From positions 150,924 to 214,923 of the forward strand of contig NW_019217908.1 in NCBI RefSeq assembly GCF_002571385.2: a stretch of 64,000 nucleotides of DNA. The letters are read 5' to 3'. Below, in pieces: positions 1 to 64,000 of this stretch (positions within the stretch are counted from its first letter, which is position 1; each line of letters starts with the position of its first letter). The notes beneath the pieces are model-generated. The model was given only the letters and a program-made list of their open reading frames with translations. It did not search any database and was not told the origin of the DNA. The position numbers and the translations under genes were made by a program. This stretch comes from Stylophora pistillata (taxonomy: Eukaryota).

Positions 1-440
1 TTGGGGAAACCAGTAGAGCTTTTAATACCCGAAAAAAAGAACATTTGAGAAATATCAAAACTGCGGCCAAAGGTTCTGGAATTGCTAATCACGCCTGGTC
101 CAACAACCACGCCATTGACTTTAAAAACGCGTCAGTTATTAACAAAGGCTCTTTTGGAACCAGAGAAACATTAGAAGCGTGGCATACCAGAATGACACCT
201 AACCCAGATAACAATTCTTGCCCGTTACCTGGACAATACAACACTCTTTTTAACAAATATTCAATCATTTATATTCTCATTATTTCGCAGTTCATGTCTT
301 TATTTAAGCTCTCTCATCGCTTGCTTATCATTAATTTTAACCGTCGAAGACTGCATTTCGGGCAGTCGAAAGCTCGTAGTTTTTAGTCATTTTTGCCAGA
401 AATCGTTTTTAAATTTCAACTATGTTTCATCCTGGCTGCG
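1..440 (+). mobile_element. 3' end of a Penelope-like retroelement (GIY-YIG endonuclease C-terminal part plus degenerate hammerhead)
   Basis: The frame from base 3 reads GETSRAFNTRKKEHLRNIKTAAKGSGIANHAWSNNHAIDF...RETLEAWH, matching the YIGET..R..EH / LE region of PLE GIY-YIG endonucleases. It is followed at ~341-375 by CCGTCGAAGACTGC-ATTTCGG-GCAGTCGAAAGCTC, a hammerhead-like core with stem II. Right boundary approximate. Confidence 0.8.
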
Positions 441-648
441 GCCCTTCAATATTTTCAGGTAATTAACTAGTTTGAGACACGAAAGCTAAGATTTAGGGAG
501 GTAAAACCCCTAATGCAAAATCTTTGAATTAACCCCGATTTATCCTTTGCTAACAGACTCACCACGTTATTTGTTTTATTTGTTTGTGTATTCATTTATT
601 TATTTATTCATTTATTTTTTTTCTTTTTTGCAGTTTTAATCTGTAAGT

Positions 649-1620
649 ATGAATAGGACCGTGAAGGAAAGTTCTAGCAACTATGACTTCAATTCTACCC
701 AAGGGACACCAACTATGAATGGCACGATGCCTCTGTCTGAGCAGGTCATGTGGTGTGTAGCTCTCGCATTGGTGGCAGTGGCTATCATCGTTGGCAATTG
801 TATGACCATCGCAGTCTTCACTAAAAGGAAACTTCTACGCATGCGTGCCAACTACTTTCTTGTAACGTTAGCTGTCGCAGACCTCATGGTCGGCACATTT
901 GCAGTTCCAATGTATATCCATCAGTTAATATCCTACTGGAAAAATAATGCTGAAGGGACTTACATTGCGTATAAAGCCGTAGACATTTTCACAGCATTTT
1001 CTTCAATCTTTGCTCTGACAATAATCGCTCTGGAGCGACTGTATGCGGTGATGTGTCCTCTAAGGCATCGTCTAACCTCCAAAAAAGCCTACTACAAACT
1101 CATAGCAGTCGTATGGATTTTGTCTTTGTTGGTAGCTGTGTTGTATTTTATGAACGGATTCAAGGTGTTCAAGTATAAAATTTTTTTCTACTTTGTTATC
1201 TTCTTTATATTCACATCTCTCCTGCTCATTTGTGTGGCATATGTGCTCGTATGGGCGAACGTTTCTTATCATAAAAGAGAGAAACCGAAGCGGGAGAGCA
1301 GATATCAGGAAGAAATCGACCAAATGAAGCGAAGTGCCCAAGAAAAACAACTCGTCACGACCCTTTTAATTATAACACTCGTTTTCGTTTTAACTTGGAT
1401 ACCTTTCTACATTCTTAACATCGTGGTTTTTTTAAATGATGATTGGGAGTCCTCTCACATTCCTTATGAAGTCTTCGCTTTCACTAAGCTATTGCATTAT
1501 AGCAACAGCTTTGCCAATCCAATCGTATACTCCATAAGAATACCAAAATTTACTAGAACCCTTCTTGGATCTCTGCGTCGAAGAAAGACTGCGCTATTCG
1601 AATCACTGCGGTTAAGTTGA
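649..1620 (+). CDS. Class A (rhodopsin-like) GPCR, 323 aa, intronless CDS; orphan, amine/adenosine-receptor-like
   Basis: Seven hydrophobic segments with GN (TM1), LAVAD (TM2), ERL (DRY variant), W in TM4, TWIP (TM6) and NPIVY (TM7). N-terminal N-glycosylation sequons. A polypyrimidine/CAG acceptor at ~615-632 suggests a spliced 5' UTR. Confidence 0.93.
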   Translation: MNRTVKESSSNYDFNSTQGTPTMNGTMPLSEQVMWCVALALVAVAIIVGNCMTIAVFTKRKLLRMRANYFLVTLAVADLMVGTFAVPMYIHQLISYWKNNAEGTYIAYKAVDIFTAFSSIFALTIIALERLYAVMCPLRHRLTSKKAYYKLIAVVWILSLLVAVLYFMNGFKVFKYKIFFYFVIFFIFTSLLLICVAYVLVWANVSYHKREKPKRESRYQEEIDQMKRSAQEKQLVTTLLIITLVFVLTWIPFYILNIVVFLNDDWESSHIPYEVFAFTKLLHYSNSFANPIVYSIRIPKFTRTLLGSLRRRKTALFESLRLS

Positions 1621-2663
1621 TTAGTAGTTTGTTGTGTGACTCTGTGCAAAATGTGTCTGCAATATCTACTCAAGGTTTAGGAAACTTGGGTCATTTGATA
1701 TGTTGTGGGATCTTTATCTTCCTCCCAGACGACCATTCTATTAGATGACTAGCTACCCTCCCAGCGAAGAGGTTGAGCGTCACATTAAAAGAGGTAAACT
1801 CCGTGACCCTAATCAACCACATTCTGCGATTAAATTTACAAGGCCCGACTTTCGCTAGTCGATTAAAGGTGCAACTGCATATTCGAAGTAAACCAGTCTA
1901 GTGCAGAGACCTCAACTGAGTGCCTCAATACTCCTCTATTATAAACAAAGTGCCGGACTGAAACAATTTCATTTTACTTTCAGTTTTCAAAATCGAATCA
2001 TAGCATTATCACCAAAGAAAAACAATTTTTAATTCATATATACAATCTATTGATACATGTGTAGAAGAAAGGAATATGCAGAGAACTGCTTTAAAAGGTT
2101 AGGAATGGACAAAATAATTCCAAGAATTATAACCGATTGTTCATGATAATAAACTAATCTCAGGGATATTGTCCAAAAATTCAATCTCGTTGGTTTAATT
2201 GTGCGTGATTACCTTTAAATTGATAGTATATTGAGAAGTATGTCATGTGGTCTTCCCAATTTCCTCCTAGACCTACCAACTCATGATTTACATTGACAGG
2301 TCCTGATAAGGCAGATTCCAATAAAGCACGTTCTGAAAGCTCACTCTGAGGTACCTTTAGAAAATTCATAAAGGTGCAATATGAAATACTTAATGAAAAG
2401 CAAATGATCGACGATGAGCTCTACACCGATTCCCAGACTTTAACTCTGAACTCAAGCTCAGACTGTGAACACCACAATCAACTCTCCTTGCCTCGTTGGT
2501 CGAACATGGACACTTCCTACTGAATGATTGGCCGCAGGCTTAAATCGTGAAAGGAGAAGTATAATCCAGAAACCATATAGTTTTTATCTCCAACCATAAC
2601 AAGAGTAAAGAAAATGCGATAAAAATTCTACTGTACACCTTCGAAGACAATTTTCGAACGGCT

Positions 2664-2905
2664 CCGCCTCCCAGTTAGCTCAATGGATAGAGCGCTGGAC
2701 TGTTGTTTGGGAGGTCGAGGGTTCGAGCCCTGGCCGGACCAACACTCAAGGTCTTAAAATAACTGAGAAGAATTTGCTACCTTTCTATAACATCAAGAAA
2801 TGGTTAGATATTCGTCTTCTCGGATAGGGGCGAATAAATGGAGGACCCGTCTCCTGCAGGAGGGGTAGGAGACGTTAATTTCCCACGTACGAGATTACTG
2901 TGTGA
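2664..2905 (+). mobile_element. tRNA-derived SINE
   Basis: Box A (TAGCTCAATGG) and box B (GGTTCGAGCCC) in a non-cloverleaf head. The body 2761-2905 recurs at 20462-20615. Confidence 0.75.
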
Positions 2906-3078
2906 TGGATGGGTTGGGTTTAGGTGGATGAACCTAGTAGGGGACTACGTGTCCTATTGTTCTTCCAGCTGTACAATGTACAAATCCCCGGGGTGGGATG
3001 GGTGGGTTGGGTTTAGGTGGATGAACCTAGTAGGGGGCTACCTGTCCTATTGTTCTTCCACCTGTACAATGTACAAAT
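2904..3078. repeat. Tandem duplication, ~93 bp x2
   Basis: GATGG(A/G)TGGGTTGGGTTTAGGTGGATGAACCTAGTAGGGG...CTGTACAATGTACAAATC occurs twice. Confidence 0.85.
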
Positions 3079-4086
3079 CTTTAGAAACGAAACGAAACGA
3101 AATATCTTGAGCTAGCAAATAAAAAACGGGACATCCCTCATAGAACCCGCTACTTTGCTCGACATCACTCGCGTGACTGCGTAGGACCGGCTAAGAAGTC
3201 AGTAATTTTTCTCTGTTAACAGAGACCTTTCCAAGGAGAGAATTTACATTTTATTCTCAAATTTCAAGGCTTACTGCTGATAGAGATGACTCAGTTTTAA
3301 CAAAGACGGTTAGGTCCGTACAATTATTTGGACTTGAGATAAAACACACATCAGTAAAGTTAACAAGGTTACTCGCTGGCGAAGATTATCATCAAAGCCA
3401 CGTACAATTTAAAAATACTTGAAAACTACTTCGTGGTATGTAAGACCATTCCACCTAAAACTTTCACTATCTGTCAGCCAAATACTGGAATTGATAGCAA
3501 GAGGAAATATTGTAAAGGTTCTAGATGTACGAAAATGCGTTCTATAAGCTGTATGGGTCAAACCTATCATGAATGGTACATGTTGAATGGGCAGTTTCTT
3601 TTTCAACGCTACATCGATTAATTGTGAGTTTCTTTTGCTCCAAACTGACCAATGCCGTGATGGAAATTTCTATAAAATGTCCTCGCAATTCAAGGCCAAA
3701 AATGCCTGACTCATGCATTCTAACATCTACGTAATCAAGAAATAGAGCAAAAAGAGTAAACAACCCGCGGTTTTTTTTAACACGTTTTCCTTATGGCATC
3801 TGCACATTATTTAATGATTCTGGGAGCACTCGAAAGTTGCATCAAGTAGTGCCGTTGATGATAAGATAAATTACAAGTTAGAGCAATAATAATAATAAAT
3901 TTATATAGCGCTTATTGCAAGCCTCTAAGCGCCTCACAATGTTTTGCGGGGGACTTAACAAACTTGCTTGCGTCCTTATCCGAGAGTTACAGTTCATTTT
4001 AGTCCATTTTTGTTCAAACATTTTGAACTTGGGCTTAGTAATCAATGCTGTTATGACTAGTATTTCAAAACAAGAAATGCATCTTG

Positions 4087-6337
4087 TTAGACTTTAGTTA
4101 TAACCATGCCGTCAGCTGTTAGTTTCGATGAGTGGGCAGAACTTTCCTGGCTGATATCACTTCCGGCTGCCCCGTGTTCTGACTCGCCGTCATCGTCAAG
4201 ATATGATTCGATTTTAGAATTTGAATCCTAAAGAATAAAGAGAGGAGTAGTCAAAGGTTTGTCCTGGGGATGGGACAAAGTGTCCCTCCAGCTGCTTGAA
4301 GCCCCAAATGGGTGAGAAATATTGCAAATTTTAAGCTAGACGATCGAATAAACCTAGATAGAATCGCAACTGAATAAAATTTTGCATTCTGATTGGTTAA
4401 CGAAGCGAGGTATTTAGCGTGGAATTGCCAGTTGAAAACGAAGATAAGTGAGAGTGTTTTACACCTCTTGTTTCGCGCTCAGGATAGAAAAAAGTAATAT
4501 TGTTGCTTTTTATTCAATTATGCGATTTAAGGAAAATCCATAACCTGACTCGCGAATTCCGCGTTTAACAGCACTTGAAAACCGATATCGCACTTCGTAA
4601 TTTATGCCTCATTATCACTAATGCAATTTATACCTCAATATCACTACAGTGTAATGAGGTAATGAATTTTCCTTTAGTATCGATTTTTCACGGGCGTGCG
4701 ACGAAAAGATAAAAGATGCATTCATTGCATGCTGACCATAATAACAATTGCCTTACGATCGACCACACAGATGATCTGTTGAACGGGAAGAGAATGACAT
4801 TCCATCATTTTCCCTTGGCTGAATTCATTTGTCCATTTTAAAAAAGTTCGCACTTTTAATTAAAGGCACAGTTACCTACCTCATGTAACAACTTTATCTT
4901 TTTAATAGGTTCATATACTAATTTTTGAGTATTTGACTAATTTTCCACTTTACCATTTCAACTTTGTTGATATATCCAAACTAATTTTTGAGGGCTGGTT
5001 TGTTACCTGTGATAAGTAGCAGTCAGCCTCGTCATCCCAAATTCTGTCTTCCAATGAGCTATCCGAAAAAAAAGATGTGTTAACCCTAAAGACTAAGGAG
5101 GGTTGTTGTTCTGTCAAATGCCTATTTTGAGGAAAATTTTTAGAAATTTCGCTAAGATTCCACCAGACCTACAAAGTTCTCCATTAGTACCTGGCAATTT
5201 ACGACATTGAGAATACTTGAAATATCTTAAAACGGCGTCTTGCAATGTATACCGTTTGTGACAAGACAATCGTAAATTACCGTTGAGTAATAAGATAAGT
5301 TCTCGTACACCAGTAAATGAAAAACAACATAATGGATTAAACATTTCAATAACTGTACAAATATTTGACTGAAAATCCGATGCCAACATTGCAGTATCTC
5401 TACTTCGGAACAAATCTGCTCATGAGAAAAAGAGCCAGTTTGGTTCTGACCGATGCATCATGTTCTAAGCCCTCTGTATTTGTCACTCTCGTCTAAGGAA
5501 ACCGTCTTTCAAGGTACAGTTTTCAAGCCATGAGAGTGTACCCTGAATAGAGGTCACACTGTGCTAATTAGTGAATTTCACTGCAAACAACTTACTGTCC
5601 TTTCTTAGTGAGCACATAATCTGAGCCGCTGTACATTCCCGGGTCGCTTCCATATGGATGAGACATCCTGCAACAAAAATATGTTTTTTATGAAAAATTT
5701 AACAAATTCACAACGATAAGCGAGGCAAAAAACATATTACAAGTACCACAGAGGGAACTTTCTCGTATTGTAGTTAGTAAATGATTTGTCCGTTAAGGAC
5801 CAAGATTCAATCAGATATCGGAGAAAGGTAAAGAAGTGAGTAAATGTTAATACAGCTTTCTAATACCTGACAGAAGCTACACTCTTGTCTTCAATAGTAC
5901 CAATGACGTCATCATAATACGACCAGGAACCACTAGAAAATAATTTTTACATTACAGAGTAGCTCTGAACATGAAAAGTTCACGAGATTTGCCAGATCTT
6001 GCTTTTAAGCATGTTCTAATAGGATGAAGATATTTTTTTGAGTATTGCATAATATAAAATAAAAATGAAGTGAAAAAGAAATACCTTATAATGAAGGTTA
6101 TTTTACCCACTTTTTTCGAAGAAGAAGTGAAAAATAAAGCTTCCCAGCAAGGTAGTGAAATAGTTGTTCAGTTGTTTTCTGTGTCAGTATGATCATGCTG
6201 AAAAGAAACGGTTCGGGGGCATGGTCGTATCGAGATACAAAAAATATGTGAGCTCCATTTTAAACACCTACTTGCGATTGGTGGTTCCAAGTTTTCTTCG
6301 TGCTCTTGGCGAGTTATACATTTCACGTTTCTTTACT
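4087..6337 (-). CDS. Cadherin cytoplasmic-tail exons (6272-6337, 5867-5932, 5596-5667, 5007-5058, 4087-4227)
   Basis: Phase-compatible exons translate [34 protein letters not shown]...[34 protein letters not shown]...GMVITKV*. No classical catenin-binding motifs seen. Confidence 0.75.
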
Positions 6338-9300
6338 CTAAGAGACAAAATAGTGGATAACGATTCACTTCAAAAATTAAATGGTCCTTAGGCTGGTATG
6401 CGTAAAAGTAGGAGCGTTACCTCTCATGACGGAGGCACGAGTGAGCGTCAATGAGTTGTTACAATCTAACACAGGGAAACCTTGGTTTTGAGTTTTCTTT
6501 CGACATAAAATAGTTACCTGCAACGAGTCTTTAGGGCAAAACACAGACCAAGTAATAACAGCAGCCCAACAACGGATCCAAGGATGATAAGTGCTAGTTC
6601 AGCGTTACCCAAGCCACCGTCCTCCGTTGGAGATTGTGTGGTGGCAGAGATGGGAGCTCTGATTTTCCACCTGGCGTACAAGGTCTCCAACTGGTCAGGG
6701 TACTTTTCAATAGTGCTAGGGTAGAAAAAAAAGATGCCATGTTTGACAATAGCTTGTCTTTTTTCTTTATGAAAAAGCAATACTTGATTCTAATGTTTTT
6801 TTAAGGTGTCTTAAATAGTGAACGGAAAAAAGGTGGGAAAAGTAGCCGAAAAGTAGGTAGCAGTTCAGCATAGAGTAAATTTGCATAAACCATTCCAAGC
6901 TGTTTAAATTTCTCCAAACAATGAAAAGAATTCGCAGCCCTGTGATTACCAAAAATATGTGTCTAGCGAATGAAAAAAATATAGAAGAGAGAGATAGCTA
7001 AGCCTTAACTTCTTCTTCCCAATAAAAAACGGGTTTTTAGTGACATATCAAACAATTATGAAGGTAAAATATTTACCTCAGTACTTCATCGCTAGTCACG
7101 ATGGTCTGAGTATTAACATCAACAGCGTGAAACAACACTTCAGAGTTAACCATCTGTTTACCATCCGTGTTCTCTGAAAAGACTTTGAATATCGCTTCTA
7201 TGTTCACTTCAGCCTCAGTTATGTTATTCAAAACGCTAAGGAAAGAGCACAAAAAAATTAATAATTATGATAAAAAGAGAGACAGCATTCAGAAACAGTA
7301 GAAGACGGTCCAGTGAAGAGAACACGCATTCCCTTTCCCAGAAAAATGATAGCTTCAAATCTATTCATCTAGAAATTATCATAATGCGCAGAGGTGAAGC
7401 TGGGAGGTTGAAGACTACCTCGTGAAATGAGTTCGCTGAGCTAATCACGACACGTATCGACTCGCCTTTGTTTCATGAACGAATCTACAGATCAGATCAT
7501 ATAAAAGACACAATTCAAATGAAATGAATGGAACGTACAAAAGCGACGGAGACGTAATAAAAAAGAAAGAAATCATGGAGGAAGGAAAGAGGTGCCGAAT
7601 GGTGAAATGGTTGGATTATTCAAGTACGGATTTCTGGAAATTTTTCTTTTTCTGAGGCTTCTACTATTGACATTAGAATGGAAACAGGAAACTAAAACCA
7701 AGTAAGGACATGGGATAATCGACTTGTCACGTGCAAATACAAATAAACCAATGAGAATTATCAATCGGGTAGTCTCTAACCTTATAAATTCCTCTTTGTT
7801 TCGATCAATAAGAGATGGATCAACTTCAGCCTTGAGAGTTACTCGTTGCTCATCAATGAGTACAAATATCTGTAGGAAAGTAAGGACGTGTTGCCGGCAA
7901 TAAATACTAGTTACAAATATCAACAGTTCGTCGAGTATTTTACTTTTACGCAAAATACATATGCCATAGCCGATTGAATGGTTTCGGAATTGTGCTAACA
8001 ACTCATGCACGAGTATGATTATTTGGCCTTAATTCTGAAACGAATTCATTTTCGTTTTAATTTTCGTCCGATTTTACTATTCAAAGTTAAGCGACCTTTT
8101 AGTGTATAACATTTCTCAAATAAATCTCAAGGCACTTGAGAGCCACCATAAATTTGCAAACTTTAAGATTGGTTCTGAAGCCACAAAACAAAAGATGTAA
8201 CCAGAGCCAAATATAGTACCTGGACCGTGGCCTCTCCTTCAGCCTCGTTTGTTGGAGGCTTTCCGTGGTTGTCATGAGCGCTGACTTTAATTTCAAACCG
8301 TTCGCCCTTTTTCCCTCTAAAGTTGCTGGCAGTTGTTATGAATCCAGTGTCTTCGTCTATTTTGAAAAAGCCACCATCGTTACCAGAGGATATCCTATAT
8401 TGCACCGCACTAAAGTTACCAGCGTCTCTATCTGTAGCCTGAAATAATTATAATAACTTATAATTAACTATAATTATAATTCTATGGAGAAGCCAATTTT
8501 GCACATGCTCATAGAAACAGCGCGAGTCCCCTTATTCCATACATACACGGTGGTTTGCGGTAGGTCTTGGTAGAGGGGTGCTGTAATCCCAATAGCACCA
8601 AAATCTTTTATAAAAAGTCAACCTCCTCGAAAAAGGACGGCTGTGTGTCCGTATTCAAAAGTCAATTTTTTCACATGCTTATAGAAACCAGTATAACTCC
8701 ACTTATCCCATACATACGCGATGGTTCGCGGTAGGTCTCGGTCGAAGAGTGCTGTAGTCCCACTAGCACGAAATCTTATATAAAGAGTCATCCTCCTTTA
8801 AAAAGGACGCCTGTGTGTCCGTATTAGAAGAGAATTATCTGGATAAAACACTTGCGGAGGTTGTCGAAAACTAGGATATTTCCTTAGGGTTATTTCTTTT
8901 GCTGGCCTTTGAAATAAAAAACATTTGTAAAACATGGTCTCCTTCTCGTACCTTGACTTTCATTATGTACGTGTTAAAACTTGCAGCTTCTGCAACACCT
9001 AAAAAGACAAATTATTCTATTCATTTTCGCCAATGTTTACTTTCGTAATTGAGCACCGGAAAAAAAGCGGACTACCACTGAGTGAAAAATAAAGTAAAAT
9101 ACAACGGGGGCAATCAAGCAAGGGTACGTTAAATCATGGCTTGTTCCCCCCCCCCCCCATTACATGGCTTACGACTTAGTCGACCACTGTGGGGGGGAAG
9201 GTAAAGTATTCCTCACATTACAGAATTATTCCCGCAGAGTATCGTGAAGATTATATTTAGTTCAATTAGTCGATCTTACCTCCAGTGAAGAGCGGTCTGA

Positions 9301-12300
9301 TAAACCTAGGAGCGTTATCGTTGATATCAAGAATAGCTATCATAAGGGTTGAAGTGTCATACAAATAACCCTCAGCTGCAACCAAAATGGAACATATATC
9401 AAATTTAAAATGATGGTGTTTTAAAATTTTCTCCTAAGATCTTTTTCAGCTTAAATCAGAGAGTAAGTTCGAAAAATTGCTTCAGTCCCTTTGGATAAAT
9501 TTGCATGCTGAAAATTCATCTTGGATTAAGCAATGCGTTATCCTGAAAGTTTTCAATAGAATCTGAAATTTTTCTGTAGTTCCTGTCGTTCGATTCAGCC
9601 AGCTCCACTCCCCCTGTTGATTAGTAATCCAACGCCGTTACGAGAGGAAGAAAAGTAAAGTATACTCCAAACGACAGCGCATACCATCCACATTTCTCTC
9701 CCGTGGTCGACTGGTCTCATTGAAAGCTTTGGTTTCATAGTTATAGGCTCGAACCTCCAGTGTGTATGTAGGATGCCTCTCCCGATCTAGACCCTTGTTC
9801 ACGAACACAGTACCAGTGTCATCAATACGGAAGTCACCTGGACGGAAAAAATTACTATGAGTGGACATAATTATAAGAAAGCGTAAATTTTCTATTTCAT
9901 TAATTTTTCATAGTGCTTTTAATTGGTATCGTTTGGCTGCAAAGTTCAGACACGAAGGTGAGCTTGGAAACAAATCAATAGCTACAGAGAGCAAGACGTC
10001 AACCGTACATAAAAAAAAATCCTTCGAGCTTTACAAGAACCACCTTACCCCGATCATCTCCAACTGTTATCTTGTAAGTTATTTCAGCATTTGATCCCAT
10101 ATCTTGGTCTGTGGCTCTGACCTTGAGAACTGAGCGACCGATGGGAGCCGCCTCAGTGACTGACGCGCTTAGAGATAAATAAGGAGAAAAAAAATAATTG
10201 AAACAGTCTGACCTACAGAATGAGAAAAAACACCATATTGGTTCTGAGTTTTCCAAGTAAGTGGTTTCTATATCATGGCCAGAGTTTCCGATATTTGAGC
10301 GAGAGCGACTATGGTTTTTAATTTTAAACAAAATGTATGTTCATAAATACCTGTAGAACGTTTTGTCGAAATTCGGCTGGTTGTCATTAACGTCATCAAC
10401 GATGACATAAACAGGAACAACAGACGAGAGGGACTGGGGTGATCCAAGGTCCTTTGCTTCTACAATAACCATAAAGTGTCTGTATTCTTCTTCGTCGATG
10501 TTGTTTTTTAACGTCATTATTCCGGAATCTTGATTCATGCCAAACACGTTTGCAGTTATCTCGTCATACAGGATTTTATACAAGACACGACTGTTCGTAC
10601 CCTAGGATGGGAAGGTTATAAAAAGTAAGGGTTACATCGTAATGAAGATACAAACTTTAATTAAGTAATTAAGTTCACCCGATATTTCATTGCTCTTGCT
10701 CTTTATGTAACGAAATGAAGTAGCTTTCAAAATTTGACATTAACCTTGATCCTCTCTGCCACAAAAAAGAACGAAACTTTGACGCTTCGGTCTCCAAAGG
10801 TTACAGATGTATATGGTAATGTTCCTTTAAGAAATTGACAGTTATATAACAGGTAATTCCACTCGATGAACGCTAACTTCACGATCCATTAAAAAAAAAA
10901 AATGCTGTCAAATTGTTCAGCTCTGTTTTCTTCAGATAAGGGACTATAAGTTTAGTGCCAAACGTTTCCCTTAAGTGATTTGACACTGTATTACCTTCGT
11001 ATCTGGTACATTAATTGAAAGAACACCGTATAAAAGGGACACTTTTTTAGTCCCACTTCATTGGTAACATCGAACGGAAACCTCTGTATGGGAGACAACT
11101 ATTCTAGTGCCTCCCAGGAACAAATTCAAACTGAACCCCAGTCTCTCATGAGGCTGCATCAAGCACAATTCGCCTAAATAGCCAGATATGTGACTTTACT
11201 AACCAGATCTTTGTCCTGAGCGGACACTTTCACAATAGACGTCCCAGCTTTGGCTCCCTCGGAGACTGTCTCGTTGTAGCTTGGAACACTAAAACGAGGT
11301 GCTTCGTCATTAGTGTCCAGGACATTGACTCTCACTATTGTCCCACTGCTCAGGGGTGGACTGGATGCAACATTGGTGGCAGCCACTGAAAGATCGTAGT
11401 GCGTAATTCTTTCGCGGTCCTAAATGCAAAACACCAAACGACATGTGCATATTTTGAAAATGGTAATTTGGTTTTATCAACTGAATTAATAATGTAAATT
11501 GGCTACCATAAAGGTTTAAAAGCAGACGTTTCGAGCGTCAGCCTTTCATCAGAGCGAATTCAACTCAGTTGATAAAACCAATTACCTTGTTACCCCCAGC
11601 GACGCAGCACCTCAGTTTCTTTAGAAACTTACCCCCTTTATCATATTTTGAAAAAAACAATTTAAAACGAATCGACAAGGAAATACTAGCTACTTACCAA
11701 TGGCTTTCTCGTAAAGATTCTTCCGCTAGCTCCGTCGATTTCAAAACAGTTCTCAGAATCCCCCCCTGGTGATGGAATACAGAATAGAATACGCATTAGT
11801 TTATTAAGAAGTAGGAAATACAGATTTCTACCATGAATGTTTGCGACATCCGTACGAAGCATAATGAAGGTATACGACAGTTAACTTGTCAAGTTAATAA
11901 CAATATTGATAATAATAATAATAATGATAAACAACTCGATGGATGGCACTCGAGGTGATTCGAATGATGTACTTATTTGTAACATGGACAACGCGTGGAA
12001 ATGAGAAGGCGACTTCGCATGTATACCTTGTCAAGTTAATAACAATTATGATAATAATAAAATAATAATAAGAATAATGATAAAAAACTTGATAGATGGT
12101 ACACAAGATGATTCGAATGATGAGCTAATTTGCAACAGGGACAACGCGTGGAAATGAGAAGGCGACTTCGCATGTATACTGAAACCGCGCTTTTTTGTTT
12201 CGTTCGTGCTTATTGACTGTCAAATATTTAAGTGTTCATCTGAAACACTCGAGAAAGCCAAAGCTCGAGCGAGACCGTGAAGCGCAACATGATGCAGTCG

Positions 12301-15300
12301 TATTTCTCTGCACCATATCCCTCTCTGTCTGACAACTGAAATTCAATGTAGATTGTAATCAATTTAATGAACTAAATCATATCCAGCTATTTATAACTCT
12401 CGAAAATGACATTTACAAACTAAACTAGAATATGTGATGTTAAAACCACTGGTAGATTTTCACCTGTTATTGAGTATGTTATTTCAGCATTTTTCCCGAT
12501 GTCTTTGTCCTCAGCAAAAACCTTTCCTATGGTTGTATTCTCTGGTTCGTTTTCAGTTGCCAGGAAGGGTCCGAAAGTCTAAAATAAAAGAAACGAACGT
12601 CTTCATGGAAAATCGAAATTCATCATTACTTAAAAAAATAAACGTTGCGAATAAAACGAAAATAATAGTAGTTAAATTAACATTAATAACAGAATTATAG
12701 ACGGATTTGAATAAAATACGGTTTTGAAGACATCTATTTATGAAACATCGCTTAAGTTCTAATCTATTCCTAGGTGACCTATATCTACTGAACAGTTAGG
12801 TAATGTTCATCCACTTACAAACCTTCTAGTTTTTTTTACATTTTCGTCTTGAACGTAAGTGATACTACGAGGTCGAATCCAAGTAGTCGGATTGAAGGAG
12901 AAAACAAGCGTATTTCATCACTTGACTAAAAAAACTTAAGCCTGTACACAGACTAAGGTGGAAATGGTGAATCCCTTCCACAAATGTTTACGAGAGGCCC
13001 TTTACGAGCGTCAACCTCGAGCCTCACCTCGACTTGCAAAACCACAAACTTATATACCAAAGGTTAAAGGAAATAAAACCGTGGTAAAAGAAAATATAGG
13101 TGGTCAAAGCTTCCGTACATGAAGGGCCTAACGTACGTTAAGCCTTACATGAAAGGCCTAACGTACGTTAAGCCTTTCACACAAATGAGTAACAATAAAA
13201 ATGAAGCAAACTTACGCTGGTAAAAATGAAGCTAACTTACGCTGGTAAATAGTGGTGTGTTGTCATTCATATCAAGTATCTTCACGTCAACTGTACCGAA
13301 ATCCATATATGGAACTGTGCCCTTGTCACGTGCCATGACGATGAGCTGAGGCAACGAAAATAATCACCAAGTCTTAAAATCATTGTATTCTTATGGATTA
13401 GGTGTATTGATTTACAAATCGAAGGCTCCTGTGAATTTTAGGTAATTAAAATAAACCAAACAGAAAATCTCGAAATATGTTTCTTTTGGTTCCGAAATAT
13501 TTCCGATTGAAAAGGCCATTCCATTTGATTCCCACGAAAACTCCACTTTCCATACGATAGAAAGCGCTCCTCGGTGTTAACGGCCAAACCAAGCAAGTCT
13601 CTAACAGCTCAGAGGTGCAGCATCCGAAGTAGTAATAGAAAAGTAATAGGTCTGACTCTCCCCCCAACCCTCCTCCAGGCTTAAAATCTAAAAGCTTAAC
13701 AAAGATCCCTCCGGAAAAGGTTAACATCACCCAGATAGGCATCCTGGGATTAAAAAAGGTCACTTACCGAATACGAGTCCTTCTTCTCCCGGTCGAGCGC
13801 ACCGGAAGTTGTTATAACTCCAGAAGTGGCGTTAATAACAAACTTCCCTTCCTCGCCATGCATGATGGCATATTCTACTCTCCCATTCATCATGATGTCG
13901 TCATCAGTGGCATTGACGTCATACACAAACGACCCAGTGTTGACATTCTATGGACGACATTTCATAGGTGGGAAAATATGTACTCCAAAGCTTAGCCAGC
14001 AATATTGACGTGAGACTCTTCGCCGTCTATTCGTTACGATCTAAAATATAATTATTCTTTAACATTTGGTGCTTTTACCTTCACAAGTTATTCAATTACC
14101 TCGAAGACTGAAGCCGTGCTCTTCTGCGGTCTTATGACGGGTGAGTTGTCGTTCACATCAGTCAAAAAAAATTCAACTTCTGATTGATCGGTTTTCTTAG
14201 GTTCCCCACCATCCTCTGCGAGCACACTAATTTTCAAGGAGTTGTCAGCTTCACGGTCCAGGGGTTTTGCCACACTTATCTCTCCAGTAATTTCATCAAT
14301 TGAAAAAAGGCCTTGAAATTAAAGTTAGAATTATTAATGGTTTGTTGATGTTAACATTTATGTTAATGAAAATTCATCACTAAGCTGACATGTTTTGGAG
14401 AGGTAATGACGCAATAGCAGGCGCGCCCCATCTCCGACTCCGACTCCGAATCCAAAGGCAGTTTTGGCTCACATCCTGGCTGTCTCATTGTTTTGGGATC
14501 CAGACCGTTCATCGTATTCTCTGCTCTAGCTCTGAAGGTTACAGCCATTATCTTGCATACTGCAATTTCTATACGAGGTTAGCAGTATCAACTTATGCAT
14601 TATGCGTTCATTTTGTAACAGGAACTTAACTCTACTCTCACAATGATAGGAGAAATTACCAGCTTTGTTTCCCGCTGAAATCATGTACCGCACGTTGCCA
14701 TTTTTGCCTACGTCAGCATCATTAGCTCGCACGACTTGTACAACAGTAGCGACGGCTACGTTTTCTACCAATTTCCGCTCATACAAACGGCGAGTAAACT
14801 TCGGAAAATTGTCATTTACATCCAAGACTTCGACGAACACCTGTAAAAAAAAAACACAAATTCTGGCGTTAGAACCTGTCTCTGGCTTGAAAATCATGGT
14901 CAGTGCACTTTAAATATTTATGGAAGATCTTTATAATTACGTGTTTGTAGGGATAAGACAGAAACCTGTTGACAGAATGCTTTAATTGAACAAATATTAA
15001 ACAGCACAACACTAGTGTAAGTTCGGTTGTGTGGACGGACATTTCACGATTTCTCTGCTCGGTAGAGCTTTATATTTCTTCGCCAGGAACTGGTAAGAAT
15101 TACAACTCCTTATGACAATCATGAAAGCAAGTTTTTGTGCTCTAAGACAATATAATTGACCATTACCTCTGCTTCAGAGGAAAGTCTATGGGCCCCATTA
15201 TCAGTGGCTACAAGAGTTAACCGATAAAGGTCCTTTTTCTCACGGTCTAGCGACTCAATAAGATTTAACTGTCCCGTTTCAGGAGAGATGAAAAACGTTC

Positions 15301-18300
15301 CCATGTCATCCTTCAGAGAATACGTGATCTAGGATTTAAATAGAGAATATTACAAGAATTGGAATGTGTCCGCTCCGTGGGCTTGATCGCTAAATTTCCA
15401 GGTAAAAATCTACCGTCCTACCTACATCGTCTAGATTCTTCTTAAAAGCTTAAAAGTCACGAGGGAACCATAGACTGTGCGCTAATAACTACAGATTTAC
15501 TGAAAGAGGTTTTCGTGTGGTTAAGCGCGACCGACACTCGCTATCATTTTTTTCGACGGGCAGTACCAACAGCAGCAACAACCGCGGTCTGTTGAAAGCA
15601 ACCTAACGAACGGTAAAATTGAAGGTTGCGCTGGTAACGAGTGGCTTGCGACGGACTAACAACTGAGATCAGGTTTGGGCCAATTATCATACAGTAATCA
15701 GTAATAAAATGATAAACTCTAAGCTGAGTTCGTTGCCAATCATGTCATTAAGAATTTGGCGAAATGCGAAGGTCTTAGACTAGAATCTTCGGGGCCGACG
15801 TTCGCGACCTGAATAAGCATAAGTTTCAAAGATTATAAGGCTTCTCGTTTAGAATCAGAGGTTTCTAAGCACTGGTCAGCTAAGCTTTTCGAGAAGTAAA
15901 ATGACCAGTATTCAAAACATGCAGGCCGTACATTACCTTTGCGTTTGCTCCGGTATCTTCATCAGTAGCAGTAATCTGATCAAAGTATGTATCCACTTTA
16001 GTATCCTCTGACACGCGCAAAGTGTAGGAATTTTGTGAAAATTGAGGCTGATTGTCATTGAAGTCTGTCACAGTAATGTTCAGGAGAACAAAGGACGTCA
16101 ACTGGGGCTGACCGTGGTCACTGGCAGAAATATTCAGCACGTAGAATTTATCCCTCATTGATTCGTAGTCAAGACGACCAGAGGGACGAACTATGCCTGA
16201 TAATTCTATAAAAAAGAAAAATAAGAATTCAAACAAAAACAATAGCAATAACAACAACATTTGAGGTGATCTTTATCTCTTCACGTCACTTGGGACTGAA
16301 ATTTCTATATTATTCAAGAGCAAAAACAACAAAACAATCAAGCTACGCAGTTTACCATCATCCGTCAAAGTGTAAAACAGACGAATACCAAATTTAAGAG
16401 CACAATTTGCCAAATAGCCGTATATTTGTACCAAAACGTCCTGTGTTTTCAAGACCAACGGTCCTTCGAAGGCAATTTTGTAGTATTTTTATTGGAGAGA
16501 GTTGAAAGAGAGGTCCTTAAAATCTAAAGGATACAAACTTATTCTCCAAGCCGCAGCAGCGTGTAGTGTTTTTACGGGACATTTTCAAAGAATTCAGTTG
16601 ACGAAAACTCAAACTTCCTCATTTTTTATTAGGAATGAGTTTTTGAATCTTACCTTCAATAATGAACTTGTCGCCGGCACCATCGACAATGTTGTAAGAT
16701 ACAGCAGCATTGCTGCCTTCGTCAGCGTCCAGAGCTGTGACCCTTATAACCTAACAAAAAGCAAATAATTAACGTAAAGTTACCTTGCACATCCTGAAAT
16801 CCCATGTTGTTAGTGCAGCTGTTCTCGATAACATACCTGATATCCACCAAAGGCGTTTTCCGGAACTGGTGCAGTATATTCTGGTCGTGTAAATACTGGT
16901 GGATTATCGTTGGTATCTATCACCAGGACTTCAAGAGTTGTGTTACTTCTCAAAGGGGGGCTGCCTTTGTCTTTGGCCTGAGAGGAAGGGAAAACAAACC
17001 TCTAGTTTTTAACGGGTCACCCTCTCTTGTCGAGCTTTGCGTTGAACAAAAAGGCTCGTAGGAGGCAGCTTCTGTTCATTTATTTCTTACACATTCATTA
17101 GATGATTTATTTTTTGGCATTATTTATACAGGCATATTCAATTTCGCCAAGGCTGGTAAAAACAGGGTCTTTAAGATTAACATGTAGTACTAATGTTCTA
17201 TAAATTGTCCAACCGGTCTCGTTTCCATGCTTTCATAATCATCGTCCTCACACTTACCTCCACAGTCATGATATACTTTTCCTGCAATTCACGATCCAGA
17301 CTATATGAAGTACTAACATAACCAGTGTCTGGATCAATGATGAAAGGCAGGGTTACTAAAATTGAAAAAACAAAATCCAATTTTTTCTCACAATAGACGT
17401 TAGTGCAGGGGCGTAGCCAGGATTTTTCAAAGGGGGAGGGGGGCACAGAGGCTACTCACCATTTACACCGTTGCTCTCCCACGTGTATAAGCGGGCTCAG
17501 TTGTATTATCGCGGCATGAAGGCCCATATCAATGGCTTTTACGGCCAAGATATTGTCATGGCGTTTTCGCCACCTGAATATCGTAGGTTGTTTGCTCTAA
17601 AGAAGACCTACCAAGGGGGGGCCACGGGCACCCCAGGACACCCCTGGCTACGCCCTTGTAGTAGTTTTGCATAAATTGAATCAAAAGAACAAAACTGGTT
17701 CCAAGGGATCCGAATCTGTGGGCGCTGTGTTAACTAAGAGAGTTTGACGGCAGTGCTTCTTAAAGGCCAGGTTACCTTCGTCTTTCCCAGTGGACTCGCA
17801 TCCGTAAAGTTCCAGCCTCATGCAAATCCTGCCATTCCACGACTGAGGATGAACTCGCACGTAACGTGCGTGAAATGGAGGAAGAACACGATTCGTGTTG
17901 GTACTACCACCATCATTGTTGCCCTGGAAAACCTACAGGGGAAACCATGGTATCAGGAGCAGGCTGACTCGTACAGGCTATAGCTTTAATAGCTTACCAA
18001 CGAGCTATCTGTGGCTCAATGGTTGAGCATTAGATCACGAAATTATTTAAGGTCCCATTCTCCCAATTGAAAGACTTTAAATAGAGAGAGAAAACAGACA
18101 GGCTTTACATTCAAAATTGCAAAGAAGGTTATTTTAGATCAACCAAAAGCATGAAATTTCTGAACTAAACTTGACTTCAGTTAAATCGCACTTGCATTCG
18201 AAGATTCAATGCAAATCAATTTCCTAAGTTTAGGAAGAAAACAAGTCGCATATCTTGATGTTAGAACTTTGCGGTTTCTATTTGACTTTCTGTCATACCA

Positions 18301-21300
18301 CTCTGTGGAATTCAAAGGAGCTACCATCCAAACTGAACGACAGTTTGAAAGTTTTAACGTAATCGTTGGATCCAGGCCTCCCCTGTGTGGCAACTTTTGT
18401 AACCTTTCGCATTCCTCGAAAGTCAATCTGCAGATATTGTTTTTTGTTATTCGTTGCTGCACACCAAGCCCCTAAAAAGAAATAGACAAGGAAAGTATAA
18501 CTACCCTGCTTAATTATTGTTGTTGACGTTTTTATCGTTTTTTGTCGTTGTTGTTGTTGCTTTTTTAACTGGTGATATTAATGCAGATTTAAAAAAAATA
18601 CCAGTTTACTTCCTTTTCTTAACATACGCTCCGTGAGGTTTTGGTTTTGGTTTTCCACCACTCATCCGAAAATCCCTCAACTCATTCAACTCATCAAAAA
18701 GTTCAAAAGGCTCCAAAATATCTAAAGATCGTCACTTGAAGGAGTATCTTTGATACATTTAACATTTTTCAGCCACTCGATGTGTTTTATATTCTTCTCT
18801 TTTATTACAAACGTCAAGCAATGCTGTCAGTGAACAATCTTTATTAATTGTCTTTTTACCTTTGTAAGATATCCCAAACTGGTTAAAAACTTTGTTATTT
18901 AGTCTCCCCTGTGTTGGTGAGTAATCCTCGTTAGGGACAGTGTATGTACTTGTGGCTCGAGTGTCGCTGGCTTTGACGTCACCTTTCTCCAGTCCCAGAG
19001 GAGTCTCGCAGTCTGAGTGAATCGAGATCATTGACTGCCCTGGGCCTGAAAATAAGAAGACACGTACAATATAGCCCAAATGTAAGCTATTAGTTTCGAC
19101 TCACGAGAACTGCGGAGCAACCAATGACCAGCAACCATGGTCCTCAATGGCCTACCATTCAGAAGCAGAAGTAGTACTTTTACAAAACAATTTGACCATT
19201 TAGTGCTGCTTTGTGACACAGTTGCAGTTTCATTGCCTTTTTTGCGCTTCTGAAGACAGGGCTGCCATTTCGAGCCGTAGCAGCTCATCTGTGACATGAC
19301 TATGTTGCATGGCATTAATGTGTTTCCGTTGATTGTATCTTAAAACTCGATGTCCTCGTAATCTCATGCGTTTGGATAAACTTTTACATAGCTTAGTTCC
19401 AAAAAGTGCTCAAATTTAAAAAAATATATATGTACCAAAATATTGGAAAATTTACTAAATAAAGACAGATTCTTCCAAAAATCGCCGGACGACAATGTTG
19501 ATGAAAGTTCTATCTGATAATGTATTGGAATTCACTTAAAATGACTGTCTTACCAATATTCGCGTGAGTGATGGCATACTCAAATACAGCGTTCTCCCCT
19601 GCGTCGCTATCCAGCGCTTCCACACGACCGACTCTTGTTCCAAGAGGCACATCCTCCATGACGGTCATTTTGTGAGGAGAAAGGAACTGGAAATGAGGAG
19701 CGTTGTCGTTTTCGTCAGTCACATGGACGGTCACCTTTAAAAAGAAAGAAGCTTTAAAACAGAACTTATATGGTAGGCCCTAGACTTTGAAATCTGGATT
19801 AAGAGTTTTGGAGACCTAGTATGATGCACACCTTGATTCTCAGAAAAATAGATATAGTACCGCCTTTACGCAAACGGCGACGGCAAAAACGGTAGAAATT
19901 CATTTTGTTCCCCTTCGAGTGTTTATGGATTACAGCAAGAGTAAAAAAATTGTCTTAATAGCAGCAGTTCATCCATTTCTAGCATAGATGTATACTTACA
20001 TATCAGAAAACAAAAAATTAAATCAGAGCCAAATTTTGCTGTTCGTTGAACTGTAGCCTACATTAATGTGGACTGCTATGTGGGTTTATATGATACAGAC
20101 GAATAAGGTTTGATGACTTTGAATTATATCCTCAGTGCATAAGGATAGTCGAAAAGCTAGCTTCTACCCTTTCTGTAACCAAACAAGTGCAATGACTAGG
20201 AAGATTGAGGAACAGATAGCGGCAATTTAAGATTTAAACATAAGTCCTCTACCTTAGTGTGTTGTTTGATTGTTTTCTTACCGAAGTGTAGCCACTGAGC
20301 GGAGTTTGTCCGTTATCCATGGCTGGAACGGTGAACACATAATCATCACGAACTTCTCTGTCTAGCAACATCAATGTCGAAATTTCGCCCTATATGGGAG
20401 TTTGTAAATACTATTTTTGTTAGATGCAAAAATTTCTAAAATCCAAGTTTTATTTTCCCCAAACTGAAGAGAGAAGAACTTGCTGCCTTTCTATAACATC
20501 AAGAAATGGTTAAATATTCTAGTCTTCTCGGATAGGGACGAACAAATGGAGGTCCCGTCTCCTGCAGGGTTGGGGAAGGAGACGTTAAATTCCCACACAC
20601 GAGATTACTGTGTGATTCCTTTCATCTAGATCACCCCACAGTAGCGCATGTAAAAGATGCAACCTCTGCCTAAAAGAAAAACTACTCCTCATCTACCGAC
20701 CTGAATTACCATCAGTCAATAAACGTAATGAGCTTGTGTCCTCATGCCGCCACAGAAACAAAGTATTACTACGCAATAACTGAACAAAGCACTACTGCGC
20801 ACTAACTGAACAAAGCACTACTGCGCAATAACTGAACAAAGCACTACTGCGCAATAACTGAACAAAGCACTACTGCGCAATAACTGAACAAAGCACTACT
20901 GCGCAATAACTGAACAAAGCACTACTGCGCAATAACTGAACAAAGCACTACTGCGCAATAACTGAACAAAGCACTACTGCGTAATAACTGAACAAAGCAC
21001 TACTGCGCAATAACTGAACAAAGCACTACTGCGCAATAACTGAACAAAGCACTACTGCGCAATAACTGAACAAAGCACTACTGCGCAATAACTGAACAAA
21101 GCACTACTGCGCAATAACTGAACAAAGCACTACTGCGCAATAACTGAACAAAGCACTACTGCGCAATAACTGAACAAAGCACTACTGCGCAATAACTGAA
21201 CAAAGCACTACTGCGCAATAACTGAACAAAGCACTACTGCGCAATAACTGAACAAAGCACTACTGCGCAATAACTGAACAAAGCACTACTGCGCAATAAC

Positions 21301-24300
21301 TGAACAAAGCACTACTGCGCAATAACTGAACAAAGCACTACTGCGCAATAACTGAACAAAGCACTACTGCGCAATAACTGAACAAAGCACTTCTTTCACC
21401 ACCACGCCTCTTATACAAATTTGTGACGTATATAAACGATGGTAACGAATAGGCCTTTTGCNAAAATCCACAGAATCTGCAATAATTAAAACTTCAGAAT
21501 TTCTATACTAGACTGTTATAGTTAGATGACAAGGAACGAATTACTTAAGTACTTTCCATGCTGCACGAAGAAGTTTATTTAGCTGATATCTCATTCTCGC
21601 GTTGTGTAGTGTAATATAAACGGTAGCCTTACCGTGCTTCGTTCAATCTGGAACTCGTCCTGTAAAGATACAATACTGTATGCGAGAACTGCTCCAGGCC
21701 TGTGCTTTGAAACTACAACTTGCAAAATTGGAGTTCCTGATGGTTGGTTTTCCGTAACATTGACTACATAAGATGATCTACGATGCAAAGAAAAGATGAA
21801 AACCATCAAGTAATATTCACTATCAAATGGCAGACTCAAAACCACTTTGTTGATCAATTTTGATGTTTTTTTTTAATTACGTGTAATAGCCTTCGTCAGG
21901 CAGTCGGATATTCAGTCGGATCATCTTGTCTCCCATTTAGCTGTTCGTTAGTCTTCCATTACAGAGGTCAAGTCCTATACGCTGGCTCGCTGAAATGGAA
22001 GGCGGGTGCTTGGGGTATACCGCGCCTATCATTCTCGCCAGTCAGCCACCAGATGGAATACTACCTCTATGTCTGACACATCCCTACAAACCAGCATTGA
22101 GCCCCCATCCCAGGCACCTATCAACACTAATTAGATCACTGAAAAGCAAAAAAAGGGAGGGTCCGGGTGGGGAAGGACTTAATTAAAAGCTACCGCTACA
22201 AAACCGTTTATGACTGCTGAAAACAGCGGCTTCCAAACAGCTCATTAACTCGAAGATTCTAGCTGTAAAAAAGTTGCAAACTTACATGTAATCGTGCATT
22301 CATAAGAATGACCGCTAATTACAAATACCCACTAAGCTCGTGGAGCCTACCTTAGTAAATTTTTATTTAACTAAAATTTAACTTAATCAAACTAAGTCTG
22401 TCAAACATTCAATAAGTCATTCAAAATTTGGTCTTTTCTGAAGTAGGTCAATCATCATCCCGGTCAAAGGCTCATTTCTTCGTTACGTTGCCTTCACCTG
22501 TTAAACACTGGACTGTCATCGCCTGCATCCACAATGTTCATCTCTACTGTGATGTTGGATGAACGAGAAATGATACCCTGATCACGTGCCACCACCTTAA
22601 AAACGAAGGAACCATTGACGTCAATCACATCACGTCGGAGGAGATCGATACGATTGATTGGCTTGTGAACCCTGACAGGAAAAATGAGATACGAAATTAA
22701 ACATTAAGCTGGATCATCAAAGAAGCTGGATTAGAAATAACGATATAATTTACCCTAATCCAACAAATAATACAATTTGAATTGCATGGGATGAGGTAAA
22801 ATGTTATTCGTAATTTAGATAGCAACTGCGATCAATTGGCTTTGGTTTGCATGCCTCTCTTCGGACATCCCCAAAAAGCTGGATTCCCTACGTTGCTTTT
22901 GAGATCTTTCTCCGAGTTCATATAATCTGGGTATCGATATAATCTACCTTATCGCTTCAATGGCACTCCTTTTGAGAATAACAAATGACATGAAGCAAAA
23001 TAAAGTTTAAAAATATACACATTTACTCATTTGACTGCTTTCAAAGCATTTCTCTGATATTGTATGTAAGGGTTTCTATTTAAAAGTAATGAAACGAAAA
23101 CAAGTCTTTAACTTACTTTATAAACCCGTCTTCTGGGTCGACACTAAACAAGTCGTCCTTCGCATCAGCAATGAGATATACAATGCGGGAATTTTCATGG
23201 ACATCCTTATCTTCTGCAACAATGGTTAACACTATTGTACCAACCGGCGTCTTGTCAATAACGTCGGTCTTGTACCTCTCGCTCAGGAAATAAGGAGAAT
23301 TGTCATTTGTGTCTGATATCACCACATTTACAGCTACACTTGATCCCAGACCTCCACCATCTTGAACACGTACGATGAATGAATATGTGTCTTGAGTTTC
23401 TCGGTCCAGTTTCCCTGTGGTTGTCACGCTCCCCGTTTTGGGGTCAATCGTGAACTTAGGGTGGCTCATGGAGTACGATACATCAGAATTTAACCCATAA
23501 TCTGGATCTTTAGCTGTGAGATTTACAAGTAAACTACCGACTGAGGAATCTTCTGAGATTGTAACTTTGTAGACCAATTTTTCAAATCGCGGTATATTGT
23601 CGTTCACGTCTGACAAAGTAACATGAACAAAACCAAAACCTTCTAGCGGGTAATAACTACCATCTAAAGCTGAAACATTTAGAACATAGTGTTCTTTCAT
23701 TTCTCGATCCAGATCACCAATTACGCGAATAACTCCGTCGCTTCTTCCAATCTCAAATTTTCCATCTGCTCCAGAAATCAGCGAATAAGACACTTTTCCG
23801 TTAAGATTATGATCTGGGTCTACAGCAAAAACGTTTGTCACTGAGAAACCAACTGGAGAATCCTCACTGATAGTTGCACTTTTCGTCGTTGGTTCAAATC
23901 TGGGAACGTTGTCGTTAACGTCGATAACCTGTATCCTAACAGGCACGGACGAAGCATGCCCAAAGCCCGTCTCGTCAACAGCTACCGCAAAAAAGGAATA
24001 GTTTTCAATCCTCTCGTGGTCCAGTGTCGGCAGAGGAAATTTTCGCGTGGAAATGATGCCTGTAATTGGATCAATGGCAAACTGATGTCTTTCGGAACCA
24101 TTGAGGTGATAGCGGATCTCTCCGTATAGACCTTCATCAAGGTCTGTAGCTTTAATCTTTTGGTGCTGAAAAAGAAAACGAACATATCAAGAAGGATTTT
24201 AAAAATTCGTTGCGAGCGCAGGAAAAAATTTTGAATAACTGCTGTGATTAGAGCATTATATTCTCTAATTTTTGCGAATAGATCACCTCCCGACTGCACA

Positions 24301-27300
24301 AGAGTAAACTCGCTCGTGAGCAGGGCCAAATGTTTGCCCTACGTGTGCGGCAAAAGCGTCTTGCAAGGATCAATGTAAATAGGAGAGTTACTTTTGAGTC
24401 TTCTACAACATGGAAGAGTTCATACAAACTCTACAATTTACCAGGACACCGCATTCCTTCAAAAATGGAAGTTTACAATGTGCTTCATGGAGAGTTTAAG
24501 GCCAAATAGGTTCTAATCGCATAAGTAAAAACGTGGTATTGAAAAATGCTAACGATCCATTCAACTATTCTTCAGAAAAAGGTTTGTTACAGACTATCAT
24601 TCCGCCTCACAAAGTTATCTTTTAGCCTATCTGTACTCACCATGTTCACAGTCGTCCCAGCTATGGAGTTTTCCATTATATTCCCAGTATACATAGCTTG
24701 AGTAAACTTTGGTGCGTTGTCGTTCACATCTACTACTGTTACAAACACTGTAGCAAAAGCCTACAAAGAAACACAGGATTGAATCGAATATAATATCAAA
24801 AGGATAGTCTTAGCCATCAATGAACGAAATATGTATCTATTTAAAAAACTAAATCAATGAAACCTCCTGGATAAATGATTTGATTGGTTAAGAGAGTGGG
24901 ACAAATTGGGTCGACCAATAACAGAGCTTTGTAACACGAAACCGATGCAATCTCGAATTAATATCGACATTCAGTTGAATATTGCTGATTTTTTTTTTCT
25001 TAATATTATTGCTTGAATATTACCTTCCTACTGAGTGGAACTCCTCCGTCAGCCGCGGTCACAGTTAGAGTGTAGTTGTTTCTTTGTTCCCGATCAACAT
25101 GACTTTTAACTTTAACCGTTCCATAACTTCCCTGCACGAAAAGTGCAAGAACAGACAAGAGTTCAATGTCAAGGACAAAATTATTTATATGTTTTATACT
25201 TCCCAAAGGATATTTCCAAAAGATAATTCATTCATTGATATCCCACTTTCTTTAGAAAGAAATTAAAACGACTTCAATTTAAATGACTGACATGCCTTTT
25301 CTGTATATTGTTTGCTATTTTGTTCACTCTTGCTTATCTCAGTACCCGTTTCTCTCATCCACCACTTCTATATACTTTATCTTCCTTCTTTCACAATCTA
25401 ATTTAGGTAGTGGGGAATTTTCAGAATTTAATGTGACCATTACAAACTCTAAGCTTGATCGTATTCCGTTACACTGCCGTTGTTCTGAGGGGCTCTCAAT
25501 TTTTTTAAGAAAAAGACCTCATTGTTGGTGTACCTGCGTATCGACAGTGAACACAGAGAAAGGATCCCCTCAAGTGACACTGTAGGTAATCCGAGCGTTT
25601 TGTCCGCTGTCCGCATCTGTTGCTGTAACATTTATTAGGGCTGTCCCCACGGGTGAATTTTCAAACACAGACACTGTGTAGTTGACCGGATCAAAGACTG
25701 GGTCGTTGTCGTTTATATCACCAACTTCAATGTAGACTTGAGTCTAAAGAGAAGTAAAATGCATTACGATATGGAAGTCAATGCTCCACAAGCTAATGTT
25801 AAAAGGTCTTGATCTGAGAGCTCCATAGAACAATAAGGAAACACTGCAAATGCGTAGATTAAGAATTTTTTGACGACTTTATCGAGAAAAAAATTGAGAG
25901 GGAATAAGAAAAATTGGCGATGACTGAATAAAAAAAAGCCTCTGGACCTTTGGCGGCCAAATTGATTTTTAGACACGCGCTTTTCTACCTTCAGTGCCAC
26001 AAAAAACTAGAGTGCGCTGTAAAGTAAAGCAAGGGAATAGGTGTGAAAAAATGGGCATATTTACTTAGGAAATGACTGAAGTCTCGTAAAAGATGCTAGA
26101 AAGTTTATACTTACCGTTGCAATCCGTGCAGGTTTTCCTTGATCTGACACGCCAATGGTAAGATTGTAGGAGAATGTCTGTTGTCGCTCAAGATTCTTGC
26201 GAGTTCTGATCATGGCTGTCTGAGGATCCAGCGAAAAATCGCCTTTTAAAAAAAAATAAGGGTTCAATTTTGTTAGGTATGTGATAGTTTCAATAAAAAA
26301 TGCTCCTTCTCTTGAGGTACTATTCATTAAATAATAGAAACGTCAGTCATTGTCAAGGACTCAGTGTAAAAGCCTTCTTTCTATGACCGGGCGACCACAC
26401 TATGTGATCGATCGAAAATATACTTTGGACAGGGGTATGATCCTTCGGAAATTAGATCTGTTGGGGTTCGAAGACTAAAGAATGAAGTCTGTGGAATTTA
26501 ATGCGCGCGCCAACAACTGCAAATCAGAGAGAGTACTAACATACCTCCTGTGTTACCGGATATCAACTCGTAAACAAGTTTCCCATTATTTCCAGCATCC
26601 GGGTCAACAGCAACTGCAGCAATGACGTCACTATTAGCTTTGGCTCCTTCCGATATCTTAACATTGTATCCATTAGGTGGGAACAACGGTGTATTGTCGT
26701 TTATATCCTCGATAAGCACATGTACCTGAAAAGAGAGTTTCCAGTTTCCATGGGCAAGCAAGCAATTTCTTTGAAATAATTGCGTATAAGATATGCAATA
26801 TTAACCATGGTTGAGTTCTCAAAATAATCATGATTTAAACGTCGATTGTAGACTTACAGACAGCGAAGTAAAAGGTATCAGAAAGTGTAGTGTGATTGTT
26901 GGTTTTGGTCCAACAAAGAACTGTTGTCGGCGATAATGAAGGAAATCTCGACAACCTTTGCGAGATTTTCGAAGTGTAATTCTATATCGCAATTCTATAT
27001 CGCAAAAAAACGTTTTTACTTTTCGTTTTCTTCTACACCACCCCCATCCTGATGAACAACTTCACAAAATAGAAGGGCTGAGGAAAAGGTAGATAGAAGG
27101 AAAGGATCAGTTTTGACTACGATTGACGACGAAACAACGACACACTGCAAGCAATCAAAACGTTCATCGATAAATGCAAATAGGAGGATCATGTAAAAGT
27201 AAGATTCTCATAAACAACGGAGCTTCGATAAATTACCGTCGCTGTATTTCGCTGTTTAGGCGAGCCATGGTCAGTGGCAGCGACCAATAACGTATACACT

Positions 27301-30300
27301 CCCCTGCCGTGCTTATCGACTGCCAGCCCAGGTGCCTCCCGGTCAAGGTCTTTGTATGTCGTGATCAAACCCTGAATAGAAATAAAAGGCATGTGAATGA
27401 TGAGCGAAGAATGAACCTTAATATTTTTTTTTTTAAGAAAAACTCAAGCTTCAAACAAACTTGTTCAAACTTTTACTTTCTACTGCGTACAAAAGTAACT
27501 GCTAAAGATCTAGTAAAAGGAGAGAGTACCAAACGAAATCGATGCTTGCAATTTGAGCTTCCATTTTCAAACAAAAGATATGGAACAAAATAATGCCATG
27601 CAGACTCGAAGGGTACAGATAGTGGGAAGAAGTACGAACGGTGTAGGTGATCCCCTGGGTTTTCAATAAAAAAACAACTTGGCGTGAACCCTCAATAGCA
27701 TAGTCTAAAGTTACCAATCCCCCCAACCCCCACCCTGCTTGTAACAGGGACTTTAAGCAGTCAGGACGGCAACGCCACGGAAGACGTCGATTAAAAAATG
27801 AGTTTCTACTTTTAGTTAAAATTTCGAAAGTGGCTGCATGTGTTTACCGTCTCATAGGGCGCCAGACCTCAAACTCAACATAACGCATAAAAGTAGCGTT
27901 GAGTTCTAAATGTAAATTAAAATAATTTGCCGCCGCGGTTTCGCTTCGCAGACGACGCAAATTTTGGTGATTTCACGTTGTTGTTTTGCAAAGGACGGCT
28001 AAGAAATGTACAAAGTTTTAAAACGTACGTGCTGGGCTATTGTTCTGCCAATTAGATCTATTGTTTTTCCACGTTCTCGTTGCCGTAGCCGTCGTGGTCC
28101 ATGCATACGCTCTTGCAAAATGTTTTACTGTACCTATATAACTGTTTTATTTGCTCGTATATGAACATAAACCTGCACTTGCCTTACAAATAAAAACAAG
28201 ATTTTCTCCTTAAATCCTTTGCAAACATTATGACTCCTTTTATCTTACCGTGTTTCCATCAATAAGGAAGACATCTCCCAGATTTCCTCCATTGATAGAG
28301 TAGGTAATGTTTTTGTTGTCCCCGGCATCCGAATCGGTAGCATTTACTTGTATCACGTATATTCCCGCCGTATCGTTGCCCTCAGTAAGTGTCACCGTCA
28401 TGACTTGTGGAACAAACTTTGGAGAGTTGTCGTTTATGTCTGTCACGTGAACAGTCACTTCCTTGCGACCCTGATAAATAAAGAAAGCAAAATATGTAAA
28501 AACTGAATTTTTTTGTGATTTATTCGTTTCAGTAGGAGTTTTTGCTGAAGCAAACATGATTATTAAATATTGTCAATTGCAATGGGTCATAACTCATAAA
28601 CTTCCTCCAAGATAAGAAAAAGAATAGCCATGTCTGACAGGAATCTCAGTGCTGTTGTTTGTGCAGAGGAAAGTAAGAACATTTCAGATCGATCTCTCGC
28701 TCACCTGTTTGTTTCCTGTGTCGGTTGCCACTACAGTCATTCGATAAACACCCTTTCCCTCTCTGTCAAGGTAAGCTGGACCTGTCCTGATTTCACCGGT
28801 GTTTGCCTCAACAGTAAATTTACCGTCTGATCCTGTCACGAAAAAAATTCAGTGCAACAATCAATACTTTTGTTGCGTTCATCGCAAGCAATGCACCAAA
28901 CCCCTACTCGCACGGTTTTCTAGAGATGCTCGAATAATATTATTCCCATACGAATGCACCAGAGCTTCGAATAGATTTGACGCGAAAAAAAAAAACTGAC
29001 GAAATCATTCAGTAAACAAACAAAACAGTTGATGTTTTGCGTGCAGTACCTTCAAGGCTGTACGTTATTCTTGCATTGTCGCCGAGATCCGCATCAGTCG
29101 CCCGCACACGGAGAACAAACAGTCCGCTAGGTGACATCTACCAAAAGAAAAAAAAGGAATTAGAGTCTCTGTTTGCGACACGAAAGAATTTGACAACAGT
29201 AAATGGTAAAAGAGCAAACGACGATTTTAGGCGCCACTCTTCTTTCTTCTCGGGTTTGCAAATACTTCTCTGGCACTTAAATTCATCATAACTGACTTTC
29301 TTGAATCTGCTCTCGTAGGGAAAGTGAGGTAAATTCCTGTAGTAACGTTCCATGTGTAAGATTGCTTGTGTACGATTGCTTTTGTAAGGTTGTTTAAACG
29401 AAAATCGATACTTGCATTCAATTGAATCTATTTCACAAGTAAATTTCAATGAGACAAAAATCACAGAAGAATGATAATGAATCTAAAGTAGGCAAAAGTT
29501 AATGGAGGACAAACTAATCCTTATTTAAACAACTGAGCCCTAATCGTCATTTCAGACACCCAAAGCATTGAAAAGAATTATGCAATCTGGCACAAACCCT
29601 TACGACTCACCTCTGGCACATCTGCTGAATATTGAATCGAGGCATTAAACTCTGGATTCCTGTCATTCACATCCGTGAGTCGGATCTCCAGTATCACACT
29701 ACTGTTGTGGAGACCGTCTGACACAAATATCTAAAACGATTGGAGTGAATTACAGTCAAGCGGGTTACTCAAAAGATAAGACAAAACGTTTGAAAATTTA
29801 AGAACCTTAATGTGCACCCCTAATGTCGGAGCTTGTATCCCAATTTCCGTAGCATCAGACCTTGACATGGACTTTGGATTTTTCAGTTGTTGTTGCTGGT
29901 TTTTTTTTTTCTTTCAGTTTCCTTAGCAGTTTACCGGGAGATAATTTTTATCCCCGGTTGAGAAGTTAAGAGTATTAGTTAACTCTTAAAGTTTCTGTCC
30001 CATGAACATAACAGTGGGGCTCAAGCCGGACCACAATCGAGAGCAAGTTACTAGATTTACAACGCAAACTATGATAAAAATAGGGCGGCAAATATTTAAC
30101 ATCATGGTCTACTTACGATTAGTTTGTAAAGATCTTTTGTTTCCCGGTCCAGTGGCTTTGCCACGGTTATCACCCCAAGGTATTTCCCGCCACTTTTGGT
30201 CGTCGTTATGCCAAAGTTGCCATTCGGATCACCACTCAGAATGCTGTATGTCAGCTGAAATAGCAGAGAGACCAGAAATATTGCGAGCTAAGCTTATGGC

Positions 30301-33300
30301 TCTCTAAAGAGTTTTTCCTGCTTCAATCACATTATCCTTTAGTTCTGCCTTGAACTAATAAAACCCCACAAAAGTTGGGTATCATACACGCTTTTACAGA
30401 GGAGAAATCAAAAATTGCTTAGCATAGACATCGTTATACTCATTTAGAGCTTCCCAACTTTTGGGAAACCAATCCCAAGTTTTGATTTTCAGGTTGATAA
30501 TTTAATAGCTGACGGGAATAGAATAAAAATTTGTGTCCGTATCCCAAATTGCATAGTTTTCAACTCATGGTTGAAGATAAGCCCTACATAACTGATGATT
30601 GAGCCCTGCGTAACAATGCAAGATTCACAAGAAAAATAAAATGGTTGTATTCTGAATCAGCCCCATTCTCAACATGTTGCTTTCGCATTTTACTTGATTA
30701 GCGTTAAACTGGTAGCAACGTACGGATTTAATTCTTGACGAAGTCGACACTTTTTTTAATTATTTCATCATTCTCTGCCATTGTTTTCATTGCAGTTTAC
30801 CAGTGAGGACCTAATGGTCACTGTCACTTACAGGGGAAAACTATAATGCAGATCGTATTATTTCTAATCAACGTCTTTGAGACCGTTTGCTTTGAGGAAC
30901 GTTAACAGGAATAATACCACTGTATTCTCCAGGCTATCTTTGTCTGTGGCTTCTACTGTTGTCACACTGGTCCCCACAGAACTGTCTTCTGAAGTTTCAC
31001 TCTGGTAATCTTGGAATTGAAAAACTGGGGTGCGGTCATTTATATCCTTCAGCAAAATTGTCACCTGAAACAAATTGATTTTATGTTATTACATTTTACT
31101 ATCTTCTGCTCTTCAATTGCTGACCTACATTCTTATCGCAAGTTAACTGTATAAAGTAACTCACCGATGTTTCACCGTACCGAGGTGGGTTCCCGTTGTC
31201 TGTGGCCCTCACACGAAGCGTATAGTTTGGTATAATTTCTCTATCAAGAGGCTTCAGAACTACGATGATTCCCTATTAAAAAAATAAGTTTTAATTTTTT
31301 AGAATGCCATTTGGGCGAAAAATCAGTGTGCATCTCAAGGTGACGATTTCTCTTCAAGGCTCCAATTGAACAACTCACCGAGTCATAAAATATCTTAAAC
31401 TGTCCATATGGATCACCAGCCGAGATGTTATACCCAATACGAGACCCAATGGCCGAGTCCCTCTCCGTCGCCTTGACCTGAACCACGTGACCACCGATTG
31501 TCTCATTCTCCCAGACCTCCACACTATACATGGGCCGCTCGAATTTGGGATTATTGTCATTTTCATCAACCAAAGTGATGTTTACATGAAGTTTAGAGCT
31601 GTTGAGCGGTGGAGTGCCTTGATCCATTGCCACGACATAGAATGTGTAACTAGAGAGAAAGAGAAGTCGGTGAAAACAACGCTAGATGAAATTCCGACGA
31701 CTTTCTTTTTGTGTAAGTTACATTACAGTACCATTTGACACGTAGCTTAATAGGAGTCTTGGTGTTTAACATGTATCAGTTCCAATGGGCTAACAACAAA
31801 CACGAAGGAGTCCAGGACGCACATTGCCTCACTTACTTCTGTTGTTTTTCGAAGTCTAACTTCCCAATTGTTGTTATTACTCCAGTATCTGCGTTGATTG
31901 CAAATTTTCCCTCAGCGGAGTACCCCGCGTAGGTGAGAACTTTGTTACTGCCAACATCCGGGTCATCGGCGATCAAGGTATAGACAGGCATGCCAGGAAG
32001 TGCAGACTCGCTGATCAGAATGGTCAGCGGGAGCGCACGGAAGAATGGTGGATTGTCATTGGCATCAGCTATGTTGACATCCACTTCAACACTTGCAGAT
32101 TTAGGTTCCCCTGAAAATCAGAGTATGAAATGTAATAAAAAGTTTAATGGCAAACAATATTACACCGAAACCTTTCTATGGCGGATCCCATAATTAGCAG
32201 ACACCCTGCGTAATGCAAACATTAGCGCACGTCCCAAATTGTTTTTTCTCCTACATTTACGGTAAGATGAACCTGAAATCAGCGGAAACCTCTGTTACAC
32301 GGACGCGGGAACCAAAGTTGAGCGCATTTTTTACCTTGGCAATTGATTGTTATTATCAACCCGAAATAAAATAATTAACCAGGTTACTCAAGGCCTTTGT
32401 AATAAAAAAAAAACCCTTATTTTTCTGGTCCAAATCATAACCAAGAAAATATCTCTTTGAATGGACTAGTTGTCATCAATTTTATTGGCCTACCTGCGCG
32501 GTCCTGGGCAGTAACTGTCAGTTCGTAAGCACTCTTCGTTTCTCTGTCCAACTTTTTAATGACTGTTATATTTCCCGATGAATCAATGGAGAACACGCCT
32601 CCATCATTACCAGCTATAAACAACAACAAAACGAAAATTCAACCTAGAATTAAGGTGAACAGGCCTTAGAATTGACCCGAAATTAAAAAAAGAATTGGAA
32701 ACTATTGCTTTCGGATCGGCTCAAAACTCCTGAGTCGTGATCACCTTCTAAATAAAATTAAAATTTACAGTCCTAGATGTTTGCCTCCGTGCTTGGCCAT
32801 GTTAGGCGAAATAAAGCATTTCTAGCGAAAGAAAATAGACTTCCTATGCTTAAATTTCAAACTAAACCGATTCTCTCATGGAAGTGAAACAATGATGGGT
32901 GATAACTTTGTTTCAACGAGTCACGAATTGTTTCTTAAACTTTGACAACAAATTTGCAAGTCTTCAGTGAGTTATTAGACCTGTGATGGAGTACACAATC
33001 TCCCCAGCCAATTCTTCGTCTTCATCCACTGCATGAACTGCGGTAACAACTGCACCGATATCACTGTCCTCTCTGATTTCAGCTAAATACGTAAATTTAT
33101 CAAACCGAGGAGCATTATCGTTCACGTCAGATACTGTTACATTGACCAAGACCGTAGAAGATTGGGGCACGGGATACCCATGATCTCTCGCGGTCACAAT
33201 CAGTGAATAGCCGTTGGGTTTGGTTTCACGATCAACTTTGGTCACGATGCTGATAACGCCTAAAATAACAAAAGAAAGTTTTCAAAATATGGCCTCAATT

Positions 33301-36300
33301 AGTTGTAATTATTTTTATAGATTGAACTCCGACGCTGTGACGACATTCAGCTGGAACTTGAATTTACTAACAAATTCTGGGTTAAAAAAAAAAGTCTGTT
33401 AAGATGGCTGCAATTTCACTTCGTTCAGAGCAAGGAAACGTTTTCGTTACTTTTCATGATTGAGTGTTAGGATACCACAGATGAACAAATCCACGACCAA
33501 TCAGAATAAAGGAATTTATCAAATAGAGTCAGTAACAACACTGAGTAGTAATGAGTAAACTCGGTACCCTTTTGTAAGCTTTAATTCGTTTTCGTTTTAG
33601 AGTCTGTTTGTTTATGAGCCAAGTAGCTCACCAGACCGGTGTTTACCTCTGGTTTTTGTAGGGAGTATCTACTCCCCCCTGGATGGGATGCTAGTCCATC
33701 GCAGGGTTACCCCCCAGTATTAAATTCCCCGGTACCCATTTAAACACCCAGGTGAAGACATACACTGTGAGAGTAAAGCGTCTTGCCTAAGAACACAACA
33801 TAATGTCCCCGGCCAGGGCTCGAACCCAGACCGCTCAATCCAGAGTCGAGCGCACTAACCAGGACGCCACTGCGCCTCCCTTTACTTTTAGTGAATTTCT
33901 AGACCGGTCAGAGGTCAGGATAAAAAGTAAACCATAAAGTAATCCAGGTTTTCTTACCCTATGAAAATTTAATACACTTACCAGATGTTCTGTTGATCGC
34001 AAAGACCCCGTCCCCTCCCGTGAGAGTGAATATCAAATCAGCGTTATTGCCGTAATCTGGGTCATCAGCTGACACCCGAATGATGGATGACGACACAGTG
34101 GCATTCTCACTGATAGCTACCAAGTAAACAGACTCAGTGAATTGTGGCCGGTTGTCATTTTGATCTTCGACGTTAACTTCTAAAGACACACTTGTGCTCT
34201 GTAGAAAAAAGACAGAATGGAAATGACAAACATGTCGAAAACAAAAATTTAAGCAAGGGCTTGACCTTCCTCGCTTACATGTTACACATGTTTGCGAAAC
34301 AGTCCCCGAAGAGAAAGAAGAATTTCGCCCCAAAATTGCTGTCCCAATAAGCTCCAAAAGCAATCAAGCATGGGTACAATGAAAGGAATGTATCACGGCA
34401 ATCATTCGAAAGAATCATTTGAAAATGTCTGAAAATCTCAGAGTAATATAAATGAAATTAGACAGAAAAATACGACCTTCATCGAAAGAAGAAGAGAAAC
34501 ATATACGCTAATTTGTTCTCTGTTCACTTGAAGTTATTTTTTCCCTCTGCATTTTATTATTAACCGGGTTTACTATAACAAACGCTTCCTCTTCGTGTTC
34601 CTTTGTTCCTTTTTATTTTAAACCTGAAACTTAACTAAACTGTTTAAAAGTAACTCTATTAAAAAGACGCACAGTAAGACTGTGGTTCGCTCAAGTAATG
34701 GCCCTTGATTTTATCTGATATTCCTACTGTAGCTAACCAATAAAAATAACTTAGTTCCAAACCTTTGCAGCACCCCCTCCCCCATCAGTAGCCACTACAG
34801 TCAGTTGGTATTGAGCCTGCTCCTCTCTGTCCAGCGGTTGAGTTGTGTAGAGAATGCCAGTTGTTAAATTTACAGCAAACTTATTGCTGTTTACAGAAAA
34901 AGTAACTCGCCCATTTGAGCCATGATCGGCATCTTTGACCGAGAGCTGTATGGGAATAAAGGACAAAGACACCTCTGGGAGTTAGAAGGGTATGACATGA
35001 GAAAAAAGACCCTATGGCTCCATGAACAGAGAAAAGTTTTTGTGGAATACAAACTACATCGGAATCTCAAGATAAAAGTTGATACACTGTCACTGACTCC
35101 CCCAGGATGAGATGCTAATTCAACGCAGCTTACCTCCCACCACCATGATATCGGAATTTTGTGAAATTTTGCTAGTCCTTATCTGTATTTCTAGATGGGG
35201 AAAGGCATACGGAGAGTTTTAACTTAAAAGTCTCTTGCTTGAGAGTAAGAAACATTAATCCAGATAGGCCAGGGCTCGCGCCAAGAGCCTTTCGGTCTGA
35301 ATACCAGTGCGCCAATCTTAGTCAATCGTATAACTCCAACAACAAAGAAAACATCACAAGATTCAAACTGAAGGGGTCCAAAACTACACTTTCAGCGCTG
35401 CACAAAGCTTTGTATGCCATGAAAGTGTCCTCCTGGATACTTACACTGAGAACGCTTTGACCAGAAGGTAAATTCTCCATGACGCCTGCAATGTAAGAAC
35501 TTGGTGTAATGCTCGGGGCATTATCATTCAAATCTGCAATGTCTATTGTCACTTGCACAGTGCTTTGTAATGACGGCGAACCACCTGAAAGAAACACATA
35601 CCGGCAAACTTGGTAAGATCCTCTCTCTCGCGTAAATCGTTCGATAGAAATACTCTGCAATAAGATGTGCATACAAGTTTCGAAAAACGAAAGAACAAAC
35701 AAAACACAGGGAAGAAGAGGTACAATATCTTTTAAGTTCCTTCTAGGTGACAATGAAGTCTTGATCAGCAAGTTGCATCTAATTGATGTCAAGAAAGTTT
35801 ACCCAAGCAAAGCCATTCAACAAATAACGATGCTATACAGAGGTTTTTTTCTGATTGTTTTAAAAATAATGCTCCTTTTCTCGCAGTAAAGAAGACTTTA
35901 AATTAGCAAAATCAATACCGCTTTGAACGCTGCTAATATCCTTTTATTTTTCATAATCTATTGGTTAAATTGCTTTTCTTATCTTAGAAAAGACTTCTCA
36001 CCGTCGCTGGCCTCTACTCCCAGCACGTACTGATGCATATCTTCTCGGTCCAGATCCCTAGCGACTTTAATCTCTCCTGTCATAACATCGATAGTGAATG
36101 CATTCCTTACATTACCGCTGACTATGCTGTAAGATACTACGCTTTTCACACCCTGGTCAGTGTCATCTGCCCGAACCTAGCAAAAAGCGTTTTATTGAAA
36201 ACGTCACAAACTAGTGTTGAAAATAAAGAGACTAGTGGTTCATCAATGCCAGTGCTTATCCCAATTTTACTAAACGTTGCTAGCCTTCCCCGACGGAGTG

Positions 36301-39300
36301 CTAACCTATCACAGGATGTCCTCGGGTGTTATAGCGCCTACAATTCAACTATTTACCATTAAAAAAGCTTCTTTCAACCGTAAAAGGTTCCTTCTCAGGA
36401 AGGTCCCACAACACAATAACCCCTCGCTCCGAAGCTAAGCGCACTAACCTCTGACCGACCGCATTACCTATATCATCTTACCTAGTGCGTTTAAAAGGTA
36501 CCCCGGCGATATGTGACCGCAATTTAAGGGACTCAGGATTGAGAGGTCTGGGCATGAGATCTGGCGGGATCTTTATGTTGTGCTTTTGGCCAGGACACTA
36601 AACATTACTTGTGCCTCTCTCCACCCAGGAGTATTAGTGAGTAGCGGAGCTGAACCGTCAAGAAAGCCTCACGAAATTCTGTGGATTAACCTGTAATGGA
36701 CGTGCATCTTATCATGTGGGAGCAGCAAGTCGGGATAAGTTACAGAGGGAGTGCCATTCAGCTAAACAGAAAACTTGTACTATTTGGGACCCGAAAGAAC
36801 CTGGGTACAATTTCAGCGATGCATTGCAACAACTCCACGCCCAGAAACACCGCCTCAAGCTAAGGTAAATTAAATAAGCATGTTATTTAAGAAGAAATGA
36901 CAGAAATTCTTTTTTCACTTCACCTGCAACGCGACAAATCCTACACTAGAATGCTCCAGAAGATCTGCGAAGTAGCTTGCATTCTCAAATACCGGTGGGT
37001 TATCGTTCGCATCCAGGACTTGCATTGCCACAACGGTTGTATTGTATCGAGGGTGAATTGGATCTAGATCCATTGCACGTACCTCGAAACTATAGTTCGC
37101 CTTGGTCTCTCGATCCAGTACTCCAATGGCAGTTATTACGCCATAGTCTGACAGTGCGAACTTGTCTTTGTACTGGGGAGAGCTTGGCATATCTTTCCCC
37201 GTAACATGTCCTGGAATTGAAATAGTTCATTTCATAAAACCTAACCTGAAAGACCCACAGAGTAACTAATTGATCAATGGATGCTGAAGGAAGGACGAAC
37301 CGATTGACATAAAATTGCAATAAATATATTTTATCTCGTTGCCCTGAGGTTGTCAATTGGTCGTAGGGCAATAAAGGGGATACAAAGAAAGAAAAAAGGG
37401 AGATATAAATAAATTTCATTTCCAATTTTGAGGCCACTGACGTTTAGGAGCAACATTAAAGGACAGCTTGAAAGCATCGAAATTTGAATGCTGCAAGGCA
37501 AAGTGTAAGGAACACATCTATAACATAATTTTTAATATTACCGGACTGAAAATTTCAACTTTATCTGATCGTCGCTGACCTCAAAACTGAAAGACAGACT
37601 AATTCCTCATTTAAATTCATGGTTCACATTTTGTACCGAAACCATTTTCTTATGACAAATGGGGTTTTGCCAAGTTTGGATTTTGCCAAGTTACTACTCG
37701 TGACAGAGATGAAGACGTTTTATCAACACCTACGTGATATTTTATAGGAATGCAGGACTTCCTCATCAGTAAGGCGCTTGCGCCAAATTAGAAGATCGCT
37801 GACCGATAAGTTTCCATAATACTGAGGACTCTCAACATTGTTAGGTTTGCCAATGGTCAATGAGGTGAAAATATCGCTTCCACGTGTTACTTTCTCTGGG
37901 GCTTGTGTAGATGCGATCAGTTGTCCGTCTTGAAAGTAACGTAACCCTGCCTCTACACTCCATGTAAAAGTGAAGTAAAACCAATCCTGTATTTATCGAA
38001 AAAAGGGCAATTTTAATTCAATGTGAAAGCGATCAAAAATTTCTTTTCCTACACTTCGCTCTGTGATTGGTCTAAAAAATTGCTTCACTGGTAAGGTATG
38101 GTAAATTAAGCCAACATAATGCTATAGTCAGAATGTGTTCTCAACTGAACTTTGATAAGCCTTTGATTCTTAACAAGTTTTGCCTGCTGGTGCTAAGAGT
38201 GGAAGAGGAGGTTGAAGGGCTCTTAAAAGCTATTATTCTGAAGAATCAAATTGATCATAATGAAACATTTTGAGTTCAATTCTCGGCGTAATGCCATGAT
38301 TTCAAGGATGACACTCAAACGCACAATACTCGAACTGTCCTGGAACTGTATCTACTGAAACTCTCGACCAGACAGATAATTTAAAGTCGTTTGTATAGAT
38401 TCGCTTTGATATCTCATTGGCGTTCTCAAACAATAACTTTCTAATAGTGACCTCTGATCGGATCTAGATGTTCAAGCGCTCTGTTGTCGTTTAAACAAAG
38501 TCAACTTCATATGTTCAGTGTATCTGATTTATCATCACGGGTTTATTACGAATCAACTTAACGGCCTGCTCCCAGTTGGCTTGTTAGCTCAATTGGTAGA
38601 GCGCTGCACTAGTATCGCAGAGGTCAGTGGTTCGAATCCCGTACAGGCCTGATTTTTTTCAGGTCTGATTTTCGCTATTGCATAAATAGCGCTATCTACT
38701 GCGAAGGATCGTGCATCATACGTATTTAATACCGCAGTTCAAAATATATGAACTTCATATATTCATTGTAAAGTCAAATATTGTTCCAAAATTGATTTGG
38801 ATCAACAGGAACATTTAAAACCATATCTTACCGTTGGTATGTCGTTCAATTTTAGACTCCATTCACTAGTGGAGTTTTGCAAAACCAGCCTAAAGTCACC
38901 AGCCGCGGACTCCCGATAAAAATCGAATCCAGTGGCAAACCCTGACGCTCCGCCTGATGATATAACGTACTGACCAGAGACGAACTTTACCCAGAATGCA
39001 ATGGAGAGCCCTTCTGCACACAAACTCGGGTTACTAATGCAGTTATCTGGAAAGCAATACGAAAGTTAAGACATGATCTGAATAGTTGTTTTTAGTCGTT
39101 GTTGTTGCTTTTTTTGTTTGTTTGTTTGTTTGTTTTAGTTTCTTTTCTTTTTTTTTTTCTTTTTTTGCCTCCATCATGAAGTTTAAACGGTCAACTGACA
39201 ATGAAATAAATTTTCTCAATCGTGTGGGGCTTGAAAAACTACCAAACGTCATAAGACTCGGTAACAAAGATTAGAGCGTAGGAACGGTATAAAAGCGCCA

Positions 39301-42300
39301 TTGTAAAAGTTTCCAAAGCCATTCAAAGCCAAGACTCTCGATCTGGTTGTACTTCAAAACATTCATTTCAAGATGGCATGTATTTTTAAAATTAACGTCT
39401 CCCGCTCCTACTTCTGGAAAGGGAAAATCAATTAAAGAAAAATCCACAGTGTTTGACAAAAGTCGAGAATGTCGCCTTCACCTATAGCTTACGTTTCCTG
39501 TGAAAAGCCTGAGTCAGGCACATTACAAGGAATGGCAAACATGGCTTGACAAAAACGGCATAATCTTTTTAAGGAGCATGGTGCTTGGTGGGACGATAAA
39601 ACTCGAGAAAATACTTGGATCTCTGAAGGTGTCTCATTTTTTCCGAGCATTCTATTGAAACAGGAGAACTTAAGTTTGTATTCTCTCGATTAAAACCCTT
39701 TCCATATCATTTACCACCGCAATAAGCTGCCTTTCTGAATGAAAATCCAAAATCGGCCACTAGTGTCCAAAATCCAAATCGGCCATTGGTGTCCAAAAAC
39801 CAAAATTGGCCACCAGTGACCAAAATCAAAAATCAGCCACTGGTGTCCAAAATCAGCCACTAGTACCCAAAACCCAAAACTGGCCACTAGTGTCGAAAAT
39901 AAAATATCGGCCGCTGGTGTCCAAAGTCAAAAATCGGGCACAAAGGTCCAAATACAAAAATAGACAGTCAAAGACTGTATGTGGCTACTGGTATAACACA
40001 GTTTTTAAAGCACTGAAAATAACTAGAGGTTGTATAGAGACGCTAAAGGTAGTTTTCCAGAATATACACCTCACATGCAAAACGGGGAACCCACCGCATC
40101 CCCACTTATTTATGAGTACCCTGTTTCACAAGAGAAAGATAAATCAAGAACATTTTGTCTTATTATCCAACTGTGCTTCGTAGAGTACAAATAACGCGCG
40201 AGACGAGTACAAATATCACGCGATATTTGTACTTCAGAAATATCCGCGAAATTTTCCCGCACTGAAATAACAATTTGGCGTGTTGGATAAAAAATCTCTT
40301 ATTAGACGTTTTGTTGTGTACGGCAGAACTCGTAAAAATACTCAGCGATACTACACAACAAAAGGTCTAAAAAATTTATTGATTTTCAACCAATAATTAA
40401 ATGGTAACAAATAATACTATTAACAATAATACTGATAACAATAGTAATGTAATAATAATTAAAAGGGGCTAGCTAGAAAGCCTCATAGTTCCCCTATCCA
40501 ACAATAATTATCAATGCTTCTTTTAATTTCGCCTGCTAATCGTTAATAATTTTCTCATCTTATTGCATTTCCATCTTTTTGAGACTTTTGAGACTTTAGT
40601 TTCATATCGCTGTGATTAGAGTGACTATGTGACTATTTAAGCGTGACTACACGTGACCACGCGTGAACACGCAAGCAATGCATGAATAACTCACGCTAAC
40701 AAAACGAATTGATGAAATGAGGTATTGTGATGTCATATACACAAAGACTGAAACTTTGTCACAAAGAAAAGGCAAAAAAAAAACAACTGTGAAAACTTCT
40801 CATGCCCAAACATAATCTGTATTGAAAATCCCCCGTAAAAAGCGATTCATGATTTGTGACGAAAACCTTGATTCGAAACTATATTTATTGCATGACTCAC
40901 CAGATGTGATTATTTATTCATGAGGGGAACATGTCGTATCAGGTATCAGTCACGCACTTACATCACTGACTGATTCAACTTTTCTGTTCAACCATTCACA
41001 TGCGTTTCTGAAATTTATTACAAATAATCTCGTCTTGGCAAAATCCTTCTTAATGCATATCTAACGCAAGAGGACATTCGTCTGATTAAAATAAATCCTT
41101 CCTTCCTTCGTTTGTCTCTATATTGTAATGCAGACGTCATAGGGTCCATAGGTGAACTGGTCGACATAATCATAATCGAGGGCTTCATTTAAAACCGAGA
41201 TTTTAGCTGATGAGGCCTTTTGAATGTGTCATTGGCTTTCATCTTAGTACAAAACATACTGTGAAGTGTGTGTTTGAAGAGTAAAAGTATCCTCAAAGGA
41301 TTATGTTTTCAGTTTCGTGCCATTTTCCTTTCAAATACACTACAAACCCTCACTTGACGCCAGATTAACATAGTGACATTGCTTATGGAGAGGAATGTAG
41401 CAATACAACTTAAAAAAAAGGAGCCAGAGAGGTAAAATCGAAATGATGAGGTCAAGTAGCGGCGAGGGGTGTCGGATTCATGTGAGATAACCCTCAACCA
41501 TCCGGACCTCGAATTTAGTTATAGTGGGTTAACATCTATATATGGTTCGGGTTAGACTATCCGGTGATTATGGTAAGTGTATATGAATAGATGACTTTCC
41601 TTGCGCACGCGTAGGTAAGAGTTTATAGAACGGTGTGATGAAAAAACTTTCAACTGTTGACTCGTTTGCGTCATAAGAAAGAGGAAGCATTTTAAGGCTC
41701 ACGTATGGATTCCAAAATTAACCGATCAAAATATTCCTATTTCTTCAACTAGTTCATGCAATGTTTTAATCATTTTCGATGAAAACCAAAGTTGTCTAGG
41801 TATTAAAGAAGAGCCGGACTCAGTCGGAGCAGCTAAGGGATAGACGATGGTGGTTATCCGTTCGCTCCTCTAGAATTCATATCATTTATTTTTGTTCTTA
41901 TTTTGATTGTTTGTTTGTTTGTTTGTTTGTTTGTTTGTTTTCTCTATGAAATTTTTTTTTTATTCTTATTCATACTTTAAACCTGAGAATACTTTTTAAC
42001 ATGCATTGGTGTATATTCATTTCCTGTAAGGAATAAAGTTTCATCTTTCAGCTAAGTTTCTCAACCGCAGTTAGAAATATGAAAGAAGAAACAAGAAAAA
42101 GAAACTGTAAAAGGAAGTCAAGTTATGAGAAGGGTAAAGGGGGGGAATGGTAACCCTTCTCATACGGACCTCGAACTCCAAGTTAGTCTACGTTAACTTT
42201 TATAATTTCCTCTCCAAACGATTCAATAACTGTGGTGCACAATATTGGATATTGCCGTGAACACGCGCAGTACAGACAACGGTTCCATCTAAGTGTCCTC

Positions 42301-45300
42301 TGCGTTTTGACTAATCAATTGTGACGAAACGAAACAGAAATTAAATACTCTCTGACAATAAAAAAAATTGTAAAAATAACAATAAAAAAAAAAAAAATTC
42401 ATTTATTCGGATTTACTGCACCAGAGTCACCTTACGACGGATCATATCCAGACTTCCGCTTAAGAGACTACGCGAACAACACACGATAACAAATTACACT
42501 AAATTGTAGGAGAATTGAAGAAATCTCAAAGTAGAATTAAAAATTGGCTTCATAAGCTTCCTCAGAGCTTTATATATATATCTATAGGACCTTCTTCAAA
42601 AACACGTTCCGCTCTTTCAATGATATAATGTAACTTTAAGGTCGACATGCAAAGTAGACGCGAGTACTGTATGCAAATTTTTGTTACGCTTTGATAGACC
42701 AGATGAAACCGTCTCAAAATTTTAATTTCGAGGCAACCGAATGTAAAGCTAGTTCAGTTTCGATGAAAATGAAATCCAAGGGTAGAACTGTAAAATTATT
42801 GTATTCATTACTGCTTACTATCGAAAGATCGAGCGAATAATTTTCATAGGGATCGTATTTGCATGATATCATGTTTTGGAACAAACAGCTTAAGGGCCAC
42901 CTGTAACCTGGGTAACCACCTGACGTCATAGATAACGCAATCCCTATAAATCTCACGCTTTCGTTTTCGAAAGCTGCAGAATGTACGAAATAAAAAATTG
43001 CGCTATCTTGACAGTATTCCCTCTGAAGTGTTTTCCTTTTCTTATTCCGGCATTTTCTCTTAAATTTGTTTAACCTCAAAAATGAAAAGTCAGGTTAAGC
43101 CCGAGAGCTAGAATGTCAGGGCTGCTGTAATTATTTGCTAACCAAATGATCATGAACAAACAAATATAAATTTCTCTCTGACGATGCAAATGACACTGAG
43201 GAAAGACTCTATTTTTTGGATGGCGTCGAAGCGACATTTCTCCGGTTTTCATTCTCTGGGTAGAATAGTCCGTGCTGAGACCTTCCATAAAGCTTGTTAC
43301 CATTCCTATAAGTACACTTCAAAGTTTACGCAGGTCAGAATTGGCAACAAAGTACCACGCAAGAACATATTTGAAATGCGAATTCGTTTGAATGTTTTGA
43401 CGGAGGTTCCTGGTTCGTTAATTTATCGCTCGAGAAATTACGACAGAACATTTGATTTGCTGAAAGCGTAATGTCAGAAGTTATAATTCTCGTCAAGGCT
43501 ATAGATCCCCTATTTTACCAAATTTATTGAACATGCTTGATGGTTTAAGCTAGCTTTAATTTCCAAATAGCGGCCGGTGTAATATTAAATGCGTTGAAAG
43601 ATTTTGATCTGACAACCAATGACTCCTCTCCAACCTGTAAAGAGCTTTCAACAGATAGTAAAACAGAGATGAGGTCTAGTGAGTGGACGAGGGGTGCTGA
43701 TTTCTAATGGGTAACCCTCGACCGTCCGGACCTCAGAAGTAGTGAGAATTATGAAGGTATTTATACGGTTCAATCTGTTCATCTAACCCTTGTGGTGCTC
43801 TACATGCATTAACGCAGGCGCAATTGAAATCAGAACCAATTAGGAAAAACTTAATTAACAATGCAAGGGACAGGGAGTTCAGAAGGTTGGTCATAGGAAG
43901 TTATGCATGGATGGATTTCTCTACCAAGTGAAGGTTACGCGAGAATGATATCTTCTTGTTTTTATGTTGTGCAAAAACACTTTCTAAATAAATGCAAGTG
44001 TCAAATAATAAATAAATAAATAACTTAGCAATGAACATTCCACTGGGTGGCTCTTCTTGGCCACTGTTTCCAGATCGAATTGGAATTTAGAACGTTGGTT
44101 TTATGCGGTGGGAGGAAAACCGGAGGACCCAGAGAAAAACCCTCGGAGCAAGGACGAGAACCAACAACAAACTCAACCCACATGTGACGCCAGGTCCGGG
44201 AATCGAACCCAGGCCACAGTGGTGGGAGGCGTGTGCTCTCACCACTGCGCCATCCCTGCTCCCCCAAAGGCAAGGGAATACTGGAAGGTCGAATTATGGG
44301 CTGCAACACTCAGCTACAGATTTCCTTCCACGCGATCATTGTCAAAAGATGTATACTATTGATATATTTGGAGTTTTCGCTTGCTAGCGGGGCTTCATAC
44401 CAGGTTATGTTTGTGACAATGATTGAAAGAAATGTTTGAACATAAACCTCGTCGCGTTTACTTTCTTCGAACCCAACCAAACAATAATGTCACAAAAGTA
44501 TTTCGCGAAAAGAAATGACATGGCAAATGTCCTCACAGTTAGCTAGAACTTTTTTTCACTCTTCTTTGAATGTCTTAGTTGTGTTCACATGAAGGAATAA
44601 GAATACCGCTGACAGGAAAACATACGACTGATTGAGGAACATTTATGATCCACTGCTATAGGTTGGAAATAAACATAAATACCTTTGAAGTCTCCCATTA
44701 GTAACCAAGCCTCAGATGCTTCAAGTGACACCACATTGCCGAGGTCTGGGTCAAAGACTACTTTCGCACCATTTTTTAACTCTCCTTGGACACCAGCACG
44801 CACGTCCAGGACCTTGCCAGCATCTTCACGGTCAAGTGGCCATTGATGATCACGATAAAAACCTGGAGTACAAAGGACAAAGTGGAACGTCCATTAAAAA
44901 CTCTTAGGGTCCATATGGCTGTTCGAGTAAGAGCTGTGAAACCTAAACAAAAGTTTATAAAATGGCTAGGAAAAAAAAAAGGTAAGAACACCAGCCTGAT
45001 GGACGTCGACGCGTAAAATGAGAGTGACAAAATGGTAACTGGTTTTAGTTTGTATTGTTTGAAAAGGGAATGCGAGAGTTATAAAAAAATCACATTGTGT
45101 AAAAAAGAAAAACCCTCCAACCGCTACCTGTTCGAGACGTTCAGTTTGTAAAACAGAGTGCGATAGTAAAATTAGGGGTACGATAGTAGTTGTGAATGGA
45201 AAAAGCAGGAGGCCTGTGCCGGGTCAGAAAAATGAGGGAGGTTTGGGTAATAGAGAATCTCTCCCACAACCTGTTCCAGATGTTCAGTTAGCAAAACAGA

Positions 45301-48300
45301 GTGCGATGGAAAAAATTAGAGGCACGATAGTAGTTGTGAATGGAAAAAGCGGGAGGTCTGGGCCAGGTCAGAAAAATGAGCAGAACAATGGCCTTGCACG
45401 TGCGTTGTAAATCTTTGTAAATTTCTTTGCGTCTTCTGCAAAGCAAAAGCGTGAAATGACCAAACTTTACGTTGTCTGGAGAACGTGAGCGACGCCGGCT
45501 AATTTTATTTATAATTTCATTCTAATTTAACGCTGTGTTCCATATTTAGGTTTGAGTTTTGCCAGTGAGAAACAAACTAAATGACTATAGAGTATCGCAA
45601 GATTCGCAAGTAAAAAATAAGGACAGGTCATTTTTTAAAGGACGTTGTCCACAGCGTCACCGTTGTCGTTTCTTAAACTCCCTTTTTAAATTTTAACATC
45701 GCGCTCCTTTTTATAAGCGGGAGGTTTTGGCCGGTCAACAAAATGAGGGAGGTTCGGTCGTAGTGCACTTAATTGCGTTCCTTGCACAGCCCAACCCAAA
45801 CCCTCCTTTTTTCTTTCAACCCGACCCCGTCCTCCCGCTTCTAACCCTCTGCCGTTACTGCAGTGTTTTTACTTTTAGCGTCGCCCTCTGTTTTATCAAC
45901 TGAAAGCCTGGGACAAGCTAATCTAAACCCTAATCAGATTCGACACTTACCTGAAAATTGCGCAATTTTTATCAAAATGAATTGAAGAAAAACGTATATT
46001 GCTCTTTTTCGTTAAAGAGAAAGTGCGCTAATGAATTGCTGCTAATAACTACAACCTGATTTACAGTGGTGCAATGAGACTCAACAAAATGTTGCCGACA
46101 TGTAGCGCAAAAAACTGAAGATACATGTGATATTTTCTCACAAGTTACCTCGCTAATAACTTCAGACAGCCAGAGTGACGAGAATTGACAACTTGTACAA
46201 AGTTAAAAGTACTACACTTACTTGTCTGGTTCACAAATTCGTACTTTAGTTCGCCATAAGCAGAATTCTTATCGTCTTGATCTTTATCTACAGCAGTCAC
46301 TTCACCAACAACTTTGCTGCTATCAACGTAAGAGCCCTGTAACAAGATGAAGTCTTCCATTAATTTCAAATTCATTCACGAAAAAATTGGTATGCACTAC
46401 GTCTCGATGACAAGTGCCGAATATCTCAAACTCACCTCTAACGCAATGAAGAAGAACTTGTTCTGAGTGAACATAGGAGTGTTGTCGTTAACGTTTTCAA
46501 GCTCCACGATAATTGTGGTATTCCTGGAAGTAATGATAAGTAAAACAACATTAACTGTACCCTGAAGCCATTGTGGTCATCTTGACTGAGATCACATTTC
46601 TCCATTACTTCTTAGGGAGAGTCAGAGAATTGGTAGTTCGTTGTTACTCTTTGTGATTAATGCGTAATCTTTTGAGCGTCTCAAGCTTCCCCCAATAAGA
46701 AAGTCATCCAATGGTTGTTTGCTAATTATTTTGTTTACAATTGTTGGCTTTTCTATGTCTCGGGTTGCTTGTAAAAAATGTTGAAGGACAAACATTAAGC
46801 GAGACTGACGTCATCTGGCGAATCAGATTAGCAACGAAAGGTTTTTTTTTTTTTTCTTACTCGTTGGGGAAAATTAGACATTTTACATCTTTGTAGAGAA
46901 CCAAGTTTGTTATTTAGGGCCACCTTGTGAAACACCAAAATACCGACCCCGATAGAGGAGGCATCCCTTTGTCTGTTGCTGTAAGGGTTAGTGTGTATGT
47001 GTTTGGTTTTTCATCATAATCAAACGGTTGGTAACTTGATATGACGCCACTGGAGCTGTCCACAGTAAACTGAGAAGGAACCTATCATTGGAAAAAAAAA
47101 AAGAAGTTATTGTCAAAAAAGAAAATTTTCACCCTTGTATAATTCATTCTTTGACTAAGATAAAGATTTTTGGCTGATGGATTAATTCTCTCCACAAAAC
47201 TAGAGGAGGATTTATTAAAAAGATACTCAAGAGGATGAAAATAAAAAAAAAAAAAATTGTGCAAGGCGNGTCCCACTGGACCATTTGTCAATCAACCGTC
47301 GTGTGATGTAGAACTGTTAGAGTCAAGTCAACTTGAGCTACAGCTACTCCAAAGCAGTGAACAACGGGCGCATTCCTCAAAATTGTTTTATGTCTTCATC
47401 ACAATACAAGAATTTTTGAGATTTGTATTTCCTTTCTCCAATGGAAACTGTCTTTATTTGTGGCGGTAAATTTGAGATCGAAGTCGGTGGTTCGCACGTT
47501 ACCTCGTGCCACCATGCTGGTGGAAGTAAACAATAGATATCTCATTAGCTCCTTTTGTTCGTCTACCAGCATTTGAATTTGACCCGCACACGTCAACGGT
47601 GAGTAACAAATGAGCCTAGGTCTTCCCAGGGAAGACTTCCTTATATAGCGCGCCTTCGTGTTTAAAAAACAACCCAGCCCTGTTAAGTGTTACATGACGT
47701 ACCAGATTCAAACTCCGGTGGACTGTCATTCACGTCAGACACGGTGAAGCTGACCTGTAATCAAGAGTGGAAAATGGGATGGTGGAATACTGCATTCAAA
47801 AACGAGTGCTTCGCTCACATTCTTTAGATAGAAACTTTGTCACTCTAAGCTGTAAATTCCTGTAATCGTAACTATGTCGTTTCTCCACACAAAACAAGGT
47901 CAACCAAAGCCTCACTCCTGTTCAAAGGTTTGCCAACTAATTATAAGCACTGACACAAATGTAAAATGACTCTTGCAATTTGTTTGTTGAGGATAAAAGA
48001 TTCCATATCACCCGATCAGGTTATAACAAGTTCCGAATGAGTTACGTTCGACATGTAAGTGAAAAACAAACACTCCCACACGCAGTGCTTCTTCGCGACC
48101 TTAGAGACTGTTCCAAACATCTTAGCGCACTCAAATGCCTATATAGATTATGGTAATCCCCACCTTTGTGGTGGAGTTAAATGAAATTTCTCCTCCGTCT
48201 TTAGCCATGATCTATAACACAAGAAAAAGAATACATGTTTTTTAAAGAGGTTACGAAGCAAACAGTTTCGTAAAGTTGAGTCCACGATCAAACGGCGAAA

Positions 48301-51300
48301 ATAGTTTGAAATCAAGAAAATGAACCAATACCGTAAGTAAGAAAGAACTCTCGTTCCTCGGTGGATCTCTGTCAATGGAACTCTTCACGTAAATTACACC
48401 ACTAAAGACATCAATGAAGAATCTCTCAAGGGTATTACCACTGACAATAGAGTACCTCAGAGCCATGTTTACATTATCATCGCGGTCTTGGGCGGAGAGT
48501 TTTAAGATGGCGGTACCAGTAGTGATGTTTTCATATATTTCAACGTGATACAAAGGACTGGCAAACAGTGGTCTGTGGTCATTTGTATTCTAAAGAAAAG
48601 AAATGCATTTTCCATGCAGTCATAAAGCTGACCATTATATAAACTGCGAGACATCGATGCGCGCTAAAATCTTGCACCTCTTGCGCTCGAACGACATCAA
48701 GACCAGTAAAAACTGTCGTTTTTCGGTTTTACGGAACGCTGAAAATGCAGTACCGGGTATTGTCCTTTGCTGAGTAACAAGGACTTCAAATTTTGTCCTT
48801 CACTTGAGCTCATTTTCGATATTCTTTCAAGGCGTCTTTTAGGACGATTTTACAACGCTTTAAGCCTTTCCTCACTTAAACTAGCTTTCACATTCCCCAC
48901 GCTATTCTCGCTATTCTTTGGTACAAAGAGAATTGTTGTGACTATCGGGAGCTTCTCACATTGATGATTGCCGGTTTCCTTTATTCTCATGGCCTGCACA
49001 TTTGATTTAAGGTTGATACTGTAAGTAGAAATTAAAAGGTAGACACCCTTGGGGGACAATGGGTCAAAACCGTTTGGTGACAATCGAAGAACACAAACGT
49101 CTTATCTTGATCTCTCTAATTTAACAACAGTATGGCAAAACAAATTATCGAGATGTAATCTTTATGGCTATGATTGCGTTGAACCCGACTATAGATAACC
49201 TAGCAAGAAGGAAGTAAGGGTAACGAAAGCCTTACCTCGACTACAACTTCAACCACCGTGGAATCGTCAAACACAACGCCATAACTGTTGTTACCATGGA
49301 GATCAGACACACGAATCAACAAGATATAGGAATCATGCTGTTCCCGGTCTAAGGGACCTGTAGTGGAAAGAGCACCGCTGACTGGATCGATGACGAAGCT
49401 GTTGTCAGAATCTCCAGATAGGATTGAATACAAAAACGCCGAGTTGATGCCAACATCTCGGTCTGTTGCCTGTATATAAAAGTCTCATTGGTTAGTTCAA
49501 TAACAAAACACGCACATGAAAATGTCAGAACTGACTGAAGATATGGGTCATTATGCTAAGAAAACCCTCACTATTGTTTGCTTTTCGAGGAAGGAAATTT
49601 TGCGAGCTGACAAAGATCTGTTAGAACCAGACTTAAAAAGTATATTTAATTTCTGTTATGTGTAGCATGTATAATTTCCTATCCTCGACGTAAGCAGAAA
49701 CGATGTACATAACAGCAAATTTTTTCGGCGCCAGGAGAAACTTTCGATCGTCTAGAGAATCTGGCGTTCCGCCCCGTTTACCACAGTTTGCTGCAATTCA
49801 CCTTGCTTCGATAATTATGTGAAAGCGATTTTACCATAGAAACAAGTCAAACAAGGCATGGGGATACCTCCTCAGTGCTTGCGTCCAGACGAGCGTGTAC
49901 GATTTTAAAAACCTTACAAAAATGACTGTTACCAAATGAACCGGCTAACTTATGACAAGGTAAGAATTTTACAATTGTTATTGCTTCAGTAGTTCAGAAA
50001 AATTAAGAAAGAAGATGATTAAGTTCTGATAAGTTCGAGTAAATTATTAGGCGGGCGCCGCCAGAATGCATGGTTAGCGAGATATTGTAGTTGGCCATCC
50101 TTTGGAATACACATATAGACACATGTATTTAAAAAAATCCAGTATATTGGTAGAGCTCAATGGGTACAGCGCTGCACTAGTATCGCAGAGGTCAGTGGTT
50201 CGAATCTACTGCGAGGATTGTGCATCATACGTATCTATAACCGCAGTTCAAAATATATGAACTTCATATATTCATCGTATCTGATTTAAAACCAGGTCAC
50301 CCAACATACCGTCAAATTCAAGATGACATGCGCTGGAAGTTGCTCTTTCACCGCTACAACGTAATGCCGCTTACTGAATACCGGACTGTGATCATTGACG
50401 TCAGAGACGTTTATCACAACATTAACTTCAGCCTGGAGATTGGAAAGACCTTTATCTTTGGCTAGAACCCGGATTTTATGTTGGTCAGCGGACTCGCGGT
50501 CTAATGCAGAGGTTGTCTTTATCTCGCCAGAAGAGTCGTCTATGGTAAATCTGGAAATTATTGAAGACAATGAAATGTAACTTTCGATCGAGCAATTTTT
50601 TTTTCAGATGAACCCAAAGTCGCCGTGAACCACTTAATAAACTAGTTACGACTAGTTACAACTGCTAAGCGAATAATGCTATTCAATGGGTTGGATGGAT
50701 TTATGTACCAAAACATGAATTCTTATTCTTGAATTAAGTTTCCTCTTCACGTTATTTCCAAATGCTTGACGGCAAAAACTTATCACTCACTGAAGTGCCT
50801 TCATTCTTTAAATAACTCACTTTAAATAATCTTCTACCGGCTTAAGACTGTAAATGACCTCTGCATTTATTCCCTCGTCGGTGTCTACAGCCTGTAAAAG
50901 TGACAAATTCAAGTATCAAAAGACAAGTTTAATATGGCCTTGGAACTGAATTCAGTGGAATATTCGAACAAGGATAACATACAAAGTACATTTTAAAATA
51001 GCGGACGTTATTTATCTGTTTTCTTAGTTTGTAGAAGTTAGAAAATCCTGTCTTCTACCTTTTGTGCAACGGCACAGTTTCAAAAACAAATTAAAGCAAT
51101 ACTACGTGTCTTAAAAAAAAAAATTGACTACGCACGCGGCGAGAGGAAACTGTAGATGACTTGAACGTTATGCGTTTAATAACGGACCAAACTGAAACCA
51201 TTATTCAACTTAGTTTGGGAATATGAACTTACCGTGACAATTCCAACAGTCAAACCAGCTTTTCCCTCGTCCACTGAAAAGTAATACCCCTCTGGTTCAG

Positions 51301-54300
51301 TGAATACCGGCGCGTTGTCATTGACATCCGTGATATGAACAACCAGACTCTTTGTTGTTGACTGTTAAGAAGGAATCAGGTTGTTACTCAAGGAACTTCT
51401 TGCCTGGGAGGGGTAGGGGCGGGTCTTTACCGAGTCATAGCTTGTTGCTTATTGATAACTTAACCATAAACCTTAGTCTTATCTCGTGTAGAAAATAATT
51501 TTTACTTGAGCTAATTTTTACTTGAATGGGATTATTTGTCTATTCTATCTCAAAGAAAACAACAACAACAACAATTGGCACGTATTTATAAAAGACACCA
51601 TTTCAGAAACATCATATTCGCCGCGCGTTTATCAAATAACGCATTACTTACTACCTCGAATTTGAAATGAAACACATGATCTTTTCTTTTTAGGTAAGAC
51701 TATAAATTTCCTATTTTTAAAACTTTCATATTTCGATACAGTACTATTTTTATGACAAAACTACATTAGAAGCTTGGAAAGAATCTCACGAAAAGTTCAC
51801 CTCAAAAGGTGCTTGGAGGCCTCAGATTTTAAGCATTTCATCTTCTAACAATGTTTGAGTTATTCCTATGTCGTCACTAACCTTTTTTCCCCCATCTTCG
51901 GCTGTGATTTGAAGAGAAAACTGGGCATTAGTTTCTCTATCCAGCTTTCGAAGAGTTGAGAGACTTCCGCTGAAATACAAAAATAGGAAAATTTTTCGGA
52001 ATGACTCGATGCTCGTCTTTGCGAAAACATAGGTTGAATCCCGAGTGCTGGTTAAGCATATCTCATAAAGATACACTTGAACACAATTGGAGAGTACTGA
52101 GAGGAAACGAAACGTCATTCACTCGTGGCAGCACATAACGCTCCGATAGATTGATCAAAAGGAATTTATCTCATATCAAATCTCTATGACAACAATTACA
52201 TTTAGTTAGAGACTATGTGGCCAAACCTAGCAACAAAACATGCAAAAATTAAGTATTTATTATCTCGCTATTCAAAAAATGTGCAGTTAAATTTAAAACG
52301 TATGATTTTAGCCATTTAAGTTCACAGTTCTCTTGATTAAGTGTCTTTCATACTTCTCACCCCTTCAGGGACTTGATCAGTCCGGACTGACTTGATCAGT
52401 CCGGACTGACTTGATCAGTCCGGACTGACTTGATCAGTCCGAAAAATTGGTTTGCTTGGATCTTTACATTATATTGCGACTGAAGAAACAAAGCATGAGT
52501 GGTTGGGTGAAAATTTACCACCGAGAAGCCTGTTTCACTGACGCTACAGACGTTTTTAACAGTTTTTGCTGAGATAATGAAAAAGTATTTCATATGAATT
52601 TTATGATGCTCTTACCTGTTGATATTCAAAGAGAAAGTATCGTTAGTATTCCCAGCGGAAATAGTGTAACTTACTACAGCGTTACCCCCTTCATCTGGAT
52701 CAGCGGCCTAACAAACAAAAACATTGTCAATACTGTTGACCATCGCGACTTTCGATCCTTATGGTGTTGCCGTTCGGAGGCAAATAATAGTAAAAGATTA
52801 AATCCGTATTTCATTTGTTTTCTGAGTCGCTAGTTATCTAAAGCCCTTCAAATTGATTGGCTCATGGATGTTTACACCAAGAAATGGTTATAGTCAGTGG
52901 GAAAAAGGTAAAAGTGTGTTTTTGAAGATCTCTGTTACTGTGTCGGTCCGCATTACCAGTCAGTCATTAAAAGGATTATCAATCAGCTCTATGTAACGTG
53001 ACTGCCTTAGACCAATCAGATTGTCACATCACTATCGACATCTGTGTCATCCGCACCTCCATAATCGTCATCGTCATTTTTCTTCTCATTTACTTCAACG
53101 TTATTATGGCAACGACAGCGTCAAGTGCTGTACTTGTTTTGGTAAAAATCCTTACCTGAACCCTGTATAAGACAGTGTTTATGGATGCCCCCTCGGACAC
53201 ACTTGTCTTGTTTGGTAACTTTGTAAATCTTGGATTGTTGTCGTTTTCATCACTTATGGTTACCTCAACCCGGCAGTCTCCGAATCTGAATAGCGAAAAA
53301 AATTCTTTCATAATTCAAACATGATCAGAATAAATTGAACTTGTCAGGTGAAACGTCAGAAAGACCGGCAGCTAAAAATTCAATCCTTTCTATAAACCAA
53401 GTGTTTTTACAGCCAAGAAACTGTAACTATGGGTTTTAAACAGGCATTTACATAAAAAAAATACAGGCATTCATTTCACTTCCAGCGTTAAAAAGAAAAC
53501 GTGTGTAGTCTGAACAACTTTAGGACGTCATCAGCTACCATGCGTTTTTCCCATATACCTTACTTGGACGTAAATTGTAAATTTTTGGCTTAAATTTTTA
53601 AGAGGACTTAAAAAAAGAGTCAGATCTGAGCAACTGCACACCTAACCCACCCCCCACCCCCCCCACTAGCCCCTCAACCCAACATTAACCTTCAACTTGT
53701 TATCAGTTGACTGTTGTTGTTGATCCAGGGAGGGAGGAGGTTTGTTATTTGAAGGATAATTTCTACCTTGCTTGTCCACTAATTGGCTGGTCTGTGGCGC
53801 GCGTGGTTAACTTGTAAAGTGCAAGGTGCTCACGGTCAAAACTAGCCGTCGAATAGATACTACCGTTTATGGGATCGATAGTAAAGAACTTATAATGGTC
53901 ATTAGCATCTGGAACAAAACTAAATCGGATCGTTCCACTTGGTCCCAAATCAGGGTCGGATGCAGTAATCTATGAATATAAAAAGAAATGTGAAAAACAT
54001 ATTTAATGCTAATTATATTTGCTCGGTATTTGATGTCATGTAAATTGCGTGACGAACTGCGTCCTTTCAGAATATCCACAGGAAGTGTAACATAACTTAG
54101 AGTAACATTCGTATAATGTGTGATTTACTGATATGTCTGTGATTTGAGTCATTTTTTCGCAGAGTTACATCCAAATTGTTATTAAAAATCTTGGGAAAGT
54201 TCAAAGCAAAATTTTCGCCCTTGGTCGAGGCAAAATGCTGCAACACCACCTTCTGCTGGTGGTCTAAAGGATTTAGGAAAATTCACTTTAAAATACGAGA

Positions 54301-57300
54301 TAAATGTATAAATAACAAAACCCACTAAATAAACAAAGAGACTTGGCTGAGAGTTCTGCAGATCTGAGCACTTAACTCCTACATCCAGCACCAGAAAACT
54401 TCAAGGTTCAATAGACAGTCCTGAATTTTTATCTTTAAAATATTTTTCCGACAAAGAATTTATCCGTGGCAGCGTATATAATTACAATTGAGCATAATAC
54501 TGAAGAGAACGCTTTGGCGGAACAAAAAGGACAAAAGAAAAAATACAAAATCGGAATTCTTCGAATAAATGTTTCCTCAGCATCTTACCTTCACTACAAA
54601 TGTGTTTCCTGGTCTGTTCTCTGGCACAGTAACCCTATAAACAGCTTGGGAACATTTTGGATTATTGTCATTCAAGTCTGTGACATTGACAGTGACAGAT
54701 GCCACAGCTTGACGCTCTTCTGACGTCTTAGTTTCCTTTGCCACAACCTAAGATTAAACACAACGAAAAATCGATTGCAAATCAAAATTATGACACTGAG
54801 GTTTGTTGCACCATCCGGCAACGTAGGTGACTTTTCGAGATCGCGTTGCGAAACGGAGGTACATTGGAGGCAGATAGCTTTTCCAATTTGAGGACCCTTT
54901 TCCACGGAACCTAGAAGGGTCGAGGAAAGCGGATATATAATAATTCAGCGGTGCATGTTATCAGTTGGAGCAATGTTGGAATTCCTCCACCATTTTGGAT
55001 TACCGAGAGAAGTCTGGAAAGAACATTAGTAACCGCCCAACAACTCCATCCGACCACATACCCCCACTTCCTTGAACATTTAATTACTTACGGATATTAC
55101 AAAAGGTAAAACTCAAGTCATTGCACTGACCTGAAATGAATGCACATCCTCCGTTTCGCGATCGATTTCATCGTTTACCAAGATATATCCGGCAGGCGTG
55201 ACGGTAAACTTTCCTCCAGCGCGTTCCAGGCTGTACGAGAACACTGCGTTATTTCCCTAACATCAACAGAATGATGAAACCAGAGAGGTAAGTCTTTTTA
55301 AAAGCCAGGCGGCCCATTACCGCCCATACCAGAAGAGCTGGAAGCATATACCGGTTTCTTTAGCACAGGGCGACCAGGAGTTTTGTTATTCCTTCTTAAC
55401 GGAAAGGGAAGCTAATTTACCACAGGCAACAGCCAAAAGTTCAACAGATTCATTTCAGTCAAAATTTCATAGTACCCATCAAAGTTATCCTCAGATTTTT
55501 TAGTAGCCAGCAATACTGAAAAATATACAAAACTAAACAAAACTAAACAGCTTCTGGTTATCAATTGACTGCCCAATTGGCAAGAGCATCTTTTCCGCTA
55601 GCACCTATTCCCCCATGCTTTTACTCATTTTTTTTTCTTTCCCGTTTTAATTAATCAATCTATTCCATACGAAAATAAAACAAACGTTTCATATCAAGAC
55701 AAGTCTCCATAAACAAGAAGCCGATGAAAACGCCGACTTCGCCGGTGTTTTTAGAGAACACTGACTCCCTCCATAGTGTGTTCATACAATCACCATGACA
55801 CCTGAGTGTCTTGTTCGCCAGCACGACACAAAGACACATTCAGTGCTCTAACCTAAACCTTTAAATCCGAAATCCAATGTACTACCAACAAGCTAAGGCA
55901 GCCTCGTCACACACAATGAAAGGACATACCACTAACGAGATACAAAAAACTTATTATTTTTTTTTTCAAGAAACGAAATCAAAATCGCATCAGTAAGAAA
56001 AGTTACTGAGAAAATATCTGTGCTACTTTACCTCGTCTTTATCCACGGCTGTAACTCTCATAACAGTCATTCCAAGTGAAGCGTTTTCTAAAATTTCTCC
56101 TGAGTAAGGTGCGTCGATAAAAACAGGGGAATTATCGTTTACGTCTTTCACGGTTATCTTCACGTTAGCATAAACTGGGTTGTGATTAGTTGAAGTGGCC
56201 TGCAAGATGAAAATTAATTTCAGGGCACTGAACACAACATATTTTGTATCTGAACGTCCAGATTGAACTATAAACCTTTTAGTCTCTTCCTCGCAGCTGC
56301 TGCACCTGTGACGACAAGCAACTGAGTACGCTCTCCCAAATGTTTCGGAACAATCCCAGCTCCTAAATACCTCCAGCTTTTCTTACGGTATTTTTTATGT
56401 GGAAGCCAATTTGACCCACGATTTTGAGTAAAAGAACTTAAATGAGATGAACAGATAGGAGGTACTTGTGGCATCATTCGAATCGCAGAGAAAGTGGAGG
56501 TCTGATGTTGGTCCGGCCGAAGTGGAAGGACTACATCACTGCTCTCCTTGCCACCCGGAAAAACGGGTTCCATTGGTAACGCCCGATAAACTGACCCACT
56601 AAGTCAAGCCTGATACTTTTGTCAAATTACTCACCCCAATTCTCAAGTTATAAGAGTCCGTAGTTTCTCTGTCTAACGAGCCATTCACTGTTATCACTCC
56701 TGATATGCCAAGTATGGTGAATACGCTGTTAGGGTTCGTATCTTTAGGAGGAAAATGATATAAACACCGATCAAGCCAAGAAACCTATTTCCCGATCTGG
56801 AATTAACGAGCGAACATCATCATCAGCTTTAAGGTAAAACCTGAGGCAAAGATGACTTCTGCGTAGGTTAACGAAACGTCATGCACCATTACTAACACCA
56901 GGAAAGGATGAGATTTCACTCTCTCTTGTTTCAAAACGATTGCTTTTAGGATCGCCCTGACTCAAACCATCACACTACTTTATCAAATCCACTTTTTCCT
57001 TGTTATTTCCAACAAGACTCGTGAAAATTCATCAAAGTTCATCGTCTGATGAATTTTCATGATTTATAATCTTTGGTCCGTGTTTTCGATTTCAAGATTT
57101 TAAACGCATTCTATTAAGTTTCTTACTTGTATCTATGAAGTATTCCACTGGTGCATCCAACATCTTATCTCCGTCACGTGCTGTAACAGTCGTGACGTAA
57201 GTACCCTGTACGGTAAAGTATATTCCCAAATAACTTCAGTATAAGCATACCAACGTAATTCGTTTGTATCTAGTAAGGCGTGCACATCTACAAATTGCCT

Positions 57301-60300
57301 GTTCATTTTGAGACCGAATGGATCGCAATGAAGTGAGATTATCAAGATAATATTCCTGAAAAAAAGACTCCGTGATATCAAATGCTAAATTAGAATAGAC
57401 TAGGTGCAGTCACTGATTTCGGCGAAGTCCGTTCCCTGAGTTTAAAAGGTTCAGTGAAAAAAATTTCAAGTTGGCGCGCCACGCAGCCGGGGCTCTTGGA
57501 GTGAGGCGTACGAAAAGTATCCGCACGGTGCGCTAACTGTCAGGAACCAATTTTTTTTTCAGTCATTCTTTTTCATTAAAATTAGAAAAACAGAGCGTTC
57601 TTTTATCCAGAGTTGGGTTTGTGTATAACAAATACAGCTTGTAATTAATATAAAAAAAAATTTGCTGTTTCACAATCCCCGACCTTAGCTGCATTTTCTG
57701 GCACTTCTGCCTCGTATGAAGAGGGAGAAAACTCGGCCGGGAGATCATCGGCGTCATCTATGAGAATATTCAGTGTTGCGCTTGAGTTAAGTTCAATGCC
57801 AGGCCCGCTATCCTGAAGCAGATTATAGCGGATTAGTTCAGAAGAGTACATTCGGTTAGGCGTTGTAAAACCAAGCCAAACGTTAACACAACAGTCAGAC
57901 AGAGTAGAGGACAAAAAAACCATTGTTAAAGAAGGATTTATTCAATACCACTCGCAAAGTAAAAGCACACTAAGCAGCTCCAAATGCTATAAAACATGAG
58001 TTACGAGGTTCGTGTTTGTTTTAGTTTGCATGCTAATCCAGATCGATTCAAAATGCGATGCCAGTAAACTGTAACTGCAAATTACAGCAACTCCAAATTA
58101 CTTCTCATAAAACATTGAAGATGGCCATAGAAATGAATAAAAATAAATCATGTGCACTCGTTCCTTGATTCATTTTAGAAATGAGTGACACTTTTTTTTT
58201 TTCAGGGGGTGTGCTCTTTTCTTTATTATCAAAGCAGCCTAAGATAATGGTGCTGTTCTTTAAACTTTCTTCATTATCCTCAACTCGGATACCCGCATGC
58301 AGCTTTGGCGAGTCAGCATGGACTGGGAATTTGGACAGCGGCAGTTCCAAGGGATATTCTTAGAGTGGTTTAACTGAGACTCTACTAACCTTGGCAAGAA
58401 TTTTCAGGGTGTAGTTGTTGATGGACTCATAATCCAGTTTTTTGATGACGACAACACTGCCACCATACAAATCAATGTGAAATTTGTCTCCCTGAATAGA
58501 AAAATAATATACAAGTAAACTTATAGAGGTTTGTAAAATGCATGTAATCTTCCTCTTTATCGAATGAAACAGGCGGCCGTAAAAGTTTCATAGTTCTTTT
58601 ATTACAAATCATGCCCAAAGCACTGGAAAGCTATCATTCGAAACGGAACGAAATAAAACTTGAAGACATGAATATACCATAAAAGATTGCTATTCTAAAA
58701 AGATAATTTTTTTTTCTTCTTTGCAGTATCCAATCATCTTGTACTTTCCCAATACCGGTAATAAATAGGCACATAGTCTTGAAACGATTATCACAAAAGT
58801 TTAGTTCCACATGAAAATTTTCTATGCCTGTAAAAGGCACATGTATGCGATTATCCCTTTCACCCGGTTTTTACGCGATTTTCAATAAATTCATAAATCC
58901 TTTCGTGTTAAAAACTTGCACAGAGGCATGCGGCGCTTTAGAGCATTGACATCTATTTTTGACTAAACCTGACCGAGTTTTAAACTCAGGCCTCTGGAGC
59001 AAGCTCTAGTTGCTACGAAAGCAGTTCTTTTGCAGGATAAAATTTTTCTCATATATCTTTCGATAACTTATAATACTATAGAAATTATCAAGATTAACCA
59101 GTGAACCTACCACATTTCCTTCCACGATAGTAAACTGAATCAGATCCTTGGCCGGTGGGTCCGGCATATCTGCGTCAGTTGCTGTCACAGTGAATATTGT
59201 ACTTGTTGAACTGATGTCCTGCAGTCAAAAGAGAGTGCTTTTGAAACAGCAAGATAAACCTTATCATTACTTAAAATCACACTCCGGAGACACAATCTGG
59301 GTACTCACTGACTGAGATGGCCGAACGGAGAAGCATTAATTTGGCTCCAATTCAAGCCCCAGCGAACGGAACGAGTGACTGGGTAGTAGCGAGATTTACA
59401 CTTCATGATTGACAGCCCAATATTTCCAGTCTGGCTTGATCTGACTCAATCCCCGGCGGCCACTTTGTCAGATGACCACTGCTCTTACTCTCTCTTCGTT
59501 TCTTTCTGCATTTTGCATTTCGCTATTTTTTTTTCGCGGATTGCATACTTTTATTCTCTTATTTAATCCATTTCAAAGTCAGCTTTTACACATCACACAA
59601 ATATTCTCTCTTTTCCACTATATAAATCGCGATTAAAATGCATTACTAGAAGCTCTTCTTTCCAAGCCCTTTGCGCAAGGCATAAAAATCAGCGGAAAAC
59701 TTTTTTGCACGGCACCAACTTATCTTTCCCTGAATTTTCACAACTGATTAAGCGTGTAATCTTAAAAAGATAATTGTCTGGCACAGATCAAGCTTAGCTC
59801 TTCCCGTATATCTTTGTGTATTCTTAAACCAAGATCTTGCGCATTTCATTCTGCCATGAATTTAAAGATTTTGTTCGTATAACCCTGAGATGCCTAGAAA
59901 CATGAAGATGTTGATTAAACGACTCGCTATAGCTTGGTGTCAAATCTCACCTCACTGATCCTTTTTTGATAAGGAGTATTCTGAAAAACAGGCGTGTTAT
60001 CGTTGATGTCCTCTATAGTAATGGACACCGTCGCGGAAACCTGAAAAGATCACATATTCGAAATAAGTCATAAGCCAAAGTTTGTTCGTTTGCGACGGCT
60101 TTGTTTATATATAGCTTGTTTTCTTGTGTTTTGTCCGTTTATTTGTTACTTTGTTTTAAAAGCTGACCTACCTGTCGAAAACCCGAAAAAGCGAAACAAT
60201 GCTTCCTTTTTTAGGTCATGGTTTATGTACTTGATTTTACGATTCTGTTACAACATTTCGGTTAACTCCCACTCACGGCTCCTCGCTTATTCGAATAAAA

Positions 60301-61882
60301 GGACACTAAAAACATTGCATCGCAGGCACGTGGAACAAGGCCATACTGCTTTTGGCGTAAAATACGTGCCACATACACTTGGTTTGGTTATGTAATAGAC
60401 AAACGAAATCACTTATAAAGTCAATCAAATTAAGAAAAATTAAGGAATCATACAGTTTCCAATACTACCTTGGCCGCGGGTCCATTGACATTATCGTAAG
60501 CGTACACTGTGAACTGGATACTTTGATCTGGAGAAGTCTGTTTTGAAAGGAAAAGAGAGCAGTTATGTCCTCGTTGCATTTCTCGATTTATCAATTCATT
60601 TCCTCCACTTAGGTTTTTCCTAGATTGAAAGCAAGCACATTTGTTTGAATCTGTAAATCTCAGAATGCTAGGCCTTTTTACAAAGAAACTAAGATAACTT
60701 TCGATGCAACAACAACAAAATAACAAAATTTATTTATTATTAGCAATTAAAATACTTATCTAATAATCCCTACCCGCAAAATAGCAAAGCTAATCGAGGC
60801 GGCAGAAAAACAAACATTAAAATAAATTCTTCAATAACAAGTTTTACTGAACAAAGGAAATGACTCGGAGAGCATGCGTACACACGAACAATGAAAAACA
60901 GTACGATAACTGAGTTATAAGCCAATTTAGTATCACACCTTACAACTGGAACAACATTACAGGTGAAAAACAACGACAACAACAACAACAACAACAGCAA
61001 ATGTTGCTAAAAAGATTATAATTTCAAAATTTATCAACTTAAGTATGGACGTCAACATGACAGACCTACCTCTCTGTCGATGACGACATTAGAGGTTATC
61101 CACCCACTAGACTGGTCGATGCTGAACTTTCCGTCGGCGTCTGAGGCAATTTCATAGCTGATCGTATTTCCTTCTGCATCTGTGGCAGATACTTGAGTCA
61201 CTCTGGTGCCTGCGAAAAATAACTTTGTTTTAAACTTTTCCGCATCAAATCGTACTTTGGCTTGAAAGACAAGACTTCAAGACAGTTTTGCTAAAATCAA
61301 AAAGTTAATAAATAAAACAAACAAACAATAAAACCGCGAGAAGGAAAAAAATAATCAAGAAAGGAAAGAAGTAAAATTTAAGAAACATTTTCGATACCAT
61401 CAGTATTCTTGGGAAGAAGTTCGTTTGTAGCATCGTGGTTTGTTATCAAGCTTAAGGATTTTATTGTAATGGAGACTTACACTGGGAAGCTCTAACCAGT
61501 TCACAAAATTCTGTTTGGCGCAGTGAAGCTACATGCAACACGAATTTCCCGCCATCTCATCCACAAAAAATGCAATGCACCGATACGCATAACGGTATTT
61601 CAGTTATTAATAGTTGAAATAGCGAAAAAAGGATAAGTTAAGATAAATAAGTGTGGAAAATCGTATATGTAAGAAAATGATGAAAAACAATAAATATGTG
61701 AATGAGAAGTTTGCCACCGAGAAATGTGAAAAGGTATTCTTAATGAAAACTTGGTGCTTGCAAGAATCAAGAGTCTTATCTTTTGGTTGCATCTCATGAC
61801 TAAAACTTACCATTGGGTTCTTCCTCTTTAAATGTTGCAATAAACTGATTTTCACTAAACTTTGGCCTTTGATTGGGCTGAG
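4087..61882 (-). CDS. Giant multi-exon cadherin-23-like protein: ~36 EC repeats + inserted pentraxin/LamG and F5/8C domains + MAD + TM + PDZ-binding tail (roughly 4,500 aa; signal-peptide exon not found)
   Basis: Dozens of GT-AG exons encode DxNDNxP, LDRE and AxDxD motifs. First exon found (61811-61882) gives [13 protein letters not shown], resembling the CDH23 mature N-terminus QVNRLPFF. Last exon 4087-4227 ends GMVITKV-stop. Exon phases checked are compatible except across the N at 47269. Confidence 0.9.
6518..7869 (-). CDS. Membrane-adjacent (MAD/SEA-like) domain and transmembrane exons (7781-7869, 7077-7235, 6518-6715)
   Basis: [45 protein letters not shown]...[22 protein letters not shown] resembles the vertebrate CDH23 MAD28 pattern (DDQRV..EEFI..L.NIT..VN..ELLIHVV), recalled from memory. 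TM segment [22 protein letters not shown]. Confidence 0.85.
8495..8825. repeat. Tandem duplication, ~170 bp x2 (intronic)
   Basis: CACATGCT(C/T)ATAGAAAC...GCGGTAGGTCT...TAGCAC...AAAAAGGACG.CTGTGTGTCCGTATT occurs twice. Confidence 0.8.
11461..11642. mobile_element. Penelope-derived fragment with inverted arms and a minimal hammerhead ribozyme (minus strand, ~11521-11558)
   Basis: Minus strand reads CTGATGA-AAGGC-TGAC-GCTC-GAAA-CGTC. Arms GGTAATTTGGTTTTATCAACTGA / TCAGTTGATAAAACCAATTACC are inverted, as in PLE insertions. Confidence 0.7.
11886..12180. repeat. Tandem duplication, ~145 bp x2, with AAT microsatellite
   Basis: TTGTCAAGTTAATAACAAT...GGACAACGCGTGGAAATGAGAAGGCGACTTCGCATGTATAC occurs twice. 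Confidence 0.85.
17406..17658. mobile_element. MITE-like non-autonomous DNA transposon
   Basis: Terminal inverted repeats CAGGGGCGTAGCCAGG / CCTGGCTACGCCCTTG flank a ~250 bp GC-richer insert. No clear TSD. Confidence 0.75.
17776..19012 (-). CDS. F5/8 type C (discoidin) domain exons of the cadherin (18860-19012, 18299-18471, 17776-17932)
   Basis: [11 protein letters not shown]...GRLNN...[18 protein letters not shown]...VATQGR...VFQGNND...[24 protein letters not shown], the canonical FA58C motifs. Confidence 0.92.
20462..20615 (+). mobile_element. 5'-truncated copy of the SINE at 2664-2905
   Basis: Shares CTTTCTATAACATCAAGAAATGGTTA...GTCTTCTCGGATAGGG...CCCGTCTCCTGCAGG...CGAGATTACTGTGTGAT. Confidence 0.8.
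20774..21390. repeat. Minisatellite, 26 bp unit AATAACTGAACAAAGCACTACTGCGC, ~23-24 copies
   Basis: Near-perfect head-to-tail copies with no spacers; period confirmed (130 bp = 5 units). Confidence 0.97.
23117..24165 (-). CDS. Unusually large cadherin exon (~1.05 kb, about three EC repeats)
   Basis: Continuous open frame containing ORF 23113..23946 with DVNDNVP, DVNDNIP and DTNDNSP. In-frame acceptors at 24165 or 24156. Confidence 0.85.
27746..28100. mobile_element. Interspersed repeat (MITE-like); related fragment at ~45385-45682
   Basis: Ends GACGGCAACG / CGTTGCCGTAGCCGTC are inverted. The internal GCAAAGGACGGCTAAGAAATGTACAAAG segment matches the reverse complement of 45410-45445. Confidence 0.55.
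33615..33880 (-). mobile_element. tRNA-derived SINE (degenerate relatives at ~35100-35320 -, ~36505-36770 +, ~55330-55900)
   Basis: Minus strand GGGAGGCGCAGTGGCGTCCTGGTTAGTGCGCTCG...GGTTCGAGCCCTGGCCGGGGACATTATGTTGTGTTCTT: A/B boxes plus a body shared with the other copies. Confidence 0.75.
37734..44862 (-). CDS. Pentraxin/LamG (concanavalin A-like) domain exons of the cadherin (44683-44862, 38832-39046, 37734-37986)
   Basis: HQWPLD...G.L..GA...[27 protein letters not shown]...ISSGG...WFYFTFTWS...GLRYFQDG...LTIGKPN...[14 protein letters not shown], a LamG3/pentraxin-like pattern similar to the ADGRD1-type PTX domain. Confidence 0.85.
38535..38770 (+). mobile_element. SINE-like repeat with a tRNA-Thr(AGT)-like head; second partial copy at 50148-50280
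   Basis: GGCTTGTTAGCTCAATTGGTAGAGCGCTGCACTAGTATCGCAGAGGTCAGTGGTTCGAATCCCGTACAGGCC with an imperfect T-stem. Tail ACCGCAGTTCAAAATATATGAACTTCATATATTCAT is shared with 50240-50275. Confidence 0.75.
39745..39960. repeat. Degenerate tandem repeat, ~29 bp unit (AAAATCGGCCACTGGTGTCCAAAAT...), ~7 copies
   Basis: Recurrent GGCCAC/T..GTGTCCAAAA core. Confidence 0.75.
41434..41510 (-). ncRNA. Candidate Y RNA gene 1 (~75 nt)
   Basis: GAGGUCCGGAUGGUUGAGGGUUAUC-loop-ACCCCUCGCCGCUACUUGACCUC then TTT/TTTT. Carries the Ro60-site motif GGUCCG/ACUUGAC and the UUAUC loop motif. Confidence 0.8.
41537..41577 (-). promoter_or_regulatory. Type-3 Pol III promoter of Y RNA gene 1 (PSE-like + TATA)
   Basis: CTTACCATAATC at about -67 to -56 (human U6 PSE is CTTACCGTAACT) and TATATA at -32 to -27. 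Confidence 0.72.
41908..41940. repeat. (GTTT)n microsatellite
   Basis: About 8 GTTT units. Confidence 0.9.
42109..42172 (-). ncRNA. Candidate Y RNA gene 2 (~63 nt)
   Basis: GAGGUCCG-UAUGAGAAGGGU-UACCAUUCCCCCCCUUU-ACCCUUCUCAUA-ACUUGACUUC-CUUUU: perfect 12-bp upper stem, pyrimidine-rich loop, immediate T4 terminator. Confidence 0.8.
42198..42240 (-). promoter_or_regulatory. Type-3 Pol III promoter of Y RNA gene 2
   Basis: TATAAAA at -32 to -26 and GCACCACAG at about -66 to -58. Confidence 0.68.
43660..43734 (-). ncRNA. Candidate Y RNA gene 3 (~73 nt)
   Basis: GAGGUCCGGACGGUCGAGGGUUACC-loop-ACCCCUCGUCCACUCACUAGACCUC-AUCUCUG-UUUU. Confidence 0.78.
43758..43799 (-). promoter_or_regulatory. Type-3 Pol III promoter of Y RNA gene 3
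   Basis: TATAAATA at -31 to -24 and GCACCACAA at about -64 to -56 (same GCACCACA core as gene 2). Confidence 0.68.
44005..44265 (-). mobile_element. tRNA-derived SINE
   Basis: Minus strand GGGGAGCAGGGATGGCGCAGTGGTGAGAGC...GGTTCGATTCCCGG (A/B boxes), conserved-looking core GGGTTGAGTTTGTTGTTGGTTCTC, and a (TTTA)n-like tail. Confidence 0.8.
45115..45380. repeat. Tandem duplication, ~145 bp x2
   Basis: ACCTGTTC..GA.GTTCAGTT...AAAACAGAGTGCGAT...CGATAGTAGTTGTGAATGGAAAAAGC...GGTCAGAAAAATGAG occurs twice. Confidence 0.8.
52369..52441. repeat. 19 bp palindromic tandem repeat GGACTGACTTGATCAGTCC, ~3.7 copies
   Basis: Unit has self-complementary arms GGACTGA / TCAGTCC. Confidence 0.9.
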
Positions 61883-63062
61883 CTGAAAGTAAGGAACCGA
61901 AGAAAAATTACATTTAATTTTCAGTAAACTCAGTAATACTAAAAGACGTCCATTCCGTCTCCCGAACTGCTTCAGCTCTCCTAGAAGTAATCATTAATTA
62001 ATCCCTGAGTTCAGTACAATCTGCAGTCTCACTGAACACCGTTGTCGAGCAGATAAACGATGGGAAGAAAGGAAAATATAAACTAGGGAATGTTTTGCTT
62101 GATTTTTCTTCAAATTTTCAAGGCCAAAATTGTATGAAATGTACGATGGACAGTTAGGAACATGGTTGTGAGGGGATTAATAATGACCGTTTTAATACTC
62201 AGGCATGTTTATCAAGATGTTGGCTAATAAATCAGTTTTCATATTTTAAACTGAAACTGCACCTTCTTTAAAGATCTTTCATCGAAAGTTAAGGCCTGTT
62301 TTCACGATTGCATACTTAAATTCACTTTAACGTCGATACGCATTTGCAATTAACATAGTTCGAAAAAGCTGTGACTTCAACAAAACAAAATGAATATTTT
62401 CAAAGTACATGAATTGTCCAGTCTCGAGCTTTCTTTATGCTCTAGTCAGGAGTCGTAGTCTACTTGAGAAAAAGAATACTTTTTTTTCGGCTCTAGGAAC
62501 TTCAAAACCTGTTTCATTTTTAAGTATTTACCATTGAATGAAATAACTCAATCGACAGGGCTGGAATCCGCGGGATGCCATTCAGTGGGGGATAATATCA
62601 ACCGATTTACGAAGCCACTTGTTGGGAGAAAGGCGAAAGTTTGGGGTTCTTCAGTCTTGCTCGCACAGGAATATGATCGCAGTTTAGAAAAATTAATTGT
62701 ATTTGAACCTGTGTATAATATAAAAAGAAAGAAATAATCCTCGTAGGAGAGCGGAAAATAGCTGGAAAGAAATCTGAAATGATTAAGACTTCCATGGGTT
62801 TCGAACCGTGCTTCAGATCAGCTTTGCGTTTTTTGTGAAGTAAATTCTCATAGGTTCATTTCTTTACCTGTTTACCTTCATGTTTTTACTTTGATTTTCT
62901 TCTTTCAATGATCTCGAATCTTTTCAGATAACATCACACATAAAAAGTTACCGGTGAAAATTATTGTTCACCAAGTTTTCTTTTCGTGTGTATGGGATTT
63001 TTGAATGCATTTTATGAAAGAAAAACAAGTCTGGAAGAATTAAGATAGACAACATGTTGAAG

Positions 63063-63658
63063 NNNNNNNNNNNNNNNNNNNNNNNNNNNNNNNNNNNNNN
63101 NNNNNNNNNNNNNNNNNNNNNNNNNNNNNNNNNNNNNNNNNNNNNNNNNNNNNNNNNNNNNNNNNNNNNNNNNNNNNNNNNNNNNNNNNNNNNNNNNNNN
63201 NNNNNNNNNNNNNNNNNNNNNNNNNNNNNNNNNNNNNNNNNNNNNNNNNNNNNNNNNNNNNNNNNNNNNNNNNNNNNNNNNNNNNNNNNNNNNNNNNNNN
63301 NNNNNNNNNNNNNNNNNNNNNNNNNNNNNNNNNNNNNNNNNNNNNNNNNNNNNNNNNNNNNNNNNNNNNNNNNNNNNNNNNNNNNNNNNNNNNNNNNNNN
63401 NNNNNNNNNNNNNNNNNNNNNNNNNNNNNNNNNNNNNNNNNNNNNNNNNNNNNNNNNNNNNNNNNNNNNNNNNNNNNNNNNNNNNNNNNNNNNNNNNNNN
63501 NNNNNNNNNNNNNNNNNNNNNNNNNNNNNNNNNNNNNNNNNNNNNNNNNNNNNNNNNNNNNNNNNNNNNNNNNNNNNNNNNNNNNNNNNNNNNNNNNNNN
63601 NNNNNNNNNNNNNNNNNNNNNNNNNNNNNNNNNNNNNNNNNNNNNNNNNNNNNNNNNN
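63063..63658. other. Assembly gap (N run); single-N joins also at 21462 and 47269
   Basis: Run of N. Confidence 0.99.
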
Positions 63659-64000
63659 ATAGCGATTTATCCGTTGGATAGCGTTATCCGCCCTTTGAAC
63701 AACCGGAGCCTGATCAACAACAAAATATTTTCCAATGATCGAATTATAGGCGAAGAGCCTGATTTAAAGCAGAGTGGGAAAAATGTTTCAGCTAAACTCC
63801 TCTTTGCCGAAGAATACCTTCAGTTGAAATCAAATTACGTTCATCTAGGTTTATAAACTTCATCAGCACCAAAACACGCACTTTACATACCTTGAAGACG
63901 CTGAGCCAGATAAAGAAATGAAATCAACAGAAGGTGCAAAAGTTTTGCAGTAAGATACATTTTTGCAACCAATGAAGGTCTCAAAAGAGGTCGACGCGAA

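What the first reader, a model, noticed from the sequence alone, without database searches (positions are those of the whole stretch)
17258..19734. Discoidin (F5/8C) domain inserted at the same loop of another repeat (EC28)
Seen: ...[21 protein letters not shown] | full F5/8C domain in three exons | [23 protein letters not shown]. The insertion point (between the Y-x-I strand and the F-x-I-D strand) and the intron phase pattern 1-1-0-1 are the same as for the LamG insertion. Inference: two independent shuffling events used the same permissive phase-1 intron position, decorating a tip-link-like filament with lectin, lipid or collagen-binding modules.
Basis: partly seen in the sequence, partly recalled or inferred. 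Interest (0 to 1): 0.72.

Follow-up and report, generated by a model that had tools for sequence, protein, structure and literature searches.

The report
Discoidin domain nested inside coral cadherin
A giant coral cell-adhesion protein carries a whole discoidin domain spliced into the middle of one of its cadherin repeats, an old and conserved build that likely gives the filament a sideways-pointing binding arm whose partner is untested.

Summary
Three exons encode a complete F5/8C (discoidin) domain, 172 aa, inside the C-D loop of repeat EC28 of a 36-repeat, CDH23-like coral cadherin. RNA joins all four introns; the first acceptor is 19045, not 19012, and no skip joint was listed. The insert is under purifying selection in other corals (dN/dS 0.02-0.10). 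An intronless distant orthologue (about 45% identical) carries it at the same site with the same length, but lacks the LamG-like insert of EC11. The two inserts therefore have separate histories. The 'same intron, same 1-1-0-1 pattern' argument is weak. The C-D loop holds 7 of the gene's 14 insert-free phase-1 introns, and the two insertion points differ by one codon. One internal intron is missing in relatives. F5/8C is a common phase 1-1 module in this genome. The two halves of EC28 are predicted to refold as one normal repeat, with the discoidin as a side arm. Factor V/VIII lipid spikes are absent and DDR collagen residues are only partly kept, so the ligand is unknown. I found no description in the papers searched, but key reviews were not held.

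The parts
19554..19734 (-). Exon: last strand of EC27 plus first half of EC28 (strands A-C), ending in a phase-1 donor in the C-D loop
19046..19553 (-). Phase-1 intron (508 nt); RNA-used acceptor is 19045, not 19012
18860..19045 (-). F5/8C exon 1: 12-aa linker, first Cys, loop 1 and extended loop 2
18299..18471 (-). F5/8C exon 2 (AWC to TQGR core)
17776..17932 (-). F5/8C exon 3 ending in the closing Cys plus a 7-aa linker, phase-1 donor
17258..17355 (-). Second half of EC28 (strands D-F, DRE motif)
16837..16977 (-). End of EC28 (F-G strands, DTNDN) and start of EC29
37734..44862 (-). LamG/ConA-like insert in the C-D loop of EC11: exons 44862-44683, 39046-38832, 37986-37734; phases 1-1-0-1 by sequence only
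   Evidence: absent from L012; junctions not RNA-tested
6518..7869 (-). CDH23-like membrane-adjacent domain (MAD) and single transmembrane helix
6518..61261 (-). Host gene: 36 EC repeats, MAD, TM; collinear with L012 over its whole length; 5' end, part of EC10 and the cytoplasmic tail not resolved
25570..25572 (-). In-frame TGA in the EC22 exon of this assembly; a run with the same species label (type not on record, unspliced contigs) has a sense codon here

Best explanation
This is a spliced, conserved F5/8C (discoidin) domain nested in the C-D loop of repeat EC28 of a CDH23-like non-classical cadherin; it likely entered as a phase 1-1 exon module and is predicted to hang off an intact repeat as a side arm that likely binds an extracellular protein or glycoprotein. 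Shown: exon structure, splicing, selection, and the same site and length in a distant orthologue. Predicted: EC28's halves refold as one repeat. Inferred: the discoidin's two ends lie together at the barrel base, tied by a disulfide as in DDR2, so it fits into a loop without breaking the repeat, and its binding loops face away from the filament about eight repeats from the membrane. Inferred: the LamG-like insert in EC11 is a separate, probably later event that used the same intron-rich loop.
For: Splicing. dN/dS is 0.02-0.10 on the insert exons (10 pairs) and 0.02-0.11 on the flanking EC exon (9 pairs). L011/L012 encode EC-half, F5/8C, EC-half in one open frame with the same 172-aa insert; the F5/8C is 49% identical, against 42% over the 2835 aligned residues from EC12 to the MAD. 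Orthology rests on full-length collinearity and a shared divergent LisH/SRP40-like neighbour. All 33 other L012 repeats aligned span both halves with one gap at the insert. AlphaFold2 gives pLDDT of about 95 for both halves, which superpose on single EC repeats at Z 15.7, rmsd 1.0 A over 107 residues. Calcium motifs at both ends of EC28 are intact in the coral model. Paralogous modules have phase-1 flanks, with at least 150 matches in the genome. DDR2's termini lie at the barrel base, linked by Cys30-Cys185, with ligand loops at the top (PMC2807035, passages).
Against: No ligand, location or phenotype was tested. The EC model was fed an alignment of whole repeats, so it leans toward reassembly. 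The discoidin part was unfolded in that model (pLDDT under 50), and the second model failed (mean pLDDT 35.9), so the arm's geometry is inferred from DDR2 rather than predicted. Read depth was low (1-5 raw reads per joint in X21, none in X24), so a skip isoform is not excluded. This assembly has an in-frame stop upstream in EC22. The lineage of L012 is unknown, so the age of the insertion is only relative.
Confidence: 0.6

Rival explanations
1. The insert is a cis-dimerising or bundling arm: discoidins on parallel filaments bind each other or a neighbouring repeat, as retinoschisin-type discoidins oligomerise (recalled).
For: The extended loop 2 is kept at the same length in coral, P0123-P0125 and L012 and is longer than in the 16 paralogues aligned. 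Retinoschisin is among the PDB relatives.
Against: No interface was tested. No spare cysteine for interchain bonds is shared: the coral domain has four Cys, which would pair internally.
Confidence: 0.2
2. It is a lectin arm (discoidin-I/CBM32-like) binding mucus, microbial or symbiont glycans.
For: Pfam F5_F8_type_C_2 (galactose-binding) matches at E 3e-8; discoidin-1 matches at E 1e-13.
Against: Much closer relatives are factor VIII/V and neuropilin domains (E 1e-32 to 1e-27). No sugar-site residue was mapped.
Confidence: 0.13
3. It binds phospholipid membranes like factor V/VIII C2 or lactadherin.
For: The best PDB matches are factor VIII and V C2 domains.
Against: The spike-1 hydrophobic pair (Met-Phe in FVIII, Trp-Trp in FV) aligns to a polar, acidic loop, and the FVIII Leu-Leu pair falls in a gap. 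The role of these spikes in membrane binding is recalled, not from a call.
Confidence: 0.04
4. It is a tolerated passenger or an annotation artefact (a nested separate gene or chance exon capture).
For: F5/8C modules are very abundant in the genome and the skip would stay in frame.
Against: RNA joints, strong purifying selection and the intronless orthologue with the same insert.
Confidence: 0.03

Closest known systems
Cadherin-23 / protocadherin-15 type non-classical cadherins (PDB 8TRI, 6EET)
   Same: Long EC array followed by a MAD and one TM helix. The last EC plus MAD of L012 aligns to mouse CDH23 EC25-MAD28 over 214 residues. A coral/L012 MAD profile hits two named cadherin-23 proteins at about E 1e-14.
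   Different: 36 repeats rather than 27 (27 recalled), nested F5/8C and LamG-like domains, ordinary EC repeats only about 33-36% identical, and tail not alignable. One-to-one orthology was not tested.
Sea-anemone CDH23-like polypeptide of hair bundles (PMC3899209, passages)
   Same: Very large cnidarian cadherin called CDH23-like.
   Different: Described with 44 repeats and three membrane helices; no laminin or coagulation domain is mentioned in the main text. Probably another gene; sequence not compared.
Cnidarian classical, Fat, Fat-like and Dachsous cadherins (PMC4948710, 10.1101/488270, PMC7430989, PMC4890752; passages)
   Same: About 30 EC repeats; LamG domains occur in several.
   Different: As described in those passages, their LamG/EGF domains form a block apart from the EC array rather than sitting inside a repeat. 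This gene model has a MAD and no EGF/LamG block before the TM.
F5/8 type C (discoidin) domains of factor V/VIII, neuropilin, DDR2
   Same: Full-length match with both terminal Cys; a Cys eight residues before the last one, matching the DDR2 Cys177-Cys185 spacing.
   Different: Nested in another domain, whereas in the 17 stored proteins inspected (mostly cnidarian by name) F5/8C lay in tandem or between domains, by eye. Lipid spikes absent, loop 2 longer.

Membership tests
F5/8 type C (discoidin) domain | Pfam PF00754 above cut-off over the whole model | tested here: met
   L012 insert 92.4 bits, model positions 2-126 of 127; coral exons 51.7 and 32.7 bits
F5/8 type C (discoidin) domain | Terminal Cys pair closing the barrel | tested here: met
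   Both Cys present in coral and L012 and aligned to factor VIII C2; the bond itself is inferred
F5/8 type C (discoidin) domain | Beta-barrel fold in a confident model | tested here: inconclusive
   Both AlphaFold2 models were low-confidence in this part
Cadherin EC repeat (EC28) | Seven-strand repeat with calcium motifs (xE, DxD, DRE, DxNDN) | tested here: met
   Motifs intact; 33 of 33 other repeats align across both halves; model superposes at Z 15.7
CDH23/PCDH15-type cadherins | Membrane-adjacent (MAD/SEA-like) domain before a single TM | tested here: met
CDH23/PCDH15-type cadherins | Orthology to CDH23 by phylogeny | not tested
   No tree built; most stored long cadherins carry no names
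CDH23/PCDH15-type cadherins | Tip-to-tip binding and location in stereocilia or microvillus links | not testable with these tools
   Needs localisation and binding assays; the N-terminal end was not resolved
Classical / Fat cadherins | EGF and LamG block between EC array and TM | tested here: not met
   EC36 is followed by MAD and TM in coral and L012
Factor V/VIII-type lipid-binding C2 | Hydrophobic spike pairs (role recalled) | tested here: not met
DDR-type collagen-binding discoidin | Trp52, Asp69, Arg105, Glu113 and Cys73-Cys177 (PMC2807035) | tested here: inconclusive
   By spacing from the Cys residues, Trp52 corresponds to Tyr and Asp69 to Lys/Gln, and the second Cys pair is present. 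The Arg mapping rests on a recalled motif; no DDR2 alignment was displayed
Class 1-1 shuffled exon module | Phase-1 introns on both flanks here and in paralogues | tested here: met
   paralogues 9 of 9 5' and 13 of 13 3' flanks found by motif among 23 copies, not RNA-checked

The most novel reading that the evidence does not exclude
An undescribed, ancient cnidarian lineage of CDH23-like link cadherins uses the C-D loop as an expansion port for whole domains. The nested discoidin (and, in corals, a LamG-like domain) forms side arms that cross-link stereocilia or microvillus filaments to each other or to the mucus and matrix layer.
Probability: 0.15. Interest if true: 0.68.

Novelty: new variant of a known kind. 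Interest (0 to 1): 0.42.

Why it matters
Cadherin ectodomains are treated as unbranched strings of repeats. A folded 172-residue domain kept inside one repeat across distant lineages shows that the C-D loop can carry whole modules while the calcium-binding ends stay intact. That gives a natural model for branched adhesion filaments and a ready test construct (EC27-29 with and without the insert). It also explains why domain scans of such proteins miscount repeats. The way it arose, phase-1 exon shuffling, is ordinary.

Tried and rejected
Acceptor 19012: rejected. Skip isoform: not among the 15 joints listed, with 2 more not shown and low depth. The 1-1-0-1 pattern as a signature: rejected. Full-length named orthologues were not retrieved: the word search stops at 2000 residues and the representative search ranked generic long cadherins first. 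Among stored proteins, 0 of 270 cadherins carried F5/8C and 0 of 150 F5/8C proteins carried a cadherin motif; this is a biased set. The Nematostella partial model P0021 (58% identical) omits the region, so it says nothing about the insert. Mixed EC plus F5/8C alignments misaligned, so no model has both parts confident; the second fold failed. The ESM Atlas gave only leads at 0.78 or lower. The lineage of L011/L012 was not resolved. Skeletal proteomes: the single A. digitifera cadherin is a classical one (PMC4890752, passages); the octocoral papers list protocadherins without an F5/8C link in the passages seen; supplements were not read. Earlier scan notes: nothing on this gene; the eight loose matches were other systems. 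The cytoplasmic tail could not be modelled reliably. No complex prediction was run.
Full report
Observation. On the minus strand the exons 19734-19554, 19045-18860, 18471-18299, 17932-17776 and 17355-17258 are bounded by GT-AG, join in frame and give phases 1-1-0-1. Pfam places F5_F8_type_C on the second and third insert exons and Cadherin on both flanks. The window lies in a 398-Mb genome, and runs labelled coral hold the stretch. Of 4 runs laid, 3 show all four introns (508, 388, 366, 420 nt): X21 with 2, 2, 5 and 1 raw reads, and X1 (RNA by guess) and X2 as contigs; X24 shows none. A 6096-nt X2 contig runs from 13769 to 23662 across the insert. The first acceptor is 19045, not 19012; it is kept in 9 of 9 related loci, whereas the AG at the 19012 position is missing in 7 of 9. 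No skip joint was among the 15 listed; 2 were not shown and depth was low.

Host gene. A metagenome scan returned 12 loci. Ten are 81-93% identical in the first insert exon, and nine of these show the EC half-exon, a phase-1 intron and then that exon. L011 and L012 are intronless and hold one long open frame, 4248 aa in L012. It is collinear with the window gene from end to end and shares a divergent LisH/SRP40-like neighbour (E 6e-11; weak LisH match). Spliced alignment gave a model of 36 EC repeats, a MAD and one TM helix; the insert is in EC28 and the LamG-like insert in EC11. Part of EC10 was not found near an N, and EC22 holds an in-frame TGA where run X18 reads a sense codon. The MAD resembles that of cadherin-23. 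There is no EGF/LamG block before the TM, so this is not a classical or Fat cadherin.

Conservation. dN/dS is 0.02-0.10 for the insert exons (10 pairs) and 0.02-0.11 for the flanking EC exon (9 pairs). L012 has the insert at the same site with the same length (172 aa; linkers of 12 and 7 residues) and 49% identity, against 42% from EC12 to the MAD. Over 517 shared columns coral and Nematostella are 58% identical, and each is 45% identical to L012. L012 therefore lies outside the coral-anemone pair or evolves fast; its lineage was not resolved. L012 has a plain short loop in EC11, so the LamG-like insert was gained later or lost there.

Structure. All 33 other L012 repeats aligned span both halves of EC28 with one gap at the insert. 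AlphaFold2 on that alignment gives pLDDT of about 95 for both halves, and the model superposes on single EC repeats (best Z 15.7, rmsd 1.0 A, 107 residues). That alignment favours reassembly, the discoidin part was unfolded, and a second model failed. The discoidin geometry is taken from DDR2, whose termini lie at the barrel base, joined by Cys30-Cys185, with ligand loops at the top (PMC2807035, passages). Both terminal Cys are present here. I infer a side arm pointing away from an intact filament.

How it arose. F5/8C exons have at least 150 matches in this genome. In four stretches holding 23 copies, the flanks found by motif were phase 1 at 9 of 9 5' ends and 13 of 13 3' ends (not RNA-checked). 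The internal phase-0 intron was placed at the same or the neighbouring codon in 13 of 23 copies, and the K|GAW phase-1 intron in 0 of 23. Homologues P0123-P0125 also read through that point. The match of 1-1-0-1 with the LamG insert is thus a coincidence; only the symmetric flanks matter. In the host gene, 7 of the 14 insert-free phase-1 introns inside EC repeats lie in the C-D loop (EC3, 15, 19, 21, 31, 33, 35), after 4 to 9 residues from the strand-C Tyr (three of them RNA-confirmed). Two random insertions into such introns would both hit this loop about one time in four (7/14 squared). The inserts sit after 7 and 8 residues, so they share a loop but not a demonstrably shared intron.

Function. 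The closest solved relatives are factor VIII/V C2 and neuropilin b domains. The hydrophobic pairs of FV and FVIII align to a polar loop or a gap (their membrane role is recalled), which argues against lipid binding. By spacing from the cysteines, the second DDR2 Cys pair is present, but Trp52, described as indispensable for collagen binding, corresponds to Tyr, and Asp69 to Lys/Gln (no alignment displayed). Loop 2 is longer than in the 16 paralogues aligned and is kept in the orthologues, which makes it a candidate binding surface. Best guess: lateral binding to an extracellular protein or glycoprotein (0.6), then self-association (0.2), lectin (0.13), lipid (0.04), passenger (0.03).

Comparison with what is known. 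In 17 stored F5/8C proteins inspected by eye, the domain lay in tandem or between domains. Nine paper searches and passages of ten papers on cadherins, matrix or skeletal proteomes gave no description of a discoidin inside a cadherin repeat. The anemone CDH23-like protein is described with 44 repeats and three membrane helices (PMC3899209, passages). [quoted passage not shown] Public gene models probably carry the domain mix, but proteins over 2000 residues were outside the word searches, so I could not check. Earlier scan notes held nothing on this gene.

Verdict. Real, expressed, conserved and structurally unusual, made by an ordinary shuffling route, with no known ligand. New variant of a known kind; interest 0.42.

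Noticed in passing
window 25570-25572 (-): In-frame TGA in the EC22 exon; run X18 with the same species label has a sense codon, so this is an assembly error or a nonsense allele of this individual.
   Followed up: partly
window 47082-47702 (-), N near 47270: Exon(s) for the middle of EC10 not found; probable assembly gap.
   Followed up: partly
L011 1-9154, L012 1-14721: Gene-dense, intronless animal contigs: the cadherin, an FN3 receptor-like gene, an MCU gene and a LisH/SRP40-like gene each lie in one open frame, while the coral orthologue has about 80 introns. Lineage unresolved.
   Followed up: partly
L017 1310-1399 (+); L012 3-1073 (-): Head-to-head LisH/SRP40-like neighbour conserved between coral and L012.
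   Followed up: partly
window 9376-9837 (-); L012 about 12810-12850: The F-G loop of EC35 carries a basic insert in both (RPRER in coral, a long Arg/Lys run in L012), a possible furin-type cleavage site near the membrane (motif recalled).
   Followed up: no
window 4090-4227 (-): A candidate last exon ends in ITKV-stop, which resembles a class I PDZ ligand (recalled); its link to the gene was not shown.
   Followed up: partly
window 17430-17660, 20470-20600, 27745-28100: Intronic repeats with very high read depth in RNA and other runs; the first is a partly palindromic element inside the intron after F5/8C exon 3.
   Followed up: no
L013-L016 (G000 C45, C15, C1181): Long tandem arrays of mostly two-exon, phase 1-1 F5/8C modules, a large donor pool for shuffling.
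   Followed up: partly
L019 (G000:C246): A paralogous LamG/ConA-like module with a similar exon break after its first segment, suggesting that the EC11 insert also came from a mobile family.
   Followed up: partly

Follow-up and report, generated by a model that had tools for sequence, protein, structure and literature searches.

Here we describe a giant cnidarian cadherin in which, with a probability that we put at about 0.65, a LamG domain and a discoidin domain have been spliced into the C-D loops of two cadherin repeats, the split repeats refold and the inserted domains act as likely side-arm binders. The gene spans 4090..63960 on the minus strand of the window (the whole 64,000-nucleotide stretch of Stylophora pistillata DNA analysed here); all of its introns are GT..AG in an exact exon map, and the 4403 aa record PFX26471.1 (P0002, 'Cadherin-23', Stylophora pistillata) matches the gene as a whole. 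Its single-pass product comprises 36 EC repeats, counted by collinearity with the Nematostella orthologue, then a membrane-adjacent domain (MAD), one membrane helix and a tail. Tandem EC repeats, calcium-linker motifs and a Pfam Cadherin score of 2021 bits over 34 stretches place it in the cadherin superfamily. Two exons (7077..7869, minus strand) encode the MAD, recognized as PCDH15_12th (PF23206; 30.3 bits against a cut-off of 27) at residues 4132-4210 of P0002 and directly preceding the membrane helix, which by our reading of the sequence is the hydrophobic stretch in exon 6518..6715. The last coding exon (4090..4227) ends in Thr-x-Val, which we take to be a class I PDZ-type pattern, and all seven orthologues displayed end in Thr-x-Val or Thr-x-Leu. 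Upstream of 47083 about 126 nt of transcript is missing from the assembly, and the reading frame is interrupted by a stop codon at 25572-25570 of the window.

The repeat split by the LamG domain is EC11, as an earlier note on this DNA had proposed and as collinearity with the Nematostella orthologue agrees. Reading along the minus strand, exon 46436..46523 completes EC10 and opens EC11 with its first strand (exon map and RNA joints), and exon 46222..46336 carries the EC11 N-terminal half up to strand C, where a phase-1 intron follows; this half holds an N-x-S/T sequon in 7 of 7 aligned orthologues. The insert itself occupies three exons: 44683..44862 (180 nt, phase 1-1, single copy in a genome search), 38832..39046 (215 nt, phase 1-0, with a conserved Cys pair) and 37734..37986 (253 nt, phase 0-1), which sum to 648 nt or 216 codons. 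Exon 36924..37210 then supplies a return linker, the EC11 C-terminal half (strands D-G) and the start of EC12. The five exons from 46222..46336 to 36924..37210 thus lie where they had been claimed, with GT..AG introns and phase 1 on both flanks of the cassette. In the orthologues the two EC11 flanks cover positions 2-45 and 45-105 of the cadherin profile, the N-terminal half with a weak score (5-8 bits). That the three exons encode a complete LamG-like fold is borne out by a Laminin_G_3 (PF13385) match above cut-off on the spliced record protein P0001 (36.8 bits against 27.6; Atlas 0.97) and by a modelled jelly-roll, although the label 'pentraxin' was loose, Pentaxin (PF00354) being absent from the eight Pfam families that P0001 matches at E<=0.1.

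RNA joins the insert to the cadherin on both outer sides, contrary to the possibility that the LamG exons are never spliced to cadherin exons. The predicted junction 46222>44862 was found in contigs of three of four runs, the fourth having no coverage of the exons, and 37734>37210 in one contig, from the single contig run among four. These data come from one study at contig depths of 4-9 and cover the two outer LamG junctions, with the other boundaries taken from the exon map; three raw-read runs, of which roughly 2-6% each was sampled, gave zero depth on the exons and were dominated by intronic repeats. The RefSeq model P0001 has a further exon of 13 residues, which was rejected, as the RNA joints run directly 46222>44862.

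The earlier note overlooked a second insert: EC28 is interrupted by a discoidin (F5/8 C) domain, at the C-D loop as in EC11 and again as a phase 1-1 cassette. On the minus strand, the EC28 N-terminal half ends at a phase-1 intron (exon 19554..19734), three exons of 186, 173 and 157 nt encode the domain (18860..19045, 18299..18471 and 17776..17932, located by exon map and profile), and after another phase-1 intron strands D-F of the C-terminal half resume in exon 17258..17355. The discoidin match is strong (PF00754, 88.3 bits against a cut-off of 28.2), and the two EC28 halves match cadherin profile positions 7-45 and 49-105. The best structural matches of the domain are to the discoidin domains of CASPR2 (Z 15.5, rmsd 2.3, 112 residues aligned), neuropilin and DDR.

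Both inserts are kept in ten species, comprising stony corals, Nematostella and two scyphozoan jellyfish. A survey of anthozoan orthologues had been suggested; anthozoans do carry the arrangement, and its range extends beyond them to the jellyfish. LamG is present in 16 of 16 gene models spanning both EC11 halves and discoidin in 15 of 15 spanning EC28. Relative to Nematostella, Stylophora is collinear over 37 of 37 segments and the jellyfish over 30-32 of 37, and Stylophora-Nematostella identity is 48% for LamG, 70% for discoidin and 40-70% for most repeats; judged by sequence, the inserts are conserved to the same degree as the repeats, and the return linker after LamG is conserved as far as jellyfish. 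We found no uninserted orthologue. Three JGI records with 34-36 repeats and a MAD-like region but without the inserts (P0013, P0151 and P0152) were rejected as orthologues, having only five collinear positions. The search brought up no orthologue from hydrozoans, octocorals or outside the cnidarians, a weak negative given its word-based method and length limits. Among 366 candidates with lengths of 2421-7706 aa, the MAD region found only four orthologues, all of them anthozoan. When 133 proteins with at least ten repeat hits, a set biased towards relatives of our query sequences, were scanned for gaps of at least 60 residues, a domain-sized C-D gap occurred only in this orthologue group and in none of the Fat-type proteins scanned. 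One Acropora millepora model has an additional 62-residue C-D gap, probably a gene-model error.

Structure prediction is consistent with the earlier proposal that LamG forms a side branch on the C-D loop. In AlphaFold models of EC11-12 (mean pLDDT 77.5, pTM 0.55; two of five models poor), the halves of EC11 are predicted to reassemble into one repeat from which LamG projects as a separate jelly-roll. Model residues 51-271 match LamG-like folds with Z up to 19.0 (rmsd 3.0, 199 aligned), the closest including the carbohydrate-binding module AbnA domain 4 (Z 17.6-18.5). Residues 1-442 align with CDH23 EC17-18 across the insert at 205 of 216 residues (Z 16.8), with an rmsd of 8.6 over the two repeats, so the EC11-12 geometry is loose. 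Foldseek alignments across the insert were uninformative (rmsd near 30-47), and phmmer with one LamG exon found no significant match among solved structures. For EC28, modelled alone from Oculina, mean pLDDT was 48, with values below 50 in both repeat halves.

We propose that the C-D loop already held a phase-1 intron, that LamG and discoidin were inserted there as exon cassettes of phase 1-1, probably before the coral-jellyfish split, and that both are constitutive. The symmetry of the cassettes fits the exon-shuffling origin put forward earlier. Of the introns that fall in the C-D loop of a repeat without an insert, 7 of 8 are phase 1, compared with 7 of 57 at other places, counts drawn from repeats that are duplicates and hence non-independent, with the loop range set after looking. 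Because no uninserted orthologue was found, the order of insertion events is only inferred. Tension in a cadherin rod runs from the first to the last strand of each repeat, so arms on the C-D loop would lie off the load path, offering lateral contacts at two heights with the length of the rod unchanged. Along this long membrane-anchored tether the putative side arms would bind glycans, matrix or a neighbouring membrane. Judging from its MAD and its PDZ-type end, the protein may link microvilli, cilia or cells in the manner of CDH23/CDHR2.

What the arms bind could differ from this proposal. A possible, if rather less probable, alternative is that they are protein-protein modules for cis pairing or bundling of the cadherin, with itself or with a partner cadherin, instead of binders of glycan or matrix. 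The discoidin domains of CASPR2, neuropilin and DDR, which head the structural matches of the EC28 insert, bind proteins; the carbohydrate-binding AbnA module among the closest LamG folds counts against this alternative. Cis pairing has a precedent in the cis dimers reported for PCDH15 (10.1101/460097).

It is unlikely that the cassettes are alternatively spliced, as the earlier note had suggested, to give plain-rod and armed isoforms. Skipping either LamG or discoidin would keep the frame without introducing a stop, and a discoidin skip would leave an ordinary 9-residue loop; RNA depth is also low, and the joints seen are those listed only. Yet the inserts are in every spanning model, four RefSeq Nematostella isoforms that differ at their ends alone among them, and the skip 46222>37210 is absent among the joints listed at this shallow depth. 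The claim that skipping LamG restores an intact EC holds for the frame and only roughly for the repeat, since the C-D loop would then measure 21 residues against 6-12 in 25 pattern-matched ordinary repeats. Conservation of the return linker as far as jellyfish also weighs against skipping.

We consider it decidedly improbable that the split repeats fail to refold and that the inserts sit in line, hinging or breaking the rod. Such an arrangement could account for the rmsd of 8.6 against straight two-repeat structures, the low profile score of the EC11 N-terminal half and the low pLDDT of the EC28 halves, but calcium-linker motifs and the strand pattern are kept in both halves, nearly the whole of a two-repeat structure aligns across the insert, and the same loop is the split point in EC11 and EC28. 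A separate nested gene or misassembly has a negligible chance of being correct: the assembly is flawed nearby, at the unplaced transcript and the in-frame stop, but RNA junctions connect LamG with the cadherin at either end of the insert and the same arrangement recurs in ten species.

Long EC arrays together with LamG domains are also found in Fat, Fat-like, CELSR and invertebrate classical cadherins. In all of these, however, a LamG/EGF block follows the EC array, whereas here LamG lies within a repeat and is not accompanied by EGF. Assignment to Fat or Fat-like was rejected, with no EGF or Laminin_G_1/2 match at E<=1e-5, a membrane helix directly after the MAD, and at most 5 collinear best matches for Fat-type proteins against 22-37 for orthologues. 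Nor is this a classical cadherin, the catenin-binding domain PF01049 being absent from the nine families at E<=1e-5, or a CELSR/Flamingo protein, with neither a 7tm_2 nor a GPS match and one hydrophobic helix. The name 'Fat 4-like' is attached to this protein in the database.

The build of the gene suggests a CDH23/CDHR2-like protein rather than Fat, a likeness to CDH23, CDHR2 and PCDH15 to which we presume the PDZ-type end also belongs. The EC1 tip of CDH23 and CDHR2 (Cr-2) has an extended N-terminal strand and calcium site 0; in a comparison of this tip, an Oculina fragment aligns with chains of CDHR2 and CDH23 starting at its residue 26, but CELSR1 scores higher overall. CDH23, CDHR2 (PCDH24) and PCDH15 share the order of EC array, MAD and single membrane helix (10.1101/460097) seen in this protein, although in CDH23 the MAD follows 27 repeats and here 36 repeats plus two inserted domains. 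The anemone hair-bundle 'CDH23' (PMC3899209) was considered and set aside, a six-letter part of its C-terminal peptide occurring, among the proteins collected, only in another one, P0014.

The split-domain layout is already published for ADGRV1 and RTX adhesins; the cadherin case is apparently new, as we found no cadherin of such architecture described in the literature searched, a scope that excludes the 2011 Nematostella survey of Hulpiau and van Roy, and three terms looked for are absent from ten supplementary files of PMC12549020. In ADGRV1/VLGR1 (PMC12481715), one repeat of the long rod is split by a LamG-like domain that protrudes from it, and its two segments reassemble per AlphaFold2, much as predicted for EC11. 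That rod is built of Calx-beta repeats on a seven-helix receptor, whereas here there are cadherin repeats, one helix and a second arm of discoidin; we assume that the likeness is convergence. In RTX adhesins such as AhLap, ligand-binding domains bud from a split Ig-like repeat and project off-axis, backed by crystal structures and glycan binding (PMC12077191). These adhesins are bacterial and intronless with arms near the tip, and the solved case exits after the first strand; here, by contrast, the exit is at the C-D loop, in repeats 11 and 28 of 36. We tentatively raise, as a broader reading with rather low odds, that the gene represents an undescribed cnidarian-wide subfamily, a PDZ-anchored, 36-repeat link with a CDH23/CDHR2 build and with the C-D loop as the socket of plug-in binding arms, which would serve as a microvillar or hair-bundle side or ankle link converging on ADGRV1.

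Cadherin repeats are usually viewed as indivisible, with extra domains lying between repeats or following them. That one gene should keep two independent domains at this loop, from coral to jellyfish, suggests that the C-D loop is a tolerant socket, entered by way of the recurrent phase-1 intron, and marks it as a likely graft site in cadherin engineering. A Nematostella gene (XP_048580486-9) is available for testing. Linear domain maps miscount repeats and misname this gene Fat4 or CDH23.

No donor of the LamG insert was established among its non-orthologous relatives. The nearest of these are Laminin_G_3 domains of ADGRD1-like receptors and cnidarian astacins: a LamG3-Kazal protein of Acropora (37% over exon 3), astacin-TSP-LamG3 proteins and a Branchiostoma ADGRD1-like receptor. 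No cadherin repeat was detected in these proteins.

A single gene fills almost exactly the whole window on the minus strand, from 63960 to 4090, and its eleventh of 36 cadherin repeats (EC11) is interrupted by a LamG domain encoded in three exons (44862-44683, 39046-38832 and 37986-37734) lying between host exons 46336-46222 and 37210-36924. A Stylophora pistillata record matches one LamG exon at 100%, and its cluster includes the 4,403-residue model PFX26471.1 (P0002), which we placed exon by exon on the window, with every intron GT..AG. All five exons lie where the earlier note had put them, the LamG exons are flanked on both sides by phase-1 introns, and the middle three total 648 nt, or 216 codons. 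We aligned two sets of public RNA runs (X1-X4 from one study) to the exons. The joint 46222>44862 occurs in contigs of three of four runs (X2, X3 and X4; depth 4-9), X5 having no coverage there, and a single 772-nt X1 contig runs from LamG exon 3 into exon 37210-36924 and on to the next exon. One X4 contig continues 525 letters past LamG exon 1, a length that, by arithmetic rather than a displayed match, would be accounted for by exons 2 and 3 together with 57 nt of the exon that follows; three raw-read runs had zero depth on the LamG-region exons. LamG is thus spliced to cadherin exons on both sides, as had been proposed, and because these outer joints are present in RNA contigs, a nested gene or misassembly is ruled out.

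The arrangement is real and conserved, and it is larger than the earlier note reported, which had described LamG in EC11 alone. A profile search gave a Pfam F5/8 type C match (88 bits) at P0002 residues 3083-3203, where a discoidin domain interrupts EC28 at the C-D loop, between positions 45 and 49 of the repeat profile; its three exons (186, 173 and 157 nt) are, like those of LamG, flanked by phase-1 introns. Searching with query residues 1030-1380 yielded seven matches covering the LamG insert among the 120 listed of 1,717. These matches and the cluster members together represent Oculina patagonica, Acropora muricata, A. millepora, A. palmata, Montipora foliosa, M. capricornis, Nematostella vectensis, Rhopilema esculentum and Sanderia malayensis, making ten species with Stylophora. 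Arrays are collinear among orthologues, giving 36 repeats. Stylophora and Nematostella share 48% identity in LamG and 70% in discoidin, equal to or exceeding the repeats, and identity of the inserts to jellyfish is 38-49%. Since the inserts occur in anthozoans and scyphozoans, both insertions would predate the split of these lineages. Sanderia protein P0012 also has, within EC8 (residues ~830-1045), a stretch of ~210 residues made of simple 7-residue units, probably because its gene model runs through a tandem DNA repeat.

LamG is kept in 16 of 16 models spanning both EC11 halves and discoidin in 15 of 15 spanning EC28, counts that leave out fragments not spanning the repeat. As the tally is of gene models, several per species, and LamG formed part of the query, it gives no independent proof against skipping. 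The earlier note had suggested that LamG might be skipped; no EC11 skip joint is among the RNA joints listed, and low-level skipping may occur. Differences among four Nematostella isoforms are confined to the ends. Skipping LamG would leave a predicted loop of 21 residues, versus 6-12 in 25 ordinary repeats, and skipping discoidin a normal nine. Conservation of the return linker suggests that the LamG arm is constitutive, and we consider constitutive inclusion very probable.

AlphaFold2 modelling of EC11-EC12 from ten sequences (mean pLDDT 77.5, pTM 0.55; three of five models above 70) predicted a complete LamG-like jelly-roll at model residues 51-271 (best Z 19.0, rmsd 3.0, 199 aligned). Clostridial neurotoxin binding regions, through their LamG-like subdomain, and a carbohydrate-binding module are its best structural matches, at 10-18% identity, which indicates fold only. 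In a wide structure search, two-repeat cadherin structures aligned over model residues 1-442, the best being CDH23 EC17-18 (205 of 216 residues, Z 16.8, rmsd 8.6), which supports reassembly of the EC11 halves across LamG; the high rmsd probably reflects the inter-repeat angle in a calcium-free model. For EC28, modelled from Oculina (85% identical), the discoidin core alone was resolved.

Intron positions suggest how such modules could have entered. On the repeat profile 65 introns could be placed (11 others, cassette introns among them, had no placement). Eight of the 65 fall within the C-D loop (positions 39-48) in repeats that carry no insert; seven of these eight are phase 1, versus 7 of 57 elsewhere. 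The computed p-value overstates this contrast, since the repeats arose by duplication and the positional range was selected with the data in view. A phase-1 intron nevertheless recurs in this loop along the gene, where 1-1 modules could readily insert. The closest non-orthologous LamG relatives are Laminin_G_3 domains of mosaic proteins (90 matches), such as an Acropora LamG3-Kazal protein, astacin-TSP proteins and a Branchiostoma ADGRD1-like receptor; no donor was identified, nor any uninserted orthologue. Three JGI proteins (P0013, P0151 and P0152; ~22 kb contigs) have 34-36 repeats, a region like the membrane-adjacent domain (MAD), a membrane helix and an acidic tail, with neither insert; their second-last repeat has a 60-residue loop and their last two best match EC35-36, making them possible outgroup candidates.

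The database names 'Fat 4-like' and 'Cadherin-23' are automatic. Profile searches of the protein found no EGF, Laminin_G_1/2, 7TM or catenin-binding match, and placed a MAD of PCDH15 type directly before the single membrane helix. All seven orthologues examined end in Thr-x-Val/Leu, a class I PDZ pattern. By domain order, the protein appears to be like the CDH23/PCDH24/PCDH15 group in architecture. The MAD-before-helix build is described for these three in 10.1101/460097. The window's protein is distinct from the anemone hair-bundle CDH23 of PMC3899209, whose peptide is found in another Nematostella protein, P0014 (LOC116612238, 7,285 aa; precomputed Pfam entries include TNF, C1q and Ig domains). 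Most likely, the protein would form a long membrane-anchored tether from which both inserted domains project sideways, off the rod's load path, allowing it to bind glycans, matrix or membrane from the side as well. We put the inserted-domain architecture at roughly 90%; the putative binding role of the arms is likely, and a microvillar or hair-bundle setting doubtful.

This split-repeat design is already published for ADGRV1, where per AlphaFold2 a LamG-like domain protrudes from and splits a Calx-beta repeat (PMC12481715), and for RTX adhesins, whose split domains project ligand-binding domains (PMC12077191). Literature searches and the accessible portions of PMC4948710, PMC12549020, 10.1101/488270, PMC13245172, PMC8086859, 10.1101/602029 and PMC4942974 yielded no description of a cadherin with such a repeat. 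Hulpiau and van Roy 2011, who listed 16 Nematostella cadherins according to 10.1101/488270, may depict the gene; a linear map would probably show LamG and discoidin as lying between repeats. In a scan of 133 proteins with at least ten repeats, a domain-sized C-D loop insert occurs only in this orthologue group. Other giant cadherins (P0015-P0019, P0021-P0024 and similar; ~6250 aa) carry three ~700-residue blocks of another repeat type between complete repeats, or one of ~1280 in P0022 from Corticium candelabrum.

Several local features concern the gene models. Exon 25743-25534 (repeats 21-22) contains an in-frame TGA at 25572-25570 on the minus strand, where Oculina has Gly, which may be either an assembly error or a null allele; PFX26471.1 omits the exon and is 70 residues short. 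It also lacks 60 residues in EC9-10, because a 50-nt exon at 47752-47703, present in RNA contigs, is omitted by the models and ~126 nt of further contig sequence near 47083-47752 (N at 47269) has no place in the assembly. The RefSeq model P0001 includes a 13-residue exon (~45410-45450) drawn from repeated sequence inside the first LamG intron; the RNA joints skip over this exon. High-copy intronic repeats abundant in RNA runs lie at 38535-38770 (by eye resembling a tRNA-derived short element), 40130-40390, 43820-44300 and 47270-47670. An intronless rhodopsin-family GPCR reading frame (Pfam 7tm_1, E 4.6e-37) occupies 640-1617 on the plus strand, in tail-to-tail orientation to the cadherin gene.

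Follow-up and report, generated by a model that had tools for sequence, protein, structure and literature searches.

Each of three small hairpins in the analysed window, a 64,000-nucleotide stretch of the Stylophora pistillata genome, appears to possess its own U6-type promoter and is likely an independent Pol III gene for an RNA of 64-77 nt that belongs to the Y/stem-bulge family (probability about 0.85, judged from sequence). That the hairpins are real genes is best supported by the promoters, and the predicted RNAs look like cnidarian Y/sbRNAs. The earlier note on this DNA had proposed independent Pol III transcription units; this is supported by the PSE (proximal sequence element), its position, the TATA box, the T-runs, and a fourth copy elsewhere in the genome with the same promoter. 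The promoter kind itself is textbook knowledge, and the new part is the likely cnidarian Y RNAs. The coordinates of the three genes (a, b, and c), their promoter elements, and the intron which contains them are presented in Table 1.

Table 1. RNA genes, promoter elements and host intron in the window. Negative positions are relative to each hairpin's first G (41510, 42172, 43734); these 5' ends were assumed from the stem.
Feature	Position	Strand	Details
RNA gene a, Y/sbRNA-like hairpin	41434..41510	-	terminal stem 41510-41448; first T4 41437-41434; ~77 nt predicted
Gene a TATA box	41536..41544	-	-34 to -26, TATA starting at -32
Gene a PSE	41564..41577	-	core ACCATAA 41574-41568, -64; 7.3 bits
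Gene a third upstream element CGCGTGCGCA	41602..41611	-	-101; 1 mismatch to CGCATGCGCA
RNA gene b hairpin	42109..42172	-	T4 42112-42109; ~64 nt predicted; loop pyrimidine-rich
Gene b TATA box TATAAAA	42198..42204	-	-32
Gene b PSE	42226..42239	-	core ACCACAG 42236-42230, -64; 6.0 bits
RNA gene c hairpin	43660..43734	-	T4 43663-43660; ~75 nt predicted
Gene c TATA box TATAAAT	43759..43765	-	-31
Gene c PSE	43786..43799	-	core ACCACAA 43796-43790, -62; 14.0 bits
Gene c third upstream element TGCGCCTGCG	43813..43822	-	-88; 1 mismatch to CGCATGCGCA
Host intron, ~9 kb, ends approximate	37227..46147	-	many-exon cadherin-repeat gene, same strand; contains RNA genes a, b, c

Promoter elements at the three hairpins

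A motif and a TATA element are indeed found at matching spacing before all three 5' ends, and the 10-mers previously cited for the three motif sites are exact to the letter. The core ACCAYAR is present at each hairpin, but this description was too narrow, as the genome consensus is (C/A)CCA(C/T)A(T/A)G. The remaining flanks had been called largely unalignable. This needs a correction, as a and c have in common an element resembling CGCATGCGCA, which had been overlooked; in b the element matches only with three mismatches.

In the whole window ACCAYAR occurs 32 times (both strands). The combination ACCAYAR-N22-28-TATA occurs four times, three of them at the hairpins and one at 48172, which precedes no known RNA. 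A matrix was trained on 25 other genes from the same genome alone, with the hairpins excluded. Sites scoring equally or better under this matrix and followed by a correctly placed TATA were found at 2.8e-4 (a), 4.5e-4 (b), and 5e-5 (c) of 485,834 background positions. These frequencies are conservative because the background contains true promoters. The PSE of c is strong, and those of a and b are weak compared with the leave-one-out median of 10.9 bits (range 3.2-14.4). A blind scan placed the best site of gene a at -18 instead of -64.

The PSE of the coral's snRNA-type genes

A blind Gibbs motif search in 29 snRNA-type genes of this genome, hairpins not included, returned CCCACATGGAAG-type sites with the consensus (A/C)CCA(C/T)A(T/A)G. 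An unrelated PSE in these genes would have spoken against the proposal; the comparison instead uncovered the same element as at the hairpins, which have it at a Pol III-type position together with a TATA box and T-run terminators. In seven of nine Pol III-type genes the core is found between -63 and -67 and is accompanied by a TATA-like box, and U6, U6atac, RNase P, and tRNA-Sec match the hairpins in both PSE position and TATA. Pol II snRNA genes have the core at -55 to -59 (18 sites in the matrix). The held-out genes above the cut-off (U12 and two U3) fall in the same interval in 3/3 cases, with 9.5-11.8 bits.

The element is missing or weak in some genes. Both RNase MRP genes lack a PSE (nothing above 5.3 bits within 300 nt), the best U2 gene scores just 3.6 bits, and two high-scoring U1 copies (L016 and L017), which were excluded from motif training, are without the motif. 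7SK was dropped from the comparison, as its sole match was weak (35.4 bits versus a cut-off of 35) and had neither PSE nor TATA. The SNAPc subunit searched for, SNAPC3, has a family match on contig C43 (E 3.9e-16).

Polymerase class

With the starts assumed, the PSEs of the hairpin copies lie at -62 to -64, next to those of the seven Pol III genes and apart from the Pol II interval. The PSE-to-TATA distance is 31-32 nt in the hairpins versus 29-35 nt in the Pol III set, and TATA is found in all four hairpin copies, at -32, -32, -31, and -32 (a, b, c, and the copy on contig C101). TATA-like boxes were also detected in three of six U4 genes and in both scored variant U1 genes, therefore TATA alone is no proof of Pol III in this genome. 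These boxes, and a PSE common to both polymerase classes, would fit a scenario in which the hairpin PSE draws in Pol II, as in the U1-U5 genes, while the TATA is mere decoration, which may also hold for part of the U4 and variant U1 genes. Such a scenario is nevertheless very unlikely: PSE position splits the two classes without overlap, all four copies group with Pol III, and T4 runs are found immediately past the stems (onset 10, 1, and 7 nt past the stem of a, b, and c, respectively).

From established type-3 promoter biology, SNAPc would be expected on the PSE and TBP/Brf2 on the TATA, with the CGCATGCGCA-like element as a putative near-upstream activator site. Pol III would then initiate at the first G (preceded by C or T at -1) and terminate at the first T4, whatever happens in host-gene splicing.

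Host intron, fourth copy, and homologues

All three genes lie in the sense orientation within a single 9-kb intron, which interrupts one cadherin domain of the host gene. The RNAs could therefore be imagined as products of this intron, processed after splicing, with the upstream motifs being incidental. This is extremely improbable, as the joint chance of the motif and TATA is below 5e-4 per copy and no snoRNA family matches the hairpins. In addition, the fourth copy is located elsewhere with the same promoter: on contig C101, with its PSE at -64 (10.9 bits), it adjoins an LBR-like gene and is not among cadherin exons. Homologues with differing spacers still keep the promoter as well.

These homologues, from metagenomes, were chosen on the RNA body alone and only then scored for promoters. 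Both PSE and TATA were present in 21 of 28 non-redundant hairpins versus 0 of 41 decoys, and 24 of 28 had T4 within 22 nt, versus 2 of 41 decoys. C is found at -1 in 81% of 26 homologues. Promoter and hairpin thus co-occur across homologues while the spacers vary. A search for further copies in the genome with a looser pattern gave five matches versus six in the reversed control, and the one new match had no promoter and no model match. A SINE or other repeat origin was ruled out: across 398 Mb there are four copies, and an external promoter accompanies every one of them. A plus-strand C/D snoRNA was also rejected: gene a alone has a box-C-like word, and homologues have not conserved it.

Gene c is the copy nearest to the family consensus and gene b the most divergent. 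The type-3 elements may be real while a and/or b are duplicates in decay that produce hardly any RNA or none, leaving only c and the C101 copy fully active. The weak PSE scores of a and b are consistent with this, as are the distance from stem to T4 in a, the absence of the third element in b, and the absence of b-like sequences among 48 distinct metagenome bodies. A few homologues also lack the promoter (L060 the PSE; L118; L162). Decay is nonetheless unlikely. Gene b has the best fold of all copies (z -6.7, with a perfect upper stem of 12 bp) and retained TATA, spacing, and T4. Gene a retained all three upstream elements, and the sole read and contig signals at any hairpin fall on it.

Reads over the locus come from long-RNA libraries only: none in X21 and X24, and 14 in X22. 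Of the latter, 12 map to 42547-42996, where there is no hairpin, and about two touch hairpin a. The X1 contigs span 15 of 30 bins, non-gene DNA included. Contig branches at 41446 and 41512 coincide with the ends of hairpin a, and these were not counted as evidence because they possibly represent a paralogue or a chimera.

RNA family and Ro60

For 11 of 13 loci, the best Rfam match is either nematode sbRNA (RF01656) or Y_RNA. The highest scores are 22.6 bits in the window, 27.6 bits for the C101 copy, and 33.6 bits among homologues, all below the gathering cut-off of 38 (RF00019, RF01656). At E<=10, Rfam gave no Y/sbRNA match for hairpin a or hairpin c. In a structure-blind alignment the stems are 97.6% paired, with three compensated pairs; a higher covariation (8 pairs) was discounted, as it came from a structure-fitted alignment which included non-animal rows. 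Helix 1, the terminal GGUC/GACC helix, is paired in 99.5% of cells across 52 sequences and has two pairs with compensatory changes, with part of the helix having belonged to the search pattern. The 5' edge of the loop reads UUA(U/C)C in 51 of 52 sequences (UUA was in the pattern, the final two letters were outside it).

The C at the bulge site is invariant. Its context is GGUCCGG in 50/52 sequences rather than GGUCCGA, and the RF01656 consensus likewise reads GGUCCGG; predicted folds place it in a 1x1 loop, not in a single bulge. The upper stem has GAG in 47/52 sequences and UG in 0/52. With the (A/G)UG-CA(C/U) motif absent, the RNAs were therefore not classed as sbRNAs or as vertebrate-type Y RNAs. 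CeY, BfY, and DrY are also described without this motif (PMC4726728).

A Ro60 gene was detected as a TROVE match on contig C61 (E 2e-79 against human RO60, 266 residues) and is intact across the RNA-binding half. In L064, a non-animal-looking sequence retrieved by the coral pattern, three near-identical hairpins are found directly before a Ro60-like ORF. Searches with two patterns found no other Y-like candidates in the coral genome. Binding of the terminal GGUCCG/CUUGACC helix by coral Ro60, and of the U tail by La, is predicted and is slightly favoured. The hairpins might also be Pol III RNAs of Y/sbRNA ancestry without Ro60 binding, which is what has been reported for the majority of nematode sbRNAs: the nearest model is the sbRNA one, most sbRNAs of C. 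elegans went undetected in ROP-1 precipitates (PMC4726728), and the GGUCCGG context and the 1x1 loop point the same way. This is a credible reading, yet rather doubtful, given an intact RNA-binding half without an alternative Y-like partner candidate and the hairpins beside the Ro60-like ORF in L064.

Comparison with known systems

In the type 3 Pol III promoter (U6, 7SK, and Y RNA genes; SNAPc-dependent), as outlined in PMC5493778, the snRNA genes of Pol II and those of Pol III have the PSE in common, and the Pol III class has a TATA near -30 and a T-run terminator. All of these are also found in the coral, which possesses a SNAPC3 gene. The coral core (C/A)CCAYA(T/A)G differs from the human consensus TCACCNTNA(G/C), and the further element found in the coral, CGCATGCGCA-like and at -85 to -120, lies nearer than a distal octamer/Staf element. 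The coral also departs from this system in the TATA-like boxes of some U4 and variant U1 genes and in its motif-less MRP genes.

The upstream sequence elements (USEs) of green algae, red algae, and protists read ACCCAYAW, ACCCATAA, TCCCAWCATC, and GNCCCAYW (PMC8287931, Table 1). Their CCCAYA core is near-identical to the coral PSE and has an equal role in snRNA genes. The coral provides an animal context, and its Pol III element lies farther out, whereas in land plants the Pol III spacing is the shorter of the two. The label "cnidarian PSE" thus holds only in the sense of the PSE of this coral and its relatives; the motif is not cnidarian-specific and, from its likeness to these published elements, is ancient.

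Nematode sbRNA loci have PSE-like and TATA-like promoters (UM3) which were reporter-tested (PMC2527325). As in the coral, there are several genes per genome with individual promoters of this kind and T-run ends, and the coral RNAs also contain GGUCCGG...GGGUUAUC...ACUUGACC of the sbRNA type (RF01656; PMC2527325 and PMC4450293). The coral upper stem, however, is GAG-CUC and not (A/G)UG-CA(C/U), the loop is much shorter, and scores of 24-34 bits are under the cut-off. Vertebrate Y RNAs (RF00019; sections of PMC4726728) resemble the coral RNAs in their clustered genes with distinct Pol III promoters, paired ends GGUCCG/CUUGAC, UUAYC at the loop start, the U tail, and Ro60 in the genome. They are longer (84-112 nt), whereas the coral RNAs have a terminal helix of 6 bp, GGUCCGG for GGUCCGA, no GUG-CAC, and 20-23 bits, below the cut-off.

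Implications

The reviews cited here list Y/sbRNAs only from vertebrates, nematodes, insects, amphioxus, and bacteria. The coral hairpins could tentatively be the first non-bilaterian members: minimal, multi-copy, coral-wide, Ro60-binding, and without the GUG-CAC replication motif. Taken as a whole, with the dating, the later replication role, and the ancestral CCCAYA SNAPc site, this reading has somewhat less than an even chance. If true, Y RNAs of animals arose, together with their type-3 promoter, before the cnidarian-bilaterian split, the replication role of Y RNA was a later addition, and corals retain the ancestral eukaryotic CCCAYA SNAPc site in a compact three-part promoter (CGCATGCGCA element, PSE, and TATA) within 110 bp. 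The natural GAG-CUC upper stem makes it testable which job of animal Y RNAs is the older, Ro60 binding or initiation of DNA replication.

The sequence and geometry of the coral promoter are now genome-derived, and the position rule tells Pol III from Pol II genes. Together they provide a search handle for coral RNAs which evade homology searches (7SK, vault, and others). The hairpin promoters, at about 110 bp and with a start at G, are plausible candidates for sgRNA/shRNA cassettes, while for sgRNAs the genome offers a more obvious option in its U6 promoters.

Promoter elements of the intronic hairpin genes

Cadherin-domain exons lie in two minus-strand stretches of the window, ~8-37.2 kb and 46.1-60 kb. 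The exon at ~46.2-46.4 kb and the exon ending at ~37.2 kb form two parts of one cadherin domain, and hairpins a, b, and c, three Y/stem-bulge RNA (sbRNA)-like candidate genes, therefore lie in sense orientation within a single ~9 kb intron. The same intron holds a 27-bp tandem array (39749-39977) and, at 45121-45915, a direct repeat of 143 bp that has an inverted partner. tRNA-like copies were found at 38578-38650 and 50154-50210 (+) and at 44188-44259 (-): one is full-length, one partial, and one a tRNA-headed, SINE-looking element.

An earlier note had reported an ACCAYAR motif and a TATA element at matched spacing upstream of all three hairpins. This is exact and beyond chance: the window contains 32 ACCAYAR sites on both strands, and three of the four ACCAYAR-N22-28-TATA arrangements are those at the hairpins. 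The fourth (ACCACAA...TATA, 48172, minus strand) has a shorter spacing, lies directly behind a cadherin exon, has no RNA family match, and is probably due to chance.

Hairpin genes in the window; upstream positions are relative to the first G, a start assumed from the stem. Background: share of 485,834 background positions with an equally good site and a correctly placed TATA.
Hairpin	First G	Strand	5' start	ACCAYAR start	TATA	Matrix score (bits)	Background	T4 run start (nt past stem)	Predicted RNA (nt)
a	41510	minus	GAGGTCC	-64	-32	7.3	2.8e-4	10	~77
b	42172	minus	GAGGTCC	-64	-32	6.0	4.5e-4	1	~64
c	43734	minus	GAGGTCC	-62	-31	14.0	5e-5	7	~75

The PSE of snRNA-type genes

Comparison genes for U6, U2, U1, U6atac, RNase MRP, RNase P, tRNA-Sec, U5, and U4, and later U12 and U3, were taken from the same genome. 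An unseeded Gibbs sampler was run on positions -100 to -1 of 29 non-hairpin genes (9 of the Pol III type and 20 of the Pol II type). The set did not extend to four U2 loci below threshold and a pair of weak tRNA-Sec loci, and 11 more copies, most of them degenerate, were excluded after inspection; these include two U1 copies (L016, L017; 152.7 bits) without the motif, so the exclusion was partly post hoc. The motif recovered, (C/A)CCA(C/T)A(T/A)G, is the hairpin element. Its core lies at -63 to -67, together with a TATA-like box, in the U6 (3/3), U6atac, RNase P, and tRNA-Sec (2/2) genes, and is absent from both RNase MRP genes. Of the 20 Pol II-type genes, 18 carry the core at -55 to -59; in the best U2 gene the site is weak (-58, 3.6 bits), and in one variant U1 it is displaced.

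A scoring matrix was built from 7 Pol III-type and 18 Pol II-type sites (leave-one-out median 10.9 bits, range 3.2-14.4). Held-out genes scored 11.6 bits (U12, -57), 9.5 bits (U3, -57), and 11.8 bits (U3, -58); another U12 copy, below threshold, reached 2.6 bits. Judged against the training range, hairpin c ranks as a strong member and a and b as weak ones. The hairpin promoters are almost certainly this coral's PSE plus TATA (probability roughly 0.95).

The two RNase MRP genes (L026, L027; G000:C59) end in T runs and share a CTCTTTGATTGGT stretch ~50 nt upstream. In a variant U1 cluster (L022-L024; G000:C574) the 5' ends are altered, the PSE is weak, and a strong TATAAAA lies around -31; these genes are possibly regulated differently or read by Pol III. 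The genome has intact minor snRNA genes for U6atac (L025) and U12 (L180), contrary to a review in which Cnidaria are said to lack minor snRNAs (PMC5493778).

The coral core closely resembles the upstream sequence elements (USEs) of Micromonas, Auxenochlorella, Galdieria, and Plasmodiophora (PMC8287931, Table 1), and nearer to these algal and protist elements than to the human consensus as given in PMC5493778. The motif, described earlier as a candidate cnidarian PSE, therefore holds as the PSE of this coral and its relatives but not as a cnidarian-specific one. Judging by these likenesses, it is likely the ancestral SNAPc site rather than a cnidarian invention. A recognisable PSE is also described for Trichoplax (PMC2655684).

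Further copies in the genome and in metagenomes

A pattern restricted to the RNA body had 4 matches in the genome (0 with a reversed control). The fourth, on contig C101, combines a PSE at -64 (10.9 bits) with TATA at -32 and also has a T run. The first coding exon of an LBR-like gene follows after ~0.9 kb, and the ORF lists, which span 20 kb, show no cadherin exon.

In metagenome contigs the same pattern had 121 matches at 119 loci, sorted by RNA-body pairing only into 64 hairpins and 57 decoys; clustering by upstream identity and removal of short flanks left 28 and 41. PSE and TATA together were found in 21/28 hairpins vs 0/41 decoys, a T4 tail in 24/28 vs 2/41, and a matrix score of at least 5 bits in 20/28 (all at -63 to -65) vs 0/41, with independence limited by paralogues and few samples. 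Two of the 28 (L054, L064) have a non-animal appearance; in the remaining 26, positional conservation reaches 60% at the PSE, the TATA, and a C at -1 and nowhere else. We infer that their contigs represent host DNA from corals or relatives.

A CGCATGCGCA-like word (at most 1 mismatch, -130 to -70) is carried by 3 of this genome's 4 hairpin genes, 9/25 snRNA-type genes, and 15/26 metagenome hairpins, counts that are not independent because the word was picked by eye from the same data; it occurs in 0/41 decoys and 2/1000 window bins. It resembles the NRF1 site and may be an activator site.

Which polymerase reads the hairpin genes

The Pol III and Pol II classes have non-overlapping PSE positions; at -62 to -64, the hairpins group with the Pol III genes. 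Their PSE-to-TATA distance (31-32 nt) falls within the 29-35 nt of those genes. TATA by itself is not decisive, as TATA-like boxes are also present in 3/6 U4 genes and in 2 U1 variants, with mostly shorter spacing (23-31 nt). In the U4 genes concerned (L047, L048, L049) the box lies behind a PSE at the Pol II position. In human genes PSE plus TATA is an established signal for Pol III (PMC5493778), and by analogy it would act likewise at the coral hairpins; the genome has a SNAPC3 gene. Given the PSE position, TATA, and T4 runs, the earlier view of the hairpins as independent Pol III units is likely right. In C. elegans, expression independent of the host gene is described for intronic ncRNAs that have motifs of this kind (PMC2527325).

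Three raw-read runs (2-6% read) gave 0, 0, and 14 reads, ~2 of them on hairpin a. These are long-RNA libraries, expected to lose RNAs of 64-77 nt, and so no test of expression. Hairpin a is covered by one contig set, as is much non-gene DNA. At 41444, a variant in run X1 creates a T4 run 7 nt closer to the hairpin a stem than in the window sequence. Six identical X22 read pairs and one X1 contig at 42547-42996, between hairpins b and c, probably represent a repeat or one amplified molecule.

Identity of the hairpin RNAs

The RNA consensus reads GAGGUC C GGACGGUU GAGGG UUAUC, a variable loop, CCCUC UUCCACUCA CUU GACCUC, and a U tail. When 52 sequences are aligned without regard to structure, pairing extends to 97.6% of cells (slid controls 47-66%), part of the helix having been included in the search pattern. 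Two-sided changes occur in 3/15 pairs, a value reached by 2/500 shuffles; high conservation precludes strong covariation. UUAYC is found in 51/52 sequences. In Rfam, hairpin b matched Y_RNA (22.6 bits), hairpins a and c had no Y_RNA or sbRNA RF01656 match at E<=10, and 11/13 other loci matched RF01656 (10 loci, 24-34 bits) or Y_RNA, all below the cut-off of 38.

The genome encodes a Ro60 orthologue (E 2e-79 to human RO60) in which the human positions K170, R174, R184, and H187, which have a role in RNA binding, are identical. Locus L064, recovered by the coral pattern alone, has three tandem hairpins (model matches 29.5-32.7 bits; RF01656 27-34 bits) directly before a Ro60-like ORF (E 2.9e-11 to human RO60; 33% pairwise over 76 residues). 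A Pfam search of this 93-residue piece gave no match. The adjacency is independent support for Y/sbRNA kinship. In this arrangement, at L064:299-536 (-) and L064:1-280 (-), a dCMP-deaminase-like ORF flanks the hairpins on the other side. The contig is AT-rich and gene-dense (phage, giant virus, or bacterium), and its hairpins are animal-type, not YrlA-type.

Taken with the Rfam matches, UUAYC, pairing, and Ro60, the L064 locus makes the RNAs Y/sbRNA-built and likely Y/sbRNA relatives, probably by descent. Binding by Ro60 is about as likely as not. They are not filed as sbRNAs or vertebrate-type Y RNAs: the upper stem carries GAG in 47/52 sequences, whereas the UG-CA motif of vertebrate Y RNAs and nematode sbRNAs occurs in 0/52. 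UG-CA is described as needed for replication initiation by vertebrate Y RNAs and sbRNAs (PMC4450293, PMC4726728).

Type-3 promoters (PSE + TATA, Pol III) of Y RNAs and sbRNAs are established (PMC4726728, PMC2527325), and the hairpin promoters are this known kind in a new lineage. Reviews name vertebrates, nematodes, insects, amphioxus, and bacteria as having Y-like RNAs; they were sought in Trichoplax and not found (PMC2655684). No description of a cnidarian Y RNA or PSE was found in the main texts of the non-subscription literature, consulted in part (including PMC2770079, PMC4201824, PMC9841428, PMC12135203). The value of the finding lies in likely cnidarian Y RNAs and a practical promoter definition. 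The supplement of a 2008 metazoan snRNA survey may include a Nematostella PSE.

A divergent Y-like hairpin, GGUCCGAAG, with compensated terminal pairs lies at L099:393-459 (-), identical in L123. It is eukaryotic, matches RF01656 at 28.7 bits, and combines CCCATAA near -66 with TATA and a T run.
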